From the NCBI GenBank assembly GCA_965221125.1, contig CBDCRW010000006.1, positions 192,001 through 256,000 on the forward strand: DNA of 64,000 nt, written 5' to 3'. A program made the translations under genes and the position numbers. The notes below the pieces were generated by a model, which saw only the letters and a list, made by a program, of their open reading frames with translations, did no database searches and had not been told where the DNA came from. Below are positions 1 to 64,000 of the stretch, in pieces. Every line of letters starts with the position of its first letter. Position 1 is the stretch's first letter. The DNA is from Alphaproteobacteria bacterium. GTDB lineage: Bacteria; Pseudomonadota; Alphaproteobacteria; UBA828.

Positions 1-744
1 CTCGTCGAGAGCGGCGGCGGAGAGCGCGTAGTGGGCGATGCGGTTGATCTGGCGCGGCAGGCCGCGCGCGCCCTGGAACAGGGCCTCGACGGCGGGCTCT
101 TCGAACAGCGGCAGTTCGCATCCCGCGAGCCTGAGGCGGTGCTTGATGTAAGCGTCGACCTCGTCGCGGTCGAGACCGCTCAGGTGGTGGCGGACGACGA
201 GGCGCTGGCTGAGGGATTCGTGCATGGCCATGGCCAGGCGGCGCCTGAGCTCGGTCAGACCGACGAGGACGAGGCACAGGCGCTGCTCTGCATCCATGGC
301 GAAGTTGGTGAGCAGGCGCAGGTCCTCAAGGACGTCGTTGCGCAGATGATGGGCCTCGTCGATGACGAGGACCGGCAGCTGCTTGGCCTCGGTGACGAGG
401 CGGGAGATCTCGTTTCGGATGGCCTGATAGGCCGAGGCGCGGGAGCGCTCGATGGGCAGGCCGATCTCCCACGCGATCGCCTTGTACATGTCGAGCACGT
501 TGCCCGTGGTCAGCGAGACGTAGTGGACCCGGTAGAGGCCTGGATGAAGCTGCGCGGTCAGATGCCGGCACACGGTGGTCTTGCCGGAGCCCACCTCGCC
601 GGTGAGCAGGCCGATGCCGCGCAGGTCGATGAGGTGGCCGAGCCTGGCCTCGGCCTCGCGGCGCGCGTTGGACTCGAACAGCTCGTCGGTCTCTGCCGGG
701 GTCTCGAAGGGCAGGCGGGTGAAGGCGAAGTGGCGCAGGTACAT
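1..744 (-). CDS. ExeA/TnsC-like AAA ATPase (transposon helper), runs off the window start
   Basis: Read manually from ATG at 744: MYLRHFAFTRLPF...LLTGEVGSGKTT (Walker A)...VLVIDEAHHL (Walker B). The start overlaps the transposase stop (TGATG). It is absent from the ORF track because the stop lies outside the window. Confidence 0.85.
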   Translation of the reverse strand, partial: MYLRHFAFTRLPFETPAETDELFESNARREAEARLGHLIDLRGIGLLTGEVGSGKTTVCRHLTAQLHPGLYRVHYVSLTTGNVLDMYKAIAWEIGLPIERSRASAYQAIRNEISRLVTEAKQLPVLVIDEAHHLRNDVLEDLRLLTNFAMDAEQRLCLVLVGLTELRRRLAMAMHESLSQRLVVRHHLSGLDRDEVDAYIKHRLRLAGCELPLFEEPAVEALFQGARGLPRQINRIAHYALSAAALDE

Positions 745-2072
745 CACTCGTCCTCCTTCTTGTCCTTGAGGTTGCGCATGGCCAGCGGCGAGGGCGGAGG
801 CTCGGGCGCCGGATCTTCGGCCTCGATCTCCCTGGCCGGGTAGGTGCGCCTGACGGCGGTATTGGCGTAGGCGTCGAGAGGGCTGGCCTTGCCGGCCGGC
901 TTGCCGTCATGGACCACGTCGAGAGGGCGCGAGGGCGGCGCGGCCGGGTCGTAGCGCAGGATGACGTTCTGACCCACCAGGAGGGCGTCGACCTCGTAGA
1001 CGCGGCCGTTCAGACTAACGGTGCGGTCCTTGTAGACACGGCGCCTGGCCTCGAAGAGGAACAGATCGTCGAGGTCCATGGTGGCGTCGGGATAGCGCAC
1101 GCCGGCCGAGGCCAGCGCCCACTGCTCAAGCGGGGTGCGCCCCTCGTCGAGGCCACGATGCGGGCTGTTGTGATACTCCCCCTCGATCCAGGCCCAGAGG
1201 CTGCGGTTGAGCGCCTCCAGGCTGTCGACGTCATCGCCGAGGTGGCGGAGCCAGCCGGCCCGGAGGGTGCGGAAGAAGCGCTCGATCTTACCCTTTCCCG
1301 CTGGCTGGAACGCCCTTGCGTGAATCAACGCAACGCCGAGCCTGGCGCAGACCAGGGAGAGATGACGGGAGCGGTAGGCGCTTCCGTTGTCGACGTACAA
1401 GCGGGCCGGGAGGCCGCGCCGGATCAGCGCGTCCTTGAACACCGGCAGGAACGCCGCAGTGTTCTCCGCCATGGCGAAGGCGGCGAACGGGATGACGCGG
1501 GTGGCGTCGTCGATGAAGGCGATCAGGTAGGTCTTGCGCCGGGTTCGGCCGTGCCGGACCTTGGGTCCGTGCATGACGTCGCTCATCCACATCTCGCCGG
1601 CATGCCGGAAGGCGAAGCGGCGGCGATCCGCCCCGTCGGGCGGCTTCTTGTCGAACAGGCCCTCGCGGCTGAAGAGGCGGTGCACGGTGGACGAGGCGAG
1701 CGGGTGGTCGATACCCTCCTCCTTGACCTTCTGGATGATGGCGCGAACCGACAATGCGTCGTTCTCGGTCTTCAGCGCGATGAGGCGCTCGGCGACCTCG
1801 GGCGGCAGCCGCCGGGGCTTCCCCCGGTCGGTGCGGGGCTTGGGGTAGAGCGCGTCGAAGCCGCCGTAGCGGTAGTCCTTGATCCAGCGCCGCATGGTCT
1901 CGGCGGCGACCCGGGTCCTGGTGGTTCCGGGGATCGTGTAGGTCTTCTCGGCTTTGGCGCGCATCATCGCGCCGGCACCCGGTGCACCCACGGGCAGATG
2001 CACCAGATCGGCGATGACGTCGTATCGGAAGAGCGCGATCTGTTGGCGAAGGTCGTCGTCTGAGCTGTTCAT
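744..2072 (-). CDS. DDE (rve) transposase, TnsB/Mu/IS481-like
   Basis: N-terminal HTH; WMSDVMHG, FIDDATR, YVDNG, GKGKIERFF (D-D-E); C-terminal RRVYKDRTVSLNG typical of the Mu-transposase C-terminal domain. Confidence 0.9.
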   Translation of the reverse strand: MNSSDDDLRQQIALFRYDVIADLVHLPVGAPGAGAMMRAKAEKTYTIPGTTRTRVAAETMRRWIKDYRYGGFDALYPKPRTDRGKPRRLPPEVAERLIALKTENDALSVRAIIQKVKEEGIDHPLASSTVHRLFSREGLFDKKPPDGADRRRFAFRHAGEMWMSDVMHGPKVRHGRTRRKTYLIAFIDDATRVIPFAAFAMAENTAAFLPVFKDALIRRGLPARLYVDNGSAYRSRHLSLVCARLGVALIHARAFQPAGKGKIERFFRTLRAGWLRHLGDDVDSLEALNRSLWAWIEGEYHNSPHRGLDEGRTPLEQWALASAGVRYPDATMDLDDLFLFEARRRVYKDRTVSLNGRVYEVDALLVGQNVILRYDPAAPPSRPLDVVHDGKPAGKASPLDAYANTAVRRTYPAREIEAEDPAPEPPPSPLAMRNLKDKKEDE

Positions 2073-2117
2073 GGTGCGATCCTCGTTCAGGGACTCCCTG
2101 GCCCCGGGATCGTCACG

Positions 2118-2753
2118 CTACGAACTCTCCGGCGGCGGGTCCGGCCCCGCCCGTTGTTGGAACTGCGGTTTGCGATTCCCCACGTCGATGCCGTGGGGTT
2201 GGAAGCCCAGAGGCGCGGGTAGCGTCCGGAGCTGCCCGGCGACCAGGCCGCGCAGTTCCATCAACGCGCTGTCGCTCTTCAGACGCTCGCGCACCGCGCT
2301 CATGGTGGGCGCGCAGCCCGCGAGCAGGTCGGGGATCAGGCCGATGACGCGCACAAGCGCGTCGTGCACAAGCTTCAGCCTGCGGCGGATCCAACGCACG
2401 GCGCCGGGAAGCTCGATGGCGTCCTCGTCCTCGGGGCAGCGCACCTCGTCCGCTGCCTCCTCCAGGCTGCCGGCCTCCTCCGCCACGACAACAACCGCTT
2501 CCAGCGCATCGAGCGTGCCCGGCAGCCGCGCCGCCAGACAGTCGGCCAGCAGGCCGATGGTCGTATGGCTCTCACGGCAATACCAGCGAGGAACCCTTGC
2601 GCCGGGCGGGGTCTTCCGCTCGTAGGTGCCGTGGCTTGCCACAGAACATCCGCCGTGCGGGTGATTCGGGCAGCGCTCAAGCCTTGCGTCGCGCCACGCC
2701 TCGGTCTTAACGTATTCCTCGCTGGTGAGCCCCGTTTCGTAGCGAAGCTGCAC
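2118..2753 (-). CDS. Zn-ribbon accessory protein of the transposon (DUF6431-like)
   Basis: CPNHPHGGC...HGTYERK...RWYCRESH Cys/His cluster. First gene of the co-oriented trio with the transposase and ATPase. Confidence 0.65.
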   Translation of the reverse strand: MQLRYETGLTSEEYVKTEAWRDARLERCPNHPHGGCSVASHGTYERKTPPGARVPRWYCRESHTTIGLLADCLAARLPGTLDALEAVVVVAEEAGSLEEAADEVRCPEDEDAIELPGAVRWIRRRLKLVHDALVRVIGLIPDLLAGCAPTMSAVRERLKSDSALMELRGLVAGQLRTLPAPLGFQPHGIDVGNRKPQFQQRAGPDPPPESS

Positions 2754-2861
2754 CGGCCCTGGCCCGGCGGGAGTTCCGTCCCCCGGGCCTCTCTTTGTCG
2801 TTCAGTGAGAGGCCAAGATTACGGACGCTCCCCGCCGCCGCCAAGCTGTGGAGCCGTGGAC

Positions 2862-2895
2862 GCGTCCTGCGGACCGATCGGCGTCCTGCGGACCG
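2862..2895. repeat. 15-bp direct repeat GCGTCCTGCGGACCG x2
   Basis: Identical copies at 2862-2876 and 2881-2895. Confidence 0.85.
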
Positions 2896-2997
2896 TGTGG
2901 ACAGCCCGTGGACAAGCTGGCGCTTGCCCACCGCCTGACCACACTCGCCGAGGTTGTGTCCCCAGACGTGGTGTAGGAGCTCCCGCTACCCCCGGTA

Positions 2998-3066
2998 GCT
3001 GTGGGTAACCGGCTTGGCGCCGCGACCGCCCTCGAGTCTGGTGGCGCCAAGCCGGTTATCCACAGC
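2998..3066. repeat. 24-bp inverted repeat (hairpin) containing DnaA-box-like TTATCCACA
   Basis: GCTGTGGGTAACCGGCTTGGCGCC (2998-3021) pairs with GGCGCCAAGCCGGTTATCCACAGC (3043-3066), with one mismatch. Confidence 0.8.
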
Positions 3067-3137
3067 GGGGTGGCCATCGCGGTTCCGGTTTAGGGTTTGG
3101 GTGAATCCGAATCGACCCGAGCCTAAGGAGAACCACG

Positions 3138-4334
3138 ATGACCGATGACAAGCTTACCCTGCGGACGCTGTTGGAGAAGAGCTCTGACGCCGATCTGCTG
3201 CGTGAGATGATCGCCTTCTCTGCGCAGCGCCTTATGGAGCTGGAAGTCGAGGGCCTGACCGGCGCCGAGCATGGCGCGCGGACGCCGGAGCGGATCAACC
3301 AGCGCAACGGCTACCGCGATCGGCCTTGGGAGACCCGGGCCGGCACGGTCGACCTGAAGATTCCGAAGCTCAGGAAGGGGAGCTACTTCCCCGGCTTCCT
3401 GGAGCCCCGACGGACGGCGGAGAAGGCGCTCACGGCGGTGATCCAGGAGGCCTACATCCAGGGGGTATCGACCCGCTCGGTCGACGAACTGGTTCAGGCC
3501 ATGGGCATGAGCGGGATATCGAAGAGCCAGGTCTCGCGCCTTTGCGGGGAGATAGACGACAAGATCCGCAGCTTCCTCGACCGCCCGCTCGAAGGCGACT
3601 GGCCCTATCTCTGGCTGGATGCGACTTACGTGAAGGTGCGCGAGGCCGGGCGCATCGTCCCGGTCGCGGTCACCGTGGCCGTCGCGGTCAACGACCAGGG
3701 CCGGCGCGAGATCCTCGGCATGGCGATCGGCGCCTCCGAGGCCGAGACCTTCTGGACCGAGTTCCTGCGCTCGCTGACCAGGCGCGGCCTGCGCGGCGTG
3801 CAGCTGGTGATCTCCGACGACCACAAGGGCCTGAAGGCCGCCACCACCCGGATCCTCGGCGCCACCTGGCAGAGATGCCGCGTCCACTTCATGCGCAACC
3901 TGCTGGCCCATGCCGGCAAGCAGGGCCGGCGCGTCGTCTCCGCCTTCGTCGCCACCGCCTTCGCCCAGGACGATGCCGAGGCCGCTGCCGCCCAGTGGCG
4001 CCTGATCGCCGACCAGCTCAGGCCCAAGGCCTCCAAGCTGGCGGCCCTCATGGACGAGGCCCAGCACGACGTCCTCGCCTACATGAGCTTCCCCAAGGAG
4101 CACCGGGTCAAGCTTCACTCGACCAACCCGCTCGAACGCGTCAACGGCGAGATCAAGCGACGCACCAACGTCGTCGGCATCTTCCCCAACGAGGACGCCA
4201 TCACCCGCCTCGTCGGCGCCGTGCTGCTCGAGCAGAACGACGAATGGACCGTCGGAAGGAGGTACATGACGCTGGAATCGATCGCTCCCCTGAGCGACAA
4301 TCCCACGATCAAGCTGTCCGCTGTGGCAGCCTGA
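3138..4334 (+). CDS. IS256-family (mutator) transposase
   Basis: [62 protein letters not shown]; RBS AAGGAG upstream. Confidence 0.97.
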
Positions 4335-4580
4335 ATAACCCGGCCCTACCCGCCGGATGCCGCGTAAAGCGCGACGCTCTTACACCACTCCTCGGGACAC
4401 GATCCTCGCCGATCTCGCGCCCACCGCTCCACAGCTTCAACAGCAATGAGGATTCTGCTGAGGATCAAAAAAATGCCGCAGGCAGCGTCCTTCCCGCACT
4501 CGGCCACCATCCCGGGAAATCCACCAACCAATCAAAGTGAGAAAAAAACCCGTGCTTCTATCCGGCTAGACCGGAAAACA

Positions 4581-5042
4581 ACACGCAGTCCGTGGAGGGC
4601 AGGGGCTTCCGACGTTTCAGCCCACCGGATCCTCTCGGACCTCTCGGCCTTGATCGGCCACGAGGATCCATCCCGGCACCGAATTCTCGCGGCGGGAGAT
4701 CTGAACATGATCTACGGTGCGACCGGGCGAACCCTGGCACTGCCTGAGCGCGACCGCTCCGTCTGGAACCGCTTCGAGGCGCTCGGCCTGGAGTTTCTCG
4801 GGCCTCAAGCGCCGAACGGCCGACAGTCCCTGGTGCCACCGCCCGATGTGCCGCCGGACACGCAAAACGTTCCGACCTTCTATCCCGTCGGCAAGTCTGC
4901 GGCCGATGCCGCGGTCCAGCTCGACTACGCCTTCGCGTCGCGCGGCTTCCATGAAATGGTGAAGGTGCGCGCCCTCAACAATGTTGATGAGTGGGGCTCA
5001 AGCGACCATTGCCGGCTGCTGATCGAGATTGAGACAGAATGA
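4581..5042 (+). pseudogene. Endonuclease/exonuclease/phosphatase (EEP) gene, 5'-truncated by the transposon
   Basis: AAGDLN, QLDYAFAS and SSDHC motifs are present. The N-terminus is replaced by transposon end sequence. Confidence 0.8.
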
Positions 5043-5138
5043 GGCATCCTGCCCACCGGCGCAGGAAAGTGAGTCATTCGCGATTCCGGTCCGGCAATCA
5101 CCACAAGGTCTATCCTTTGGCATTACGGTCTCTCGCAG

Positions 5139-5370
5139 TTGATACTCAATGACGTCGGAATGAAGGATGTGAGACTGCATGACCTTCGACATGCGATTGT
5201 TAGTAACGCCGTCCGGCGGGGCATCCCGCTGGCTGTCGTCTCCCGCCTGCTCGGCCACAGGCGGCCGGGCATGACGCTGCGCCATGCACACGTCGGAGCC
5301 AGCGAGACTGAGGCGGCGGCGGAGCGTATTGGTGGGGCCGTCGCGCGGGCACTGCGTAGTGATGCAGCCG
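5139..5370 (+). pseudogene. Tyrosine recombinase C-terminal remnant
   Basis: VRLHDLRH...VVSRLLGH...MTLRHAHV; the catalytic Tyr is replaced by His and there is no N-terminus. It resembles the C-terminus of the 44256-45413 integrase. Confidence 0.8.
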
Positions 5371-5521
5371 CAAATTCCCAATCGGTCCTGAAACGTCTCC
5401 ACGCGCCTCACGAGTATCTTGACCCACAGCAGTTCCCCCTTCAGGCTCCGAGCTCGAATCGGCTGGCAGAGGTCCACAAGCCGCGCTGGGGCGTGGCGTA
5501 TAGCATCAGAAGCACCGGATC

Positions 5522-7018
5522 ATGAGCACCGGGGTGATCAGGCAGAAGATAAACCGTCTTTCGGGTGGTGCGCGCCCGCGTGTGCTAGACCTTTTCGCCG
5601 GCTGCGGCGGATTGTCACTTGGCTTCCTGGCCGCCGGCTGTGAAATCGCGGCTGCTGTGGAGTCGGATCCCGATGCTGCCGGATCTCACGGAACCAATTT
5701 TCATCCCGGCGATGACCGACATGCTCAGCCGCGTGATATCACCAGTGTAACGCCGTCAGTCCTTGCTGAAGAGCTGGCTCTGAGCGATCCAGCACACGCA
5801 GTCGACATCATTGTTGGTGGCCCGCCCTGTCAGGCATTTGCCCGTGTAGGTCGGTCAAAGCTCCGGGAAGTTGCTGATCACCCAGAGGCTTTTCGGCATG
5901 ATCCACGGTCCCGATTGTATATTCGTTACTTGGACTATGTTGAAGCATGTGCCCCTCTCGCAGTTGTCCTCGAGAATGTACCAGACATGCTTAATTTTGC
6001 TGGCCGTAACATTGCCCATGAAGTCTGTGAGGTTCTCGCGGAGCGAAATTATTCCTGCGCTTATACCTTGCTCAACGCTGCCTATTATGGTGTGCCGCAG
6101 ATGCGGGAACGCGCATTTCTGATCGCTGTCACCAAAGAGCTATTAGCCAGCGTCACGTTCCCCGCGCCTACGCACTGGATTAAATTGCCTTCCGGCTATG
6201 AGGGATCCCGCGCTGTGGCCCTCAAGCTTCTCGCACATAGCGACACGCATGGTCCGGACGAATTCTGGAAGCCATTTCCTGATTCCAGGGCCGACTTGCC
6301 GACCGCCGTTACAGCAAAGGAGGCATTGCAGGACTTGCCGGAGATTGATGCGCGGGCGGAGCTCGCGAGCGGCAGGCTGAAGAGAGGTGCCCGTCGTTTC
6401 GATAAACCCATTCCGTTTCCAATTCCAAACATCCTCACCGATTATGCACGTATCATGCGTAATTGGCCAGGATTCGAGGCGCGTGACGAGATTTGCGACC
6501 ACGTTATTCGGTACTTACCCCGTGATTACCCACTCTTCGCCCGTCTTGATCCAGGTGACCAGTATCCTGAAGCGCATCGCCATGCGGAGAAAATGTTTGA
6601 CGAAATACTAACTGAACGTCGCAAACAGAAACAGACGCTGCGCAAAGGATCGAAAGCATGGCGTGAGCTTCGCGGCAGTATCGTGCCACCTTATGATAAC
6701 TGCAAGTTTCCTAACAAATGGCGGAAGATGGAATCAGATCAACCGGCACGAACCCTACTGGCCCATCTGGGTAAAGACAGCTACAGCCACATTCACTACG
6801 ACAGTAAACAGGCCCGCACCATATCGGTGCGCGAAGCCGCTCGACTCCAATCCTTTCCCGATGGCTTTGTTTTCTGTGGCACAATGAATCCCGCATTCAG
6901 ACAGATTGGCAATGCCGTGCCGCCACTCTTGGCCAAAGCAATTGGAGAGACTCTGCTTTCCCAGATCACATCTGCCATCGACGTACCGACTTCAGCAACG
7001 GCTGTTGCCGGGGGGTGA
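5522..7018 (+). CDS. dcm: DNA (cytosine-5)-methyltransferase
   Basis: LDLFAGCGG (motif I), GGPPCQ (IV), LENV (VI), QMRERAF (VIII), REAARLQSFPD (IX), QIGNAVPP (X). Confidence 0.96.
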   Translation: MSTGVIRQKINRLSGGARPRVLDLFAGCGGLSLGFLAAGCEIAAAVESDPDAAGSHGTNFHPGDDRHAQPRDITSVTPSVLAEELALSDPAHAVDIIVGGPPCQAFARVGRSKLREVADHPEAFRHDPRSRLYIRYLDYVEACAPLAVVLENVPDMLNFAGRNIAHEVCEVLAERNYSCAYTLLNAAYYGVPQMRERAFLIAVTKELLASVTFPAPTHWIKLPSGYEGSRAVALKLLAHSDTHGPDEFWKPFPDSRADLPTAVTAKEALQDLPEIDARAELASGRLKRGARRFDKPIPFPIPNILTDYARIMRNWPGFEARDEICDHVIRYLPRDYPLFARLDPGDQYPEAHRHAEKMFDEILTERRKQKQTLRKGSKAWRELRGSIVPPYDNCKFPNKWRKMESDQPARTLLAHLGKDSYSHIHYDSKQARTISVREAARLQSFPDGFVFCGTMNPAFRQIGNAVPPLLAKAIGETLLSQITSAIDVPTSATAVAGG

Positions 7019-7021
7019 GAT

Positions 7022-8962
7022 GTGTCAAACGAATCGCCGGAGGTCATAATTGTCCGCTCCCTTGCTGAGTCTGACCTTGGTCTATTCGCAGCTCACCGTA
7101 AGGCCGCCCGGAGCAAACAACGAGCAATCAATATCAACTCGTCCATTGCCCGCAAGTTTCTGAGTCCCGCCGTCTACAAGCTTGGCAAAACGAAACTCAA
7201 CTGCATCTGTGTTTTCGGAGACACGGTAGTCCGAGAGGCCCGACGATTCGGGAAGACGCATAAGAACTGGCGTCTTGGTGGCAAGAAGATTGAAGGAGAG
7301 ATCTTTGCCACACTCGACAGCAAGGATTTTGCCTTAATCCGGTCTGTTGCCGGCAATGACGGGTCTTATCCGGTAACGATCACGTTTGTATCACGTCACA
7401 CGAATAGGGTCGTTCACGCCGGTCTTGCCGCTGTGGTCGAACGAAAACTGACTGACAGTATGACGATATTTGAAGAAGGTGTTGACGGATTTGGCTCCAT
7501 CGCCGAACACTGTCCTTGTCTGAGTTGGGACGAAGCACCTGCAGGGCCGCGTTCACCAGCGGGCCGGTCTCGGCCGATACCTCCGATGCCAACGGAGGAC
7601 AGCGAGGCCCGCCCTCGCAAGGCCAGAACGATCAGGGACAAGGTGCGTAGTCCTCACATCCTTGAAAGGATGCTGCGGGTGGCTGGCGATCTGTCGGCAC
7701 CTGCTCAACTGCGCTTTATGGAAACGGTGGAACAGCTTGCAAGCCAGCTACGACACGTGCTGATTGAGACCGGAGGAATCCAACGCATAGAGAAGAATCA
7801 CCGAAATCTTTGGGGCAGTGTCGCTGGTCGGCCGATCGGTTTCGTGGACGGTGGTCTTGCTAATCTTTCCATGCTTGGATCAGCGCCGATCGCGGCTCGA
7901 GTGGGCGGCTATACCGTTATACCCGGCGTGCATGGGGAGGAGCGGGAGAGATTTGTAGTCCTGAAACACCTTATCGATGAGCTCTACGCTCATGACCAGG
8001 AGGCTGTTTACGAGGACACCTTTCCCGATATCGGCGCGCTTCGGGATGCTGCTCGTATTTCGATCGAGGCGGCTGGCGCGGTCCGGTTGCTTGCCGACCA
8101 GAGCGATCTGTCGTGGGTGTTCCTCCACGGTGCACTTGTAAACCCTGTGTCCCGCTATACAGATGTCATGCGGGATCGTAGGGTGCGGCACCGTTTCCCT
8201 AACTTTTCGAAGTCAGCGCTAACAGAGCTCTTGCCGACGGGGGAGCCACCAAGGCGTGGCCGAGATTGTAATTTCATCAGTGTCCATCTCAGGCAGCTCG
8301 AATTTCTTTCAGATGCAGAGGCAGTTGTCTGCGGTGTGATAGAGCGAGAGAGCACAACCACCTCAGTTTGTCGGGCTGTGCTTGACAGTCTTGAGGACGA
8401 CCTGATCCGCGATTTCTTGCCCTTACCGCCGGCTGAGTGGAAGCGCTGGTTCCGCACTGCCGTTGACCCGTCAGATGATGATGAGTTCGAAGGTCAGCGG
8501 ATCACGGACTCGTTGCTGTTCCGGTGCGTGCTTGAACCTGGCGAGGCGCTTCTGCCCGTGATGGTTGATCGTAACGATATGCGGCGGGCGCCAGATGCGT
8601 GGCGGGACCTTATTGTTCGTTATCCTAAGCCACATGTTTCCTATATTCAGGTGACAGAATGGAGCGCGCCTGTGAGACTGGAACTGTTTGAAAAGGACCT
8701 GGGACGGTTCCGGAACACAGCCGGTCTAGTCTTGCATTGCGCGTTACTGCTTCCCCGCTACGCCTTTCCTGTAGGTCTCGATATTGTGGACAAATTCGCT
8801 CGGATTCCGAACTGGATGAGTCGACCGATAAACACTCACACTGCTGTGCAAGCTATGAAGCAAGCCCTTGACCGGGGAGATACGCGGCTGTTTGACGCCT
8901 TGCGCCACACGCTATGCGGATCCGGTCGAGAATTCTTGCTTCGTCCTGGCATATATCGATAG
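7022..8962 (+). CDS. NurA-family nuclease with an N-terminal putative B3/EcoRII-N-like DNA-binding domain
   Basis: C-terminal part has FVDGG, ISIEA, FLHGALV and YAFPVGLDIVDKFA in NurA order, and lies directly upstream of HerA. The ~165-aa N-terminus (VRSLAESDLG...KQRAININ...RFGK..KNWRL) is followed by a Pro/Arg linker. Confidence 0.72.
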   Translation: MSNESPEVIIVRSLAESDLGLFAAHRKAARSKQRAININSSIARKFLSPAVYKLGKTKLNCICVFGDTVVREARRFGKTHKNWRLGGKKIEGEIFATLDSKDFALIRSVAGNDGSYPVTITFVSRHTNRVVHAGLAAVVERKLTDSMTIFEEGVDGFGSIAEHCPCLSWDEAPAGPRSPAGRSRPIPPMPTEDSEARPRKARTIRDKVRSPHILERMLRVAGDLSAPAQLRFMETVEQLASQLRHVLIETGGIQRIEKNHRNLWGSVAGRPIGFVDGGLANLSMLGSAPIAARVGGYTVIPGVHGEERERFVVLKHLIDELYAHDQEAVYEDTFPDIGALRDAARISIEAAGAVRLLADQSDLSWVFLHGALVNPVSRYTDVMRDRRVRHRFPNFSKSALTELLPTGEPPRRGRDCNFISVHLRQLEFLSDAEAVVCGVIERESTTTSVCRAVLDSLEDDLIRDFLPLPPAEWKRWFRTAVDPSDDDEFEGQRITDSLLFRCVLEPGEALLPVMVDRNDMRRAPDAWRDLIVRYPKPHVSYIQVTEWSAPVRLELFEKDLGRFRNTAGLVLHCALLLPRYAFPVGLDIVDKFARIPNWMSRPINTHTAVQAMKQALDRGDTRLFDALRHTLCGSGREFLLRPGIYR

Positions 8963-8985
8963 AGAAAAACACACAGGCGGACGTT

Positions 8986-10749
8986 GTGAACGAGCTTGAA
9001 CAAAACGGATGGCGAAAAATCGGCACCGTAGTCGGCAATGCGGGTACTGCAGAGTTCACGTTTATTCTAAAGCATTTTGAGGCACGAGTGGGTGACATTG
9101 TAGCCCTCGGTATGCAGATACCGGACAGCGCATATCAAGGGCGAACACGAATCTATGTCTGGACCAGAATCACAGACATCAGACGCTTCAACCCGTTCTT
9201 TCCATATGAGGCTGCACAAGAAATTGCGGGAGAGGGTATATCCCTCGAAGATACAGTCCTATCTGATACGCGTGACCAGCTTGAGGCCGTGGCCCTGATT
9301 CTTGGAACAACACCAGAAACTGAGCTTTCCCACCTCTCACCGCTCACCTATCCGGTCAAGCCAGCCTCGTCGGTCTATCACCCACCCGCCGAGGCTATCC
9401 GCCGGCTCTTGATCGGCGGCCGGGAGGATGAACGCAAGACGCTGATTGGTTCTCTCATCGCGCGCAGCGATGTCGAGGTAACACTGTCCGCGCCTCGCCT
9501 TGTTGCCCGTCATCTTGCCATCCTGGCCATGACAGGAGGCGGAAAGACCGTTGCTGCACGGCGCATCATTCGCGAGCTTATCACTCATCAATACCCATTG
9601 CTGATACTTGATCCACACGGTGACTACGTGGGACTCGCGAACAGCAGTGAGCTCTTCGAGAGGGAAGCTCCAGGGTCGACGATCAAGCTCTTCTATCCGG
9701 ATTTGCTCATGCAGCAGTCGGGCGAGGCTCTGATTGAAAAGGTCATTGGTCAGATGACCGACGGCCTTAGCGAACCCCAGTCGGATTATCTCCGCTCCGT
9801 CTTCAACGCCCAAGCTGCAAAGGATGGCGAGCCAGCGATCGACTATATAGAGCGGCTACTGAAGCGTACCGATAGCGACATCGCGAACGCACGCGATAAG
9901 CGCCAAGTACCCACCATGTACGCTGTGAGGCGTTCGCTCCGCATCGTTCACGGCAGGCTCGACAGCATGCGCCGCACGAGTGAGATGATGCGCCGCAGCT
10001 CTCGGCTGCGTCATTTGCCTTTTGAAGCGTTGCCAAATCCCTTTAGTCAGCCCGAGGACATTGTCCAACCTGGGCAAGTCTCTATCCTGTATCTGGGCGG
10101 CTACGACCACATCACGCAATGTTCAATTGCCGCCATTACGTTGGAAACGTTGTTTGAGTTCAGAGCCAATCTGACGGGGCGCATCGCCCCGTTCCTGACT
10201 GTCGTCGAAGAAGCACACAATTTCATTCCGTCGGCCCGCGAGGGCACACAGGACGCCGTTTCGCTCCCTGTCATGCGTCGCGTAATCACGGAAGGCAGGA
10301 AATTTGGCACAGGACTGATGCTGATTTCACAGCGGCCGAGCCGGCTGGACGAAACCATCGTCTCGCAATGCAATTCCTTCCTAATCCTTCGACTTGTCAA
10401 CCCCCGAGATCAAAATTTCGTTCGTTCCATTATGGAAAATCTCACCGAATCCGACGCGCGAATGATTCCGGGCTTTGGACCGGGGCAAGGAATTGTCAGC
10501 GGTCAGGTTGTGCGCTTTCCCCTCCCAGTGCGCGTAAAGATGGACGAGGATCTCTTGGCGTCCGAGATCGGCGATGAGGATTTCTTCGAACAGGCTGCTG
10601 CATGGCAGCCTGATGCGCACGCACCTGCCCGCAAGGCCATCGGCAACTCGATTTCCGCTGTGAACCGAAGTCGCCGAAAAGCGGGTTCGGCATCTACCTC
10701 CAAAGCTAAGACGCGGCGACGACGATCACCTAAGACGCAGCAAGAATAA
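8986..10749 (+). CDS. herA: HerA/FtsK-family ATPase (DUF87) with HAS barrel
   Basis: N-terminal IGTVVG barrel; HLAILAMTGGGKT (Walker A), LDPHGDY, VVEEAHNF (Walker B), EGRKFG, ISQRPS. GTG start at 8986 chosen after AGGCGG. Confidence 0.9.
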   Translation: MNELEQNGWRKIGTVVGNAGTAEFTFILKHFEARVGDIVALGMQIPDSAYQGRTRIYVWTRITDIRRFNPFFPYEAAQEIAGEGISLEDTVLSDTRDQLEAVALILGTTPETELSHLSPLTYPVKPASSVYHPPAEAIRRLLIGGREDERKTLIGSLIARSDVEVTLSAPRLVARHLAILAMTGGGKTVAARRIIRELITHQYPLLILDPHGDYVGLANSSELFEREAPGSTIKLFYPDLLMQQSGEALIEKVIGQMTDGLSEPQSDYLRSVFNAQAAKDGEPAIDYIERLLKRTDSDIANARDKRQVPTMYAVRRSLRIVHGRLDSMRRTSEMMRRSSRLRHLPFEALPNPFSQPEDIVQPGQVSILYLGGYDHITQCSIAAITLETLFEFRANLTGRIAPFLTVVEEAHNFIPSAREGTQDAVSLPVMRRVITEGRKFGTGLMLISQRPSRLDETIVSQCNSFLILRLVNPRDQNFVRSIMENLTESDARMIPGFGPGQGIVSGQVVRFPLPVRVKMDEDLLASEIGDEDFFEQAAAWQPDAHAPARKAIGNSISAVNRSRRKAGSASTSKAKTRRRRSPKTQQE

Positions 10750-11210
10750 TGGTGGACGTACTGACACCGGAGCAGCGTCGCCTAAATATGAGTCGTGTCC
10801 GGGGGCGCGATACGAAACCCGAGATGCTACTACGACGGGCTTTGCATGCTCGTGGATTGCGTTTTCGTTTGCATCGCCGCGACCTGCCGGGCAGACCCGA
10901 CCTTGTGTTCTCTCGTTACCGCGCTTGTCTGCTGGTTCACGGGTGCTTTTGGCACGGTCACGACTGTGCCCTTTTTCAGTGGCCAGCAACGCGTCGAGAA
11001 TTTTGGATCCAAAAGATTGCAGCAAACCGCCAGCGTGATCAGGAAACACTCAATAGGTTGATGGAATCGGGATGGCGTGTTTTGGTCGTTTGGGAATGCG
11101 CGCTGAGAGGGACTGGGAGAAAGGATTTTCCGGCAGTCATAGACGAGTGTGTGAGTTTTGTTACCGGTCTCAACTTAGAAGCCGAAATTGCGGGGTACAA
11201 ACGAATCTAG
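10749..11210 (+). CDS. vsr: Very short patch repair endonuclease
   Basis: DVLTPEQRRLNMSRVRGRDTKPE, LPGRPDLVF, VHGCFWHGH, VWEC. Translationally coupled to herA (TAATG). Confidence 0.96.
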   Translation: MVDVLTPEQRRLNMSRVRGRDTKPEMLLRRALHARGLRFRLHRRDLPGRPDLVFSRYRACLLVHGCFWHGHDCALFQWPATRREFWIQKIAANRQRDQETLNRLMESGWRVLVVWECALRGTGRKDFPAVIDECVSFVTGLNLEAEIAGYKRI

Positions 11211-11225
11211 ATCGCAGTACCGCTG

Positions 11226-11527
11226 GTGGCTCAAGGCCTCCGAGGAGCACTGGGAGCGCTTCCGCAGCCTGTGGCGCCGCGCCAAGGTGCTCGACGTGTG
11301 AATCGACACCCTGCCCGCCCATACGGACTGGCTGGAGCGCAACGAGCGCCTGCGCCGGGAGGGCAGGGCGATCCTCGACGATCCCGGGACCTACGGCGTC
11401 CACCTCAAGCGCGGGGACGACTTCGTGGAACCCCGTGGCCGACCCGGTGTCGCGGATGAACCGCCTCTCGCCGCAGCACCGGGCCCAGTCGCAAAGCCGC
11501 GACAGGGGGCGGTCATGGAGCATGTAA
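11226..11527 (+). pseudogene. Probable relaxase/mobilisation protein C-terminal remnant
   Basis: Broken frames reading WLERNERLRREGRAILDDPGTYGVHL and ending QSQSRDRGRSWSM*, a tail typical of relaxases. GC content shifts abruptly after vsr. Confidence 0.45.
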
Positions 11528-11798
11528 GCGCTTTGGAGGAGGCGCGGAATATCCCGGCGAAAGCCCGGCGCGTGCAGGGTAGCATTACCCGCCGCTCACC
11601 GGCACCCTGTAACCGCCGTTCATGAGCTTGAGCGCCTGCTTGGCTGAATGGAGTTCGGTTCATACTCCACCTCATTATACCGTTGGGGGTCGCGCTCGGA
11701 GAGCCGCGTTCGTGGTGAGAGCTCTAGCCGTTGTTTGGTTGCTCAGCAGGTTCGGGTATCTGGATCATGGTCCCCAGGAATGACTCGAGGTCGCTGCC

Positions 11799-13028
11799 GT
11801 GAACACCTCGCCGCTGCTGATTACCGCACATGACGATGAGCTGGTCGGGGCGTCCAACCCCGCGGACGCGATGGGCGTTCTCGCGATATGGTCCATCAGA
11901 GGCCGAGACCTTGTCCCGCATCTCACAGAGCAGACAACCAACGTTCGGGGCTTTCAGATCCTCGTGGAGGCCTTCCGCCTATGGGAGCTCTACGAGCCCG
12001 CACACCCAGAGCACGCCGGCCGGCTGGACGATTTCTTTCTGCTGATTGAGCAAGCCTTCGCCCGCGTCGTTGGTTGGCGTGACGGGGACTGGTACTTGCC
12101 CGGTGCCCATCGGGTGCGAGCGCGATCCTCGGAAACGCCTCGGATATCACTGGAGGACTTGGGCTGGCACCTGCTTGGTGGCCAGAAGGCGAACGGACTG
12201 TGGGGACTATATCGGGGGGCGTCACGACGGGCAGGGCTGCTAACAGACGATATGACGCGGCTCTCCGATGAGACGATGAACGAGGCCAAGAGAAACGCAG
12301 GAGTCGTGGGTCGGGCCCAAACGCGACTGTTCAGGGCAGTGCGGGATGCGATGGATGGCCGCACGGTCGAGCTTCCGACGCACAGGAACAACGCGCTACC
12401 CAACGCGCTTTACGAAACGTTCTGGGATGTGCCGCTCGCCGATCATTTGCATGTGCGGCTGATTGAAGGGCATGACCTAAACAGACAGCTCGCCGAGCGT
12501 CTGCTCGATATTGAAGAACTTGCACACCGAAATTTTCTCAGCGATGCGGCCCGAGATCTGCCCGAACATCGAGCCAAGATCAAGGATGCGGTTCGCTGCG
12601 AAGACTTTCTCGCCGTTGTGGAGGCGGTCTTCCGCTGGCTTTGCGCCAGAAAGGGCAAGACGGTCGAAGCTGCGGTGGAGGACCTTCCTGTCGATTTGGA
12701 TACGCTTTCCGCGGCGCGCGACTCGTTCGAGCACTCCGGCTTCTACGGAAGAGGAACCGCGCGAGAACGTCAACGTCGGTTCCGTGAGGAACTCGACCCG
12801 TCGAGCAAGGTCAAGTTAGCGCGCTCGGTGCTCCTGCTCCACGAGATGGTGAGCGAGGAGAGGAAGCGGGCTCCTAGGGTGTGGGAGGAACAAGGCGTGC
12901 TGTTGAGCGACGTGGAAGTGGACCCTCCATCCAAACGCGAGCTTCGGGTGGGAGCGGCTTGGTGCAACGATTACTACCTCGCACCGCTGCAAAACATCGT
13001 TAAGCAGCTTGCGGAGGTGCGCGAGTGA
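11799..13028 (+). CDS. Hypothetical protein, first gene of a PLD-helicase operon (DUF6361/Azaca-like N-terminus)
   Basis: 409-aa ORF with DAMGVLAIW...LVPHLTEQTTNVRGF and GLWGLYRGAS. Overlaps the next gene (GTGA). Confidence 0.6.
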   Translation: MNTSPLLITAHDDELVGASNPADAMGVLAIWSIRGRDLVPHLTEQTTNVRGFQILVEAFRLWELYEPAHPEHAGRLDDFFLLIEQAFARVVGWRDGDWYLPGAHRVRARSSETPRISLEDLGWHLLGGQKANGLWGLYRGASRRAGLLTDDMTRLSDETMNEAKRNAGVVGRAQTRLFRAVRDAMDGRTVELPTHRNNALPNALYETFWDVPLADHLHVRLIEGHDLNRQLAERLLDIEELAHRNFLSDAARDLPEHRAKIKDAVRCEDFLAVVEAVFRWLCARKGKTVEAAVEDLPVDLDTLSAARDSFEHSGFYGRGTARERQRRFREELDPSSKVKLARSVLLLHEMVSEERKRAPRVWEEQGVLLSDVEVDPPSKRELRVGAAWCNDYYLAPLQNIVKQLAEVRE

Positions 13029-14923
13029 ACGACCTGAACACGGTGCGGACGCGAATCGAGCGGGCATCGCAGTACTTCCGCGAGATGCACGGCGTCGTGC
13101 TGACCACGTTCAACTTGAACGGGGAGTTCCTCGAGGACCACGCATTACCCGCCGTTCTTGGCGTCGATGCGAGCACCTCCGCAGGTCGCCGAGCAGAGCT
13201 TCACCAGCGCCTCGGAACGACGCCCTGCACGGTCTTCTACGATCCGGCGACCCAGCCCAGGATATCGGGCCGATACCGATATGTCGCGCGGCCAATGCCG
13301 ATCCGCGGCCGCTTCTTTCACCCAAAGCTCGTCGTCATCGCCGGCCGATCGGAGAACCGCACGACCTGGGTGTATCTGGCGGTCTCGTCGGCCAATCTTA
13401 CTCTTTCCGGGTGGGGACGGAATGCTGAATCATTCGGCGAGACATGGATTCACACACGTGGCCAACAGGCATGGACGGCTCTTGATGCCCTGTTTGACTG
13501 GCTAAGTTCTCACAGCTCTTTGGGAGAGAAGCAAGGCAGCACCGACGCCGTGGCCCGTGTCCGCGCCGCTTTGGCGCGTATGCCCAACCGAAGACGCTTC
13601 AGCAACGACGATTCGGAGCCTTGGTCGGGCACGCTTCACGCCGACCTGTATGTGTCGGTTGTGCACACTTCGGGGTTTGCCGAGTTTCTCCGGGGCAAGC
13701 GCGCCCGGGGTCCCTCCGAGCTGTGGGCGTACAGCCCATACTGGAGCGACGTGACCGAGCAGGTAGCGAAATTTGATGCGCAAGAGACCGTGCTCGTTCC
13801 GGCGCTTCGCACCGACGGGGGCGCGCTCGGGCTCTCACGGGAGCAGGTGGAGGAACTCAGCGACGGAATCAAGATTTTCCGCAACGAGCGAGACGTTGGA
13901 GACCGGTTCTGGCACATGAAGGCGTACTGGGCTCGGCAAGGGGAGAGGATTCGCACTGCCGTCGGCAGCTGCAATTTCACACACGCCGGACTCTCCGGCA
14001 GTGATGGGAACGTCGAGGCAATGCTCGTGCTGGACGGCGAGCCTGAATCGCTTCCTGAAGGCGCGGAAATCGAGGACGACGACTTCGCTGAAGAAACAGA
14101 GGCTGAGGAGGGCAAGCCCGAGGCGGCTCCTGTGGCCATCGTGGTGGCGTGGGATTGGAGAGCCAGCGCTTGGCGATGGTGGCTGGAAGCGGGCCCGCGC
14201 CAGCGCAGCTTCATGCTGTGCGTTCCCGGTCTCGCTTCATTTCGGATCAAGTCGGGTGTCGGGAAAAAGCCAAGCATGCCACCCAAGCCAAGCGCAAACT
14301 TCACCGTGTTCTACCGCGCCGACCAAGATCCAGCCGAATGGCAAGGTCAGGTCGTCGAACTGAACCTTGACTATAGCTCGAGGACTTACGGTCGGCGGCT
14401 CACCGCAAACGAGATACTCGAGAGTTGGCGAGGCAGGGCGCCCACATGGGATCCAGGGGGAGGGGGAGGCGGAGGGAATGGCGATCCGAGTGACGAGGAC
14501 GACGACTTGGACGGCGACACCCCCGCCGCATTCAACGCCGTAAATCTGTTCGATTTCTACAGATCGATGAGCGCGCTGCGCAGTAAGGTACGGGCGCTGG
14601 ACGAGGATCAGGACATCCAACGTGGATATCTCGTTGGCCGACCGGACAGCGTCATGGCCCTTGCCCACCTTGTTGACCGAGACGATGAAGCGCCAATCGT
14701 GCGATTTCTAGTCCTCCGTGAACTGCACGCCGTCGCCTCGACTTGGGCAAACATTCTTGATGCGGAGCTTGTGGAACGGATCGGACAAATGACGAGAACG
14801 GCCCGAGATCGCACTTACGCCCGACTCCGGCAAGAACTGGATGGGAATAAGAAGAAGGCCGACCGCATGCTCGATTGGTTCGAAAACGAGCTCTCTAGAC
14901 TCGACGGCGAGATGGACGCGTGA
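13025..14923 (+). CDS. Phospholipase D-family nuclease (two HxK motifs)
   Basis: FHPKLVV...SSANLT...GRNAE and WHMKAYW...GSCNFT...GNVEA. Confidence 0.88.
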   Translation: MNDLNTVRTRIERASQYFREMHGVVLTTFNLNGEFLEDHALPAVLGVDASTSAGRRAELHQRLGTTPCTVFYDPATQPRISGRYRYVARPMPIRGRFFHPKLVVIAGRSENRTTWVYLAVSSANLTLSGWGRNAESFGETWIHTRGQQAWTALDALFDWLSSHSSLGEKQGSTDAVARVRAALARMPNRRRFSNDDSEPWSGTLHADLYVSVVHTSGFAEFLRGKRARGPSELWAYSPYWSDVTEQVAKFDAQETVLVPALRTDGGALGLSREQVEELSDGIKIFRNERDVGDRFWHMKAYWARQGERIRTAVGSCNFTHAGLSGSDGNVEAMLVLDGEPESLPEGAEIEDDDFAEETEAEEGKPEAAPVAIVVAWDWRASAWRWWLEAGPRQRSFMLCVPGLASFRIKSGVGKKPSMPPKPSANFTVFYRADQDPAEWQGQVVELNLDYSSRTYGRRLTANEILESWRGRAPTWDPGGGGGGGNGDPSDEDDDLDGDTPAAFNAVNLFDFYRSMSALRSKVRALDEDQDIQRGYLVGRPDSVMALAHLVDRDDEAPIVRFLVLRELHAVASTWANILDAELVERIGQMTRTARDRTYARLRQELDGNKKKADRMLDWFENELSRLDGEMDA

Positions 14924-17900
14924 GGCCTTTCACCCGACCAGTGCGGCCCCAGGACGTGGGAGACCTCATCGACCTCACAGTGGTGGGCGACAACGAATCG
15001 CAGTCGATGGCCGATTTGCAGCTTGAGGGCGTCGCGGCCATTTACAACATTCTCTGCCAGCACAATTTTGCCTACCTGGCCGACGAGGTGGGCATGGGCA
15101 AGACGTACCAAGCGCTCGGGCTGGTTGCGCTCTTGTGGAATGAGATGCCAGACGCACGCGTGCTGTTCATCAGCCCTCGCCAGAACCTTCAGGTGAAGTG
15201 GCACGGAGACTACATCCGCTTCTTCGCCTCGAACTATCGCCGAGAGCAGGGACTAGGGGATGACCGGGCGGCGTCGGTGCTGTTCGGCGAGCCGCTTCAT
15301 CGGCCGGTGTTGTTCCATAACCTGAGAAGCTGGACGTCGACGATTGGCCTATCCGAGCGCATCGCGCCTTTTGTCCGACACACCAGCTTTACGCGGCCGG
15401 TCTACCTGACATCCAAAGACCTCGGCGACATGGATGACCTTTGGGAAAAGACCAGCAGACGGCTCCGCAGTTGCGGCCTGTTCGGGGTCGAGCCGCCCCG
15501 CGGTCTGACGGAGGACAACGCTCCGCTTCTACTCAATCTCGAATTCGCTGGGGCCGTAAACGCAAGACTCACCCGGGAGGTCGGCGAACGGCCTTATTTC
15601 GATCTCGTCATCGTAGACGAGGCTCAATGTCTGCGAAATCCCTGCAACCAGACAAACCGCGTGCTGTTCGCCATGCTAAAGGGTCATGTAAGGAAGTGGC
15701 TCTTCATGAGCGCGACGCCCGCCCACGGCGGACCTGAGGATCTCCCGAAAATCCTCAACCACTATCCGAACGGCGGCGAGGTTCTCGATCCAGATCTCGT
15801 TCACGATCTGCCGGCCATGCAAAAGGCCTTACAAGCTTTCCTTGTACGCCGACAGCGAAGCTATCGGGCAGCAGGGCCCAACAAGATGGTGCGAAAGGGC
15901 GAATATCGCAAGCATGACTCCAAGGACTGGGGCGTTCGAGACGATGAGATGAGCCCGCTGGCGACGCTAGCGACGGGGCTCGTCCAGAAGGGATTGGTGA
16001 ATGTTCTCCGCGGGAGGAGCAATCGGTACCGCATTGGATTTCTCTCCTCCTTCGAGAGCCTGCAGACCTCGCTAAATCGCACGCTGCCCGCATCCGTCTC
16101 GGACAGCGATGCGCAAGATGAGCAGGTGGCCGGGGACTGGCACCGCGACCAGGTAGACACCTTCACCGAGCCCGAGGCGCCCGACACCGACTTCATCGAG
16201 AAGCTGGCGTCCTCTTTCGAGGATCGCTTCGCCATGCCGATGCCGCATCCCAAGGTCGACTCCGTGGTGGACCGTGTCGCCCCGCTCGCATTTGGCGCTG
16301 ATGATGAGAAAGGTGGAGCAAAGTTCCTCATTTTCACGCGACGGGTCAGCACTGTGGATGCGTTGTGCAGTCGGCTGATGTACCGATACCACCGGAGCAT
16401 AGAGCAGCGGATATGGAGGTGCTGGGACACCGCGCTCGACTGGAGCGGCAAGAGCGTCCGTGTCGAGGATTCTGACGGCTCCGAGGATCCCGAAGCGTTC
16501 GATGCCGACCCGGGTGAAAGCCCCTTTCGTCGCGCGATGTCGAACAAGGGGTGGCTCTTTCGCTATCGCCAGACGTTTCGCGCGAGCGGCAGGAACGCAC
16601 TGTTCTTCGAGGATGGCTGGTTGCGGCGTCTGTGTTACGCCGGCGGCGTTGATCCAAGTGAAGCCGCAGACGAATTCCCGGAAGAGCTGTGGGCGGAGAG
16701 TTGGACACACGCATCTCGATCGGCCGGGCCACGTCAGAACCAGTATCGTGCGGAGAGGGCTCGCTATCTCGCCGTACAGGGGATCCGCCGGGCTCCTCAT
16801 GTGTTCGGCCTCGATGTCGAGAGTGCAGCTCCATGGCGGACCGCCTACGAGGCGGCGCTCCACGAGCACCTCGATCGAGCGGAGCCTGCTGACGACCCGC
16901 ATTACGCGCCAGAGCTATTCACACAGCGGACGCTGTGGACGGAATGGGATGACCGCATTTCCGACGAGCATTTGAGCCTTCCCGTCGCTATGCCCGAGGG
17001 TGTTGGGGCTGAGTTCAATCGCGACAAGCTGTGCGATGAGTTGTGTCGTCGGCAAGTCGTGCGCACGGTGCTGGGGCAGACATTTCGGTTGACGGACGTG
17101 CTGCTCGATTTGTACTTCGCCAACGAACAGGCAGAGCGGGACGCAGACGTGTTCCCGCGTCGCTTTCTGGACTGGCTACTATCGGCCGATCCTGGCGCCC
17201 GCCAAGTCCAAGCCGATTGCGTCCAGTGGATACAGCACATTCGCCTCATCGTGGATAGCTGTCTGGACGGGGCCGGTCAAAGTTGGCGTGTACTGGCTCG
17301 CGAAGAAAGCTGGCCCCAGCTCTACAATCCTTTGGCGGTTATCGGGGTGGTCGGCGGATCGGGCGCCCATCGCGTCGCGACGAGGCAGTTCCGCACGCCG
17401 TCACTTCCACGCGTGATCGTCTGCACCGATACGTTGAAGGAGGGTGTGGACCTGCACCTCTTTTGCGATCGAGTTCTTCACTACGGCGTCGCTTGGACCT
17501 CCGGGGACCTTGAGCAGCGCGTCGGCCGCGTGGACCGTTTCTTTTCGCAGATCGAGCGACGCCTTCGCTCCGAGGGCGCCCCTCCGGATGTGGTCCTTGG
17601 TGTTGGATACCCGCATGTGGTCGCTTCGCTCGAACGAGCGCAGATCGACCGCGTGATCGAGCGCCAGAAGCGGGCCGAGCAGCTGATGGATTCCCCGCTC
17701 GCCGGCACTCGGCGCGAAAGCAGGGAACTGGTCGTCGGCGCCGGAGCGCCGCGCGCGGCTGAGAGCGCGCTGGAGCCCTACGCGCGCAAACGGAATCAAT
17801 ACCCGCGAAATGGGCGTCAGGTCGTGGTCGTGTCGAAGCGGGACGCCCGAAAAAGCGTGGAGCACTATTGCTCCTGGTACGACGAGCTCACGAACGCGGT

Positions 17901-18645
17901 GAGGGATTGCGGCTGGGAAATCTCTCCAGAGGACCGTGTTCCGCCACCAGTGGCAACCCTGCACGGCAAGGCCGAGCACCACGCGCTCGCATGGAGGTTC
18001 GATGCCGCTTTGGGCCGATATGTCATCACACTCTCCGCCGTGCCGAGGAAGAACAGAGCCGGAGCAGACGGGAGCGTGCGTCGGCGTCTCATGGGGCGGA
18101 ATTTAGGGGAGGAGGCTTTCCTTGGAATTCTAGTCCCAACTCCGAACGAAGGCGTGGACCGCCGCCTCTTCGACTGCCTGGTGGCCGCGCTCGAAGGGAA
18201 GTTACCGCGTCCTGACGTTAACGCCTCCGCGCATTGGGGGAGGCCGCTCGCCTCGCTCGCCGAGGGCGAGGTGGAGTGGGTCTCCGCCCACAGGGCACGC
18301 GCAGTCGTACCTCGCCCCGGCCGTGAGCGGCAGCAGATAATATCCCTAAATTCCAGAGAGGGCGGTGTTCGGATCTCCAGTGTTGTCGCCCCTCTGGACG
18401 AACTTCAACATCGCGGCGAATGGGACGGAGCACCGACGTTTGGCCATGTCCGCGCCTGGGCGATGGAAGCTACGAGCGAGCTTACGTTGGGGCATTTGAA
18501 GGTGCGCAAGCGTAACCGTCTCGTCTTCGGTATAGACGTGCTTCACGGGGACTTGCCTCAGAAGTCGCGCAAGCAGCTGATAAACGAAGTTGCATGGCGC
18601 GGCGATGCGTGGGAGGCGGCGCTTACCGGAGCGGACCGAAGGTAG
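14920..18645 (+). CDS. SF2 (SNF2-like) helicase with a C-terminal YbjN/CesT-like extension
   Basis: LADEVGMGKT, VIVDEAQ, MSATP, LIFTRRV, TDTLKEGVDLH, LEQRVGRVDR. About 300 extra C-terminal residues end EVAWRGDAWEAALTGAD. Confidence 0.88.
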   Translation: MRPFTRPVRPQDVGDLIDLTVVGDNESQSMADLQLEGVAAIYNILCQHNFAYLADEVGMGKTYQALGLVALLWNEMPDARVLFISPRQNLQVKWHGDYIRFFASNYRREQGLGDDRAASVLFGEPLHRPVLFHNLRSWTSTIGLSERIAPFVRHTSFTRPVYLTSKDLGDMDDLWEKTSRRLRSCGLFGVEPPRGLTEDNAPLLLNLEFAGAVNARLTREVGERPYFDLVIVDEAQCLRNPCNQTNRVLFAMLKGHVRKWLFMSATPAHGGPEDLPKILNHYPNGGEVLDPDLVHDLPAMQKALQAFLVRRQRSYRAAGPNKMVRKGEYRKHDSKDWGVRDDEMSPLATLATGLVQKGLVNVLRGRSNRYRIGFLSSFESLQTSLNRTLPASVSDSDAQDEQVAGDWHRDQVDTFTEPEAPDTDFIEKLASSFEDRFAMPMPHPKVDSVVDRVAPLAFGADDEKGGAKFLIFTRRVSTVDALCSRLMYRYHRSIEQRIWRCWDTALDWSGKSVRVEDSDGSEDPEAFDADPGESPFRRAMSNKGWLFRYRQTFRASGRNALFFEDGWLRRLCYAGGVDPSEAADEFPEELWAESWTHASRSAGPRQNQYRAERARYLAVQGIRRAPHVFGLDVESAAPWRTAYEAALHEHLDRAEPADDPHYAPELFTQRTLWTEWDDRISDEHLSLPVAMPEGVGAEFNRDKLCDELCRRQVVRTVLGQTFRLTDVLLDLYFANEQAERDADVFPRRFLDWLLSADPGARQVQADCVQWIQHIRLIVDSCLDGAGQSWRVLAREESWPQLYNPLAVIGVVGGSGAHRVATRQFRTPSLPRVIVCTDTLKEGVDLHLFCDRVLHYGVAWTSGDLEQRVGRVDRFFSQIERRLRSEGAPPDVVLGVGYPHVVASLERAQIDRVIERQKRAEQLMDSPLAGTRRESRELVVGAGAPRAAESALEPYARKRNQYPRNGRQVVVVSKRDARKSVEHYCSWYDELTNAVRDCGWEISPEDRVPPPVATLHGKAEHHALAWRFDAALGRYVITLSAVPRKNRAGADGSVRRRLMGRNLGEEAFLGILVPTPNEGVDRRLFDCLVAALEGKLPRPDVNASAHWGRPLASLAEGEVEWVSAHRARAVVPRPGRERQQIISLNSREGGVRISSVVAPLDELQHRGEWDGAPTFGHVRAWAMEATSELTLGHLKVRKRNRLVFGIDVLHGDLPQKSRKQLINEVAWRGDAWEAALTGADRR

Positions 18646-18855
18646 GTAGACGATCATGGTCTATCCGCAAGTCCCAGCTACTGGGCGACACGCACTCTCA
18701 ATTGCTTTCGCTCAGCGTGCCGGCTTGAAATTTCTCATCCAGGTTATCGCGCTATAGGCGATCCCGCATTGGACCACGTCACCGTTGAGCGAGTTGGTTA
18801 TCCCCGTTCCGAGCACCTTGCTTGTGCGGAAAATTATCTGAAATCCTTCCAAAGC

Positions 18856-18890
18856 ATACGACCGGATATGACGCACCTGGTCGCTAGACT
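18856..18890 (+). promoter_or_regulatory. Putative DriD-type WYL operator plus -10 element
   Basis: ATACGAC-N7-GACGCAC (18856-18876), then TAGACT (18885-18890), just upstream of the AAA gene. It resembles my recollection of the Caulobacter DriD site ATACGAC-N7-GTCGTAT. Confidence 0.45.
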
Positions 18891-18905
18891 GCCGCCATAT
18901 CACCG

Positions 18906-21002
18906 ATGGAGGCAGTCATGCTGAGCGCCTACGAACGCTATCTCATAGCCTTTTACCTATCCAATGCCGCCGCGCGGCTTCACCCGCAGGATCGGGAGGC
19001 GTCCGCTCTGGCCGACTGGATTGGCGACCGGGACCACCGTTCCGCCTACGACCGAAGGAATGACTTGTTCTCCCGCCTGAGCCGCGGCGATCTCGACCTT
19101 GAGGAGCCCATTTCCAAGCGCCAACTGCGCAACCTTCGGCAGGCACTCCGTAACGAGAGCGCGGCCCTGAAGGGAACTAAGCTTGACCGGACCGCACAAC
19201 GCCTCCGGCGGCTTGGAAAGGCCACAGGCCTCGAACCGATCGACATCGACATCCTGGAGGTGCTGCTGCGCTATCAGACGCAGCCTGTCATCGAATCCAT
19301 GGTTGACGACATCTTCGGCCGCGCCAGCAGGCGCGTGGCGCCTCTCAATGTGAGGGGCGCGGCAATTCCCTCTCTTTTGGGAGTATCGCCGGGCGCTGTT
19401 TATCGCCGCCTCGCGCACGGGGCGCCGCTGGTGAGTTCGGGACTTGTCGTCATCGACAGCGATGGCGACATGACGCCCGTGGACCGCTTGCGGCGCCTGA
19501 CCACGGTTCCCGACAGGGCGGGGCTCGACGTGAACCGCCTGCTGCTTGACGCCGCGCCCGGAAGCGAGCTTGAGTGGGCAGACTTCGATCACATTGCTGA
19601 GGGACGCGATCATATCGAACGCCTGATCCGTGGAGCGCTCCAAAGCGGAACGGCGGGGGTGAACGTGCTCCTCTACGGTCCGCCCGGGACTGGCAAGACG
19701 GAGTTCTGCAAGGTGCTGGCGGAGCGGCTCGGCGCCACCCTCTACAGCGTCGGCGAAAGCGACGACGACGGCGACGAGCCCAGCCGCCGCGAGCGCTTGC
19801 AGGACCTCCGCCTCGCCCAGCGGCTTCTCAGGCGGAACCGCGGATCGCTGCTCCTGTTCGACGAAATGGAGGACCTGCTGTCGGAATCCGCCGGCGGCGG
19901 GATGTTCCTGCTCGGGCAGCCGCTCTTCGCAGGCACCCGCGGCGGCAGCTCCAAAGTGTATATGAACCGGCTGCTGGAACGCGCGCCCGCGCCGACGCTC
20001 TGGACGATGAACGACGCCCGTCCGGTCAGCCGCGCGCTGCTGCGGCGCATGATGTTCGCGCTGGAACTTCGCCCGCCGACGGCGGCGGTCAGGGCGCGCA
20101 TCTGGGCCCGGCAGCTCGAGCACCACGGGATCGAGGCCGGACCGGACGAGGCCGACGCCCTCGCGCGGGAGTTCGCCGCGACCCCTGGCGTTGCGGCGGG
20201 CGCCACCGCAGCCGCCCGGATCGGCGGCGGAGGGATCGACACCGTGCGGCGCGGGGTGCGTGGCCTCTCCCGGGTGCTCTCCTGCGAAACGCCACCGCAG
20301 GGAACGCCGCCGCGCTTCGACCCCGCGCTGATCCACGCCGATATCGACCTTGGCGCGCTCGCCGATAGCCTCGTCGCTGGCGGAAACCCGCGCTTCTCCC
20401 TCTGCCTTCAGGGACCGCCCGGCACCGGCAAGAGCGCCTTCGTCCGCTACCTCGCCGAGCGCATGGGGCTGGAAATAATGCAGAAGCGCGCCTCCGACCT
20501 GATGTCGATGTGGGTGGGCGAGACGGAGAAGGAGATCGCCGCCGCCTTCGCCGAGGCACGGGACACCGGCGCCTTCCTGATCTTCGACGAGGCGGATTCT
20601 CTGCTCGCCGACCGCCGTGTCGCGCAGCGGAGCTGGGAAGTGAGCCAAGTGAACGAGATGCTCACCTGGATGGAAAGCCATCCGCTTCCCTTCGCCTGCA
20701 CCACCAACTTCGCCGAGCATCTGGACGCGGCGACCCTGAGGCGCTTCGTCTTCAAGGTCGTGCTCGACTACCTCTCTCCGGAGCAGGTGGAGATGGCGTT
20801 CCGGGGGTATTTCGGGATGGCGTCGCCCGCGCAGGCCGCGGCGCTGACCGCCCTGACGCCGGGCGATTTCGCGGTGGTGCGCAGGAAAGCCGAACTCCTC
20901 GACAGGCTGGGGGAGCCGGACGCGCTGGCGGCCATGCTGAGCGCGGAGTGCGCCGCCAAGCCGGACAGGCCCCGGCCCGTCGGCTTCAGGCCTTCGAAAT
21001 AG
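18906..21002 (+). CDS. Tandem double AAA+ ATPase
   Basis: Two GPPGTGK(T/S) Walker A motifs, with Walker B LFDEMED and IFDEADS; TTN sensor; LRRF arginine finger. Confidence 0.92.
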   Translation: MEAVMLSAYERYLIAFYLSNAAARLHPQDREASALADWIGDRDHRSAYDRRNDLFSRLSRGDLDLEEPISKRQLRNLRQALRNESAALKGTKLDRTAQRLRRLGKATGLEPIDIDILEVLLRYQTQPVIESMVDDIFGRASRRVAPLNVRGAAIPSLLGVSPGAVYRRLAHGAPLVSSGLVVIDSDGDMTPVDRLRRLTTVPDRAGLDVNRLLLDAAPGSELEWADFDHIAEGRDHIERLIRGALQSGTAGVNVLLYGPPGTGKTEFCKVLAERLGATLYSVGESDDDGDEPSRRERLQDLRLAQRLLRRNRGSLLLFDEMEDLLSESAGGGMFLLGQPLFAGTRGGSSKVYMNRLLERAPAPTLWTMNDARPVSRALLRRMMFALELRPPTAAVRARIWARQLEHHGIEAGPDEADALAREFAATPGVAAGATAAARIGGGGIDTVRRGVRGLSRVLSCETPPQGTPPRFDPALIHADIDLGALADSLVAGGNPRFSLCLQGPPGTGKSAFVRYLAERMGLEIMQKRASDLMSMWVGETEKEIAAAFAEARDTGAFLIFDEADSLLADRRVAQRSWEVSQVNEMLTWMESHPLPFACTTNFAEHLDAATLRRFVFKVVLDYLSPEQVEMAFRGYFGMASPAQAAALTALTPGDFAVVRRKAELLDRLGEPDALAAMLSAECAAKPDRPRPVGFRPSK

Positions 21003-21088
21003 CGGTGCAACCCGCCCCGTCTACCGCGTCTTCCTGCCGCCCGCTAGGTTGGAAGGCGCGGAACCGCGGGGCCGGAAGGAGAAGCCTG

Positions 21089-22078
21089 GTGCGCTACGAA
21101 CGTCTGAAGGACATCGTCACGCTGGCGATCCGCATGCAGGGCCTGCGCGCCGGCATGACCCTCGACGACATCCGGGCGGAATTCGGTGTCAGCCGGCGCA
21201 CTGCCGAGCGTATGCGCGACGGGGTCGAGTGGGCGTTCGGTCCGCTGGAGCTGATCGAGAGCGGCGACAACAGGCGCCACTGGCGGCTCGGCTCCGACGC
21301 ACTGCGCCGCCTCGCCAGGATATCGGCCACCGAGCTGGCGGACCTCGCGGCCGCGGCAGACACCCTGGACGCCACCGGGTTCGGAGAGCGCGCTTCGGCG
21401 CTGCGGGAGCTGGACACCAGGCTGCGGGCCACGCTGCATAGCGACTCGCGGGCCCGCATCGAGACCGACATCGAGTTGCTGGCCCAAGCCGAGGGGCTCG
21501 CCATGCGTCCCGGTCCCAGGCCGCAACTCGACAGGGACCTGCTCGACAGTCTCCGCGAGGCCATCGCGACCTGCCGCATCGTCGAGCTCCGCTATCTGTC
21601 CCAGTCCACGGGCCGGCGCAGCGGCCAGCGGATCGAGCCCTATGGCCTCCTCTACGGCAACCGCGCCTTCCTGGTCGGCCGGACGGACTGGACCGGCGAC
21701 ATGCGGCTGTGGCGGCTCGCGAACATGAGCGAGCCGCGTGTGACCGGCGAGACCTTCATGCGCGACCCGGAATTCGATCTGGAAGCCTTCGCGAAGCGCT
21801 CCTTCGGCACCTTCCAGGAGGAGCCGGTGGATGTGGTGCTACGTTTCTCCGCCCAGGCGAGGCGAGACGCGTCCACGTTCCTCTTCCATCCTGGTCAATC
21901 CATCGAGGAGAACGCCGACGGCACGCTCACCGTCCGCTTCACCGCCGGCGGCATCGACGAGATGTGCTGGCACCTCATCACCTGGGGCGAGAGCGTCACG
22001 GTGGTAGAACCCGACCGCCTCCGCCAACGCCTCGCCGAGATGTGCGCCGCGCTGGCCGCGCATCATGAACCCCAATAG
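21089..22078 (+). CDS. HTH-WYL-WCX transcriptional regulator, DriD-like
   Basis: GTG start after GGAGAAG. MRYERL...GMTLDDI...GVSRRTAERMRD (wHTH), PYGLLYGNRAFLVG...WRLANM (WYL), WHLITWGESV (WCX). Closely recalls Caulobacter DriD. Confidence 0.9.
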   Translation: MRYERLKDIVTLAIRMQGLRAGMTLDDIRAEFGVSRRTAERMRDGVEWAFGPLELIESGDNRRHWRLGSDALRRLARISATELADLAAAADTLDATGFGERASALRELDTRLRATLHSDSRARIETDIELLAQAEGLAMRPGPRPQLDRDLLDSLREAIATCRIVELRYLSQSTGRRSGQRIEPYGLLYGNRAFLVGRTDWTGDMRLWRLANMSEPRVTGETFMRDPEFDLEAFAKRSFGTFQEEPVDVVLRFSAQARRDASTFLFHPGQSIEENADGTLTVRFTAGGIDEMCWHLITWGESVTVVEPDRLRQRLAEMCAALAAHHEPQ

Positions 22079-22093
22079 CAAGGAGGGCTCACC

Positions 22094-22636
22094 ATAGCCT
22101 GGCAAGGATCCCTGGACGGCCTTTGCGGGCCCTACGCGATCGTCAACGCCTATCATCTGTGCGGTATCGACGAGGACTGGCTGGGCAAGGACATCTTCAA
22201 GATCACGTGTTCGGCGATCAACGACTGGCCAAAGGCACTGTGGAAAGGAACCACGTTCGAGCAGATGAGAACGATGCTCAAGGTCTTCCAGAAAGCGCTG
22301 AAGAAGGCTTACAGGGAAGCGGACTGTGAGTATCCGATCGAAATCGAGTATCCCTTCCGCGGGAACCCGCCGCGCACCGGCAAGAAATTCCGGAAGCGGC
22401 TTCACGAGATATTTTCCCGCGACGAGGTGATCTGCGGAATCGTCGGGATGGAAAAGCCTGCCGCTCACTGGTTCTCCTTCGTCAAGCACAAGGAGGCGCT
22501 GATCGTCTTCGACTCGGCTCCTCCCGGCGACGGTGAAATGCGCCGCATCGGGTTGGACGATCTCCATGTTCGGCGAGGTAGGAAGAAAGAACTGGTTCTT
22601 AACCCCAGAGAGCTGATCGTATTCCGGGAGAAATGA
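22094..22636 (+). CDS. Papain-like (Josephin/C39-like) cysteine peptidase with a probable ATA start
   Basis: The frame is open upstream of the track's start at 22265: IAWQGSLDGLCGPYAIVNA...AHWFSF...VFDS (Gln/Cys/His/Asp). AGGAGG at 22081-22086 lies 7 nt before ATA at 22094. Confidence 0.65.
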   Translation: MAWQGSLDGLCGPYAIVNAYHLCGIDEDWLGKDIFKITCSAINDWPKALWKGTTFEQMRTMLKVFQKALKKAYREADCEYPIEIEYPFRGNPPRTGKKFRKRLHEIFSRDEVICGIVGMEKPAAHWFSFVKHKEALIVFDSAPPGDGEMRRIGLDDLHVRRGRKKELVLNPRELIVFREK

Positions 22637-22724
22637 TCATGCCGGCGCTGGCTTGTGCATCGATCGATCGTCTGGCAACTGGAGGCGCCATCGCCGTGAT
22701 GCTGCCGGCACCGGGACGTGTGAC

Positions 22725-25394
22725 GTGAACATCGGGGAATCGCCGCGCCGAACGGTCGTCGCCCACAGCCGGCTCAGGATGCGGGAGCTGCGGCTGGAGG
22801 CGGCTCGGAACCGGTGGCACGGGCTTCAAGTCATGACCTTCGAGCAAGTCGCGGCGCGGCTCGCGGGGGGATTGACACAGCCCGTTGATGACGATGCCCT
22901 TCGGGAAGCAATCGTCGCCGTGCTGCCCGAAACGGATCTGGGGCAGCTCGAGGGGATCAAGGCGCTGCCGGGCATGGTGGGCGCCGCCACCGACACGCTG
23001 CGCAAGGCGTGGCGGGCCGGCCTCGACCTTCAGGCCCGGGCCGGCGAGCATCCGCGCCTCCGCTCCATCGCAAGCCTCGAGAATGCGGTCGTGGCGGCGC
23101 TGCCGCCGTCGATGATGCGTCCCGCCGACCTTGTCGCCGCGGGACTCGCGCGGCTGGATCACGCGGTGGCGCTGTTCGGGCCCATCGAGATCGTCGGCAT
23201 CACCGAGCTGTCGCCGGTCTGGCGGCCCCTTCTCCACGCCATCGCCCGCCGCGTGCCGGTGCGCTGGAACGCGGGCCCCCGCCCGGTGCCCGACTGGCTC
23301 GATGACGAGGTAGTCGAGATCGTGCGCGACGAGTTGAAATCACCGGACATTTCCGCCGTGAGCGCCGCCACGGCCTACCACGAGGCGGTCGAGGCCATGC
23401 GCTGGGCGCGCGACCTGCTCGCGTCAGGCAGGGCGGAGCCCGCCGACATCGCCATCGCTTCGGCCACGCCCGCCGAGTATGACGACCACCTGCTCGCCCT
23501 CCGCCCCGACGCCAATCTCGACTTGCATTTCGTGCACGGCGTCACGGTGACGGCCTGCCGGGAGGGGCAGGCGGCGGCGGCGCTCGCCGACATCCTGCTG
23601 CGCGGCCTCTCCCAGACGCGGATACGACGGCTGAACACGCTGCTGAGGGCACATGCCGGTCCGTTTGCGGACCTGCCGGAGGGCTGGACGCGCATCCTGC
23701 CGGCCGGCGCGCCGCTCTCGTCTCCCGATGCCTGGGCGCGCCTGATCGACGGGTTGAGCGCCACCGACTGGCCGGACGGAGCCGATAGCGGCCCGGCGCT
23801 CGCCGCCATCGTCGGCCTGCTATCCCGTGGCGTCGAGGCCGCCGATGACGCGGGCGAGACGCTGTTGCGCGGGCATGCGCGCGATATCTGGCGCAGGGCG
23901 CTCGCGGAGGGGCCTGCCGCATCGCTCGACCTCACCCTGGAGACTCTCAGGCAGGACGACGGCATCGATCCCTGCGTCTCGGTTTGCTGGATGCCGGCGA
24001 ACGCGCTCGCCGCATCGCCCCGTCGCTTCGTCCGGTTGCTCGGCCTCAACTCCGCACGCTGGCCGCGCGCCATGGTGGAGGACCGCCTCCTCTCCGATCA
24101 TATCGTCCCCACCGCAGAGCTCGATCCGCTGCCCGTCGCCGCCGCCGACCGCCGCGACTTCGCAACCGTCCTGACAACCACGGAGAGCGAGATCGTGCTG
24201 TCCCGCGCCCGGCGCGGCGAGGACGGCCGGCTGCTCGGGCGCAGCACCCTTCTTCTCCAGGTCGAGGCCGCCGAGACCTATGTGCCGCGCAACCGCGTGC
24301 CCGCGCACGCCTTCAGCGAGACCGACCGGCTGACGGCGCGGCCGGACGAGTTCCGTCGCCTGCCCCAGGCGGTGGCCGCGTCTGACTGCTGGGTCGACTG
24401 GCTGCGCGCGGAGATCACGCCGCATGACGGCGCAGTTCGGCCCGACCACCCGGTGATCAGGGCCATCCTCGAGCGCACCCAGTCGGCGAGCTCGCTGCGC
24501 ATGCTCCTGCGCAACCCGCTCGGGTTCGTCTGGCGCTACGGGCTCCGCTGGCGCGCGCCCGAGAGCGGAGAGGATCCACTTGTCCTCGATCCCCTCGCCA
24601 TGGGCGAGCTCGTTCACCAGACCCTCGACCGGGCGCTTCGCACGCTGGATGAGGACGGCGGTCTCGCAGGCGCCTCGGAGAAGCGGATCGGCACGGCCAT
24701 GGACACCGCCGCCACCGAGATCGCGGCATCCTGGGAAGCCGCTCAGGCCGTGCCCCCGCCCGTCATCTGGCGCCGCACGCTCGACGGGGTGCGCGAGCTG
24801 GGCGGCAGGGCACTCGGCTTCTGCGACGCGGAGCTCGTGGACGCGCGCGTCTATGGCGAGGTCCCGTTCGGCGGGTCGGAACCCAAGTTCGACGGTGCGG
24901 TACCGTGGGATGCCGGGGCCGCCGTCGAGATTGCCGGTACCGGGTTCGGCATTGCGGGGTACATCGACCGCCTGGACATCTCCGCCGACGGCGGACGCGC
25001 GCTGGTGCGCGACTACAAGACGGGGCGGGTTCCCAGGGACGACATCGTTCTCGACGGCGGAAAGGAACTGCAGCGCTGCCTCTACGCTTTCGCGGTGCGG
25101 GCTCTGCTGGGCGACGAGGTGTCCATCGCGGCATCGCTCCTCTATCCGCACGAAGAGTTGGACTTGCGGCTCGACGATCCGGACACCGTGCTCGGCACGC
25201 TCACCGGTCACCTGCGGGCGGCGCGCGCCAGCCTCGCCTCCGGGGGTGCGGTCATGGGCGCGGACACGGGCGAGAAGCATGACGACCTCGCATTCGCCCT
25301 TCCGGCCAACGCCGGCGCCGTCTACCGCGTCCGGAAGGAGGCGGCCGCGAACGCACTCCTCGGCGATGCGACCCATGTGTGGGACGCGCCGTGA
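22725..25394 (+). CDS. AddB-like inactive helicase plus PD-(D/E)XK nuclease
   Basis: QSASSL...NPLGFVWRY, GELVHQTL, GYIDRLD...VRDYKTG...LQRCLYA. Overlaps the AddA-like gene. GTG start is inferred. Confidence 0.85.
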   Translation: MNIGESPRRTVVAHSRLRMRELRLEAARNRWHGLQVMTFEQVAARLAGGLTQPVDDDALREAIVAVLPETDLGQLEGIKALPGMVGAATDTLRKAWRAGLDLQARAGEHPRLRSIASLENAVVAALPPSMMRPADLVAAGLARLDHAVALFGPIEIVGITELSPVWRPLLHAIARRVPVRWNAGPRPVPDWLDDEVVEIVRDELKSPDISAVSAATAYHEAVEAMRWARDLLASGRAEPADIAIASATPAEYDDHLLALRPDANLDLHFVHGVTVTACREGQAAAALADILLRGLSQTRIRRLNTLLRAHAGPFADLPEGWTRILPAGAPLSSPDAWARLIDGLSATDWPDGADSGPALAAIVGLLSRGVEAADDAGETLLRGHARDIWRRALAEGPAASLDLTLETLRQDDGIDPCVSVCWMPANALAASPRRFVRLLGLNSARWPRAMVEDRLLSDHIVPTAELDPLPVAAADRRDFATVLTTTESEIVLSRARRGEDGRLLGRSTLLLQVEAAETYVPRNRVPAHAFSETDRLTARPDEFRRLPQAVAASDCWVDWLRAEITPHDGAVRPDHPVIRAILERTQSASSLRMLLRNPLGFVWRYGLRWRAPESGEDPLVLDPLAMGELVHQTLDRALRTLDEDGGLAGASEKRIGTAMDTAATEIAASWEAAQAVPPPVIWRRTLDGVRELGGRALGFCDAELVDARVYGEVPFGGSEPKFDGAVPWDAGAAVEIAGTGFGIAGYIDRLDISADGGRALVRDYKTGRVPRDDIVLDGGKELQRCLYAFAVRALLGDEVSIAASLLYPHEELDLRLDDPDTVLGTLTGHLRAARASLASGGAVMGADTGEKHDDLAFALPANAGAVYRVRKEAAANALLGDATHVWDAP

Positions 25395-28300
25395 TGGCGA
25401 ACGGGCGACTTGCACTCTCCGACGATGCCGCGCGGCGCGAGGCTGTCACGGTCCGCGACCGCTCTCTCCTTGTCGAGGCCGGCGCGGGATCGGGCAAGAC
25501 AGCGGTTCTGGCGGGCCGGATCGCGATGCTGCTGGCCGCTGGCGTCGCCCCCAAGTCCATTGCCGCCGTGACGTTCACCGAGTTCGCCGCGAGCGAGCTG
25601 CTCATTCGGGTGCGCGCCTTCGTGAGCGCGCTTGCGGCCGGCGACATTCCGGTCGAGCTTCGCTCCGCCCTGCCGGACGGTCTGTCGGAAGAGCAGCGCC
25701 GCAACCTCGCCCAGGCGGACGCGGCGCTCGACGAGATGACCTGCTCGACCATCCACGGCTTCTGCCAGCGGCTCATCACGCCCTATCCGGTCGAGGCCGA
25801 CATCGACCCCGGCGCCTCCGTGATGGACCGCGACCAGGCGGAGCTCGCCTTCGCCGAGATCGTCGACAATTGGCTGCGGGAAGAACTCGCCAGTGAGGAA
25901 GGCGGCCTACTGGCTGAGCTGGTTCTGCACGATCCCGACGCGACCATCGCGCTGATCCGCACCGTCCTCGAGCATCTCCGCCGGCATCGGGAGTTCGCCC
26001 CCTACGAGCTCCAGGACCTCGATCGGCTGGCTGCCGGGTTCCGGGATGCGGCGGACGGTTTCGCCACGTTCCTGGACGAGGCGGAGGCAGAGGAACCTGA
26101 AACCGTCGCCATCGCCGGCCACTTCCAGGAACTGGCCGGGGAGGTTGCCGCCGCGCTCCCGGTCGATACGCCCGCCGCGCTCGTCGCGCTGTTGGTGATG
26201 GCGCCCCACCCCGATCTATGCACCGGATCGGGCGCTTTCCGAGCCTATCAGAAAAAGGGGAAGTGGGTAGCCGCCGCAAGGCCCGCGGGTCTGGCCAAGG
26301 CCGATGCGGAGAGGCTGAACGACGCGGCCAGCGCTCATTACGCCCTTTGCCGCTCGACTTGGTCGGTTTTGCAGCAGGCCGTTGCCACCCATGTGCTCGC
26401 CGGTCTCGTGCCGCTGGTCGAGCCCGTCATGGACCTATTCCGCGAGCACAAGCGCGCCGCCGCGCTGCTCGATTTCGACGACCTGATATTCTCGGCGCGC
26501 GATCTGCTGCGCGACCATGACGACGTGCGCCGCGCGCTCTCCGCGCGATTCCGCCACGTCTTGGTCGATGAGTTCCAGGACACCGACCCGCTTCAGACGG
26601 AGATATTCTGGCGCCTCTGCGGAGATCCGCCGGGAGACGGCGATTCTGACGACTGGACGGCGTTCGCGCTTCGGCCGGGCGCGCTGTTCCTGGTCGGCGA
26701 CCCCAAGCAGGCGATATACCGCTTCCGCGGCGCCGACATCGCGGCCTATGTCCGGGCGCGCGAGGCGTTCCGCGCCGGGGCCGCGGACGCCGTGCTCTCG
26801 ATCGCCACCAACTTCCGCTCCCGCGCGCCGATCATGGAATACGTGAACGCGCGTTTCGAGACTGCGCTGTCCGAGGAGAAGGGCCAGCCCGGATTCCAGG
26901 CCCTCGACCCTTTCCGGCCGCCGCGGGACGGGGGACCCTCGGTCGCCGCCCTGGATGTTGCGGTGGCCGACGAGGACGGCAAGGCCAACGCGCAGCAACA
27001 GCGCGACGGAGAGGCCGAGGCCGTCGCCGAGTTGTGCGTGCGCCTGATTGGCAGCGAGCCGGTCCCCGACCCCGCGAACGGCGGGCTACGCCCGTGCCGG
27101 GCCGGAGACATCGCCCTGCTGGCGCCGACCGGGAACGACCTCTGGCGCTACGAGGAAGCGCTGGAAGAGCGCGGCATCCCCGTCGCCACCCAGGCGGGCA
27201 AGGGCCTGTACAGGCGCCAGGAGATCCAGGACCTCATCGCGGTCACCCGGGTCCTGGCCGACCGGCGCGATACGCTCGCGCTCGGCGCGCTGCTTCGCGG
27301 GCCGCTGGTGGGGCTGACCGAGGAGGAGCTCCTCGACATCGTCTGGTCGCTGCCGCGCGAGGACGACGCGCCCAACGATCTGCCGCGGCTCGATCTGGGT
27401 GTCGCGCCGGATGCGATCGCGAACCCTCTCGCGCGGGATATCGTCGGGAAGCTTCAGGTGCTGCAACGCGGTGCGAATGCGACCACGCCGCATGGGCTTC
27501 TCTCCCAGGCCGTCGACGTGCTCCGGGTCCGCCCCATCCTGCTCCGGCGCCATCGCGGCCAGGCAGAGCGCGCGTTGGCCAATGTCGATCTCTATCTCGG
27601 CTTCAGCCGGGCCTATGCGGTGCGGGGGCTGCGCGCATTCGCCGAGACGATGACGGCCGCGTGGAGCGACGAGGCCCGCGCCGTGGAAGGCCGGCCGGAT
27701 GCCCAGGAGGAGGCGGTGGCGCTCTACACCATGCACGCGGCCAAGGGGCTGGAGTGGCCCATCGTCGTGCCGATCAACACCATGACGCGGGTGATGGCGG
27801 CGGAGAGCGCCGTCACCGATCGCGCGACCGGGCGTTTCCATTGCCGCGTCTTCGGCGTCGAGCCCACCGGATACGAGGCGGCCCGCAAAGACGAAAGGGC
27901 CGAGCTCGACCGCGAGCGCGTTCGCCTCTGGTATGTTGCCAACACGCGGGCACGGGAACTCCTGGTTCTGCCCCGGCTCGATGTCGATGCCGCCCGCACG
28001 GCTTGGCTCTCCGTCGTCGATCTGGATTTGCCAAGGCTGCCGGCGCTCGATCTCGACCGTCTGCCGGCGGAAGTGGGTACAGGCGAGCCGGTGACGGAGA
28101 ACGAGCAGACGCGCGAGGTATTCGCCGCCGAGGCGGCAGCGATCGCGGAGCGTACGCGCATCATCGTCTGGCGGACGCCCAGCCGGGACGAGGGCGCGGC
28201 CCATCCGGTGCCGATGGAGGAAACGCCCACGATCCTCGTCACGGACGGCGACGGCGCCCCAGCCGATGGCGCTGGCGCAACCCCAATCCAGGGCGGGCGC

Positions 28301-28798
28301 GAGCGCGGCCTCATCCTGCACAAGCTGATCGAAGAGGTGCTCACGGGGGAGACCGTGGAGAACCTGCCGGATCTACGCGCCCGCGCCGAGGATCTGATCC
28401 GCGCCCTCGGCCAGCCCGTGATGGACGATCCGGCACAGGGGCTCGCGCCAGCTGAGCTCGCCGAAGGTGTGGTTCGTGCGCTCTCCCTTCCCGAAGTAGC
28501 CTCCCTCAGGCCGAGACTGGTGCCGGAGTTCGCGGCCTATGCGTCAGCCGATATGGGTGCGCATGAAGAGGCGACGGCCGGCATCGTCGACGCCATCGCT
28601 TTCGACGCGGACGGCACGCCGGAAGTAGTGATCGACTGGAAGAGCGACGTCGACCCCGCGCCCGAGACCGTCGCGCCTTACCGCGCCCAGGTTCACGCCT
28701 ACGTCGAGATGACGGGCGCGGAGCGCGGCTTGGTTGTCTTCATGACGTCGGGAGTCGTCGACCTGATCATGCGAAAAGACGGAGGCTCTGGGCATTGA
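25394..28798 (+). CDS. AddA/RecB-like UvrD helicase-nuclease
   Basis: AGAGSGKT, LVDEFQDT, VGDPKQAIYRFRGAD, TMHAAKGLEWP, WYVANTRAR. C-terminal nuclease GIVDAI...IDWKSD...QVHAY. Confidence 0.92.
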   Translation: MANGRLALSDDAARREAVTVRDRSLLVEAGAGSGKTAVLAGRIAMLLAAGVAPKSIAAVTFTEFAASELLIRVRAFVSALAAGDIPVELRSALPDGLSEEQRRNLAQADAALDEMTCSTIHGFCQRLITPYPVEADIDPGASVMDRDQAELAFAEIVDNWLREELASEEGGLLAELVLHDPDATIALIRTVLEHLRRHREFAPYELQDLDRLAAGFRDAADGFATFLDEAEAEEPETVAIAGHFQELAGEVAAALPVDTPAALVALLVMAPHPDLCTGSGAFRAYQKKGKWVAAARPAGLAKADAERLNDAASAHYALCRSTWSVLQQAVATHVLAGLVPLVEPVMDLFREHKRAAALLDFDDLIFSARDLLRDHDDVRRALSARFRHVLVDEFQDTDPLQTEIFWRLCGDPPGDGDSDDWTAFALRPGALFLVGDPKQAIYRFRGADIAAYVRAREAFRAGAADAVLSIATNFRSRAPIMEYVNARFETALSEEKGQPGFQALDPFRPPRDGGPSVAALDVAVADEDGKANAQQQRDGEAEAVAELCVRLIGSEPVPDPANGGLRPCRAGDIALLAPTGNDLWRYEEALEERGIPVATQAGKGLYRRQEIQDLIAVTRVLADRRDTLALGALLRGPLVGLTEEELLDIVWSLPREDDAPNDLPRLDLGVAPDAIANPLARDIVGKLQVLQRGANATTPHGLLSQAVDVLRVRPILLRRHRGQAERALANVDLYLGFSRAYAVRGLRAFAETMTAAWSDEARAVEGRPDAQEEAVALYTMHAAKGLEWPIVVPINTMTRVMAAESAVTDRATGRFHCRVFGVEPTGYEAARKDERAELDRERVRLWYVANTRARELLVLPRLDVDAARTAWLSVVDLDLPRLPALDLDRLPAEVGTGEPVTENEQTREVFAAEAAAIAERTRIIVWRTPSRDEGAAHPVPMEETPTILVTDGDGAPADGAGATPIQGGRERGLILHKLIEEVLTGETVENLPDLRARAEDLIRALGQPVMDDPAQGLAPAELAEGVVRALSLPEVASLRPRLVPEFAAYASADMGAHEEATAGIVDAIAFDADGTPEVVIDWKSDVDPAPETVAPYRAQVHAYVEMTGAERGLVVFMTSGVVDLIMRKDGGSGH

Positions 28799-28866
28799 GC
28801 CCGAACGCCCCAAAGCAGCGTCCAGATTCCAGTCAGAGTCTCAAGCTCGGTCAGAACGAGCGAACT

Positions 28867-29126
28867 CTCTTCAGGTGTGCTGGCGACCTGCGCCTCGGTC
28901 ACGATCTTGCCCTTCTCGCCGACCACGCAGATGGTCGTGCTTGCCAGCGATACATCCAGCCCGATATGGACAGCCATGTCGTTGCCCTTTCCTCTCGAAG
29001 GATTGGCGCGCCTTCCGGCAAGACCCCGTGAGCACGCTGAGCGTGCAAGGGCAACGACACCCGATTCGCCGTCATCGGGACAGGCTCCGATGGCGCCAAT
29101 TGGCGCCGAGCCCCATTACGGCATCT
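28867..29126 (-). mobile_element. IS110-family remnant (first ~37 codons plus upstream non-coding end)
   Basis: MAVHIGLDVSLASTTICVVGEKGKIVTEAQVASTPEE from ATG 28977 is a classic DEDD transposase N-terminus. The frame then loses similarity. Confidence 0.75.
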
Positions 29127-29349
29127 GAATATAGTAACCCTGCTTTGAGGGGTGTAGGTCTGGCATGGCGATCGTAGCTCACTGTTTAGTGGGATTGAGG
29201 GTTGGCTGCAGACAGCCAAAACCGGGCTTTCGTTGTTGTCCTCGGAAGTGCAAACGACATCTTGACCCTCCAGAATCGTACGCGTTCAATGGATTACTTG
29301 AAATGCCGAGCAGTTCCCCACAAGCCGACAGGATCAGCGGGAGGTTGAG

Positions 29350-30306
29350 ATGCCCCGACAGCGACATCATTTCCAAAAAGGTTCCGTGATCAAGAAACAG
29401 TACAAAATATTGCGCAAAGTTGGCTCCGGCGGTTTTGGCGTCGTCTACCAAGCCCGCGATATGAGGTTGCGCCGTGACGTCGCCATCAAGGCGTTAACCC
29501 ACCACGACGACGTCTCGAAAGAGCGATTTGGACAAGAAGCGCGCAAGTTGGCGCGGATCAAAAACCAATACGTGGTTTCAGTATACAATCGTGGAAAGCA
29601 CAAAGATGTACCCTACTTTGTAATGGAATTTGTTCGGTACTCTCTAGCCGATCTACTGGAATGCGACTATCGCGATAGTCCGGTGGAATCTGAACTTGCA
29701 ATTAGGATACTCAGGCAGACGCTTGAAGGGTTGACAAAAGTCCATGATCAGGGCTGGACCCATCGTGACATCAAACCCGAGAACATCCTCCTCACAGACG
29801 ACGACGAAGTCAGATTGGCAGACTTCGGCTTGATAAAGGATACTGATGTGTCCCTAACTGAGAAGGGCGCGATCATGGGCACACTGAAATGGATGGCCCC
29901 CGAACAGCGAAAAGGCCTCGAGGTCTCTGAGCGCACAGACATATATGCCTTCGGACTCGTTGCTTTCCGGACGATCTCCGGGGAACACTACCCTTGCAGC
30001 AGTTCCGAGTTGTCCCTGTTCACTGATAGGCGAACTGCTCGGTTAGTTTCGAGTTGTTTGGAGGAACGGCCTTCTGACCGCCCCGAGGACGCGCAAGCCG
30101 TACTGCAGGATTGGAATGAGATCCAAGGGAAAATTCGGCAGCGACCACGGATTCGTGGGGACGCCTTGGTCGGAAATGTCAGGTCTAGAGTCGAACGCGA
30201 GTATGGCCTTCCGGAGGGTTCGGTAAAGTTGGTCTATCCGAGCTCCACGCGAGCGGTTCGTGCCAATGTCAAGGTCTCGAGAGTCCGCGAAAAGTGGGAG
30301 GCGTGA
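29350..30306 (+). CDS. Hanks-type Ser/Thr protein kinase with a small C-terminal domain
   Basis: GSGGFGVV, VAIK, HRDIKPEN, DFG, GTLKWMAPE, DIYAFG. No transmembrane segment. Confidence 0.93.
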   Translation: MPRQRHHFQKGSVIKKQYKILRKVGSGGFGVVYQARDMRLRRDVAIKALTHHDDVSKERFGQEARKLARIKNQYVVSVYNRGKHKDVPYFVMEFVRYSLADLLECDYRDSPVESELAIRILRQTLEGLTKVHDQGWTHRDIKPENILLTDDDEVRLADFGLIKDTDVSLTEKGAIMGTLKWMAPEQRKGLEVSERTDIYAFGLVAFRTISGEHYPCSSSELSLFTDRRTARLVSSCLEERPSDRPEDAQAVLQDWNEIQGKIRQRPRIRGDALVGNVRSRVEREYGLPEGSVKLVYPSSTRAVRANVKVSRVREKWEA

Positions 30307-30562
30307 TGGGGCCGGGTAGGAGGGGTCGTTGCCGAGCCTCTCCCCCCACAGATCCGGACGTGCCCACACTAGGGCATCCGGTTCCTCGCATGGCAGGTTC
30401 GCTCAAGCCTGTTCGGCCATCGGGCCTCTCTTCCCCGTCTTCGGCGAGTGCGCAGGCGATCACGAAGGGGGAGTTGTTCATGCCTGCCGAGAGGGCCCGC
30501 TCGGTGATCTCCGCCCATTCGGCCGGGCTGCAATAGAAGCTGCGGCGCCGGGCGCGGATCAT
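30269..30562 (-). CDS. Ribbon-helix-helix/MobC-like protein (possibly truncated)
   Basis: RRSFYCSPAEWAEITERALSAGMNNSPFVIACAL fits an RHH pattern. Coupled to the upstream gene. Confidence 0.55.
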   Translation of the reverse strand: MIRARRRSFYCSPAEWAEITERALSAGMNNSPFVIACALAEDGEERPDGRTGLSEPAMRGTGCPSVGTSGSVGGEARQRPLLPGPITPPTFRGLSRP

Positions 30563-30921
30563 GACGGGGCATCGCCGGCGACCGGCCGCTCTGCGCGCAG
30601 TCTCAGGCCGACCCTGCGGGCTGCGGCCTCCCAGCCTTCCTCTTCGCCGCGCTCGGCGAGGCGTTGCCGCTCGACCTCGGCGAGCACCAGCACTGCGGTC
30701 TCGATGCGCTCCAGCCTAGCGAACACGGCCTCCGGGGCGAGACCCGGCGGCGGCGACCGCTCGGGTCCCGCCGCACGCTGGCAGATGAAGCGCGACATGG
30801 GCATGCCGGCGGCGGCCTCGGCGCGTTCGTTGATGCGCTGCCACTCGGTGTCGGTGGCGGTCACGGTTCGCGGGTACCGTCTGTGGTCCTGTGCGCCTTC
30901 CATAGCGTGTTCCGGTACCAC
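30559..30921 (-). CDS. Ribbon-helix-helix/MobC-like protein
   Basis: RTVTATDTEWQRINERAEAAAGMPMSRFICQRA fits an RHH pattern. Confidence 0.6.
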   Translation of the reverse strand: MVPEHAMEGAQDHRRYPRTVTATDTEWQRINERAEAAAGMPMSRFICQRAAGPERSPPPGLAPEAVFARLERIETAVLVLAEVERQRLAERGEEEGWEAAARRVGLRLRAERPVAGDAPS

Positions 30922-31281
30922 TTCCCCAGATGCAACTATCGAACTCTATCAAGCGCCCCTCCGACCATGAATAAATCCCCAAAATGTGTCTTGCGATGCT
31001 ACCCAACCCCCTGTATATTCTCCCCAATCACAGGAGGAAAACAACCGTACGCAAGAGCGTATGCAACGCTTAGGTCACGTCTCGTGTTTCCACACCCCAC
31101 GCATCGGTGATGCGTCCGAAACCCGGCGGCCCGTGTCTATTGATGCGAAATAACTCTATGCTTTACAAAGGGTTACGCTCTACAGAGACAACTCCCTTCG
31201 ACTCCATCTTACCCTTCATCCGTCCCCTGCTCAGGACACGACGCCAATACACTTCGAAGTCGAGTGCATCAACTGTTCCCG

Positions 31282-32727
31282 CTATTGGCCACCCTCCAAA
31301 TCCTCAATCACTTTCCTCAAGGCCTCCAGCGACTCCTCAGTCGGTAGTTCCGCCTTTCGCCCTTCCTTCACCAATTCGGCTGGCATCACATCCAAGTTGA
31401 TCCGAACAATCAATCCAACATTGTTCTTGTCAGCATCACTTTCCTCGATGTCTTCCCAGTCTTCCTCTAGAAAGGCCTCATAGCTCCCATCCGCGTCCAA
31501 ATGTGCTCCAATCTTCCTGGCAAGGTCCCTCGGCAGATAGCCGATCCTGTGTTCCTTGCAAGAGACCGCTACGGAAATCGACTCCTTCTCGTCCGAGGGT
31601 TCCGTCACCAGAGCTATTGGATCATCCATGCCGCAGCCATCAAGGTTATCGAGGTAGTGAGACGCCCCGTCCACATATGTCACCACTTCGGCAAAGGGAA
31701 CATCCGCATCCTCGTAAATGTCGACTTCATATTCTTGTTCATGTTCGTCATCTTCGAATGTGCTTCCCTGCCCCAGCTCAAATATAATCCCCGCCTCCAC
31801 CCTCCTTTTTTTCTTCTTAGCGCTACGAGAAGGTGACTTTGCACTAGACATTATTTCCGATTCTCCTATACCTAAAAGTTCGTAAAAATCAGACTCCGAA
31901 AGAATGGCTATTCCAACCCCTTTGCCGATCAGTGCTTCAATTTTGCGATGATTCGAACTCTTTTCATATCCTTTTAATTTACTTTCATCTTGTGCCCCTA
32001 CAACTAGTATTGTGACCTTCTTGGAGGCACTACCCACTACATTGCATCCGGCCTGTGCCGCACGGGCGCTAGCTTCTCTTCGAGGAATACTTAGTTCACC
32101 GGTGAACAAAATTGTTTCGCCGTACAGTGATCCATCCGGATTAGCTTCTGGGCGAGATACAGCGGCAGTGTCCGATGGCGGAAAGATCGGTCGATCAACC
32201 AGATGCAGCCAATCTGCAATTCCAGTGTCGGTAGCTGCGCAGGCCCTTAATACAACTTCAGCGGCGGCCCTTGCATCTTCCAATGCATCGTGGTGATTAA
32301 AGACAATTCCAAGGTCTGTAGAAACATTCTTGAGCCCCCAACCACTCTTCCCGTATTGTTCGGGCCATGCACGACGAACAATTCTTGCACTATCGAGCCA
32401 AGTAACACGAAGGGGGTCAAGATCATGCTCCCTCAATGCGCGTTCGACGGAGACGCGATCAAATGAAGTGTGGCTTATCAGAATGGATTCGTTTAGACGG
32501 TCCAATTCTCCCCTGATGTCGGAAAAGGATGGGCTATTCTTCACATCGCTCTCATTGATTCCGTGTATTGAAACGTTAAGGGGATCGAACCAGGCGCTCG
32601 GGTTGACTAGCGACTGCCAATGATCTGTGATCATTCCGTCTCGGACGTGGACGATTCCAATTTGACAAATGCTTGTACGGTTAACGTTCGCCGTCTCGAC
32701 GTCTATCGCATTGAAAGTTAGCGTCAT
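31282..32727 (-). CDS. DEDDh 3'-5' exonuclease-BRCT-HIRAN fusion
   Basis: AIDVETAN...SFDR...HHDALEDA (ExoI-III); ILFTGEL...SKKVTILVVG (BRCT); LVTEP...RIGYLPRDLA (HIRAN-like). Confidence 0.85.
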   Translation of the reverse strand: MTLTFNAIDVETANVNRTSICQIGIVHVRDGMITDHWQSLVNPSAWFDPLNVSIHGINESDVKNSPSFSDIRGELDRLNESILISHTSFDRVSVERALREHDLDPLRVTWLDSARIVRRAWPEQYGKSGWGLKNVSTDLGIVFNHHDALEDARAAAEVVLRACAATDTGIADWLHLVDRPIFPPSDTAAVSRPEANPDGSLYGETILFTGELSIPRREASARAAQAGCNVVGSASKKVTILVVGAQDESKLKGYEKSSNHRKIEALIGKGVGIAILSESDFYELLGIGESEIMSSAKSPSRSAKKKKRRVEAGIIFELGQGSTFEDDEHEQEYEVDIYEDADVPFAEVVTYVDGASHYLDNLDGCGMDDPIALVTEPSDEKESISVAVSCKEHRIGYLPRDLARKIGAHLDADGSYEAFLEEDWEDIEESDADKNNVGLIVRINLDVMPAELVKEGRKAELPTEESLEALRKVIEDLEGGQ

Positions 32728-32809
32728 GTCGTTAGCGTCTCCAATACAGGCTCTCTAATCGCTATTTCGACGGAGCCGAAGTTGATGCTATCTCAAGCTC
32801 GGTTCGCCA

Positions 32810-33276
32810 GCGAGCCGTCTCTCCAGTGCGACCGCTACCCGTTCAGCAGCCTAGCTCAGTGTGGCGTCGTCGAGATGAACGTAGCGATTGGTCGTACTGG
32901 CCCGACGGTGCCCAAGCAAGCGTCCTGCGACATGCAGGCTTTCGCCGTTCATGACCGCGTGCGAGGCGTGCACATGGCGCAGGTCATGAAGGCGCGCGTC
33001 CGCTACGATTCCGGCGGCGTCGCGCGCTTTGGTCCAGAATCTCCAAAGGTAATCCGTACTCAGCGGCTCGTCTCCCTTCTCGCCCGGAAACACCCACTCC
33101 CCGAACGCCGTTCTGGCAAGTCCATGCAGCAGCTCCCGCGCGGCTTCGCCAAGCAGAACGTGCCTCGGTCCCGTCTTCGCGTCAATCAGGGCCACGCGGT
33201 CGGGCTTGACCTCGCACCAGCGCAGACAGCGTATCTCCCCTGGCCTGCATCCCGTCCCCGTGTTCGCCGCAAACAT
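32810..33276 (-). pseudogene. Tyrosine recombinase remnant
   Basis: TGCRPGEI, AKTG, RLHDLRH, LLGH...TNRYVHL. No N-terminus, and a premature TAG at 32851-32853 precedes AAERVA. Confidence 0.85.
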
Positions 33277-33552
33277 ATGCGCGATATCAGTGGGTTCGGT
33301 GTCGCCCCGCCCGACATGGAACCCGTTCCGCCCCGCTGGAAATAGTCTTGCTCCTGCGGAACTACCAATCTGGTAGCGCCCAGGGGAGCACTCCGCTATG
33401 ACAGCGACCAGTCCGGTAGCTTGTCTGGAGGCACCGTTCGGTCACCGCTTCGGTCTGCGAGCCGGGCGATCGGTGCCGGCGCAGCCCGAGGGATTTGGCA
33501 AGATCGGAACGGAAGCTCTCGCGAATCCGCACGGAAAGGTGGCCGAAATCGC

Positions 33553-33843
33553 ATGGCACAGTCACAGCAGAAGAACATCCGGGTCACCGCCGAACAGTGG
33601 ACTCACATCGAGGAGGCGGCCAGAGAGCGGCAGGTCTCGCCCAATCAGCTCGTCGTCGAACTCGCCATCGAGGCCCTAGACCGCCGCGAATGGCCCAGCA
33701 CCGAGGCCGAGATCAAGGTGGCCAGGGCCTCGCTGTTCGCGGCCCAGGCCCTCGCCCGCGACCTGATCGCCGCGGGCCGCGAGCAGGAAGTCCAGGAGAT
33801 CCGTGAATTCATCTCCACGATCGTGCCGAGTCTGAACAACTGA
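33553..33843 (+). CDS. Small RHH/CopG-like DNA-binding protein
   Basis: KNIRVTAEQWTHIEEAARERQVSPNQLVVELAIEAL. ATG 33553 follows GAAAGGT, directly upstream of Gabija. Confidence 0.6.
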   Translation: MAQSQQKNIRVTAEQWTHIEEAARERQVSPNQLVVELAIEALDRREWPSTEAEIKVARASLFAAQALARDLIAAGREQEVQEIREFISTIVPSLNN

Positions 33844-33858
33844 CATCAAAGGCCGAAG

Positions 33859-35910
33859 ATGCACATCCACAAAGTGACTGTCAGAAACTTCCGGCTCTTG
33901 GCCGATGCCGAGTTGGTGCTCGAAGATCAGACCACGCTGATCGTGGGTCGCAACAACAGCGGCAAGACGTCCCTTTCAGAAGTCATCCGTCGGTTTCTCG
34001 TGGACCAGAACCCGAGATTTAGGATCGAAGATTTCTCGAACGCCTCATATGAGGGGTTCTGCGACGCGCTCGCCGCCAGGAACGCGGGACAGCAAGACGA
34101 TGAGGTACGTGCTCTGATTCCGAGCATCGAGCTGCGACTCCTGTTCCGATACGACCCCGTCCAGCCCAATCTCGGCCCTCTCAGCGACTTCGTTATCGAC
34201 CTCGACCCCGACTGCAACGATGCGCTCGTTGTCGCCCGCTACGAATTGGGCGATGGCGCGATCGAGCCGCTGTTTGCCGACCAGCCGGCTGGAGACCTGT
34301 CCGAGGAAGACCGTGTGGCCTTCTTCCAGGAGCTCCGCGAACGCGTGCCCTCTCTCTTCGTTGACAGCATATGGGCCGAAGACCCCAACGATCCCACGAA
34401 CCGGAGGAAGATGACTGTGAGCGCGCTCCGCTCCCTCCTCAAGACCGGTTTCGTGAACGCTCAACGAGGCCTCGATGACGACACCTCGAGAGAAACCGAC
34501 GTACTGGCCAAAATCCTGGAAAGTCTCTTCACTGCGGCCAAGTCACCAACTGCCGATCCTGGAGAGCAGGCCGTCGCCGAAGCCCTCCAGGAAGCCGTAC
34601 GCGATATTCAGGACAGGATCCAAGGCGGCTTCAAGCAGGAACTGCGTAGACTGATGCCGACATTACGAACCTTCGGCTATCCCGGCCTCGATGGTTCCGA
34701 GTTAGAAACGGAGACGACACTCGACGTCGAGCGCCTTCTCTCACGTCACACCAAGGTGAGATACGAAGGCCATCACGGAATCCTTTTGCCTGAGTCCTAT
34801 ACCGGACTCGGAATACGCAACCTCATCTTCATTCTGCTTCAGATCGTCAGCTTCTATCGCACCTTCCGCGCCGATGCCGTCGCCCCCGGTGTCCACCTCG
34901 TGTTCATCGAGGAGCCCGAGGCTCACCTTCATCCACAGATGCAGGAAGTGTTCATCCGCCAAGTGTCGAAAATCGCCCAGCAGCTCAGCGCCCAGGAGGG
35001 CGCCCCCATGACTTGGCCGGTCCAGTTCATCGTCTCGACGCATTCATCCCACATCGCCAACGCCGCCGGCTTCGAGGCGATCCGATATTTCCTCCCGGCC
35101 TCCGTGGGCGGAGTCCGCCGCACCAAGATCAAGGATCTTCGCGAAGGCCTGCGCGAAACCCCGGACGATCACAGGAGGTTTCTCCACCAGTACCTGACCC
35201 TCACACGCTGCGACCTGTTCTTCGCCGACAAGGCCGTATTGATCGAAGGCACGAGCGAACGTCTCCTGCTGCCTGTGATCATCGAAAAGCTTGAGGAGGC
35301 CGAGCCCGACGCACCCAAGCTGTCCAGCCAGTACATTACGACGATGGAGGTCGGCGGCGCCTATGCACATATTTTCTTCGCCCTTCTCGATTTCCTGGAA
35401 CTGCGCACCCTCATCATCACGGACCTCGACTCTGTCGCCGCCAACGCGGCCGCTTGTCCGGTGCATCGGGGCACCGCCACAAGCAACGCCTGTCTCAACA
35501 CTTGGTTTCGTGGCGACGATTGCACGCCCGCAGCCCTTCTCGCGAAGGACGACGACTCTAAGGTGCAGAATCTCCGGCGTATTGCCTTTCAACAGCCCGA
35601 ATCCGAGGACGGTCCCTGCGGCCGCACATTCGAGGACGCGTTCATGCTGGCAAATGCAGCGACGTTCGGCATCGAAGGCGCTACGCCCGACGAAGAGGCC
35701 CAATGTGCATGGGAGAAGCTCACCAAGATCAAAAAGTCCCAGTTTGCCCTCAAATACGCAATCGACGAGACCGGCTGGTCCGCGCCCCGCTACATCCTCG
35801 ACGGATTGAGATGGCTGGCGCCCGGCGGCGTCCCGGATACCGACGTGCCCGCTCTCCAAGCCGCCGTCGTCGTCGATGCCCCCGAAGCAGCGGTTGATAA
35901 CAATGGTTGA
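33859..35910 (+). CDS. gajA: OLD-family ATP-dependent endonuclease (Gabija GajA)
   Basis: GRNNSGKT, FIEEPEAHLHP, VSTHS (ABC ATPase); LIEGTSE and ITDLD (TOPRIM). Followed by a UvrD helicase. Confidence 0.9.
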   Translation: MHIHKVTVRNFRLLADAELVLEDQTTLIVGRNNSGKTSLSEVIRRFLVDQNPRFRIEDFSNASYEGFCDALAARNAGQQDDEVRALIPSIELRLLFRYDPVQPNLGPLSDFVIDLDPDCNDALVVARYELGDGAIEPLFADQPAGDLSEEDRVAFFQELRERVPSLFVDSIWAEDPNDPTNRRKMTVSALRSLLKTGFVNAQRGLDDDTSRETDVLAKILESLFTAAKSPTADPGEQAVAEALQEAVRDIQDRIQGGFKQELRRLMPTLRTFGYPGLDGSELETETTLDVERLLSRHTKVRYEGHHGILLPESYTGLGIRNLIFILLQIVSFYRTFRADAVAPGVHLVFIEEPEAHLHPQMQEVFIRQVSKIAQQLSAQEGAPMTWPVQFIVSTHSSHIANAAGFEAIRYFLPASVGGVRRTKIKDLREGLRETPDDHRRFLHQYLTLTRCDLFFADKAVLIEGTSERLLLPVIIEKLEEAEPDAPKLSSQYITTMEVGGAYAHIFFALLDFLELRTLIITDLDSVAANAAACPVHRGTATSNACLNTWFRGDDCTPAALLAKDDDSKVQNLRRIAFQQPESEDGPCGRTFEDAFMLANAATFGIEGATPDEEAQCAWEKLTKIKKSQFALKYAIDETGWSAPRYILDGLRWLAPGGVPDTDVPALQAAVVVDAPEAAVDNNG

Positions 35911-37648
35911 AGTTGTCGAACAGTTGAATCCGGCCGAGCAAGCCAGTCAAAGAGCGCTCGTCGCTGTGTACCGCTGCCTGGAGCGCAAGGAGAGCTTCCT
36001 CGTCCAGGCCGGCGCCGGTGCCGGAAAGACCTACACGCTTGTCAAGGCTCTTCAATTCCTTATCGACCGCCACAAGCACACCATGTCGCAACGCCATCAG
36101 AAAATCGCCTGCATCACCTTCACCAACGTGGCGAAGGACGAAATCGACGCCCGGACCGATCGCAGCCCACTCATCTATTGCAATACCATCCATGCGTTCT
36201 GCTGGTCGCTTATCAGCGGATTCCAAAAACAACTCCGGGAACGACTGCCGCAGCTCCGGCATTGGCCCGAAAGGATCGAGGACGCCGGCGACCTCGGAGA
36301 GCGACCCGTCGAGTACGAGCTTGGTTACAGAGGCCTCAACGACCGTCGGGTCTCAATCCATCACGACGATGTCCTAATCCTGACTATCTCTCTCATGGAC
36401 AACGCCAAGTTCAGACGCATTCTGATGGACAAGTATCCGATCATATTGATCGACGAGTATCAGGACACCAACGCCGACTGGATCAATTCAATCAAGAACC
36501 ACTTCCTCGGACAGGAGAACTCGCCGCAATTCGGTTTCTTCGGCGACCATTGGCAAAAGATCTACGGTGATGGATGCGGACAGATCGAACATCCCAGCCT
36601 GGCGGTCGTCGACAAACAGGCGAACTTCCGGTCGGTTCCGACTGTCGTCGAATCCCTGAACCTCATGAGGCCCGAGCTGCCCCAGTTCGTCGTAGACCCG
36701 AACGACCGAGGGAGCGTTCGCATCTTTCACACGAACACCTGGGCAGGTGACCGTCAGACCGGCGGTCACTGGGGCGGCGATCTTCCTTCCGAGACTGCCG
36801 ACCGCGCGCTTCAGTCCGTACTCGATCGCCTTGCCGAGGACGGTTGGGATTTGTCTACCGAGACCACTAAAATTCTAATGCTCACGCACCGCGTTCTCGC
36901 AGGCCGACAGGGTTATCCCAGCATTCCCGCCGCTTTTAAGTTCAACGAATCCTTCACGAACAAGGAGCATCCGCACATTGCCTATTTCGCCGACGCCCTC
37001 GAACCGGCCTGCAAGGCATACCTCTCACGCAAGTACGGTGAGATGTTCCACGCGCTCGGTTCCAACGTACCGGCGATTCGTGCTCACGACGACAAGAGGA
37101 AATGGTCTGAAGCCATGGACCGCCTCATCGAGCTGAGAGACGGTGGGACGGTCGGAGACGTAATGGATCATTTGCTTGCGGCACGCCGGCCGAGAGTTCC
37201 CGATGCCGTGGAGCGGCGCGAACGCGAACTGAGGGAGTTCGATCCAGAAACCAATGAGGAAGTGCCCCGGGCGCTGATAGAGCTCGGCAACCTCCGTGCC
37301 GTTCCTTACCAGGAGATTGTCGCCCTCTGCCGCTATCTCTCAGGTCACTCACCTTTCGAGACAAAGCACGGCGTCAAAGGGGCCGAATTCGAGAACGTGC
37401 TCGTTGTCGTCGGCAGAGGCTGGAATCAATACAACTTCAACCAGATGCTCGAACTGGCAGGCGGCGATGGCCAAATCCCCGCCAACAGGCAAGCCGCCTT
37501 TGAGCGCAATCGGAACCTCTTTTACGTCACCTGTTCGAGGGCAAGGAGGCGTTTGGCCGTTCTCTTCACCCAAGAGCTTTCCGATGCCGCCATGCAGACG
37601 GTCACCACTTGGTTTGGCAACGACACCATCGAACCTGTGAACCTCTAA
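35903..37648 (+). CDS. gajB: UvrD-like helicase (Gabija GajB)
   Basis: AGAGAGKT, LIDEYQDT, FGDHWQKIY, NFRS, TKHGVKGAEF, FYVTCSRAR. Overlaps the end of gajA. Confidence 0.9.
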   Translation: MVEVVEQLNPAEQASQRALVAVYRCLERKESFLVQAGAGAGKTYTLVKALQFLIDRHKHTMSQRHQKIACITFTNVAKDEIDARTDRSPLIYCNTIHAFCWSLISGFQKQLRERLPQLRHWPERIEDAGDLGERPVEYELGYRGLNDRRVSIHHDDVLILTISLMDNAKFRRILMDKYPIILIDEYQDTNADWINSIKNHFLGQENSPQFGFFGDHWQKIYGDGCGQIEHPSLAVVDKQANFRSVPTVVESLNLMRPELPQFVVDPNDRGSVRIFHTNTWAGDRQTGGHWGGDLPSETADRALQSVLDRLAEDGWDLSTETTKILMLTHRVLAGRQGYPSIPAAFKFNESFTNKEHPHIAYFADALEPACKAYLSRKYGEMFHALGSNVPAIRAHDDKRKWSEAMDRLIELRDGGTVGDVMDHLLAARRPRVPDAVERRERELREFDPETNEEVPRALIELGNLRAVPYQEIVALCRYLSGHSPFETKHGVKGAEFENVLVVVGRGWNQYNFNQMLELAGGDGQIPANRQAAFERNRNLFYVTCSRARRRLAVLFTQELSDAAMQTVTTWFGNDTIEPVNL

Positions 37649-37711
37649 TTCGATACTTCGCGGAACCTGGACAATCGCTGTGTGGAAGCGGGTTGACTTC
37701 CGGCGACATAC

Positions 37712-38818
37712 TCATGCTCTCTCCATATTCACGCTCTTCAGATCGAACAGAGCCGACCCATCGGCCGAAACGATTCCGTTGTGCGACAACCATCCCGCTT
37801 GCCCGCTCTCCGCTGTATTGGACGCTCCCCTCGCCAAGCCGAATATCATCGCGGGCTCGCCGGCTCCCGCCGCGCCTTCCCCGATGACTCGAGCTTCGTT
37901 CAAGTCGTCTTCGTCGCCAATCGCGCGGATCCCGAGCCGCGTTACGACCGCCGCTTGGTAGTACCCGTCGTGCGGTTCCCGAGAAGGCCGCTCAAACGGG
38001 CCAAACCGACTGTCCCGCATTACGTCGGTCTTCAACGACGGCACTTCGCCCTCGGAGCCTCCGGTGCGTATCCGCACAACGAACTCCGGGTCACCCAGCC
38101 CCCGGGCGATTGCCCCGACGCGATGCCTGCGTATGGCGGCGGCATGGCGCGACGCATCCTCCTCACTCAGCGATTCGCCATCCCCCGGCGGGTCCCACAA
38201 CAGCGACACTGGCTGTCCCCCACGCTCGTCCGTCGACCAGCGGTTCACCGCAACCCAATTGCGCGTCGCGATCTTTCTGTTCCCCGTATCCCTGACTTCG
38301 ACCCGTGCAAATTGCGCCTTTCCCGCATTGATGCAGCTTGGCCGCTCGGTCAGATAACCTCGCAGATTACCGCTCAACCGGCCTTTCGCTTCGCAAAGCA
38401 CATATCCTGGACCGCGCGGATCCCAGGCAATCCAGTCTGGAATGTCGCCCGTCGCGACACGGCGCACCGTTACGCCTCGGTCAATTCTCGTGCAGTTCGT
38501 CTCGAGCGAAATGAAGTCGGTGATGCCGAGCTCGTCCGCCAGCAGGGCGCACGCGAAATACCGGCCGTACAAACCGGAATACGCCCGCCTGACTTCACTG
38601 CTCGACCCGAGGTCGTCGCGCCAACGCAGCATATCCGGCACATGATCGCTGAGATGCGCCTGAAACAACCGCAACCACGCCGATGCGAACGGACTGCCCT
38701 GAATCGTCTCTTCGGCGGCGCAGAGAGCTGCTCGATACAGACTGATCGGCCAGTCTCCAGACACGTCGGAATTGCCGTCTTGATCGACCTTGCGAAGATA
38801 CGTCCACCTGTGAGGCAT
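37712..38818 (-). CDS. Hypothetical protein with a PD-(D/E)XK nuclease motif
   Basis: GLYGRYF...IPDWIAWD...YVLCEAKG...GKAQF. ATG at 38818. Confidence 0.65.
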   Translation of the reverse strand: MPHRWTYLRKVDQDGNSDVSGDWPISLYRAALCAAEETIQGSPFASAWLRLFQAHLSDHVPDMLRWRDDLGSSSEVRRAYSGLYGRYFACALLADELGITDFISLETNCTRIDRGVTVRRVATGDIPDWIAWDPRGPGYVLCEAKGRLSGNLRGYLTERPSCINAGKAQFARVEVRDTGNRKIATRNWVAVNRWSTDERGGQPVSLLWDPPGDGESLSEEDASRHAAAIRRHRVGAIARGLGDPEFVVRIRTGGSEGEVPSLKTDVMRDSRFGPFERPSREPHDGYYQAAVVTRLGIRAIGDEDDLNEARVIGEGAAGAGEPAMIFGLARGASNTAESGQAGWLSHNGIVSADGSALFDLKSVNMERA

Positions 38819-39223
38819 GCACCGCTCCAACCATTGTCGCCAGCAACCAGCCAGGTGACGCGCTACCGTCGAACTCCTCTTCCCTCCATCGCCTCCGGGC
38901 TCCGACCCGGAAGCGCATCGGCACCGAGCAGTACCGCGCCAAGACCGACGACGTCTGGCGCCCGCGCCGCGGCGGACGATCTCTATACTCTATGGCGGCG
39001 GATTGACGCCGGAACTGGCCGAACTGATCAAGCAAGCCTTCCGCAGAGTGCATCTGTTGGCGTATCTAAAGTACGAGGAACTCGATGTATCCGACAGGAA
39101 AGACCTCTTTGGCAAGGCCGGGGCGGACGCCCAGACTGCCGAGAACGAGTCGCTGGGAGCGAGCGAACCGAATGCCGCGACGCTCGACACGCCCTCCAAC
39201 ACCAGCTTCGGAGTCGCCGACAC

Positions 39224-40357
39224 ATGACCGAGTTTCGTTTCATCCATTCCTCTGATCTGCACCTCGGCCGACGGTTCGGAAACTACCCCGAGGACATTCG
39301 CGGCCGCCTGGTGGAAGCTCGGCACGCCGCGATCGACAGGCTGTCGTCCGCCGCGCGGGATCATGGGGCCGGCAATGTGCTGATTGCCGGCGATCTTTTC
39401 GACACCGAAACGCCGTCCGATCGGATCTGGCGACAAGCGCTCACCGCGATGGCCGCGGCGGACAACATCGATTGGTGGATCATCCCGGGCAACCACGACA
39501 GCCTCGCCGCTGAGGCGCTTTGGGATCCCATCCGCGCACAGCCCCCAGACAACGTGCATCTTTGCGATGCCGCCGAGCCCGTCGAGATCGCGCCCGCCAC
39601 CATGCTTCTTCCTTCGCCCGTGCCGAGTCGGTCCCCCGGTCGCGACGCGACGGAGTGGATGCCGGACTGCGCTACCCCCGACGGTTCTCTGCGAATCGGT
39701 CTGGCGCATGGCGGTATCGTGACATTCGGAAGCGAGGACGACGGCGCCGAGACAATCTCTCCCGACCGCGCGGCCACCGCCAGTCTCGACTATCTGGCTC
39801 TCGGCGACTGGCACGGCTTCATGCGAGTGGGCGATCGGACGTATTATTCGGGCTCGCCCGAACGCGACCGCTTCAAGCATCAGGGGCGTGGCGTCTGCCT
39901 GGCGGTGGAGATCCCGGGCCCGGGAGCCGTGCCCGAGGTTGCCGAGATCGCAACCGGCCGGTTCGGTTGGCACGACATTCCCCTTCCTCTCACACCGGAG
40001 CAGGACGCGTCAGACGCCCTTGCCGGCGCGCTGCCGGAGGATGGGACTGGGCGCCGCGACACACTGGTCCGGGTTCGGGCTTCCGGGTGGGTGCGACTTC
40101 CCCAGCGGATGGAAATGGCACGGGCTGCCGAGGACGCCGCGCCGGAGTTCGGGTATTTCGAGTTGAACGATTCCGAACTTGCGACCGAGTGCGCGCCCGA
40201 CGATCTCGATGACATCGCCCCGGGAGGCGCCCTCCGCATGGCCGCCGATGTCCTGTATGGCGACGCTGAGGATGCCGCAATGAGCGCAGAGGACCGCGCT
40301 ATCGCCGCGGCGGCGCTTCGCCGGCTCTACGGTTACGTGACGGAAGACGCGCGGTGA
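39224..40357 (+). CDS. SbcD/Mre11-like metallophosphoesterase nuclease
   Basis: HSSDLHLG, AGDLFD, PGNHD, LAHG, LGDWHG, YSGSPE. True ATG at 39224. Confidence 0.92.
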   Translation: MTEFRFIHSSDLHLGRRFGNYPEDIRGRLVEARHAAIDRLSSAARDHGAGNVLIAGDLFDTETPSDRIWRQALTAMAAADNIDWWIIPGNHDSLAAEALWDPIRAQPPDNVHLCDAAEPVEIAPATMLLPSPVPSRSPGRDATEWMPDCATPDGSLRIGLAHGGIVTFGSEDDGAETISPDRAATASLDYLALGDWHGFMRVGDRTYYSGSPERDRFKHQGRGVCLAVEIPGPGAVPEVAEIATGRFGWHDIPLPLTPEQDASDALAGALPEDGTGRRDTLVRVRASGWVRLPQRMEMARAAEDAAPEFGYFELNDSELATECAPDDLDDIAPGGALRMAADVLYGDAEDAAMSAEDRAIAAAALRRLYGYVTEDAR

Positions 40358-42969
40358 AACTCCGAACGATCCGCCTGGAGAATGTCCGGCGCTTCGTCGA
40401 TCCCGTAGAAATCGGTGGCATCGGCGACGGGTTGAACGTGTTCTCTGCGCCCAACGAGCACGGCAAGTCGACCGTTTTCGATGCGCTGCACGCGGTTTTC
40501 TTCAAGCCAAGGACGTCTTGGGACAGGGAAATCCGGAGCCTCGCGCCCCACGTCGGCGGCGATCCATCCGTCGCCGTCGAGATCGAACTCGACGACGGCA
40601 TCTATCGCATCGAGAAACGCTGGAGCCACCGGCGCAACGGCGATGCGCGAATCGAGACGGCCGGCCGGCTGATCGGGCAGGCTGACGAAGCCGAGGCCTG
40701 GATCGCCGAGACCTTGAAGGCGCCCCGGGACGGAGGCCCGGCGGGACTGCTCTGGGTCCGCCAGGGGCTCACCGGGCTCGACGACGGCGATGCTGCGCAG
40801 CTCGCCCGCCGCGATCTGCTGTCCTCGGTCGCGGGCGAGGTCGAGGCGATGACCGGCGGCAGGCGCATGGATGCTGCCCGCGAACGATGCCGCCGCGAGC
40901 TCGACCGATACCTGACCGGCACGGGCCGCGCAAAGGCTGACGGTCCTCTGAAGCACTGGCAGGACGAGGTTGCTGCCCTTAGTTCCGCGCGCGAGGAACT
41001 CGCCGCGAAGTCGCAGCAGCTCCGTACCGAACTGGATCGCCGCCGCGACCTCCGGCGGGAACTGGCGGATCTGGAGGATCCGGAAGAACAGGAAGCGCGT
41101 GACGCGCGGCTCGCCAAGGCCAAAGCGGTGCATGCCGAAGCGTCCCGCCATGCTGAGTCGCTGGAAAAGGCGAAGAGCCACGAACACACGAAACGCGTCG
41201 AGCTAGGGCGTGCCGAAGAACGCTTGGAGGCCCTGGAGAAGGACCTTTCCGAGATGGCGGAGGCTGCCTCGGCGCATCGAACCGCGAAGGACGAGGCGCA
41301 AACGACGACGGAACGATTGCGCCTTGCCGAAGACAAGAGGTCCGAAATGGCGGACGCCCATGATTCCGCGGTCGTCCGTGCCAAGGCTGCCGCCGACGCG
41401 TTGCGGCGCTCCCTTCTCGCGGAAGCCGCCACCGCGGCGGCCCGACACCGCGATGAGCTGATCGAGAAGATCGAACGCGCGGAAGAATTGCGCCGGCGCG
41501 CCGAGCAGGCGTCAGCCGATGCCAGGACGGAGCTTTCTGATTCGGCGCTCGAAGACCTCGACAAGCTGGATGAATCCGTGCGTGTCCTGCGAAGAGCGCG
41601 CGATCTCGAGGCCGGCGCGATCGCCATGGCCTATGCACCCGGCCGTGAGGATGGTGTTTCCATGGATGGAACACCGCTTCCGGACGGCGAACGGTTGTTG
41701 ATCCCGGACGGCGCGCGGTTGGAAATCGAAGGTATCGGCCGGCTGGATATACACCCCGGACAACGGCCCGATGGCGAAACCCTCGCCGAGGCGGAGGAGG
41801 GGCTGGCGCGGGCGCTCGAGGCCGCAGGGGCGAGCAGCATCGCGGACGCGCGCGCATCGGCCCACCGGAGACGCGATGCCGAACTGAATCGACGCAATGC
41901 GGAAGCGGATCTGGCCGATTTGGCGCCTGACGGAATCGACGCGTTGCGCGACCGGCTCGCAGAGCTTCCGCAACCGATCGCCGACGAGGATGACATTCCG
42001 AACGCCGAGGAAGCGCGGCAAGAGGACGAAGCGTCGAAGCAAGCCTTGGCGGAGGCTCTCGCAGAATATGAAGCAGCGCGCGCCGCGCACGGACGGGCGC
42101 AGACGGTGGCCGCGCAGGCTAGCGCGGCAGCCGAAGGCGCCGATACGCGCTTGGCACGCGCGACCGCGGCTCTCTCGGGGATCGATGAACCTGAAACCGA
42201 GAAAACCGTTCGGCAGGAGGCCGTGTCGCGGCTTCGCACCGAATTGGGGGACGCCATTCGCCGCAGAGAAGAGGTTGAGGCGGAAGCGCCCGATCTGGAA
42301 GCCGCAGCCACGGCCCTCGAAAGAGCGCAATCGATCGTCGAGCGCGCCGATGAAGAACGGCAGCGCATTCGCCTTGAGCTCGGGAAGCTCGACACTTCGA
42401 TCGGAATTCAGGCCGGCGAAGCCGTAGACGAGGAACTGGCCGATATCGACGTCCGTCTTGAAGCTGCTCGGACCGCACTCGAAGGTCTGGAGTTCGAGGT
42501 CGCTGTCCTGAAGAAGCTCGGCGCGGCACTGGAGAAAGCACGAGCGTCGGCGCGGGACCGCTACGTCGAACCCGTGATGACGGAACTCGTGCCGCTCTTG
42601 CGGCTCTTCTGGCCGGAGGCGGAACTCCGCTTCGATCCAGAGACGCTACTGCCCACGGCCCTGGTGCGGGCTGGCACGGAGGAGGATTTCGATATCCTGT
42701 CGGGCGGTACGCAGGAGCAGATCGCGCTGCTCGTCCGTCTCGCATTCGCCCGCATGCTGGCCAAGGCGGGCACGCCCGCGCCCATCATCCTCGACGACGC
42801 CATCGTCTACACGGACGACGACCGCATCGAGCGGACGTTCGATGCGTTGACGCGCCAGGCCCACGATCTCCAGATCGTCGTGTTCTCCTGCCGCCAGAAA
42901 GCGTTTCGGGACTTGGGCGGTCGAGGTCTCGGCATACTGCCCGCAGCGCAGTCTCAGGACGCCCGATAG
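40354..42969 (+). CDS. SbcC/Rad50-like (YhaN-type) SMC ATPase
   Basis: APNEHGKST, long coiled coil, LSGGTQEQ signature, ILDDAIVYTD, FSC. Coupled to the SbcD-like gene. Confidence 0.9.
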   Translation: MKLRTIRLENVRRFVDPVEIGGIGDGLNVFSAPNEHGKSTVFDALHAVFFKPRTSWDREIRSLAPHVGGDPSVAVEIELDDGIYRIEKRWSHRRNGDARIETAGRLIGQADEAEAWIAETLKAPRDGGPAGLLWVRQGLTGLDDGDAAQLARRDLLSSVAGEVEAMTGGRRMDAARERCRRELDRYLTGTGRAKADGPLKHWQDEVAALSSAREELAAKSQQLRTELDRRRDLRRELADLEDPEEQEARDARLAKAKAVHAEASRHAESLEKAKSHEHTKRVELGRAEERLEALEKDLSEMAEAASAHRTAKDEAQTTTERLRLAEDKRSEMADAHDSAVVRAKAAADALRRSLLAEAATAAARHRDELIEKIERAEELRRRAEQASADARTELSDSALEDLDKLDESVRVLRRARDLEAGAIAMAYAPGREDGVSMDGTPLPDGERLLIPDGARLEIEGIGRLDIHPGQRPDGETLAEAEEGLARALEAAGASSIADARASAHRRRDAELNRRNAEADLADLAPDGIDALRDRLAELPQPIADEDDIPNAEEARQEDEASKQALAEALAEYEAARAAHGRAQTVAAQASAAAEGADTRLARATAALSGIDEPETEKTVRQEAVSRLRTELGDAIRRREEVEAEAPDLEAAATALERAQSIVERADEERQRIRLELGKLDTSIGIQAGEAVDEELADIDVRLEAARTALEGLEFEVAVLKKLGAALEKARASARDRYVEPVMTELVPLLRLFWPEAELRFDPETLLPTALVRAGTEEDFDILSGGTQEQIALLVRLAFARMLAKAGTPAPIILDDAIVYTDDDRIERTFDALTRQAHDLQIVVFSCRQKAFRDLGGRGLGILPAAQSQDAR

Positions 42970-43065
42970 AGCGGACATGTAGCCAGGAGCTAGATACGCG
43001 GTCTGCGGTCACGATGAGGTTCCGTCTGGAGCACCGCGCAAAGATGGTGGACGGTGGCTGGCGGA

Positions 43066-43836
43066 TCACCCAACTCTTCGGCAAATCTCCGCTCGGACAT
43101 CGGCCAGTTCCGGGATGTCCGGGAGCAATGACGAGAGTTCTCGCCATTCGACCAAGGCTATATTCTTCACAAGTCGCACCAAGCGTTTCGGATCCCGGTG
43201 AGGCAGCCGAGATTGAAGCCGCCCGATATCGGAACGATAGGCTTCGACGACCTTCGCATACTCGAACTTCGCCTGTCGCTCCTTGACGAACATCCAGAAT
43301 AGAGCATCACGGTTACCGGCATTCTCAAGGACACAATCGATGTTCCGTTCGATCTGATTGCGTAACGGGTCGTAGGTCGTGCACATGGAAATGTCGCTGC
43401 CCAGCTTCGCCTCCACGAATACCAGGAACCTGGGTCCCTCGAAGACGATGTCGACTTCCGTCGGACCCTCCACGGGCCGCCGATTTGCTGCCCGGTTCCG
43501 CCAATCGGCATTGTTCGACTCCGCCATACGCTTGCGGCTCGCGCGCTCGTAGGCTCGGGGCGACTGCACCTGGCGCCACAGGTCAACGGACGGGGGATCG
43601 CCGAGTGCCAGAGAGTCTGCCAGCGCCGGGGCCTGCTTCTTCGCAAGTGCGACGACTGACGGCCACCAGTCGGTCCGGATCTGAAGCGTTTGCACCACGT
43701 TCCAGGTCACCCAGTCCTCACTATTCGCAGACCGGAGGATTCTCCTGCAATCTTCGGGCTTGGCGGCCTTCGGATGCGCAAGGAGCCGATCCAGATCGAA
43801 GAATGGAAACGGTGTCCCGAGATCTTCAGTCTCCAA
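43066..43836 (-). CDS. Putative PD-(D/E)XK restriction-like endonuclease
   Basis: SEDWVTWNV...EGPTEVDIVF...FVEAKLGSD...NQIER. The start codon is uncertain. Confidence 0.65.
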   Translation of the reverse strand: METEDLGTPFPFFDLDRLLAHPKAAKPEDCRRILRSANSEDWVTWNVVQTLQIRTDWWPSVVALAKKQAPALADSLALGDPPSVDLWRQVQSPRAYERASRKRMAESNNADWRNRAANRRPVEGPTEVDIVFEGPRFLVFVEAKLGSDISMCTTYDPLRNQIERNIDCVLENAGNRDALFWMFVKERQAKFEYAKVVEAYRSDIGRLQSRLPHRDPKRLVRLVKNIALVEWRELSSLLPDIPELADVRAEICRRVG

Positions 43837-43950
43837 GTTGTTGAACCTTTCCGGTTTGTCGGCCGGCTGGCGATGCCCGGCTGACCGCCTCCCTGCGAAG
43901 CTGTGTCGATGCCATCCAGATCACCGATCTAGGGCCGCGCGCATGCATGG

Positions 43951-44200
43951 TCAGACTCCTTCCCCAAGTTCAATGTAGACCCGGTAATGGTCGCTTGGCC
44001 CCCATTCCTCGAGCGTGTTGATGGCTCGCACCGTGAGCGAGTCGATGAGTTCCGTAGATGCGAAGGAGTAGTCCAACTGCCGTGTTGCCGATTCCGGCGA
44101 TTGCCGGGTATGACGAATGGTGGAGACATTCTTGCTGCCTCGTGGCAATTCCGTCGGCAAAGGATCGGCTTACCCACGGAAAGACGCCGGTGACGACCTT
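43951..44200 (-). pseudogene. EEP nuclease C-terminal remnant
   Basis: TRQLDYSFAS...RAINTLEEWGPSDHYRV, paralogous to 4581-5042. Confidence 0.75.
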
Positions 44201-44255
44201 TTTTGACACTGCCCACGTGACTTCCTTCGAGAATTCATCACATCGGCGATCATGC

Positions 44256-45413
44256 TCAAGTCTCGTCCTGGCTGTTCGTGATCGCGGCGATCGCCTGTCC
44301 GACCGTTTCGGCGGCGCGCTCGATGTCGCGGTCTCCGAGGTGGGCGTAGCGCAGCGTCATTCGTACATTGGAGTGGCCGAGCAGCCGGGACACGACCGGC
44401 ACCGGCACGCCGTTCATCACCGCGTGGCTCGCCACGGTATGACGCAGGTCGTGAAGGCGCACTTCCTCTATGCCGGCTTCGTGCCGCACCCGGTACCAGA
44501 GAGCGAGGTTGCGGCTGCGCGGCCGCGACGGATCGCGCGGCGAGGGAAAGACGAAGGGGCTTGTCCCGCGCGGCTGACGCTCCAGAACCGCACGGGCCTT
44601 CGTGCTAAGGGGAACCGTCCTCCGCCCGGTCTTGCTCTCCTGGAGGATCAGGCGGCCGTCGGCGACTTCCGACCAGCGGAGCTGCACGATCTCGCCCTTG
44701 CGGCATCCGGTCAGCAGCAGCAGGCGTATGATGTCGGCCTGCTGCCGCTGGTGCCTCCCGGTTTGCCGGTCAAGCGCGCGGTGCAGACGGCCGACTTCCT
44801 CGCGCGACAGGAAGCGGGTGAGCACCGGGCGCCGGTTTCTCTGTATGTCGCGAGCCGGGTTGGTGTCGACGTAGCCGCGGGCGCCGGCGAAGTTCAGGAT
44901 CTGCCGCAGGAGAGCAAGCCCGTGATTGGCATTACCGGGGGCGGTGCGGCTGAAATCGTCGAACCAGCGCCTGACCTCGGACGGGACGATACGGTCGAGC
45001 CGCTTCGAACCGAAGGCCGGCAGGATGCGGGTGCCGAGCAGGGCCCGGTATCCGCTCCTGGACGAAGGCTTGTATCTGTCGAAGTTGGCCTCCTTCCACT
45101 CGCCGGCGACGAAGTCGCGCAACAGGGGAACGGCACGCTTGGGAGCGGCCCTGTCCTCCGGTTCAGGCGCGGCCTGCCGGGCGAGGCACGCTTGGCGCGC
45201 CTCGGCGACGCTTGCGGTCTCCACCGGGCCGAGCGATACGCGCCTCGATCCGCCCGCGGCTCGGCGCAGGAAGACCCAACTCTTTCCGCCGGTGGTTCGG
45301 ACCCGGACCCCGAGCCCGCGCACTGTGGTATCCCAGACGGTATATTCCCGCTCACCGGGCCGCAGGCGAGACACGGCGGCGTCGGTGAGGCGCATGCGTT
45401 TCGGTCCTGCCAT
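44256..45413 (-). CDS. Tyrosine recombinase/integrase with an arm-DNA-binding domain
   Basis: N-terminal WDTTVRGLGVRV; LTGCRKGEI, SKTG, LHDLRH, LLGH...TLRYAH. Confidence 0.95.
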   Translation of the reverse strand: MAGPKRMRLTDAAVSRLRPGEREYTVWDTTVRGLGVRVRTTGGKSWVFLRRAAGGSRRVSLGPVETASVAEARQACLARQAAPEPEDRAAPKRAVPLLRDFVAGEWKEANFDRYKPSSRSGYRALLGTRILPAFGSKRLDRIVPSEVRRWFDDFSRTAPGNANHGLALLRQILNFAGARGYVDTNPARDIQRNRRPVLTRFLSREEVGRLHRALDRQTGRHQRQQADIIRLLLLTGCRKGEIVQLRWSEVADGRLILQESKTGRRTVPLSTKARAVLERQPRGTSPFVFPSPRDPSRPRSRNLALWYRVRHEAGIEEVRLHDLRHTVASHAVMNGVPVPVVSRLLGHSNVRMTLRYAHLGDRDIERAAETVGQAIAAITNSQDET

Positions 45414-45416
45414 GGC

Positions 45417-46535
45417 TTACTCCCCGAGCGCCCTGCCGACGACTTCTGCGGCATCGGCGACCATGCTGTCGGCGAGGTGGGTATACTTGAGGGTGGTCTC
45501 GGGGCTCGCATGACCGAGCAGGCGTCCGATGGCGAGGACGGTCACGCCCTGCCTGAGCGCGATGCTGGCGTGGGTGTGTCGAAGATCGTGAAGGCGCACG
45601 TCGGTCAACCCGGCCTCGGCGCGGAGCCTGCGCCAGAAGCGGTCGAGCGCGCCCGAGTCTGGCGGTCGGGCTCGACACGGGCCCGCGAACACCCAGGGGC
45701 CCGCCCGCTCCAGGCCGTTGAGAATGTCGCGTGCGGGCTGCGAGAGCCAGACGGTTCTCGGACCGGACTTGCTATCGCGCAGGAACAGGTGTCCCTCGCG
45801 GTAGTCGGACCATCGGAGGCCGAGAACCTCCCCTTTCCGGCACCCGGTCAGCAGCAGAAGGCGGATGGCCGCGACCTGCAGCGGGAAACGGTCCGCAAGC
45901 GCAGACAATCGCGCCGACAGACGGCGGATCTCCTCGTCGGAGAGAAACCGCTCGCGCCCCTTGCGGCGATAGCGCCGGATGCCCCGGCAGGGGTTGGAGC
46001 CTTCGGGCCTGAGCCCCGCCACTTCAGCCTCGCGCATGATGACCGACAAGACCGGCATGGATCTGTCGGCGGCGACAGGGGTGGCGCGGAGCGCGGCGAA
46101 CCAGTCGCGCACCTCGCGGCGATCAATCCCGGCGACCGAGCGGCCGGCGAAGTGAGGCAGGATCTGCTGCTTGAAATACTTCCGGTTGACCGCCAGCGTG
46201 CCCCGCTTCCAGACTCGCTCGTATTGCAGGAACACGGTCTCGGCGAAATCCTCTAAGCGCGTCTCCCCGGCCCCGGAAACTCCCTCGCCTCGCCTGATGG
46301 AGGCGAGCATCCCGCGGGCGCAGGTGCGCGCCTCGTCGACGCGGATCTCGGCAGCGTCGCCGACGATCTTCCAGACACGCTCCCCTTCATGCTGGCAATG
46401 TATGAAGAAGCGCTTGCGGCCCGAGGGCAGCACACGGATGCCGAAGCCCTTGAGCTTGCCGTCCCGGACATCGCGGGGTGTCTTGCGGGGCCTGAGTGCC
46501 CGCACGCGGGCGTCGGTGAGGGTCGTTCCGGCCAT
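45417..46535 (-). CDS. Tyrosine recombinase/integrase with an arm-DNA-binding domain (tandem paralogue)
   Basis: RDGKLKGFGIRV; LTGCRKGEV, SKSG, LHDLRH, LLGH...TLKYTH. Confidence 0.95.
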   Translation of the reverse strand: MAGTTLTDARVRALRPRKTPRDVRDGKLKGFGIRVLPSGRKRFFIHCQHEGERVWKIVGDAAEIRVDEARTCARGMLASIRRGEGVSGAGETRLEDFAETVFLQYERVWKRGTLAVNRKYFKQQILPHFAGRSVAGIDRREVRDWFAALRATPVAADRSMPVLSVIMREAEVAGLRPEGSNPCRGIRRYRRKGRERFLSDEEIRRLSARLSALADRFPLQVAAIRLLLLTGCRKGEVLGLRWSDYREGHLFLRDSKSGPRTVWLSQPARDILNGLERAGPWVFAGPCRARPPDSGALDRFWRRLRAEAGLTDVRLHDLRHTHASIALRQGVTVLAIGRLLGHASPETTLKYTHLADSMVADAAEVVGRALGE

Positions 46536-46625
46536 GCCGTCTCTCCCGGTTGCGGTTGCAGCCGGGGCACGGCGGAGTTCCCGATCCGTCCGGATGCAAC
46601 AAACATGGAGAGAAAAAACGACCCT

Positions 46626-46659
46626 GTTTCAGAATGTTAGCACCGAAGGTGCGTTAGGC
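46626..46659. other. Putative right attachment junction of the island
   Basis: GTTTCAGAATGTTAGCACCGAAGGTGCGTTAGGC lies between the integrase leader and the truncated PhyH gene. It holds two GTTAG motifs and a GCACC-GAA-GGTGC hairpin. Confidence 0.55.
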
Positions 46660-46962
46660 GGTGTCCTGGTGCCAGCCGGCGAAGGTCCGGCCATCCGGCT
46701 CCTTCAGCCTGAGCGAGACGCCCCAGACCAGCAGGTTGGGGCCGAGCAGGTCCTCCATGGGGTCGAGCAGGCCGGGCAGGCGCGTGAATTCGTCGATCCA
46801 GGGGCAGAGCAGCGAGGCGCCCTGGTCCAGCATGTGGCGCTCGCCCGGCCAGCGCCGCTCGAAGCGCTCCAGCGCCGCGCGGTAGCGCCCGGCCTCGTCC
46901 GCGCTCATGACGCGGAGGGGTCCGCAGTACCCCGCCTCGCGGAAGCCCCGCCGCTCCGCCAT
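46654..46962 (-). pseudogene. Phytanoyl-CoA dioxygenase (PhyH) N-terminal half, truncated
   Basis: FREAGY...DLLGPNL...KEP...GWHQDTA* stops immediately after the HxD iron motif. Confidence 0.85.
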
Positions 46963-47152
46963 CCCGTCGCCCGCCTGCCTGCGCCTCGCGCGCAGTCATA
47001 GCAGGTTTCGCCCCGCCGGGTGAGCCGTCAGGCGGCGGGTATCAGGGCTCGGGACGTTGCGGGCCAGCCAGAGCGCGTCCGTCACGCACGGGCGCGCGAC
47101 AGGCCGTGAGCGATAAAAGAGTCAGGGCGTTTCCGTGTAAAGCAGAAACGCC

Positions 47153-47929
47153 CTAATTGAACCCGCAGTCTTCCACGGTCGCGATGAGCGCGGACCAGAT
47201 GCCGTCCCGCTCGCCGTAGCAGCCCCGGCGCCACTGGCCCTCGTGCACGTCGCCGTCGGCGAAGTAGGCGGTTCCCGCACCGTGCGGCCGGTCGACGCTC
47301 CATGCGCCCTCGTAGCGGTGGCCGACGGCCCACTTGTAGACCCCGTATCCGTGCCTGTGGCCCTCGTGCCACTCGCCTTCGTAGCGGGCGCCGTCGCTCC
47401 GCCTGAGCTTGCCCATCCCGTGCTGCTTGCCGGCCCTCATGCCGCCTTCGTAGACGTTCTTTCCGAAGCGGTTGACCCAGGTGAGCCGCCCCTGGCCGGA
47501 GGCCATGCCGTTCACGCAGGCGCCGGACCAGGTGAAGCGTTTGTGCTTGTGGCCGTTGCCGCCGTTCCACACCCGGCAGGGCTGGTATTCGGTGACGGAC
47601 CACTCGGGGCCGAAGCGCTGCGGTGGCGCGTCTGCCGGCGCCCCCTTCAGGAGCGGCGCGTAGATGAAGGATTCTTCGCCGTCGCCGCGCAGGTCGACCC
47701 GCAACCAGTCGCGGCCGCGAACGACGCCGGTCACGCGCACGCTCACGCCTTCGTTCAGCGCGAGGCGCACGGCATGGTCGAGGCCGGGTCCGGCCCGGAC
47801 GTTGGACGGCTCCGCCACCGTCATCACCCGGTCGACGGGTTCGACCGTCCAGGTCTCCGCTGCATTCGTGTCCGTGATCCAGAGCGTGGCCGCCACAAAT
47901 GCCGCGGCCAGCGTCGCGAGCGTTCTCAT
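47153..47929 (-). CDS. Secreted SH3b + MORN-repeat protein
   Basis: Signal peptide MRTLATLAAAFVAA; SNVRAGPG...WLRV (SH3b); repeated YEGxWxxGxxHGxG units. RBS GGAGGG. Confidence 0.85.
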   Translation of the reverse strand: MRTLATLAAAFVAATLWITDTNAAETWTVEPVDRVMTVAEPSNVRAGPGLDHAVRLALNEGVSVRVTGVVRGRDWLRVDLRGDGEESFIYAPLLKGAPADAPPQRFGPEWSVTEYQPCRVWNGGNGHKHKRFTWSGACVNGMASGQGRLTWVNRFGKNVYEGGMRAGKQHGMGKLRRSDGARYEGEWHEGHRHGYGVYKWAVGHRYEGAWSVDRPHGAGTAYFADGDVHEGQWRRGCYGERDGIWSALIATVEDCGFN

Positions 47930-48090
47930 GGTTTCCCCTCCCGTGCGCGCCTTGTTTATCCGGCGCTGAACACGACCTCGCCGTTTCCGGCCATGAGCGC
48001 TATGTACGTGTCGGCATATTACATGGTGCGCGGCGGACGTGCACCACGCCCGGCCCGACACATGCCCGGCCCGCCCCCGCTCGCCTTCGC

Positions 48091-48120
48091 TTGACAGGGC
48101 GGCGCAGGCCGCCGCATGAT
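48091..48120 (+). promoter_or_regulatory. sigma70 promoter of tRNA-Ala
   Basis: TTGACA-N18-CATGAT, followed by a GC-rich discriminator. Confidence 0.6.
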
Positions 48121-48163
48121 CCGCCCGCCTTCGGCCGGGGCGGGGAGCGCCGGCCGCGGCTGC

Positions 48164-48239
<76 letters not shown>

Positions 48240-48629
48240 CCCCCTTATCTTGGTAACTGTCTGCTTGGCCGTGTTGCGACGCGCGACCGGGCGCGCCGCC
48301 TCGGCCTTTTCTTCGCGCCGGCTTCGAGGGGCGCGCGCAGCGTCTCGTCGCTGATACGCACGAGTCGCATTCTCTCAGCGATCACCTGCCTCCGCCACGG
48401 CGAACGGCAACCGTCTCACCTCACCGGCACACGACAGGAGCCACGCAGGGAATGGGGACGGGAGGGCGGAGCCGAATGGCAGGGCGCGCGTGCATGGCGT
48501 AGGCTTGCGCGTGCAGGATCGGCCGCAGGCGATGGGAGAGGTGCCGGTGAAGGTCAGCGACGCGCGCATCCTGACGGCGCACGCCGGCAGCCTGCCGCGC
48601 ACTGACGTTTGCACTGGAGTTCAGTTGCC

Positions 48630-49907
48630 ATGACAGATGGTTCGACCGGCCGTTCCGCCAGGGGCCCGCGCGTGGTCATCGTCGGCGGTTCGATGGGGGG
48701 CCTGCTCGCCGGCAGCATGCTGCACCGCGCCGGCTGCGACGTGACGGTGCACGAGCGGATCGGCACCGAGCTCGCCGAGCGCGGCGTCGGCATCGCGACG
48801 CACCCCGGCCTCCATGCCGCGCTGGAGACCCTGGGTCTCTCCATCGACGAGGCGCACGGCGCCAGGCTCGAGGAGCGCATCACGCTCGGGACCGACGGGA
48901 GCATCCTCGCGCGCTACCACTTGCCGCAGATCCAGGCGTCCTGGGGGCACCTCTTCGGTCTGCTGCGCAGCAACTTCCCGGACGAGCGCTACATCGCCGG
49001 CGCCAACTTCACGCGCTTCGAGCCGCACGGCGGGGGCGTGCTCGCGCACTTCGCGGACGGCGGCAGCGTCGAGGCCGACCTTCTGGTCGGCGCCGACGGC
49101 GTGCGCTCCACCGTTCGCCCCCAGCTCTGGCCGGATGCGGTGCCCCGGTTCGCGGGCTACGTCGCGTGGCGCGGCATCGTCGACGAGAACCGGCTCTCGG
49201 CAGCGTGGCGCGACATGCTGATGTCGCACTTCATCGTCTGCCTGCCGCCGGGCGAGCACGTCGTGGGCTACCCGGTCGCCGGGCCGGACGGCGATCTGCG
49301 CCCCGGCAGGCGCCGCTTCAACATCGTCTGGTACAGGCTGACCACGGCGGAGACGTTGCGGCGGATGCAGACCGATGCGTCCGGCAACTATCACGAGGCG
49401 GGAATCGCGCCCGATCTGATCGGCAGCGCATGGATCGACGAGGTCCGGCAGGTCGCGGAGGACCGCCTGCCGCCCTCGCTCGCGGAGCCGATGACCCTCG
49501 CGGAGGGGCTCTTCTTCCAGACCATCGTGGACCTGGAGGTGCCGCAGATGGTCCAGGGGCGCGTGGCCATGCTGGGCGACGCGGCGTTCTCCGCCCGGCC
49601 CCACACCGGCATGGGCGTCGTCAAGGCGACCGGAGATGCGGTCTTTCTCGCCGATGCCATCGAGGCCCACCCCGGCGATCTTTCGCGCGCGCTCCAGGCC
49701 TACGACGAGGAGCGGACCCGCTACGGCCGCTCTCTGGTCCGCTTCGGCCGCCAGCTGGGTACGCACATCGAGACTCCGGGGCGGAGCGCCGAAGACCGTG
49801 CGCTCGGCGACTACCTGCGCCAGCCGCAGAACGTCATCCAGGCCATCTCGATCCCGCCGCCGTGCTCGCCGCTCAAGGTGTTCAGGGAGGACGCCCACCC
49901 CGGATAA
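48630..49907 (+). CDS. FAD-dependent monooxygenase (2,6-dihydroxypyridine hydroxylase-like)
   Basis: VGGSMGG, GADGVRS, YVAWRG, LGDAAFSARPHTGMG. Confidence 0.88.
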   Translation: MTDGSTGRSARGPRVVIVGGSMGGLLAGSMLHRAGCDVTVHERIGTELAERGVGIATHPGLHAALETLGLSIDEAHGARLEERITLGTDGSILARYHLPQIQASWGHLFGLLRSNFPDERYIAGANFTRFEPHGGGVLAHFADGGSVEADLLVGADGVRSTVRPQLWPDAVPRFAGYVAWRGIVDENRLSAAWRDMLMSHFIVCLPPGEHVVGYPVAGPDGDLRPGRRRFNIVWYRLTTAETLRRMQTDASGNYHEAGIAPDLIGSAWIDEVRQVAEDRLPPSLAEPMTLAEGLFFQTIVDLEVPQMVQGRVAMLGDAAFSARPHTGMGVVKATGDAVFLADAIEAHPGDLSRALQAYDEERTRYGRSLVRFGRQLGTHIETPGRSAEDRALGDYLRQPQNVIQAISIPPPCSPLKVFREDAHPG

Positions 49908-50022
49908 CCCCTTCGCATCGGGCCGGACCGTTGCCGCGCGTCATCCGCCGCCCTAGCCTGACTCAACTCAAGACCCGGCTTCTCGTCAGACGTGGGAAGT
50001 CGCGGCGAAGCGGAGGCTGAAG

Positions 50023-50475
50023 ATGGAAGCGCAATGCGAGCAGGAGGTGCGGGGCTTCCACGCCTTTCTGCGGGACTGGCTGGCCGGCGCCGTGCCGCGG
50101 AGCGCAGAGACCTTCGCCCGGTTCTCCGGCGCGATGGATGCGGGTGTCGAGGTCATCGGCCCGCGCGGCACCGTGACCGGGCGCGCGGCGCTGGTCGACG
50201 AGTTCGAGGGATTGCACGGGCAGCTCGCCGCCGACGCCGATGCCTTCGAAATCTGGATCGAGAATTTCCGCTGCCGCTGGGCGGCGGGGGATCATGCGCT
50301 GGTGACCTACGAGGAATGGCACCGGCGCCAGGGTGCTGAGTCCGCGCGCCTCTCCTCCGCACTCTTTCGTCACGAGGCGGCGGCGCCCTGCGGCGTGGCG
50401 TGGCTGCACGTCCACGAGACCTGGTTGCCGGGCCTCGCGCCGGAGGGCGGCGAGCGCTTACCGGAAACCTCGTAG
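50023..50475 (+). CDS. SnoaL/NTF2-like protein (DUF4440)
   Basis: EVRGFHAFLRDWL...LVTYEEW...WLHVHETW. Confidence 0.75.
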   Translation: MEAQCEQEVRGFHAFLRDWLAGAVPRSAETFARFSGAMDAGVEVIGPRGTVTGRAALVDEFEGLHGQLAADADAFEIWIENFRCRWAAGDHALVTYEEWHRRQGAESARLSSALFRHEAAAPCGVAWLHVHETWLPGLAPEGGERLPETS

Positions 50476-50637
50476 GCGCCCGCGAGAGCGTCGCAGGTCA
50501 TGCACCCGCCGACTGCTCAGCCTCCGTCCCCGGCCGGCACCGTGCCTCTCGAAGCGATCCACACGCGCGAGCGCCAGTTCACCCGCATCTTCACGACCAT
50601 GTACGGCCAGAAGCACCGCGCCCGGACGCGGCTGCCG

Positions 50638-51618
50638 GTGAAGACGCAGGCCGTCAGGATGCACGAGGCCGGCGGGCCGGAGGTGCTGCGCGTGGACGAC
50701 ATCCGGGTGCCGGACCCCGGCGCCACCGAGGTGCGGGTCGCGCAGAAAGCGGTCGGGCTCAACTTCCTCGACACCTACCAGCGTCGCGGCCTCTTCCCCT
50801 CGCCGGGGCTGCCCTGGGTCGTGGGCTTCGAGGGCGCGGGCGTCGTGGAGGCGGTGGGCGGGGCGGTGACGGCGTTCAGGGAGGGCGGCCGCGTCGCCTA
50901 CGCGAGCGCACTGCCCGGTGCCTACGCGGGGCTCCGCGCCATCGCGGCGGACGCGCTGGTCAAGCTGCCCGATGCCGTCGGCTTCGAGCAGGCCGCGGCC
51001 GCCATGCTCAAGGGAATGACGGCGGAATACCTGGTGCACAAGAGCGGCAAGGTGCAGCCGGGCGATGCCGTGCTGGTGCATGCGGCGGCGGGCGGCACCG
51101 GCCTGCTGCTCTGCCAGTGGCTCGCCCATCTCGGCGCGGTGGTCATCGGCTGCGCCGGCAGCGACGAGAAGCGCGCGCTTGCCGAGGCCCACGGCTGCCG
51201 CCACGCCATCGACTACCGGCGGGAGGACGTTGCCGCCGGCGTCGCCGAGATCACCGGCGGCGAGGGCCTCGCCGTGGTCTACGATTCCGTCGGCCGCGAC
51301 ACTGCCGAGGCTTCCGTCGTCTGCCTGCGCCCCGGCGGCACGCTGGTGCTTTACGGCAGCTCGTCGGGCGCCGTGCCGCAAAGCGTGCTGTCAGCGGCGG
51401 CTGAGAAGTCCATCGAAATCGTGCGCCCCGGCCTCTTCCAGGAGAACGCCACGCCGGCCGCGCTCCAGGCCCGCGCCAGTGCGCTCTTCGAGGTGTTGGA
51501 GAGCGGGGCGGTCGCTCCCCTGATCGGTCGCCGCTACGCGCTCGCCGATGCGGCGGAGGCGCACCGCGACCTGGAGGCGAGGCGCACGAGCGGGCAAAGC
51601 ATCCTGATCCCCGGCTGA
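50638..51618 (+). CDS. qor: NADPH:quinone oxidoreductase (MDR family)
   Basis: GGPEVL, GLNFLD, GFEGAG, HAAAGGTG, YDSVG. The start may be further upstream (50500). Confidence 0.85.
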   Translation: MKTQAVRMHEAGGPEVLRVDDIRVPDPGATEVRVAQKAVGLNFLDTYQRRGLFPSPGLPWVVGFEGAGVVEAVGGAVTAFREGGRVAYASALPGAYAGLRAIAADALVKLPDAVGFEQAAAAMLKGMTAEYLVHKSGKVQPGDAVLVHAAAGGTGLLLCQWLAHLGAVVIGCAGSDEKRALAEAHGCRHAIDYRREDVAAGVAEITGGEGLAVVYDSVGRDTAEASVVCLRPGGTLVLYGSSSGAVPQSVLSAAAEKSIEIVRPGLFQENATPAALQARASALFEVLESGAVAPLIGRRYALADAAEAHRDLEARRTSGQSILIPG

Positions 51619-51700
51619 CGTCGGGGTGCGTTGAGAGAACCGGACATATGCACTATCACGGGGCCGCACTCACACCATCGCGCGGGCACGGGAGCCATAC

Positions 51701-52459
51701 ATGAGCAAGCCGACAGTCATGATCACCGGCGCCGGAATCGGCATCGGCGAGGCGACGGCCCTGGCCTTCGGCCGGGCCGGCTATCACGTCTACGTCACCG
51801 ACGTGCTCGACGCGGAAGGGCAGGGGACCGTGGCCGCCATCGAGGCGGCCGGCGGCAGCGCGAGCTTCAGCCATGTGGACGTGACCGACACGGCCAACGT
51901 CGATGCCGCCGTCGCGGCGGCGGAAGCCGCCACCGGCCCGCTCGACGCCGCGATCGCCAACGCCGGCATCGCCCACAAGGTGCTGTTCGCGGAGATGAGC
52001 GACGAGAAGTGGGACCACACGCTCGACGTGGACCTCACGGGCGTGTTCCGCCTGCTGCGCGCCGCAGCGCCCGCGATGCGCGAGGCGGGGCGGGGCGCGA
52101 TGGTCGCCGTCTCCTCGGTCATGGGCACGACCTGGGGCTGGCACGACCACGTGCAGTACAACGCGGCCAAGTCCGGCGTGGTGGGGCTGGTGCGCGGCCT
52201 CGCCTGCGATCTCGGCGGCGACGGCATCCGCGTGAACGGCATCGCGCCCGGCTTCATCAAGACCGCGCAGGCGCTCTCGACCGAGCACTCGCTCGGCCTG
52301 CCCGGGCTGGAGGCGGCCGCCGAGTACATCCCCCTCGGCCGCTACGGCGAGGCCGACGACATCGCCGACGTGATCCTCTTCCTCTGTTCCGACGGCGCAC
52401 GCTACGTGAGCGGCCAGACCATCATCGTCGACGGCGGGGTGACGGTCGGGCGCTATTAG
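51701..52459 (+). CDS. SDR-family oxidoreductase
   Basis: TGAGIGIG, NAG, YNAAK, PGFIKT. Confidence 0.92.
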   Translation: MSKPTVMITGAGIGIGEATALAFGRAGYHVYVTDVLDAEGQGTVAAIEAAGGSASFSHVDVTDTANVDAAVAAAEAATGPLDAAIANAGIAHKVLFAEMSDEKWDHTLDVDLTGVFRLLRAAAPAMREAGRGAMVAVSSVMGTTWGWHDHVQYNAAKSGVVGLVRGLACDLGGDGIRVNGIAPGFIKTAQALSTEHSLGLPGLEAAAEYIPLGRYGEADDIADVILFLCSDGARYVSGQTIIVDGGVTVGRY

Positions 52460-52611
52460 GAGAGGCGGCGGGCAACAGAGCACCGATCGGCCGCACAGCA
52501 TCCACCCGACATGCCGGCCAGTTCAGTCATCGCGACGACGCGGCTTGCCAAAGGGCAGCCGACACTGTTTCACTCCGGCGCACAGGCGTCATCCGACCAA
52601 GGGAGAAGCAA

Positions 52612-54102
52612 ATGAACATCAGGAAGCTTTGCAAGAGCGCCGTTCTGGCGCCGATCGCGGGCGTTGCCGCGCTGGGGCTCGTCGCCGGCGGGGCGCAGGC
52701 TGCGGGCGAGTTCGAAGGCGTGGAGGTCAACATCATGACCTTCACCGGGCCGCAGATCGCCGAGCCGCTGCAGCGCCGCGCGCCGGACTTCAACGCCATG
52801 ACCGGCGCGCAGATCAACATCGTGACCGTCCCGTTCTCCGACCTCTACAGCAAGGTGCTGACGGACTGGGCATCGGGCACCAACTCCATTGACGCCGCGG
52901 TGTTTGCGCCGCAGTGGGGGGTCGACTACATCGTGCCCGGCTACATGGAGAACCTGAGCGCGCGCGTTGCGGCGGACGAGAATCTCCAGGAGGACGACAT
53001 CGCGCCCTTCTTCCGCGAGTTCTCGCAGAAGTTCGCCGGCGACACCTACATGCTCACCCTCGATGGCGACTTCCAGATGGTCTACTACCGCTCCGACGTG
53101 TTCGCCGATGCGGGCATCGCGACGCCCGAGACTTGGCAGGACTACGTCGCTGCGGCCGAGGCCGTTCACGGCCAGGACATGAACGGTGACGGCGCGCCCG
53201 ACTACGGCTCCTGCATCTCCAAGAAGCGCAGCGCGCAGGCCTACTGGATGATCCTCTCGATTGCCGGCGGGTACCTGCAGTCCCAGGGGACCTCGCAGGG
53301 CATCTTCTTCGACACCGACACCATGGCGCCGCTGGTCAACAACGAGGCGTTCTCCGCAGCGCTCGACATCTACACGGCAACGACAGCCTTCGGGCCGCCG
53401 GACGAGATCAACCTCGACGTCGGCGACACGCGCAGCCTCTTCACCTCCGGCCGCTGCGCGCTGACCATCGACTGGGGCGACATCGGCACGCTCGCCATCG
53501 ACCCGGAGACCTCGCAGGTGATCGACAAGGTCGGCTCCATCATGCTTCCCGGTTCCACGGAGGTCCTCGACCGCGCCACCGGCAAGCTCGTGCCGTGCGA
53601 TGCGGAGACCTGCCCCTACGCCATCAACGGGGTCAACCGTGCACCCTTCGCTGCCTTCGGCGGCTGGTCCGGCGGCATCAACGCCAAGGTCGACGACAGG
53701 GTGAAGGATGCGGCCTACGCCTTCTTCTCCCACATGTCGCAGCCGGCGCAGTCCAACGAGGACGTGACCATCGGCATCACCGGCTTCAACCCGTATCGCC
53801 TCTCGCAGTTCGGCGATCTGTCTCTCTGGGTGAAGGCGGGGATGAGCGAGGCCGCGGCAAAGGACTATCTCGGCGCGATCCAGGCCAGCCTGAACAGCCC
53901 GAACATGGTGCTGGATCTGCGTATCCCGCAGAACCAGGCCTATCAGCAGGTGGTGCTCGACAACGCCATCTCCCGGCTCGCCGCAGGCGAGATCGACAAG
54001 GCGCAGGCGATGCAGGCCATCGAAGACGGCTGGAACGAGCTGAACGAAGAGAACGGCGTCGAGGACCAGCTCGAGGCCTACCGCGCGACGCTCGGCCTCT
54101 AG
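52612..54102 (+). CDS. Carbohydrate ABC transporter substrate-binding protein
   Basis: Signal peptide ending AQA; DGDFQMVYYRSD, PETWQDY. Upstream of two permeases and an ATPase. Confidence 0.9.
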   Translation: MNIRKLCKSAVLAPIAGVAALGLVAGGAQAAGEFEGVEVNIMTFTGPQIAEPLQRRAPDFNAMTGAQINIVTVPFSDLYSKVLTDWASGTNSIDAAVFAPQWGVDYIVPGYMENLSARVAADENLQEDDIAPFFREFSQKFAGDTYMLTLDGDFQMVYYRSDVFADAGIATPETWQDYVAAAEAVHGQDMNGDGAPDYGSCISKKRSAQAYWMILSIAGGYLQSQGTSQGIFFDTDTMAPLVNNEAFSAALDIYTATTAFGPPDEINLDVGDTRSLFTSGRCALTIDWGDIGTLAIDPETSQVIDKVGSIMLPGSTEVLDRATGKLVPCDAETCPYAINGVNRAPFAAFGGWSGGINAKVDDRVKDAAYAFFSHMSQPAQSNEDVTIGITGFNPYRLSQFGDLSLWVKAGMSEAAAKDYLGAIQASLNSPNMVLDLRIPQNQAYQQVVLDNAISRLAAGEIDKAQAMQAIEDGWNELNEENGVEDQLEAYRATLGL

Positions 54103-54113
54103 GCTGAACGCTC

Positions 54114-54157
54114 CGGCTCCGGCACGCGCCTCGACTCCCGAGCGCGCGCGCCGGAGC
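54114..54157 (+). terminator. GC-rich stem-loop between the substrate-binding gene and the permease (mRNA stabiliser/attenuator)
   Basis: CGGCTCCGGCACGCGC...GCGCGCGCCGGAGCCG followed by CTTCTT. Confidence 0.5.
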
Positions 54158-54185
54158 CGCTTCTTCGCTCCGAGGTACCCCCGCC

Positions 54186-55310
54186 TTGGCCTATCTGGAG
54201 GCCCGTGACCGTCGCGACCGGGTCGCCGAGTGGGTCGACCGCAATGCCGGCAAGGTGTTCATCCTGCCGGCAGTGCTCACGCTGCTGGCGTTTTCGCTGT
54301 TTCCGCTGCTGGTCTCGGCTTACCTCACGCTCACCAAGCTGAAGTTCGCTGCCGGCGGCTTCAAGCTCAGATTCGTCGAGTGGCTGAACTTCAAGAAGCT
54401 GATCTTCGGGTCCCAGCAATACCACCTGCTGGGGACGTTCGATCCGCTCGGCGCGATCGAGTGGCTGATCATCGGCGTGATCTATGCGCTGCTGCTCTAC
54501 TTCTACGTCCGTTATCTGATTCGGCCGGGGGCGACGGTCGTCGGCGTCGTCGGGCGCTCCGTCGCCATGCTCGTCGCGGGTGCGCTGACCATACTCCTGG
54601 TGTTGACGCTGGGCGGCGGCTTCCCCGGCTCGCTGGTGGTCACCCTCTTCTACGTGTTCGTCGGCGTCTCCGTGCAATTCGGGCTGGCGCTCGGCCTCGC
54701 CGTCCTCTGCTCGCAGAACATCTACGGACGCAACCTGTTCCGCGTGGTCTTCTTCCTGCCGATCATGGTGACGCCCGTCGGCATCGCCTACATGTTCCGC
54801 ATGCTCGCCGATACCCACAAGGGGCCGTTCGCCGATATCTGGGTCTCGCTCGGGCTCGCGGATTTCGCCTGGGCGTCGGACCCGTGGACCGCGCGGATCG
54901 TGGTGCTCATCGGCGATACCTGGCAATGGACGCCCTTCATGTTCATCGTCATGCTCGCCGCCATCGAGAACCAGCCGCGCGATCAGCTTGAGGCCGCGCG
55001 CATCGACGGCGCCGGCGGCTGGCAGATATTCCGCGACATCACGTGGCCCGCGATCGCGCCGGTGGCCGCGACCATCGTCCTGATCCGCCTGATCGAGGCC
55101 TTCAAGATCATCGATCTGCCCAACGTGCTCACCAGCGGCGGGCCGGGCATCGCCACCGAATCCCTCACCCTTCACGCCTTCGTCGCCTGGCGCACGCAGG
55201 ATCTCGGCGGCTCGGCGGCGGTGGGCTACATGCTGCTGTTCGTGGCGACGGTGACCTGCCTCTCGTTCTTCAACTTCGCGGGCCGACGGACCCGCAGGGG
55301 CGAGCCGTGA
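54186..55310 (+). CDS. Carbohydrate ABC transporter permease
   Basis: Multiple transmembrane segments; EAARIDGAGGWQIF (EAA loop). Confidence 0.92.
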   Translation: MAYLEARDRRDRVAEWVDRNAGKVFILPAVLTLLAFSLFPLLVSAYLTLTKLKFAAGGFKLRFVEWLNFKKLIFGSQQYHLLGTFDPLGAIEWLIIGVIYALLLYFYVRYLIRPGATVVGVVGRSVAMLVAGALTILLVLTLGGGFPGSLVVTLFYVFVGVSVQFGLALGLAVLCSQNIYGRNLFRVVFFLPIMVTPVGIAYMFRMLADTHKGPFADIWVSLGLADFAWASDPWTARIVVLIGDTWQWTPFMFIVMLAAIENQPRDQLEAARIDGAGGWQIFRDITWPAIAPVAATIVLIRLIEAFKIIDLPNVLTSGGPGIATESLTLHAFVAWRTQDLGGSAAVGYMLLFVATVTCLSFFNFAGRRTRRGEP

Positions 55311-56359
55311 ACGGTCCCCGGCGCTCCCTGCTGCGGCGTCTCTTCGAGCCGTACGACCTCACCTCGATGGCGCCGGCCACCAAGGTGCTCGTCTACACGC
55401 TGCTTGTCTTCTGGCTGCTGGTGGTGCTGTTCCCGCTCTACTGGCTCTTCATCACGTCGTTCAAGCTGCCGGTCCAGGTCAACGACGGACCCGACTTCAT
55501 TCCCTTCATCGACTTCGAGCCCTCGCTTCATGCCTGGCGCTACATCTTCTTCGATCTCGGCAACGACACGTTCAGGCCCTATCTCAACTCGGTCATCGTC
55601 GCCTTCTGCGCCACGGCGGTCTGCGTGCTCATCGGCTCGTTCGCGGCCTACGCGCTGGTGCGGATTCAGTACCGGGTCAAGGTCGGCAACGTCCTCGCCT
55701 TCCTGGTCCTTCTGGGACTCACGGTCTTCACGGTCACGAGCCTCGGCGCGCCGCTGTTCGCCGCCGCGCCGGTGGCGATCGTCCTCTTCGTCTTCTTCGT
55801 GGCCGCCGTCGGGCGCTACTTCAAGCGGGCGCTCGGCAACGACGACATCCTGTTCTGGATCATCTCCAACCGCATCCTGCCGCCGGTGGTGGTCGTGCTC
55901 CCCGTCTACCTGATGTTCCAGCGCATCGGGCTCCTGGACACGCATATCGCGCTGATCGCCACCTACACCGCCATCAACCTGCCAATCGTGGTGTGGCTGA
56001 TGCGCGACTTCTTCGCCGGCATTCCGCTGGACCTGGAGGAGAGTGCACAGATTGACGGCGCCTCGCGCCTTCGCATCTTCTTCACGATCGTGCTGCCGCT
56101 CGCGCGGCCGGGCCTGGCGGCGACGTCCCTGCTCATCCTCATCCTGGCCTGGAACGAGTACCTGCTCGCGCTCTTCATCTCGACCGCGGACGCGCAGACC
56201 ATGCCGATGCTCGTGGCGGCGCAGAATGCGACGCGCGGGCCGCAGTGGTGGTACATGTCCGTGCTGATCGTCATCATGATCGCGCCCATCGTGCTCACGG
56301 CCGCGCTGCTGCAGCGGCACATCGCGCGCGGGCTGCTGATCGGCGCGATCAAGGGCTGA
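55307..56359 (+). CDS. Carbohydrate ABC transporter permease
   Basis: EESAQIDGASRLRIF; AWNEYL. GTG start overlaps the previous stop. Confidence 0.92.
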   Translation: MNGPRRSLLRRLFEPYDLTSMAPATKVLVYTLLVFWLLVVLFPLYWLFITSFKLPVQVNDGPDFIPFIDFEPSLHAWRYIFFDLGNDTFRPYLNSVIVAFCATAVCVLIGSFAAYALVRIQYRVKVGNVLAFLVLLGLTVFTVTSLGAPLFAAAPVAIVLFVFFVAAVGRYFKRALGNDDILFWIISNRILPPVVVVLPVYLMFQRIGLLDTHIALIATYTAINLPIVVWLMRDFFAGIPLDLEESAQIDGASRLRIFFTIVLPLARPGLAATSLLILILAWNEYLLALFISTADAQTMPMLVAAQNATRGPQWWYMSVLIVIMIAPIVLTAALLQRHIARGLLIGAIKG

Positions 56360-56377
56360 GGGACCGGAGACACGACG

Positions 56378-57430
<1,053 letters not shown>

Positions 57431-57470
57431 CTCGCAGCGAGTCCTGTTTGGCTCGGACCGCTACCGTGCC

Positions 57471-58355
57471 TCACGAATCTGTGTCGCTCGGCGTTCCGTG
57501 GCGGGCCTGCTGGTCGAAGAACGAGGCGCCTGTCGGCAGCTGCGGCAGCTCGACTTCGCAGTCGATGGAGCGGACGCGCCCGGTGCGCTCGCCGCGAACG
57601 AGGCGACCCTCGTGGAGGCTCGGCACCGGGTTGGGGGAGAGCGCGACCGCGTCCTCCGCGCTGTAGACCGAAATGTGCAGCGTCCGGGGCCGCGCGGAGC
57701 GGTTGGCGGCGGAGCCGTGCAGCAGGCGCGTGTGCATCAGGCAGACCGACCCCGCCGGCCCGGTGCAGGTCTCGGCGGACGGCAGGGCCGCTGCGGCCAC
57801 CTCGTCCGCCACCGCGCCCGTGAACACGCCCCCGTGCCAGAGGCTGTGGATGGGCCCCCGGTGCGAGCCGGCGAGAACCTGCAGCGGCCCGTTCTCCTCG
57901 GTGACCTCGTCGACCATCAAGAGCGCCGTGACGACATCGTCGTTGCTGTGCGGCGTGAACGAAAAGTCCTGGTGCCACTTCACTGCCGTGTTCGCGCCCG
58001 GGAGCTTGGAGTTGATCTTGGTGTGGTGCAGCTTCACGTTCGGCCCGATGATGTCGGCGACGCAGTCGGCCATGCGGCTCTCCACCGTCGCCGCCAGATA
58101 GGCCTCGGAGACCTCCACCGGCGCGTTGACCCGGCGAAGGCAGGGCGTCTCGGCGCTGTGGCCGGGCTCCAGGTCGAAGCGCGGGCGGCCGTCGACGGTA
58201 TCGCCCCAGGCGGCGTCGTGAGCGCGGCTCTCCTCCGCCCAGGCGTCGAACTCCTGCTTCAGCCGCGAGAGCAGGGCGCCGTCCACCGCGTCGTCTACCA
58301 TCAGATAGCCGTTCTCGCGGAAGAATTCGCACTGGTCGGGGCGAAGCTCGGGCAT
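57471..58355 (-). CDS. Phytanoyl-CoA dioxygenase-family protein
   Basis: FFRENGY, KWHQDF, LLHGSAAN. Confidence 0.9.
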   Translation of the reverse strand: MPELRPDQCEFFRENGYLMVDDAVDGALLSRLKQEFDAWAEESRAHDAAWGDTVDGRPRFDLEPGHSAETPCLRRVNAPVEVSEAYLAATVESRMADCVADIIGPNVKLHHTKINSKLPGANTAVKWHQDFSFTPHSNDDVVTALLMVDEVTEENGPLQVLAGSHRGPIHSLWHGGVFTGAVADEVAAAALPSAETCTGPAGSVCLMHTRLLHGSAANRSARPRTLHISVYSAEDAVALSPNPVPSLHEGRLVRGERTGRVRSIDCEVELPQLPTGASFFDQQARHGTPSDTDS

Positions 58356-58369
58356 CGGCGCTCCGGCGT

Positions 58370-58978
58370 TCAGCCGCGGGCGGCGTCCGGTCCGAGCAGC
58401 GCGGCGCGGAAGCGGTCCCTGAGATAGGCGCCGTCGCGGGGCGGGAGGACGCGGGGGAGCGGCCTGGCCTCGACCTTGACCGTGAGGAAGGTCGGCCCCG
58501 GCACCGCGTGCACCAGCGGCAGCGCGGCGCGGAGGCCGGCCTCGTCCGCCACCTGCCGGGTCTCGGCGAAGCCGCAGGCTGCGGCGGCCGCGGCGAGATC
58601 GGTGCGGTGCGCGGTGTGGGTCAATTGCATCCCGGTCTCGCCGTGGCGCTCGTTGTCGAGGACGACCAGCGCTAGGTTGGCCGGCGCCTGCGTCGCGATT
58701 GTGGCGAGGCTGCCGAGGCCCATCAGCATGTCGCCGTCGCCGGTCAGCACCAGCACGCGGCGCGCGGGCTGCGCCAGCGCGAGGCCGAGGCCGATCATGG
58801 AGGCGTTGCCCATCGCGCCCCAGAGCGAGAAGTGCAGCGGGTTGTCGCCGAGCGCGGCGCAGTCCCAGGTCGCAGACCCCAGGCCGGGAACCACCAGCAG
58901 GCTTTCGTGGCCTTCGAGCAGGATTGCCACGGCCGTGCGCCGGTCGAGGCTCGTCTCGGGCTCTGCCCTGGGGGTCAT
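58370..58978 (-). CDS. ThDP-dependent decarboxylase beta subunit (sulfopyruvate/phosphonopyruvate decarboxylase-like)
   Basis: WGAMG, TGDGDMLM...LDN (ThDP motif). ATG at 58978. Confidence 0.85.
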   Translation of the reverse strand: MTPRAEPETSLDRRTAVAILLEGHESLLVVPGLGSATWDCAALGDNPLHFSLWGAMGNASMIGLGLALAQPARRVLVLTGDGDMLMGLGSLATIATQAPANLALVVLDNERHGETGMQLTHTAHRTDLAAAAAACGFAETRQVADEAGLRAALPLVHAVPGPTFLTVKVEARPLPRVLPPRDGAYLRDRFRAALLGPDAARG

Positions 58979-59499
58979 TCGTCGAAGCTCTTCGCGCCGA
59001 TCACGCGCTGGCCGATGAGGACAGAGGTCGCGGCCCCGCTCTCGAAGGTGAGCGCTGCGGCGGCGGCGATGGTCTCGAACGCGTCGGCCTCGTCGTCCAC
59101 GCGGTAGACGGCCACGCCGCATTGTTCGAGGTGAGGCGCCGAGCCCAGGCCCATGGGCAGCTGCCACGGGTTGGTCTCGCCCCACTCGCCCCGCATGGTG
59201 ACGATCGAGAGGAAGGGGAAGCGGCAGGTGCGAATCAGCGAGAGCGCGGCGATGGTGTTGCCGACTCCGCTCGACTGCATGAGTAGCGCCGCGCGCTCGC
59301 CGCCGAGCCAGGCACCGGCGATGAGGGCCGGGCCCTCCTGCTCGTGGGCGAGCAGGACCGTGCGCATGGTCTCGTCCGCTTCGCACAGCCCGAGAAGCGC
59401 GGAGAGGCCGCCGTCGGGCACGTACGGGACCAGGCGCACCCCGGCGGCCCGCAGCGCCCGATGGGCGTAGGCGCCCCAGCCGGAGCTTGCGCCGCTCAC
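58975..59499 (-). CDS. ThDP-dependent decarboxylase alpha subunit (ComD-like)
   Basis: YVPDG, EQEG, LMQSSGVGN, TMRGEWGETNPWQ. GTG at 59499. Confidence 0.85.
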   Translation of the reverse strand: MSGASSGWGAYAHRALRAAGVRLVPYVPDGGLSALLGLCEADETMRTVLLAHEQEGPALIAGAWLGGERAALLMQSSGVGNTIAALSLIRTCRFPFLSIVTMRGEWGETNPWQLPMGLGSAPHLEQCGVAVYRVDDEADAFETIAAAAALTFESGAATSVLIGQRVIGAKSFDE

Positions 59500-59546
59500 C
59501 GGCGGTCCTGAACGCGCAGACTGTGCGGAGGTCGGGCGCGCGCGGC

Positions 59547-59867
59547 CTACTCGGCGCTGACCTGGCCCTTGGCCTCGTCCAGCAGGCGCTCCATCTGCGT
59601 GCGGATCAGGTGATCGTCGGCTTCGATGCCCTTCTCCGTCAGGTCGCCCAGCACCTTGCGGACGACATCCTCGTCGCCCGGCTCCTCGAAATCGGCCATG
59701 ACCACCTGCTTGGCGTAGGCTTGGGCATCGTCGCCCGCGATCCCCATCTTCTCCGCCGCCCACAGGCCGAGAAGCTTGTTGCGCCGGGCGATGACCTTGA
59801 ACTGAAACTCCTGATCGTGCTTGAACTTCGCCTCGGCGGCTTTCTTGCGGTCGTCAAACGTGTTCAT
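59547..59867 (-). CDS. DUF1476 / ATP synthase inhibitor zeta subunit
   Basis: MNTFDDRKKAAEAKFKHDQE...ARRNKLLGLWAA...DFEEPGDEDV. Confidence 0.92.
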   Translation of the reverse strand: MNTFDDRKKAAEAKFKHDQEFQFKVIARRNKLLGLWAAEKMGIAGDDAQAYAKQVVMADFEEPGDEDVVRKVLGDLTEKGIEADDHLIRTQMERLLDEAKGQVSAE

Positions 59868-59965
59868 GCCCCAGGCTCCCAGCCGGTGATTGGACGCGCG
59901 CGCATTGTGCCAGAGCGGCCCGCGCCGGTCCACGGCGAGCGGCGCGCTCAGGGCGGGCAGGAGTT

Positions 59966-60715
59966 ATGTGCACACTCGTGATCCTGCGGCGCCCCGGCCA
60001 CGACTGGCCGGTGCTCATCGCCGCCAACCGCGACGAGATGATCGACCGTCCCTGGCAGCCGCCGGGTCGCCACTGGCCCGACCGGGCGCACGTGACGGCA
60101 GGCCGGGACGAGCTTGCGGGCGGCACCTGGTTAGGTGTCAGCGACGACGGCGTGTGCGCCGGCATCCTCAACCGGACGGGCGCGCTCGGGCCGGCCGCAG
60201 GCAAGCGCACGCGGGGCGAGCTGGTGCTGGATGCGCTCGATCATGCCGACGCTGCGGCCGCCGCCATGGCGCTCTCCGATATCGACGGGGACGCCTACCG
60301 CCCGTTCAACCTCGTGGTCGCCGATTCGGACGAGGCGTTCTGGCTGCGCCATGACGGCGGCAGGGCGCCGGTCTTCCACGCGCTGCCCGTGGGTCTCTCC
60401 ATGTTCACGGCGCGCGAGCGCAACGACCCGGAATCGGCGCGAATTCGCACGCATCTCGCCGCGTTCGAGGCCGCCCCGCCGCCCGATCCCGACCGTGGCG
60501 CGTGGGAGGAATGGGCTGCGCTGCTCGCGCGCGGGACCGGCGACTCGGGAGGCGATGCGGAGGCCGCCATGTGCATCGAGCCCACAGCCGGATTCGGCAC
60601 GGTGAACGCTTCGCTCATCGCGCTGCCGCGCTCCGGCCGGGCCGACGTTCGCCCCGTCTGGCTCTTCGCGGCGGGGCCGCCGAATCGCCATCCATTTGAA
60701 AGCGTTGAGATTTAA
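59966..60715 (+). CDS. NRDE/TANGO2-family protein
   Basis: MCTL...AANRDE...GGTWLG...RGEL...PFNL. Confidence 0.92.
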   Translation: MCTLVILRRPGHDWPVLIAANRDEMIDRPWQPPGRHWPDRAHVTAGRDELAGGTWLGVSDDGVCAGILNRTGALGPAAGKRTRGELVLDALDHADAAAAAMALSDIDGDAYRPFNLVVADSDEAFWLRHDGGRAPVFHALPVGLSMFTARERNDPESARIRTHLAAFEAAPPPDPDRGAWEEWAALLARGTGDSGGDAEAAMCIEPTAGFGTVNASLIALPRSGRADVRPVWLFAAGPPNRHPFESVEI

Positions 60716-60880
60716 AGGGTCATCCGGGCGGCCGTTCCGCCACCCTCGCCGCGAAGGGCGATGCTAGGCGCTGTCGAGGACAGGCGATTGTACAAGCCCC
60801 TTGATGCGACTATGTTGACTCGGTAACGGCGCGGGTTCTTTCCTAGGCTGGTGCCGCGCCCCACATCGAGGATCGCGTCC

Positions 60881-61666
<786 letters not shown>

Positions 61667-61672
61667 GATCGC

Positions 61673-61915
61673 GTGCGAGCTCGAGTCCACATCACCCTCA
61701 AGCCCGGCGTTCTCGACCCTCAAGGAAAGGCGATCGCGAGTACGCTCGCGCGCATGGGCTTTGCCGGCGTGGAAGACGTGCGCCAGGGCAAGTATCTCGA
61801 ACTCGATCTGGCCGAGACCGACCCGGCAGCGGCACGCGCGCAGCTCGACGCCATGTGCGCGCGCCTGCTCGCCAACACCGTGATCGAGGACTACACAATC
61901 GACATTGCCGAATGA
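61673..61915 (+). CDS. purS: FGAM synthase subunit PurS
   Basis: LKPGVLDPQGKAI...VRQGK...LLANTVIEDY. Confidence 0.97.
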   Translation: MRARVHITLKPGVLDPQGKAIASTLARMGFAGVEDVRQGKYLELDLAETDPAAARAQLDAMCARLLANTVIEDYTIDIAE

Positions 61916-62212
61916 GCCGGCGCCCGACAGCCCGAGTCGACTCTCCCACCTCTCTCCGGCCCTCTCCGCCTCCGGGGGCGGAAAGGGAGACCCTTCCGGT
62001 GCCGTCCGCGTCCCTCCACTTCCCATCCGATTCCCCCCAACATGGTCCGGTGCACGAGGCGCGGAGGCCGCGCCAAGATCGCGCCATGTATTGCGTGAGC
62101 GAGCAGAGGGCCGTTGTCCGCGGAATGGTCGGCGGACGTTCGGCGGCAGGGCGGCTGCCGCCCATCAGGCCGGTTCGTGGCGCCGTCGTCGCGGCCGGAG
62201 CCCGTTCTGCCC

Positions 62213-62262
62213 TGTCTCGCTTTGTCTCGCTTTGTCTCGCTTTATCTCGGCTTATCTCGGCA
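62213..62262. repeat. 10-bp tandem repeat (TGTCTCGCTT x3 plus 2 degenerate copies)
   Basis: TGTCTCGCTT TGTCTCGCTT TGTCTCGCTT TATCTCGGCT TATCTCGGCA. Confidence 0.85.
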
Positions 62263-62357
62263 AATTGCCCAAAAAATTGTCTCCATGCTGTCTCACTTTG
62301 CCTTGTTCTGCGCGGCGAACCTGACGCGCTGCGACCCCGCCCAGCCGGGAGAGCGGG

Positions 62358-63043
62358 ATGAGGGCCGCCGTCATCGTCTTTCCCGGCTCCAACTGCGACC
62401 GCGACGTCATGGTGGCGCTGGAGGCCGCCGCGGGCCGGGCGCCGGCGATGGTCTGGCATGACGAGACGGCGCTGCCGGCTTGCGACCTGATCGTGCTCCC
62501 CGGCGGCTTCGCCCACGGCGACTATCTGCGCGCAGGGGCCATGGCGGCGCGCTCGCCGGTGATGGCCGACGTGGTGAAGCGGGCCGAGGCGGGCGTGCCG
62601 CTGCTCGCCATCTGCAACGGCTTCCAGGTGGCGACGGAGGCCGGGCTGCTACCGGGCGCGCTCATGCGCAACGCTGGCCTCCGCTTCGTCTGCCGCTGGG
62701 TGAGCCTGCGCGTGGACGACGCCGAGAGTCCGTTCACCGCCGGCTACGCCCACGGGCAGGTGGTGCGCATGCCGGTCGCCCATCACGACGGCAATTATTG
62801 CGCCGACGAGGAGACCCTGGCCCGGCTGGAAGGCGAGGGGCTCATCGCCTTCCGCTACGTGGACGAGGACGGCGAGACCGGCGACGGTGCAAACCCGAAC
62901 GGCTCCGCCGCCGACATCGCCGGCATCCTCAATCCGGCGCGCACGGTGCTGGGCCTCATGCCGCATCCGGAGCGCGCGGCGGAGCCCGCGCTCGGCGGCG
63001 CCGACGGGCGCGTCATGTTCGATTGCCTGGTGGAGGCGCTCTC

Positions 63044-63047
<4 letters not shown>
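62358..63047 (+). CDS. purQ: FGAM synthase glutaminase subunit PurQ
   Basis: FPGSNCD, PGGF, ICNGFQ, MPHPER. Confidence 0.97.

Positions 63048-64000
<953 letters not shown>

What the first reader, a model, noticed from the sequence alone, without database searches (positions are those of the whole stretch)
5522..11210. Dcm - [B3-like + NurA] - HerA - Vsr operon: candidate restriction system using a NurA-HerA resection machine
Seen: four tightly packed co-oriented genes, visibly AT-richer than the core genes, in a defence island, with no conventional type II restriction endonuclease. Known: Dcm with Vsr normally accompanies a cognate endonuclease, and NurA-HerA is the archaeal-type DNA end-resection nuclease-translocase. 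HerA also partners effectors in defence systems such as SIR2-HerA and DUF4297-HerA. Inference: an extra N-terminal domain makes NurA sequence-specific, so unmethylated sites would load HerA-NurA for processive destruction while Dcm protects self DNA. I do not recognise this as a named, characterised system.
Basis: partly seen in the sequence, partly recalled or inferred. Interest (0 to 1): 0.85.

Follow-up and report, generated by a model that had tools for sequence, protein, structure and literature searches.

The report
Methylation-linked NurA-HerA restriction cassette
A mobile four-gene cassette pairs a cytosine methylase and its mismatch-repair nuclease with a DNA-reading NurA nuclease and a HerA motor, and most likely acts as an undescribed ATP-driven restriction system against foreign DNA.

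Summary
Four co-oriented, abutting genes at 5522-11210 encode a C5 cytosine methylase, a 646-aa protein, a HerA ATPase and Vsr, at GC 0.52-0.58 against about 0.68-0.70 in the flanks.

The 646-aa protein has no Pfam, PADLOC, NCBIfam or PDB sequence hit. Its AlphaFold model (pLDDT 87.7) shows two domains:
- residues 3-167 resemble the DNA-recognition domains of the restriction enzymes BfiI and EcoRII (Z 12.2 and 11.3);
- residues 224-624 resemble NurA (Z 20.1).

The gene order is conserved across phyla. Among 44 distinct long-form loci, HerA follows in 42/42, the methylase precedes in 33/35, and Vsr follows HerA in 30/33.

On a Rhizobium etli plasmid the reader domain is a separate protein. It sits between a 65%-identical methylase and Vsr, beside a different (Mza-type) effector set.

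Best reading: an ATP-dependent m5C restriction-modification system. No function was tested. Precedents are TdpAB, CglI/NgoAVII and Mza, so it is a new variant of a known kind. Ten literature searches found no description of it.

The parts
5522..7018 (+). C5 cytosine DNA methyltransferase (Dcm-type, 498 aa) with a long variable region between motifs VIII and X. It is the presumed self-protecting modification enzyme. Its target sequence is unknown.
   Evidence: PF00145 E 1.4e-55. TIGR00675 163.6 bits, above the cut-off. PADLOC MTase_II 2.5e-74. Motifs FxGxG, PCQ, ENV, QMRER and GNA are present. A homologue lies directly upstream of the 646-aa gene in 33/35 long-form loci.
7022..8962 (+). 646-aa fusion protein (GTG start): a B3-like DNA reader, a disordered linker and a NurA-type nuclease. 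It is the presumed restriction subunit.
   Evidence: There is no sequence-family hit. The AlphaFold2 model has pLDDT 87.7 and pTM 0.67. 294 homologues were found, and NCBI names some of them 'NurA'.
7022..7531 (+). N-terminal domain (about aa 1-170) with the DNA-binding pseudobarrel (B3-like) fold. It is the presumed reader of the unmethylated target site.
   Evidence: VIA-align: BfiI C-terminal recognition domain 3zi5_A Z 12.2, rmsd 3.1, 144 aligned, model residues 3-167; EcoRII-N 3hqf_A Z 11.3, rmsd 3.0, 139 aligned, model residues 4-159. Foldseek E 2.9e-4 and 3.5e-4. The domain diverges faster than the NurA domain. It occurs as a stand-alone protein beside a 65%-identical methylase in R. 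etli p42f and fused to a T5orf172 nuclease-type domain in P0253.
7532..7630 (+). Low-confidence, poorly conserved linker (about aa 171-203).
   Evidence: pLDDT is below 50 for residues 173-188. Mean pairwise identity is 0.22, against 0.37 for the N domain and 0.51 for the C domain.
7631..8941 (+). NurA-type RNase H-like nuclease domain (about aa 204-640) carrying the FVDGG motif.
   Evidence: VIA-align: S. solfataricus NurA 2ygk_A Z 20.1, rmsd 3.8, 284 aligned, model residues 224-624; T. kodakarensis NurA Z 17.3; TdpB 8wfd_G Z 16.7; D. radiodurans NurA Z 13.5. Foldseek's top hit is 2ygk_A, E 1e-7. Relatives P0144, P0146, P0149, P0153 and P0169 pass the Pfam NurA cut-off. D276, G277, G278, E349, E441 and D590 are invariant in 50 sequences.
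8914..10749 (+). HerA-type FtsK/HerA-superfamily ATPase (611 aa from the ATG at 8914; the likelier start is the GTG at 8986). It is the presumed hexameric DNA translocase partner of the nuclease.
   Evidence: PF01935 E 3.2e-25. PADLOC HerA 1e-47. The best PDB relative is the T. kodakarensis HerA of the HerA-NurA complex, E 8.1e-38; TdpA scores 3.8e-8. Walker A is GGGKT at 208. A HerA gene lies directly downstream of the NurA-like gene in 42/42 long-form and 26/26 short-form loci with enough flank.
10749..11210 (+). Vsr very-short-patch repair endonuclease (153 aa). It presumably repairs T:G mismatches that arise when the methylase's m5C deaminates.
   Evidence: PF03852 E 1.8e-32. TIGR00632 157.8 bits, above the cut-off. 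PADLOC Vsr 5.2e-40. Its start overlaps the HerA stop in TAATG. It follows HerA in 30/33 long-form loci and lies elsewhere in the locus in the other three.

Best explanation
The cassette is a horizontally mobile, ATP-dependent restriction-modification system based on 5-methylcytosine.

Proposed mechanism (all steps inferred):
1. The methylase marks a specific site in host DNA.
2. The B3-like N-terminal domain of the 646-aa protein binds the same site when it is unmethylated, as the related domains of EcoRII, BfiI and NgoAVII bind their sites.
3. This places the fused NurA nuclease, probably a dimer, together with a HerA hexamer on foreign DNA.
4. HerA uses ATP to pump the DNA through or past NurA, which nicks and then degrades it.
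5. Vsr is not part of the attack. It repairs the T:G mismatches that m5C deamination creates at the methylase's own sites.

Shown here: the gene identities, the two folds of the 646-aa protein, conservation of the putative catalytic acidic residues and of Walker A, the conserved gene order, and the linkage of the reader domain to the methylase.

Not shown: site binding, its block by methylation, the NurA-HerA complex, ATP-driven cleavage, and protection against phages or plasmids.
For: Folds. The model has pLDDT 87.7. NurA scores Z 20.1 over model residues 224-624. BfiI-C scores Z 12.2 and EcoRII-N Z 11.3 over residues 3-167 (Foldseek).

Sequence link to NurA through relatives. P0144, P0146, P0149, P0153 and P0169 match the window protein at E 2e-97 to 3e-54 and pass the Pfam NurA cut-off.

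Likely active enzymes. D276-G277-G278, E349, E441 and D590 are invariant in 50 sequences. Walker A of HerA and all the methylase motifs checked are intact.

Linkage.
- 4/4 reference-genome loci, from an alphaproteobacterial genome assembled from a metagenome (MAG), a Thermodesulfobacteriota MAG, Kordiimonas and a Chloroflexota MAG, keep the order methylase, 646-aa gene, HerA, Vsr.
- Among 44 distinct long-form loci, HerA follows in 42/42, the methylase precedes in 33/35, Vsr follows HerA in 30/33, and both methylase and Vsr are present in 14/14 loci with full flanks.

In R. etli p42f a stand-alone homologue (48% identical) lies between a 65%-identical methylase and a 55%-identical Vsr. The effector genes there are a GHKL ATPase (PADLOC MzaB, 2.6e-108), a Z1-domain protein, a PD-(D/E)XK protein and an AIPR protein. 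The same domain is fused to a T5orf172 domain in P0253. It also diverges faster than the NurA domain.

Defence-like behaviour.
- The cassette is AT-richer than its surroundings, sits beside PDC-M27 and transposases, and occurs in 2 of 401 genomes of its own phylum.
- Homologues remain 61-84% identical in unrelated phyla.
- Short-form relatives carry an AIPR/MzaE abortive-infection-type gene next to HerA.

Precedent. TdpB of the phosphorothioate-based Tdp restriction-modification system is a close structural match, Z 16.7 (passages of PMC12914056).
Against: - No experiment and no complex prediction stands behind the mechanism. Complex prediction failed and then became unavailable.
- The window protein itself misses the Pfam NurA model even at E<=10.
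- The invariant acidic residues were not superposed residue by residue on NurA's catalytic site.
- Characterised NurA-HerA complexes act on DNA ends (abstracts). How a HerA ring would load at an internal site on intact DNA is unexplained.
- The methylase's target is unknown, so a match between reader and methylase specificity is inferred only from their co-travel.
- In a few loci the methylase and Vsr are not adjacent (L047, L052, L057, L071). At least one short-form locus with full flanks has neither (L079). The NurA-HerA pair can therefore exist without them.
- Vsr's constant presence is also what a repair-centred reading would predict.
Confidence: 0.62

Rival explanations
1. A site-targeted repair machine rather than a weapon. 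Vsr nicks 5' of the mismatched T at deaminated methylase sites. The B3-like domain brings NurA, a 5'-to-3' nuclease, and HerA to those sites to excise the damaged strand. The mobile methylase-Vsr pair would then carry its own excision function into any host.
For: Vsr is present in nearly all loci with enough flank: 14/14 long-form loci with full flanks. The reader domain sits directly next to Vsr in R. etli. NurA-HerA is classically a resection and repair complex (abstracts listed).
Against: - The patchy distribution (2/401 genomes), the atypical GC and the defence-island setting fit a defence or selfish element better than a repair function.
- Short-form relatives carry AIPR/MzaE genes.
- The same methylase-reader-Vsr module is paired in R. 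etli with a Mza-type set that includes a PD-(D/E)XK nuclease. That set has no obvious role in patch repair.
- TdpAB shows this machine type used for restriction.
Confidence: 0.1
2. Two independent units that merely travel together. One is an orphan methylase-Vsr pair. The other is a stand-alone NurA-HerA defence whose activity does not depend on methylation, for example one triggered by DNA ends or by phage proteins, like SIR2-HerA or DUF4297-HerA.
For: NurA-like and HerA pairs occur without a detectable C5 methylase or Vsr (L079), and with unrelated methylases of 25-34% identity. HerA partners with varied effectors in methylation-independent systems (abstracts).
Against: - The order methylase, reader-NurA, HerA, Vsr encloses the nuclease-motor pair between the two 'modification' genes, with overlapping or 3-nt junctions.
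- It does so in 4/4 genomes from different phyla and in most of 44 loci.
- The reader domain is linked to the methylase even where NurA-HerA is absent.
Confidence: 0.13
3. A suicide or addiction module. The methylase keeps the NurA-HerA machine off the host chromosome. Loss of the cassette, or interference with methylation during infection, turns the nuclease on host DNA, killing the cell. This would be post-segregational killing or abortive infection rather than direct destruction of the invader.
For: Strong horizontal mobility and tight packing. Abortive-infection-type AIPR partners occur in the short-form relatives. Restriction-modification systems are known to behave as addiction modules (established knowledge, not tested here).
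Against: This reading does not exclude the main one, since the same enzymes would do both. The window cassette has no AIPR gene. Nothing here distinguishes host from invader DNA as the physiological target.
Confidence: 0.1

Closest known systems
Archaeal and bacterial NurA-HerA DNA end-resection complex (S. solfataricus, P. furiosus, T. kodakarensis, D. radiodurans)
   Same: The NurA fold scores Z 20.1 against 2ygk and 13.5-17.3 against the others. The best PDB sequence relative of the window HerA is the T. kodakarensis HerA, E 8.1e-38. The nuclease and ATPase genes are adjacent, as in the classical pair.
   Different: Sequence identity to NurA is 10-12%, with no Pfam NurA hit for the window protein. 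It carries an extra B3-like DNA-reading domain. It is flanked by a methylase and Vsr instead of Mre11-Rad50. It is mobile and patchy. A 2026 review (PMC13748450, passages read) counts only the Thermus and Deinococcus NurA as characterised bacterial examples and mentions no methylase-linked form.
TdpABC phosphorothioate-based restriction-modification system (TdpA hexamer with TdpB nuclease; PDB 8wet and 8wfd)
   Same: TdpB is a close structural match to the NurA domain (Z 16.7, 291 aligned). TdpA is a detectable HerA relative (E 3.8e-8). It is a HerA/NurA-type machine serving as the restriction half of a modification-based defence (passages of PMC12914056). The mechanistic details of An et al. 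2025 are recalled only, because that paper is not held.
   Different: The modification here is m5C made by a Dcm-type methylase, not phosphorothioate made by TdpC. The window nuclease has a fused B3-like reader. The window HerA is far closer to archaeal HerA than to TdpA. Vsr is present.
CglI / NgoAVII ATP-dependent type II-like restriction enzymes
   Same: Both have a C5 methylase, a nuclease subunit that reads DNA through a B3-like domain, and a separate NTP-hydrolysing motor subunit (abstracts of PMC4267653, PMC4267654 and PMC5737866, listed).
   Different: Their nuclease is of the PLD type and their motor is a DEAD-Z1 helicase-like ATPase. Here the nuclease is NurA (RNase H-like) and the motor is a HerA ring ATPase. 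No sequence similarity between the systems was detected here.
Mza candidate defence system of PADLOC-DB (GHKL ATPase MzaB, Z1 protein, PD-(D/E)XK protein, AIPR MzaE, with a C5 methylase)
   Same: In R. etli p42f a Mza-type gene set sits beside a methylase (65% identical), a stand-alone reader domain (48%) and a Vsr (55%) that are homologous to those of the window. Short-form NurA-HerA loci carry a MzaE-like AIPR gene.
   Different: The window's 646-aa, HerA and Vsr proteins gave no Mza family in PADLOC. For the methylase only 25 of its 60 PADLOC matches were shown. The window has no AIPR gene. The effector module is NurA-HerA instead. I found no paper describing Mza: it is absent from the two PADLOC papers checked, and the name comes from the tool output only.
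EcoRII N-terminal and BfiI C-terminal DNA-binding pseudobarrel domains
   Same: The fold of residues 3-167 matches (Z 11.3-12.2, rmsd 3.0-3.1). In those enzymes the domain reads the recognition site (abstracts).
   Different: Identity is only 12-15%, with no Pfam hit. The domain is fused to a NurA nuclease rather than to a PD-(D/E)XK or PLD nuclease.
SIR2-HerA and DUF4297-HerA defence systems
   Same: Both use a HerA-family ATPase as the partner of an effector in a defence operon. PADLOC HerA models hit at up to 1e-47.
   Different: The effector here is a NurA nuclease with a DNA reader, not SIR2 or DUF4297, and the cassette includes a methylase and Vsr.

Membership tests
NurA nuclease family (PF09376) | RNase H-like NurA fold | tested here: met
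   2ygk_A scores Z 20.1, rmsd 3.8, 284 of 319 residues aligned, and stands above the Argonaute/PIWI rows at Z about 11-12. It is also Foldseek's top hit, E 1e-7.
NurA nuclease family (PF09376) | Match to the family's sequence profile | tested here: inconclusive
   The window protein has no Pfam hit even at E<=10, and a profile of its family finds no NurA chain in the PDB. Five relatives that match the window protein at E 2e-97 to 3e-54 do pass the NurA cut-off at 26-34 bits against 21.
NurA nuclease family (PF09376) | Conserved acidic catalytic residues, including the first 'DG' motif | tested here: inconclusive
   D276-G277-G278, E349, E441 and D590 are invariant, and H369 and D496 nearly so, in 50 sequences.
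NurA nuclease family (PF09376) | Ring-shaped homodimer that docks on a HerA hexamer | not testable with these tools
   Complex prediction failed and was then unavailable.
NurA nuclease family (PF09376) | Adjacent HerA partner gene | tested here: met
   HerA lies directly downstream on the same strand in 42/42 long-form and 26/26 short-form loci with at least 300 nt of flank.
HerA ATPase (FtsK/HerA superfamily) | HerA central domain and an intact Walker A motif | tested here: met
   PF01935 scores 89.9 bits against a cut-off of 23.2. GGGKT is at residue 208. The NCBIfam equivalog cut-offs (800-970 bits) are not reached, the best score being 159.8. It is therefore a HerA-family protein but not an equivalog of any curated subfamily.
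DNA-binding pseudobarrel (B3-like; EcoRII-N / BfiI-C) | Pseudobarrel fold covering the whole domain | tested here: met
   3zi5_A: Z 12.2, 144 of 166 residues, rmsd 3.1. 3hqf_A: Z 11.3, 139 of 173 residues, rmsd 3.0.
DNA-binding pseudobarrel (B3-like; EcoRII-N / BfiI-C) | Sequence-specific DNA binding that is sensitive to methylation | not testable with these tools
   This needs binding assays. The only indirect support is that the domain travels with the methylase.
Classical type II restriction-modification system | A cognate methylase plus a stand-alone, ATP-independent endonuclease | tested here: not met
   The methylase is present. The only nuclease candidate is a NurA fusion invariably paired with an ATPase, and no type II endonuclease family was hit.
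TdpABC | A TdpC phosphorothioation enzyme as the modification gene | tested here: not met
   The cassette's only modification gene is a C5 methylase. The four proteins gave no other modification family.
TdpABC | A TdpA/TdpB-type motor-nuclease pair | tested here: inconclusive
   TdpB scores Z 16.7, below archaeal NurA at 20.1. TdpA scores E 3.8e-8, far weaker than archaeal HerA at 8.1e-38. The architecture is related, but this is not the same subfamily.
CglI / NgoAVII | A PLD-type nuclease and a DEAD-Z1 motor subunit | tested here: not met
   The cassette proteins have no PLD, DEAD or Z1 domain. The PLD and SNF2 proteins at 13025-18645 belong to the neighbouring PDC-M27 set, which appears in 0 of the other 85 loci.
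Mza (PADLOC) | MzaB GHKL ATPase, Z1 protein, PD-(D/E)XK protein and MzaE AIPR | tested here: not met
   The 646-aa, HerA and Vsr proteins gave no Mza family. tblastn found no AIPR gene in the window.
SIR2-HerA / DUF4297-HerA | A SIR2 or DUF4297 effector next to HerA | tested here: not met
   The neighbour of HerA has a NurA fold and no SIR2 or DUF4297 hit.

The most novel reading that the evidence does not exclude
The B3-like domain is a portable sensor of the unmethylated site and belongs to the methylase-Vsr module. It can be plugged into interchangeable ATP-driven killing modules. Here it is fused to NurA, so that a HerA-NurA end-resection machine is loaded at internal sites of intact foreign DNA. 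That would be a loading mode not known for this machine. Elsewhere the sensor stands alone and serves a Mza-type GHKL-Z1-PD-(D/E)XK-AIPR set. If so, this defines an uncharacterised class of m5C-based, motor-driven restriction systems with swappable effectors.
Probability: 0.4. Interest if true: 0.75.

Novelty: new variant of a known kind. Interest (0 to 1): 0.62.

Why it matters
If confirmed, this would be the first methylation-based restriction system whose cutting half is a NurA-HerA machine.

- It would extend the TdpAB precedent from phosphorothioate to the far commoner 5-methylcytosine mark.
- It would extend the B3-reader principle of CglI/NgoAVII to a different nuclease and motor.
- It raises a concrete mechanistic question: how does a ring translocase known to act on DNA ends get loaded at an internal recognition site?
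- It gives a function to a widespread group of bacterial proteins now annotated as 'DNA double-strand break repair nuclease NurA'. That label is probably misleading for them.
- The modular reader could be of practical use as a programmable DNA-binding head.

Tried and rejected
Searches that gave nothing.
- Direct sequence annotation of the 646-aa protein failed in Pfam (also at E<=10), PADLOC, NCBIfam and PDB phmmer, and with a family profile against the PDB.
- The promoter and terminator scan of 4900-11900 was no better than shuffles and was not used.
- The ORFs 5139-5525 (integrase fragment) and 11072-11527 are not conserved next to the cassette elsewhere and were dropped as parts.
- PDC-M27 at 11799-18645 was considered as part of the system and rejected, because it has 0 hits in the other 85 loci.
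- Only 4 related loci were found in viral contigs.

A rejected idea. I first thought the B3 fusion and an AIPR partner were mutually exclusive: 0 of 53 long-form loci carry AIPR, against 17 of 30 short-form loci (loci not de-duplicated, own locus included). L091 breaks the rule. It has an N-domain-bearing homologue (30% identical), HerA, AIPR and a different C5 methylase.

Limits of the counts.
- The own-genome locus L005 was left out, and 13 loci with identical C-termini were collapsed (85 to 72).
- The 'short/alt' class contains a few fragmentary ORFs (for example L068 and L070).
- 'Directly upstream' is judged from tblastn ends, which understates adjacency for the divergent methylases of the short-form loci.

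Not attempted or not possible.
- The methylase's recognition site was not inferred. I judged site-avoidance statistics uninformative for a recently acquired, compositionally foreign cassette.
- The roughly 600-aa relatives with a different N-terminal region (alignment A2) could not be folded.
- No complex prediction was obtained, so no result on dimerisation or HerA binding exists either way.

Literature. None returned a paper describing a methylase-NurA-HerA-Vsr system.
- Passages were read from PMC3417536, PMC11291478, PMC5737866, PMC13748450, PMC3506569, PMC9122126, PMC12914056 and PMC10853773, and term searches were run in PMC8565338 and PMC9252829.
- An et al. 2025 (Tdp) is not held.
- REBASE could not be consulted, and no supplementary files were opened. 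Either could list such systems as putative.

Full report
**What is there.**
- The + strand carries four ORFs at 5522-7018 (498 aa), 7022-8962 (646 aa), 8914-10749 (611 aa) and 10749-11210 (153 aa).
- The junctions are tight. There is a 3-nt gap after the first gene and a TAATG stop/start overlap between the third and fourth.
- The third gene more probably starts at the GTG at 8986 than at the ATG at 8914, because homologue alignments mostly begin at residues 29-33.
- GC is 0.52-0.58 across the cassette, against 0.66-0.69 upstream of 4500 and about 0.70 beyond 19500.
- Upstream lie an rve/Mu-type transposase (744-2072, minus strand), a Mutator-family transposase (3138-4334) and a C-terminal integrase fragment (5139-5525).
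- Downstream lie three genes that PADLOC calls PDC-M27 A, B and C (11799-18645).

**The three easy genes.**
- The first is a C5 cytosine methylase: PF00145 E 1.4e-55 and TIGR00675 above its cut-off, with motifs FxGxG, PCQ, ENV, QMRER and GNA present.
- It matches the E. coli Dcm model only over its N-terminal catalytic part (48 bits against a cut-off of 710). Its target site cannot be read from that.
- The third is a HerA-family ATPase: PF01935 E 3.2e-25, PADLOC HerA 1e-47, Walker A GGGKT at 208.
- Its best solved relative is the Thermococcus kodakarensis HerA of the HerA-NurA complex (E 8.1e-38). That is ahead of the HerA proteins of defence systems and far ahead of TdpA at 3.8e-8.
- The fourth is Vsr: PF03852 E 1.8e-32 and TIGR00632 above its cut-off.

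**The 646-aa protein.**
- It has no hit in Pfam (even at E<=10), PADLOC, NCBIfam or the PDB by sequence.
- It belongs to a large, well-conserved family. There are 294 homologues at E<=0.001 in one database. The 119 listed homologues besides the window's own protein are 61-84% identical, and NCBI names some of them 'DNA double-strand break repair nuclease NurA'. The named ones come from Burkholderia, Kordiimonas, Azospirillum, Bradyrhizobium, Desulfovibrio and a Thermodesulfobacteriota MAG.
- A search of cluster representatives found 230 relatives and showed a modular build. One N-terminal unit spans about 1-180 and one C-terminal unit about 200-646. Proteins exist that have only the C unit (about 430 aa), the C unit behind a different N-terminal region (about 600 aa), or only the N unit.
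- Five of the more distant relatives pass the Pfam NurA cut-off.
- An AlphaFold2 model built on a 50-sequence alignment has pLDDT 87.7, with a disordered linker at 173-188.
- For the C domain, the best structural match is S. solfataricus NurA (Foldseek E 1e-7; VIA-align Z 20.1, rmsd 3.8, 284 residues, model 224-624). Next come other NurA structures, TdpB (Z 16.7) and D. radiodurans NurA (Z 13.5). Argonaute/PIWI domains follow at Z 11-12.
- For the N domain, residues 3-167 match the BfiI C-terminal recognition domain (Z 12.2, rmsd 3.1) and the EcoRII N-terminal effector domain (Z 11.3, rmsd 3.0).

**Is the neighbourhood conserved?**
- In reference genomes, four loci from different phyla all carry methylase, 646-aa gene, HerA and Vsr in the same order.
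- A metagenome scan returned 80 further loci.
- After removing the own-genome locus and collapsing duplicates, 72 distinct loci remain.
- Among the 44 with the long form, HerA follows directly in 42/42 with enough flank. The methylase lies directly upstream in 33/35; the other two have it elsewhere in the locus. Vsr follows HerA in 30/33; the other three have it elsewhere. All 14 loci with full flanks have both.
- PDC-M27 is never found beside the cassette elsewhere, so it is a separate neighbour.
- The cassette is rare. It occurs in 2 of 401 genomes sampled from the window's own phylum, counting the window's genome.
- Rarity, compositional foreignness and high identity across phyla indicate horizontal spread.

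**Relatives with other builds.**
- The 26 short-form loci encode a NurA-like protein of about 430 aa without the N domain, and HerA again follows in 26/26.
- Their C5 methylases are mostly of other families (25-34% identical), with some at 48-56%.
- Many carry an extra protein of about 685 aa next to HerA. It is an AIPR protein (PF10592 and PF22879, E down to 8e-92) that PADLOC calls MzaE.
- tblastn finds AIPR in 17 of 30 short-form loci and in 0 of 53 long-form loci (not de-duplicated).
- One viral-contig locus, L091, has both an N-domain-bearing homologue and AIPR.
- One short-form locus with full flanks, L079, has neither methylase nor Vsr, but has a PLD-type protein nearby.

**The most informative comparison.**
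- A protein search of plasmids found only the N domain (residues 7-176 or 7-196, 46-48% identical) in five Rhizobium and Sinorhizobium plasmids.
- In R. etli p42f it is a 193-aa stand-alone protein. It lies between a C5 methylase 65% identical to the window's over residues 5-486 and a Vsr 55% identical to the window's.
- The divergent operon next to it encodes a GHKL ATPase (PADLOC MzaB, 2.6e-108), a Z1-domain protein, a PD-(D/E)XK protein and an AIPR protein.
- So the trio of methylase, B3-like reader and Vsr is shared, while the ATP-using effector set is exchanged.
- The same N domain is also found fused to a T5orf172 domain in P0253.
- Within the long-form family the N domain diverges faster than the NurA domain: mean pairwise identity 0.37 against 0.51, and 0.23-0.33 against 0.37-0.50 to the window in the distant members.
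- All this is what one expects of a specificity module matched to the methylase.

**Mechanism.**
- The best-supported reading is an ATP-dependent, m5C-based restriction-modification system.
- The methylase protects host sites. The B3-like domain reads unmethylated sites. NurA, with HerA as the motor, destroys the DNA. Vsr repairs the deamination damage that the methylase causes.
- Only the parts list, the folds, residue conservation and the gene linkages are shown. Every biochemical step is inferred.
- The weakest step is loading. Characterised NurA-HerA complexes work from DNA ends (abstracts), whereas a restriction enzyme must start on intact DNA.
- Either NurA makes the first cut after site binding, or HerA assembles around DNA at the bound site. 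Nothing here decides between these.

**Rivals.**
- Repair-centred reading: Vsr nicks and NurA-HerA excises. It fits the constant presence of Vsr.
- Independence of the methylase-Vsr pair from NurA-HerA: NurA-HerA pairs without a methylase (L079) argue for it.
- An addiction or suicide role is compatible with the main reading rather than opposed to it.

**Comparison with what is known.**
- The cassette works like TdpAB, a HerA/NurA-type restriction module of a modification-based system (PDB titles; passages of PMC12914056; the primary paper is not held).
- It also works like CglI/NgoAVII, which combine a B3-like reader, a nuclease and an NTP motor (abstracts).
- It is a member of neither. It has no phosphorothioation gene, no PLD nuclease and no DEAD-Z1 motor.
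- It is not Mza, and it is not SIR2-HerA or DUF4297-HerA.
- Ten full-text searches found no description of a methylase-NurA-HerA-Vsr system.
- A 2026 NurA review lists only the Thermus and Deinococcus proteins as characterised bacterial NurA.
- REBASE and supplementary files could not be checked.

**Verdict.** The cassette is a new variant of a known kind of system. It is of clear but not exceptional interest, because the idea of a HerA-NurA-type restriction module already has one characterised example.

Noticed in passing
window 11799-18645 (+): Three co-oriented genes match the PADLOC candidate system PDC-M27: A (409 aa, E 1.3e-11), B (632 aa, PLD-like, E 1.2e-28) and C (1241 aa, SNF2-type helicase, E 2.7e-90). 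They form a separate defence candidate directly downstream of the cassette and are not found beside it in any of the other 85 loci.
   Followed up: partly
window 744-2072 (-), 3138-4334 (+), 5139-5525 (+): An rve/Mu-type transposase, a Mutator-family transposase (E 7e-122) and a 128-aa ORF matching only the C-terminal part of a phage integrase. The last abuts the methylase start and is probably a remnant of the element that delivered the island.
   Followed up: no
L058, L060, L062, L066, L067, L074, L080-L082, L085, L086 (metagenome loci): A five-gene relative of the cassette: a C5 methylase, Vsr, a short NurA-like protein (about 430 aa, no reader domain), HerA and an AIPR/MzaE protein of about 685 aa. 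No PADLOC family hits its NurA-like component.
   Followed up: partly
L093 (Rhizobium etli CFN42 plasmid p42f, record 109773-120545): A Mza-type gene set (GHKL ATPase, Z1 protein, PD-(D/E)XK protein, AIPR) lies divergent from a CopG regulator, a C5 methylase, a stand-alone B3-like protein, Vsr and a 169-aa hypothetical protein. The B3-like protein is annotated 'hypothetical' and has no Pfam or PADLOC hit.
   Followed up: partly
proteins P0146, P0149, P0153, P0169-P0191, P0215 (cluster representatives): NurA-like proteins of about 600 aa carry a different, conserved N-terminal region of about 165 residues with no Pfam hit. This may be another DNA-reading head.
   Followed up: partly
L079:9424-11649 (-): A short-form NurA-like and HerA pair with no methylase or Vsr within 6 kb lies next to a 741-aa PLD-domain protein. 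This suggests yet another partner set for the NurA-HerA module.
   Followed up: no
window 18906-21002 (+): A 698-aa protein with two AAA ATPase domains sits at the point where GC returns to about 0.70. It probably marks the end of the island.
   Followed up: no
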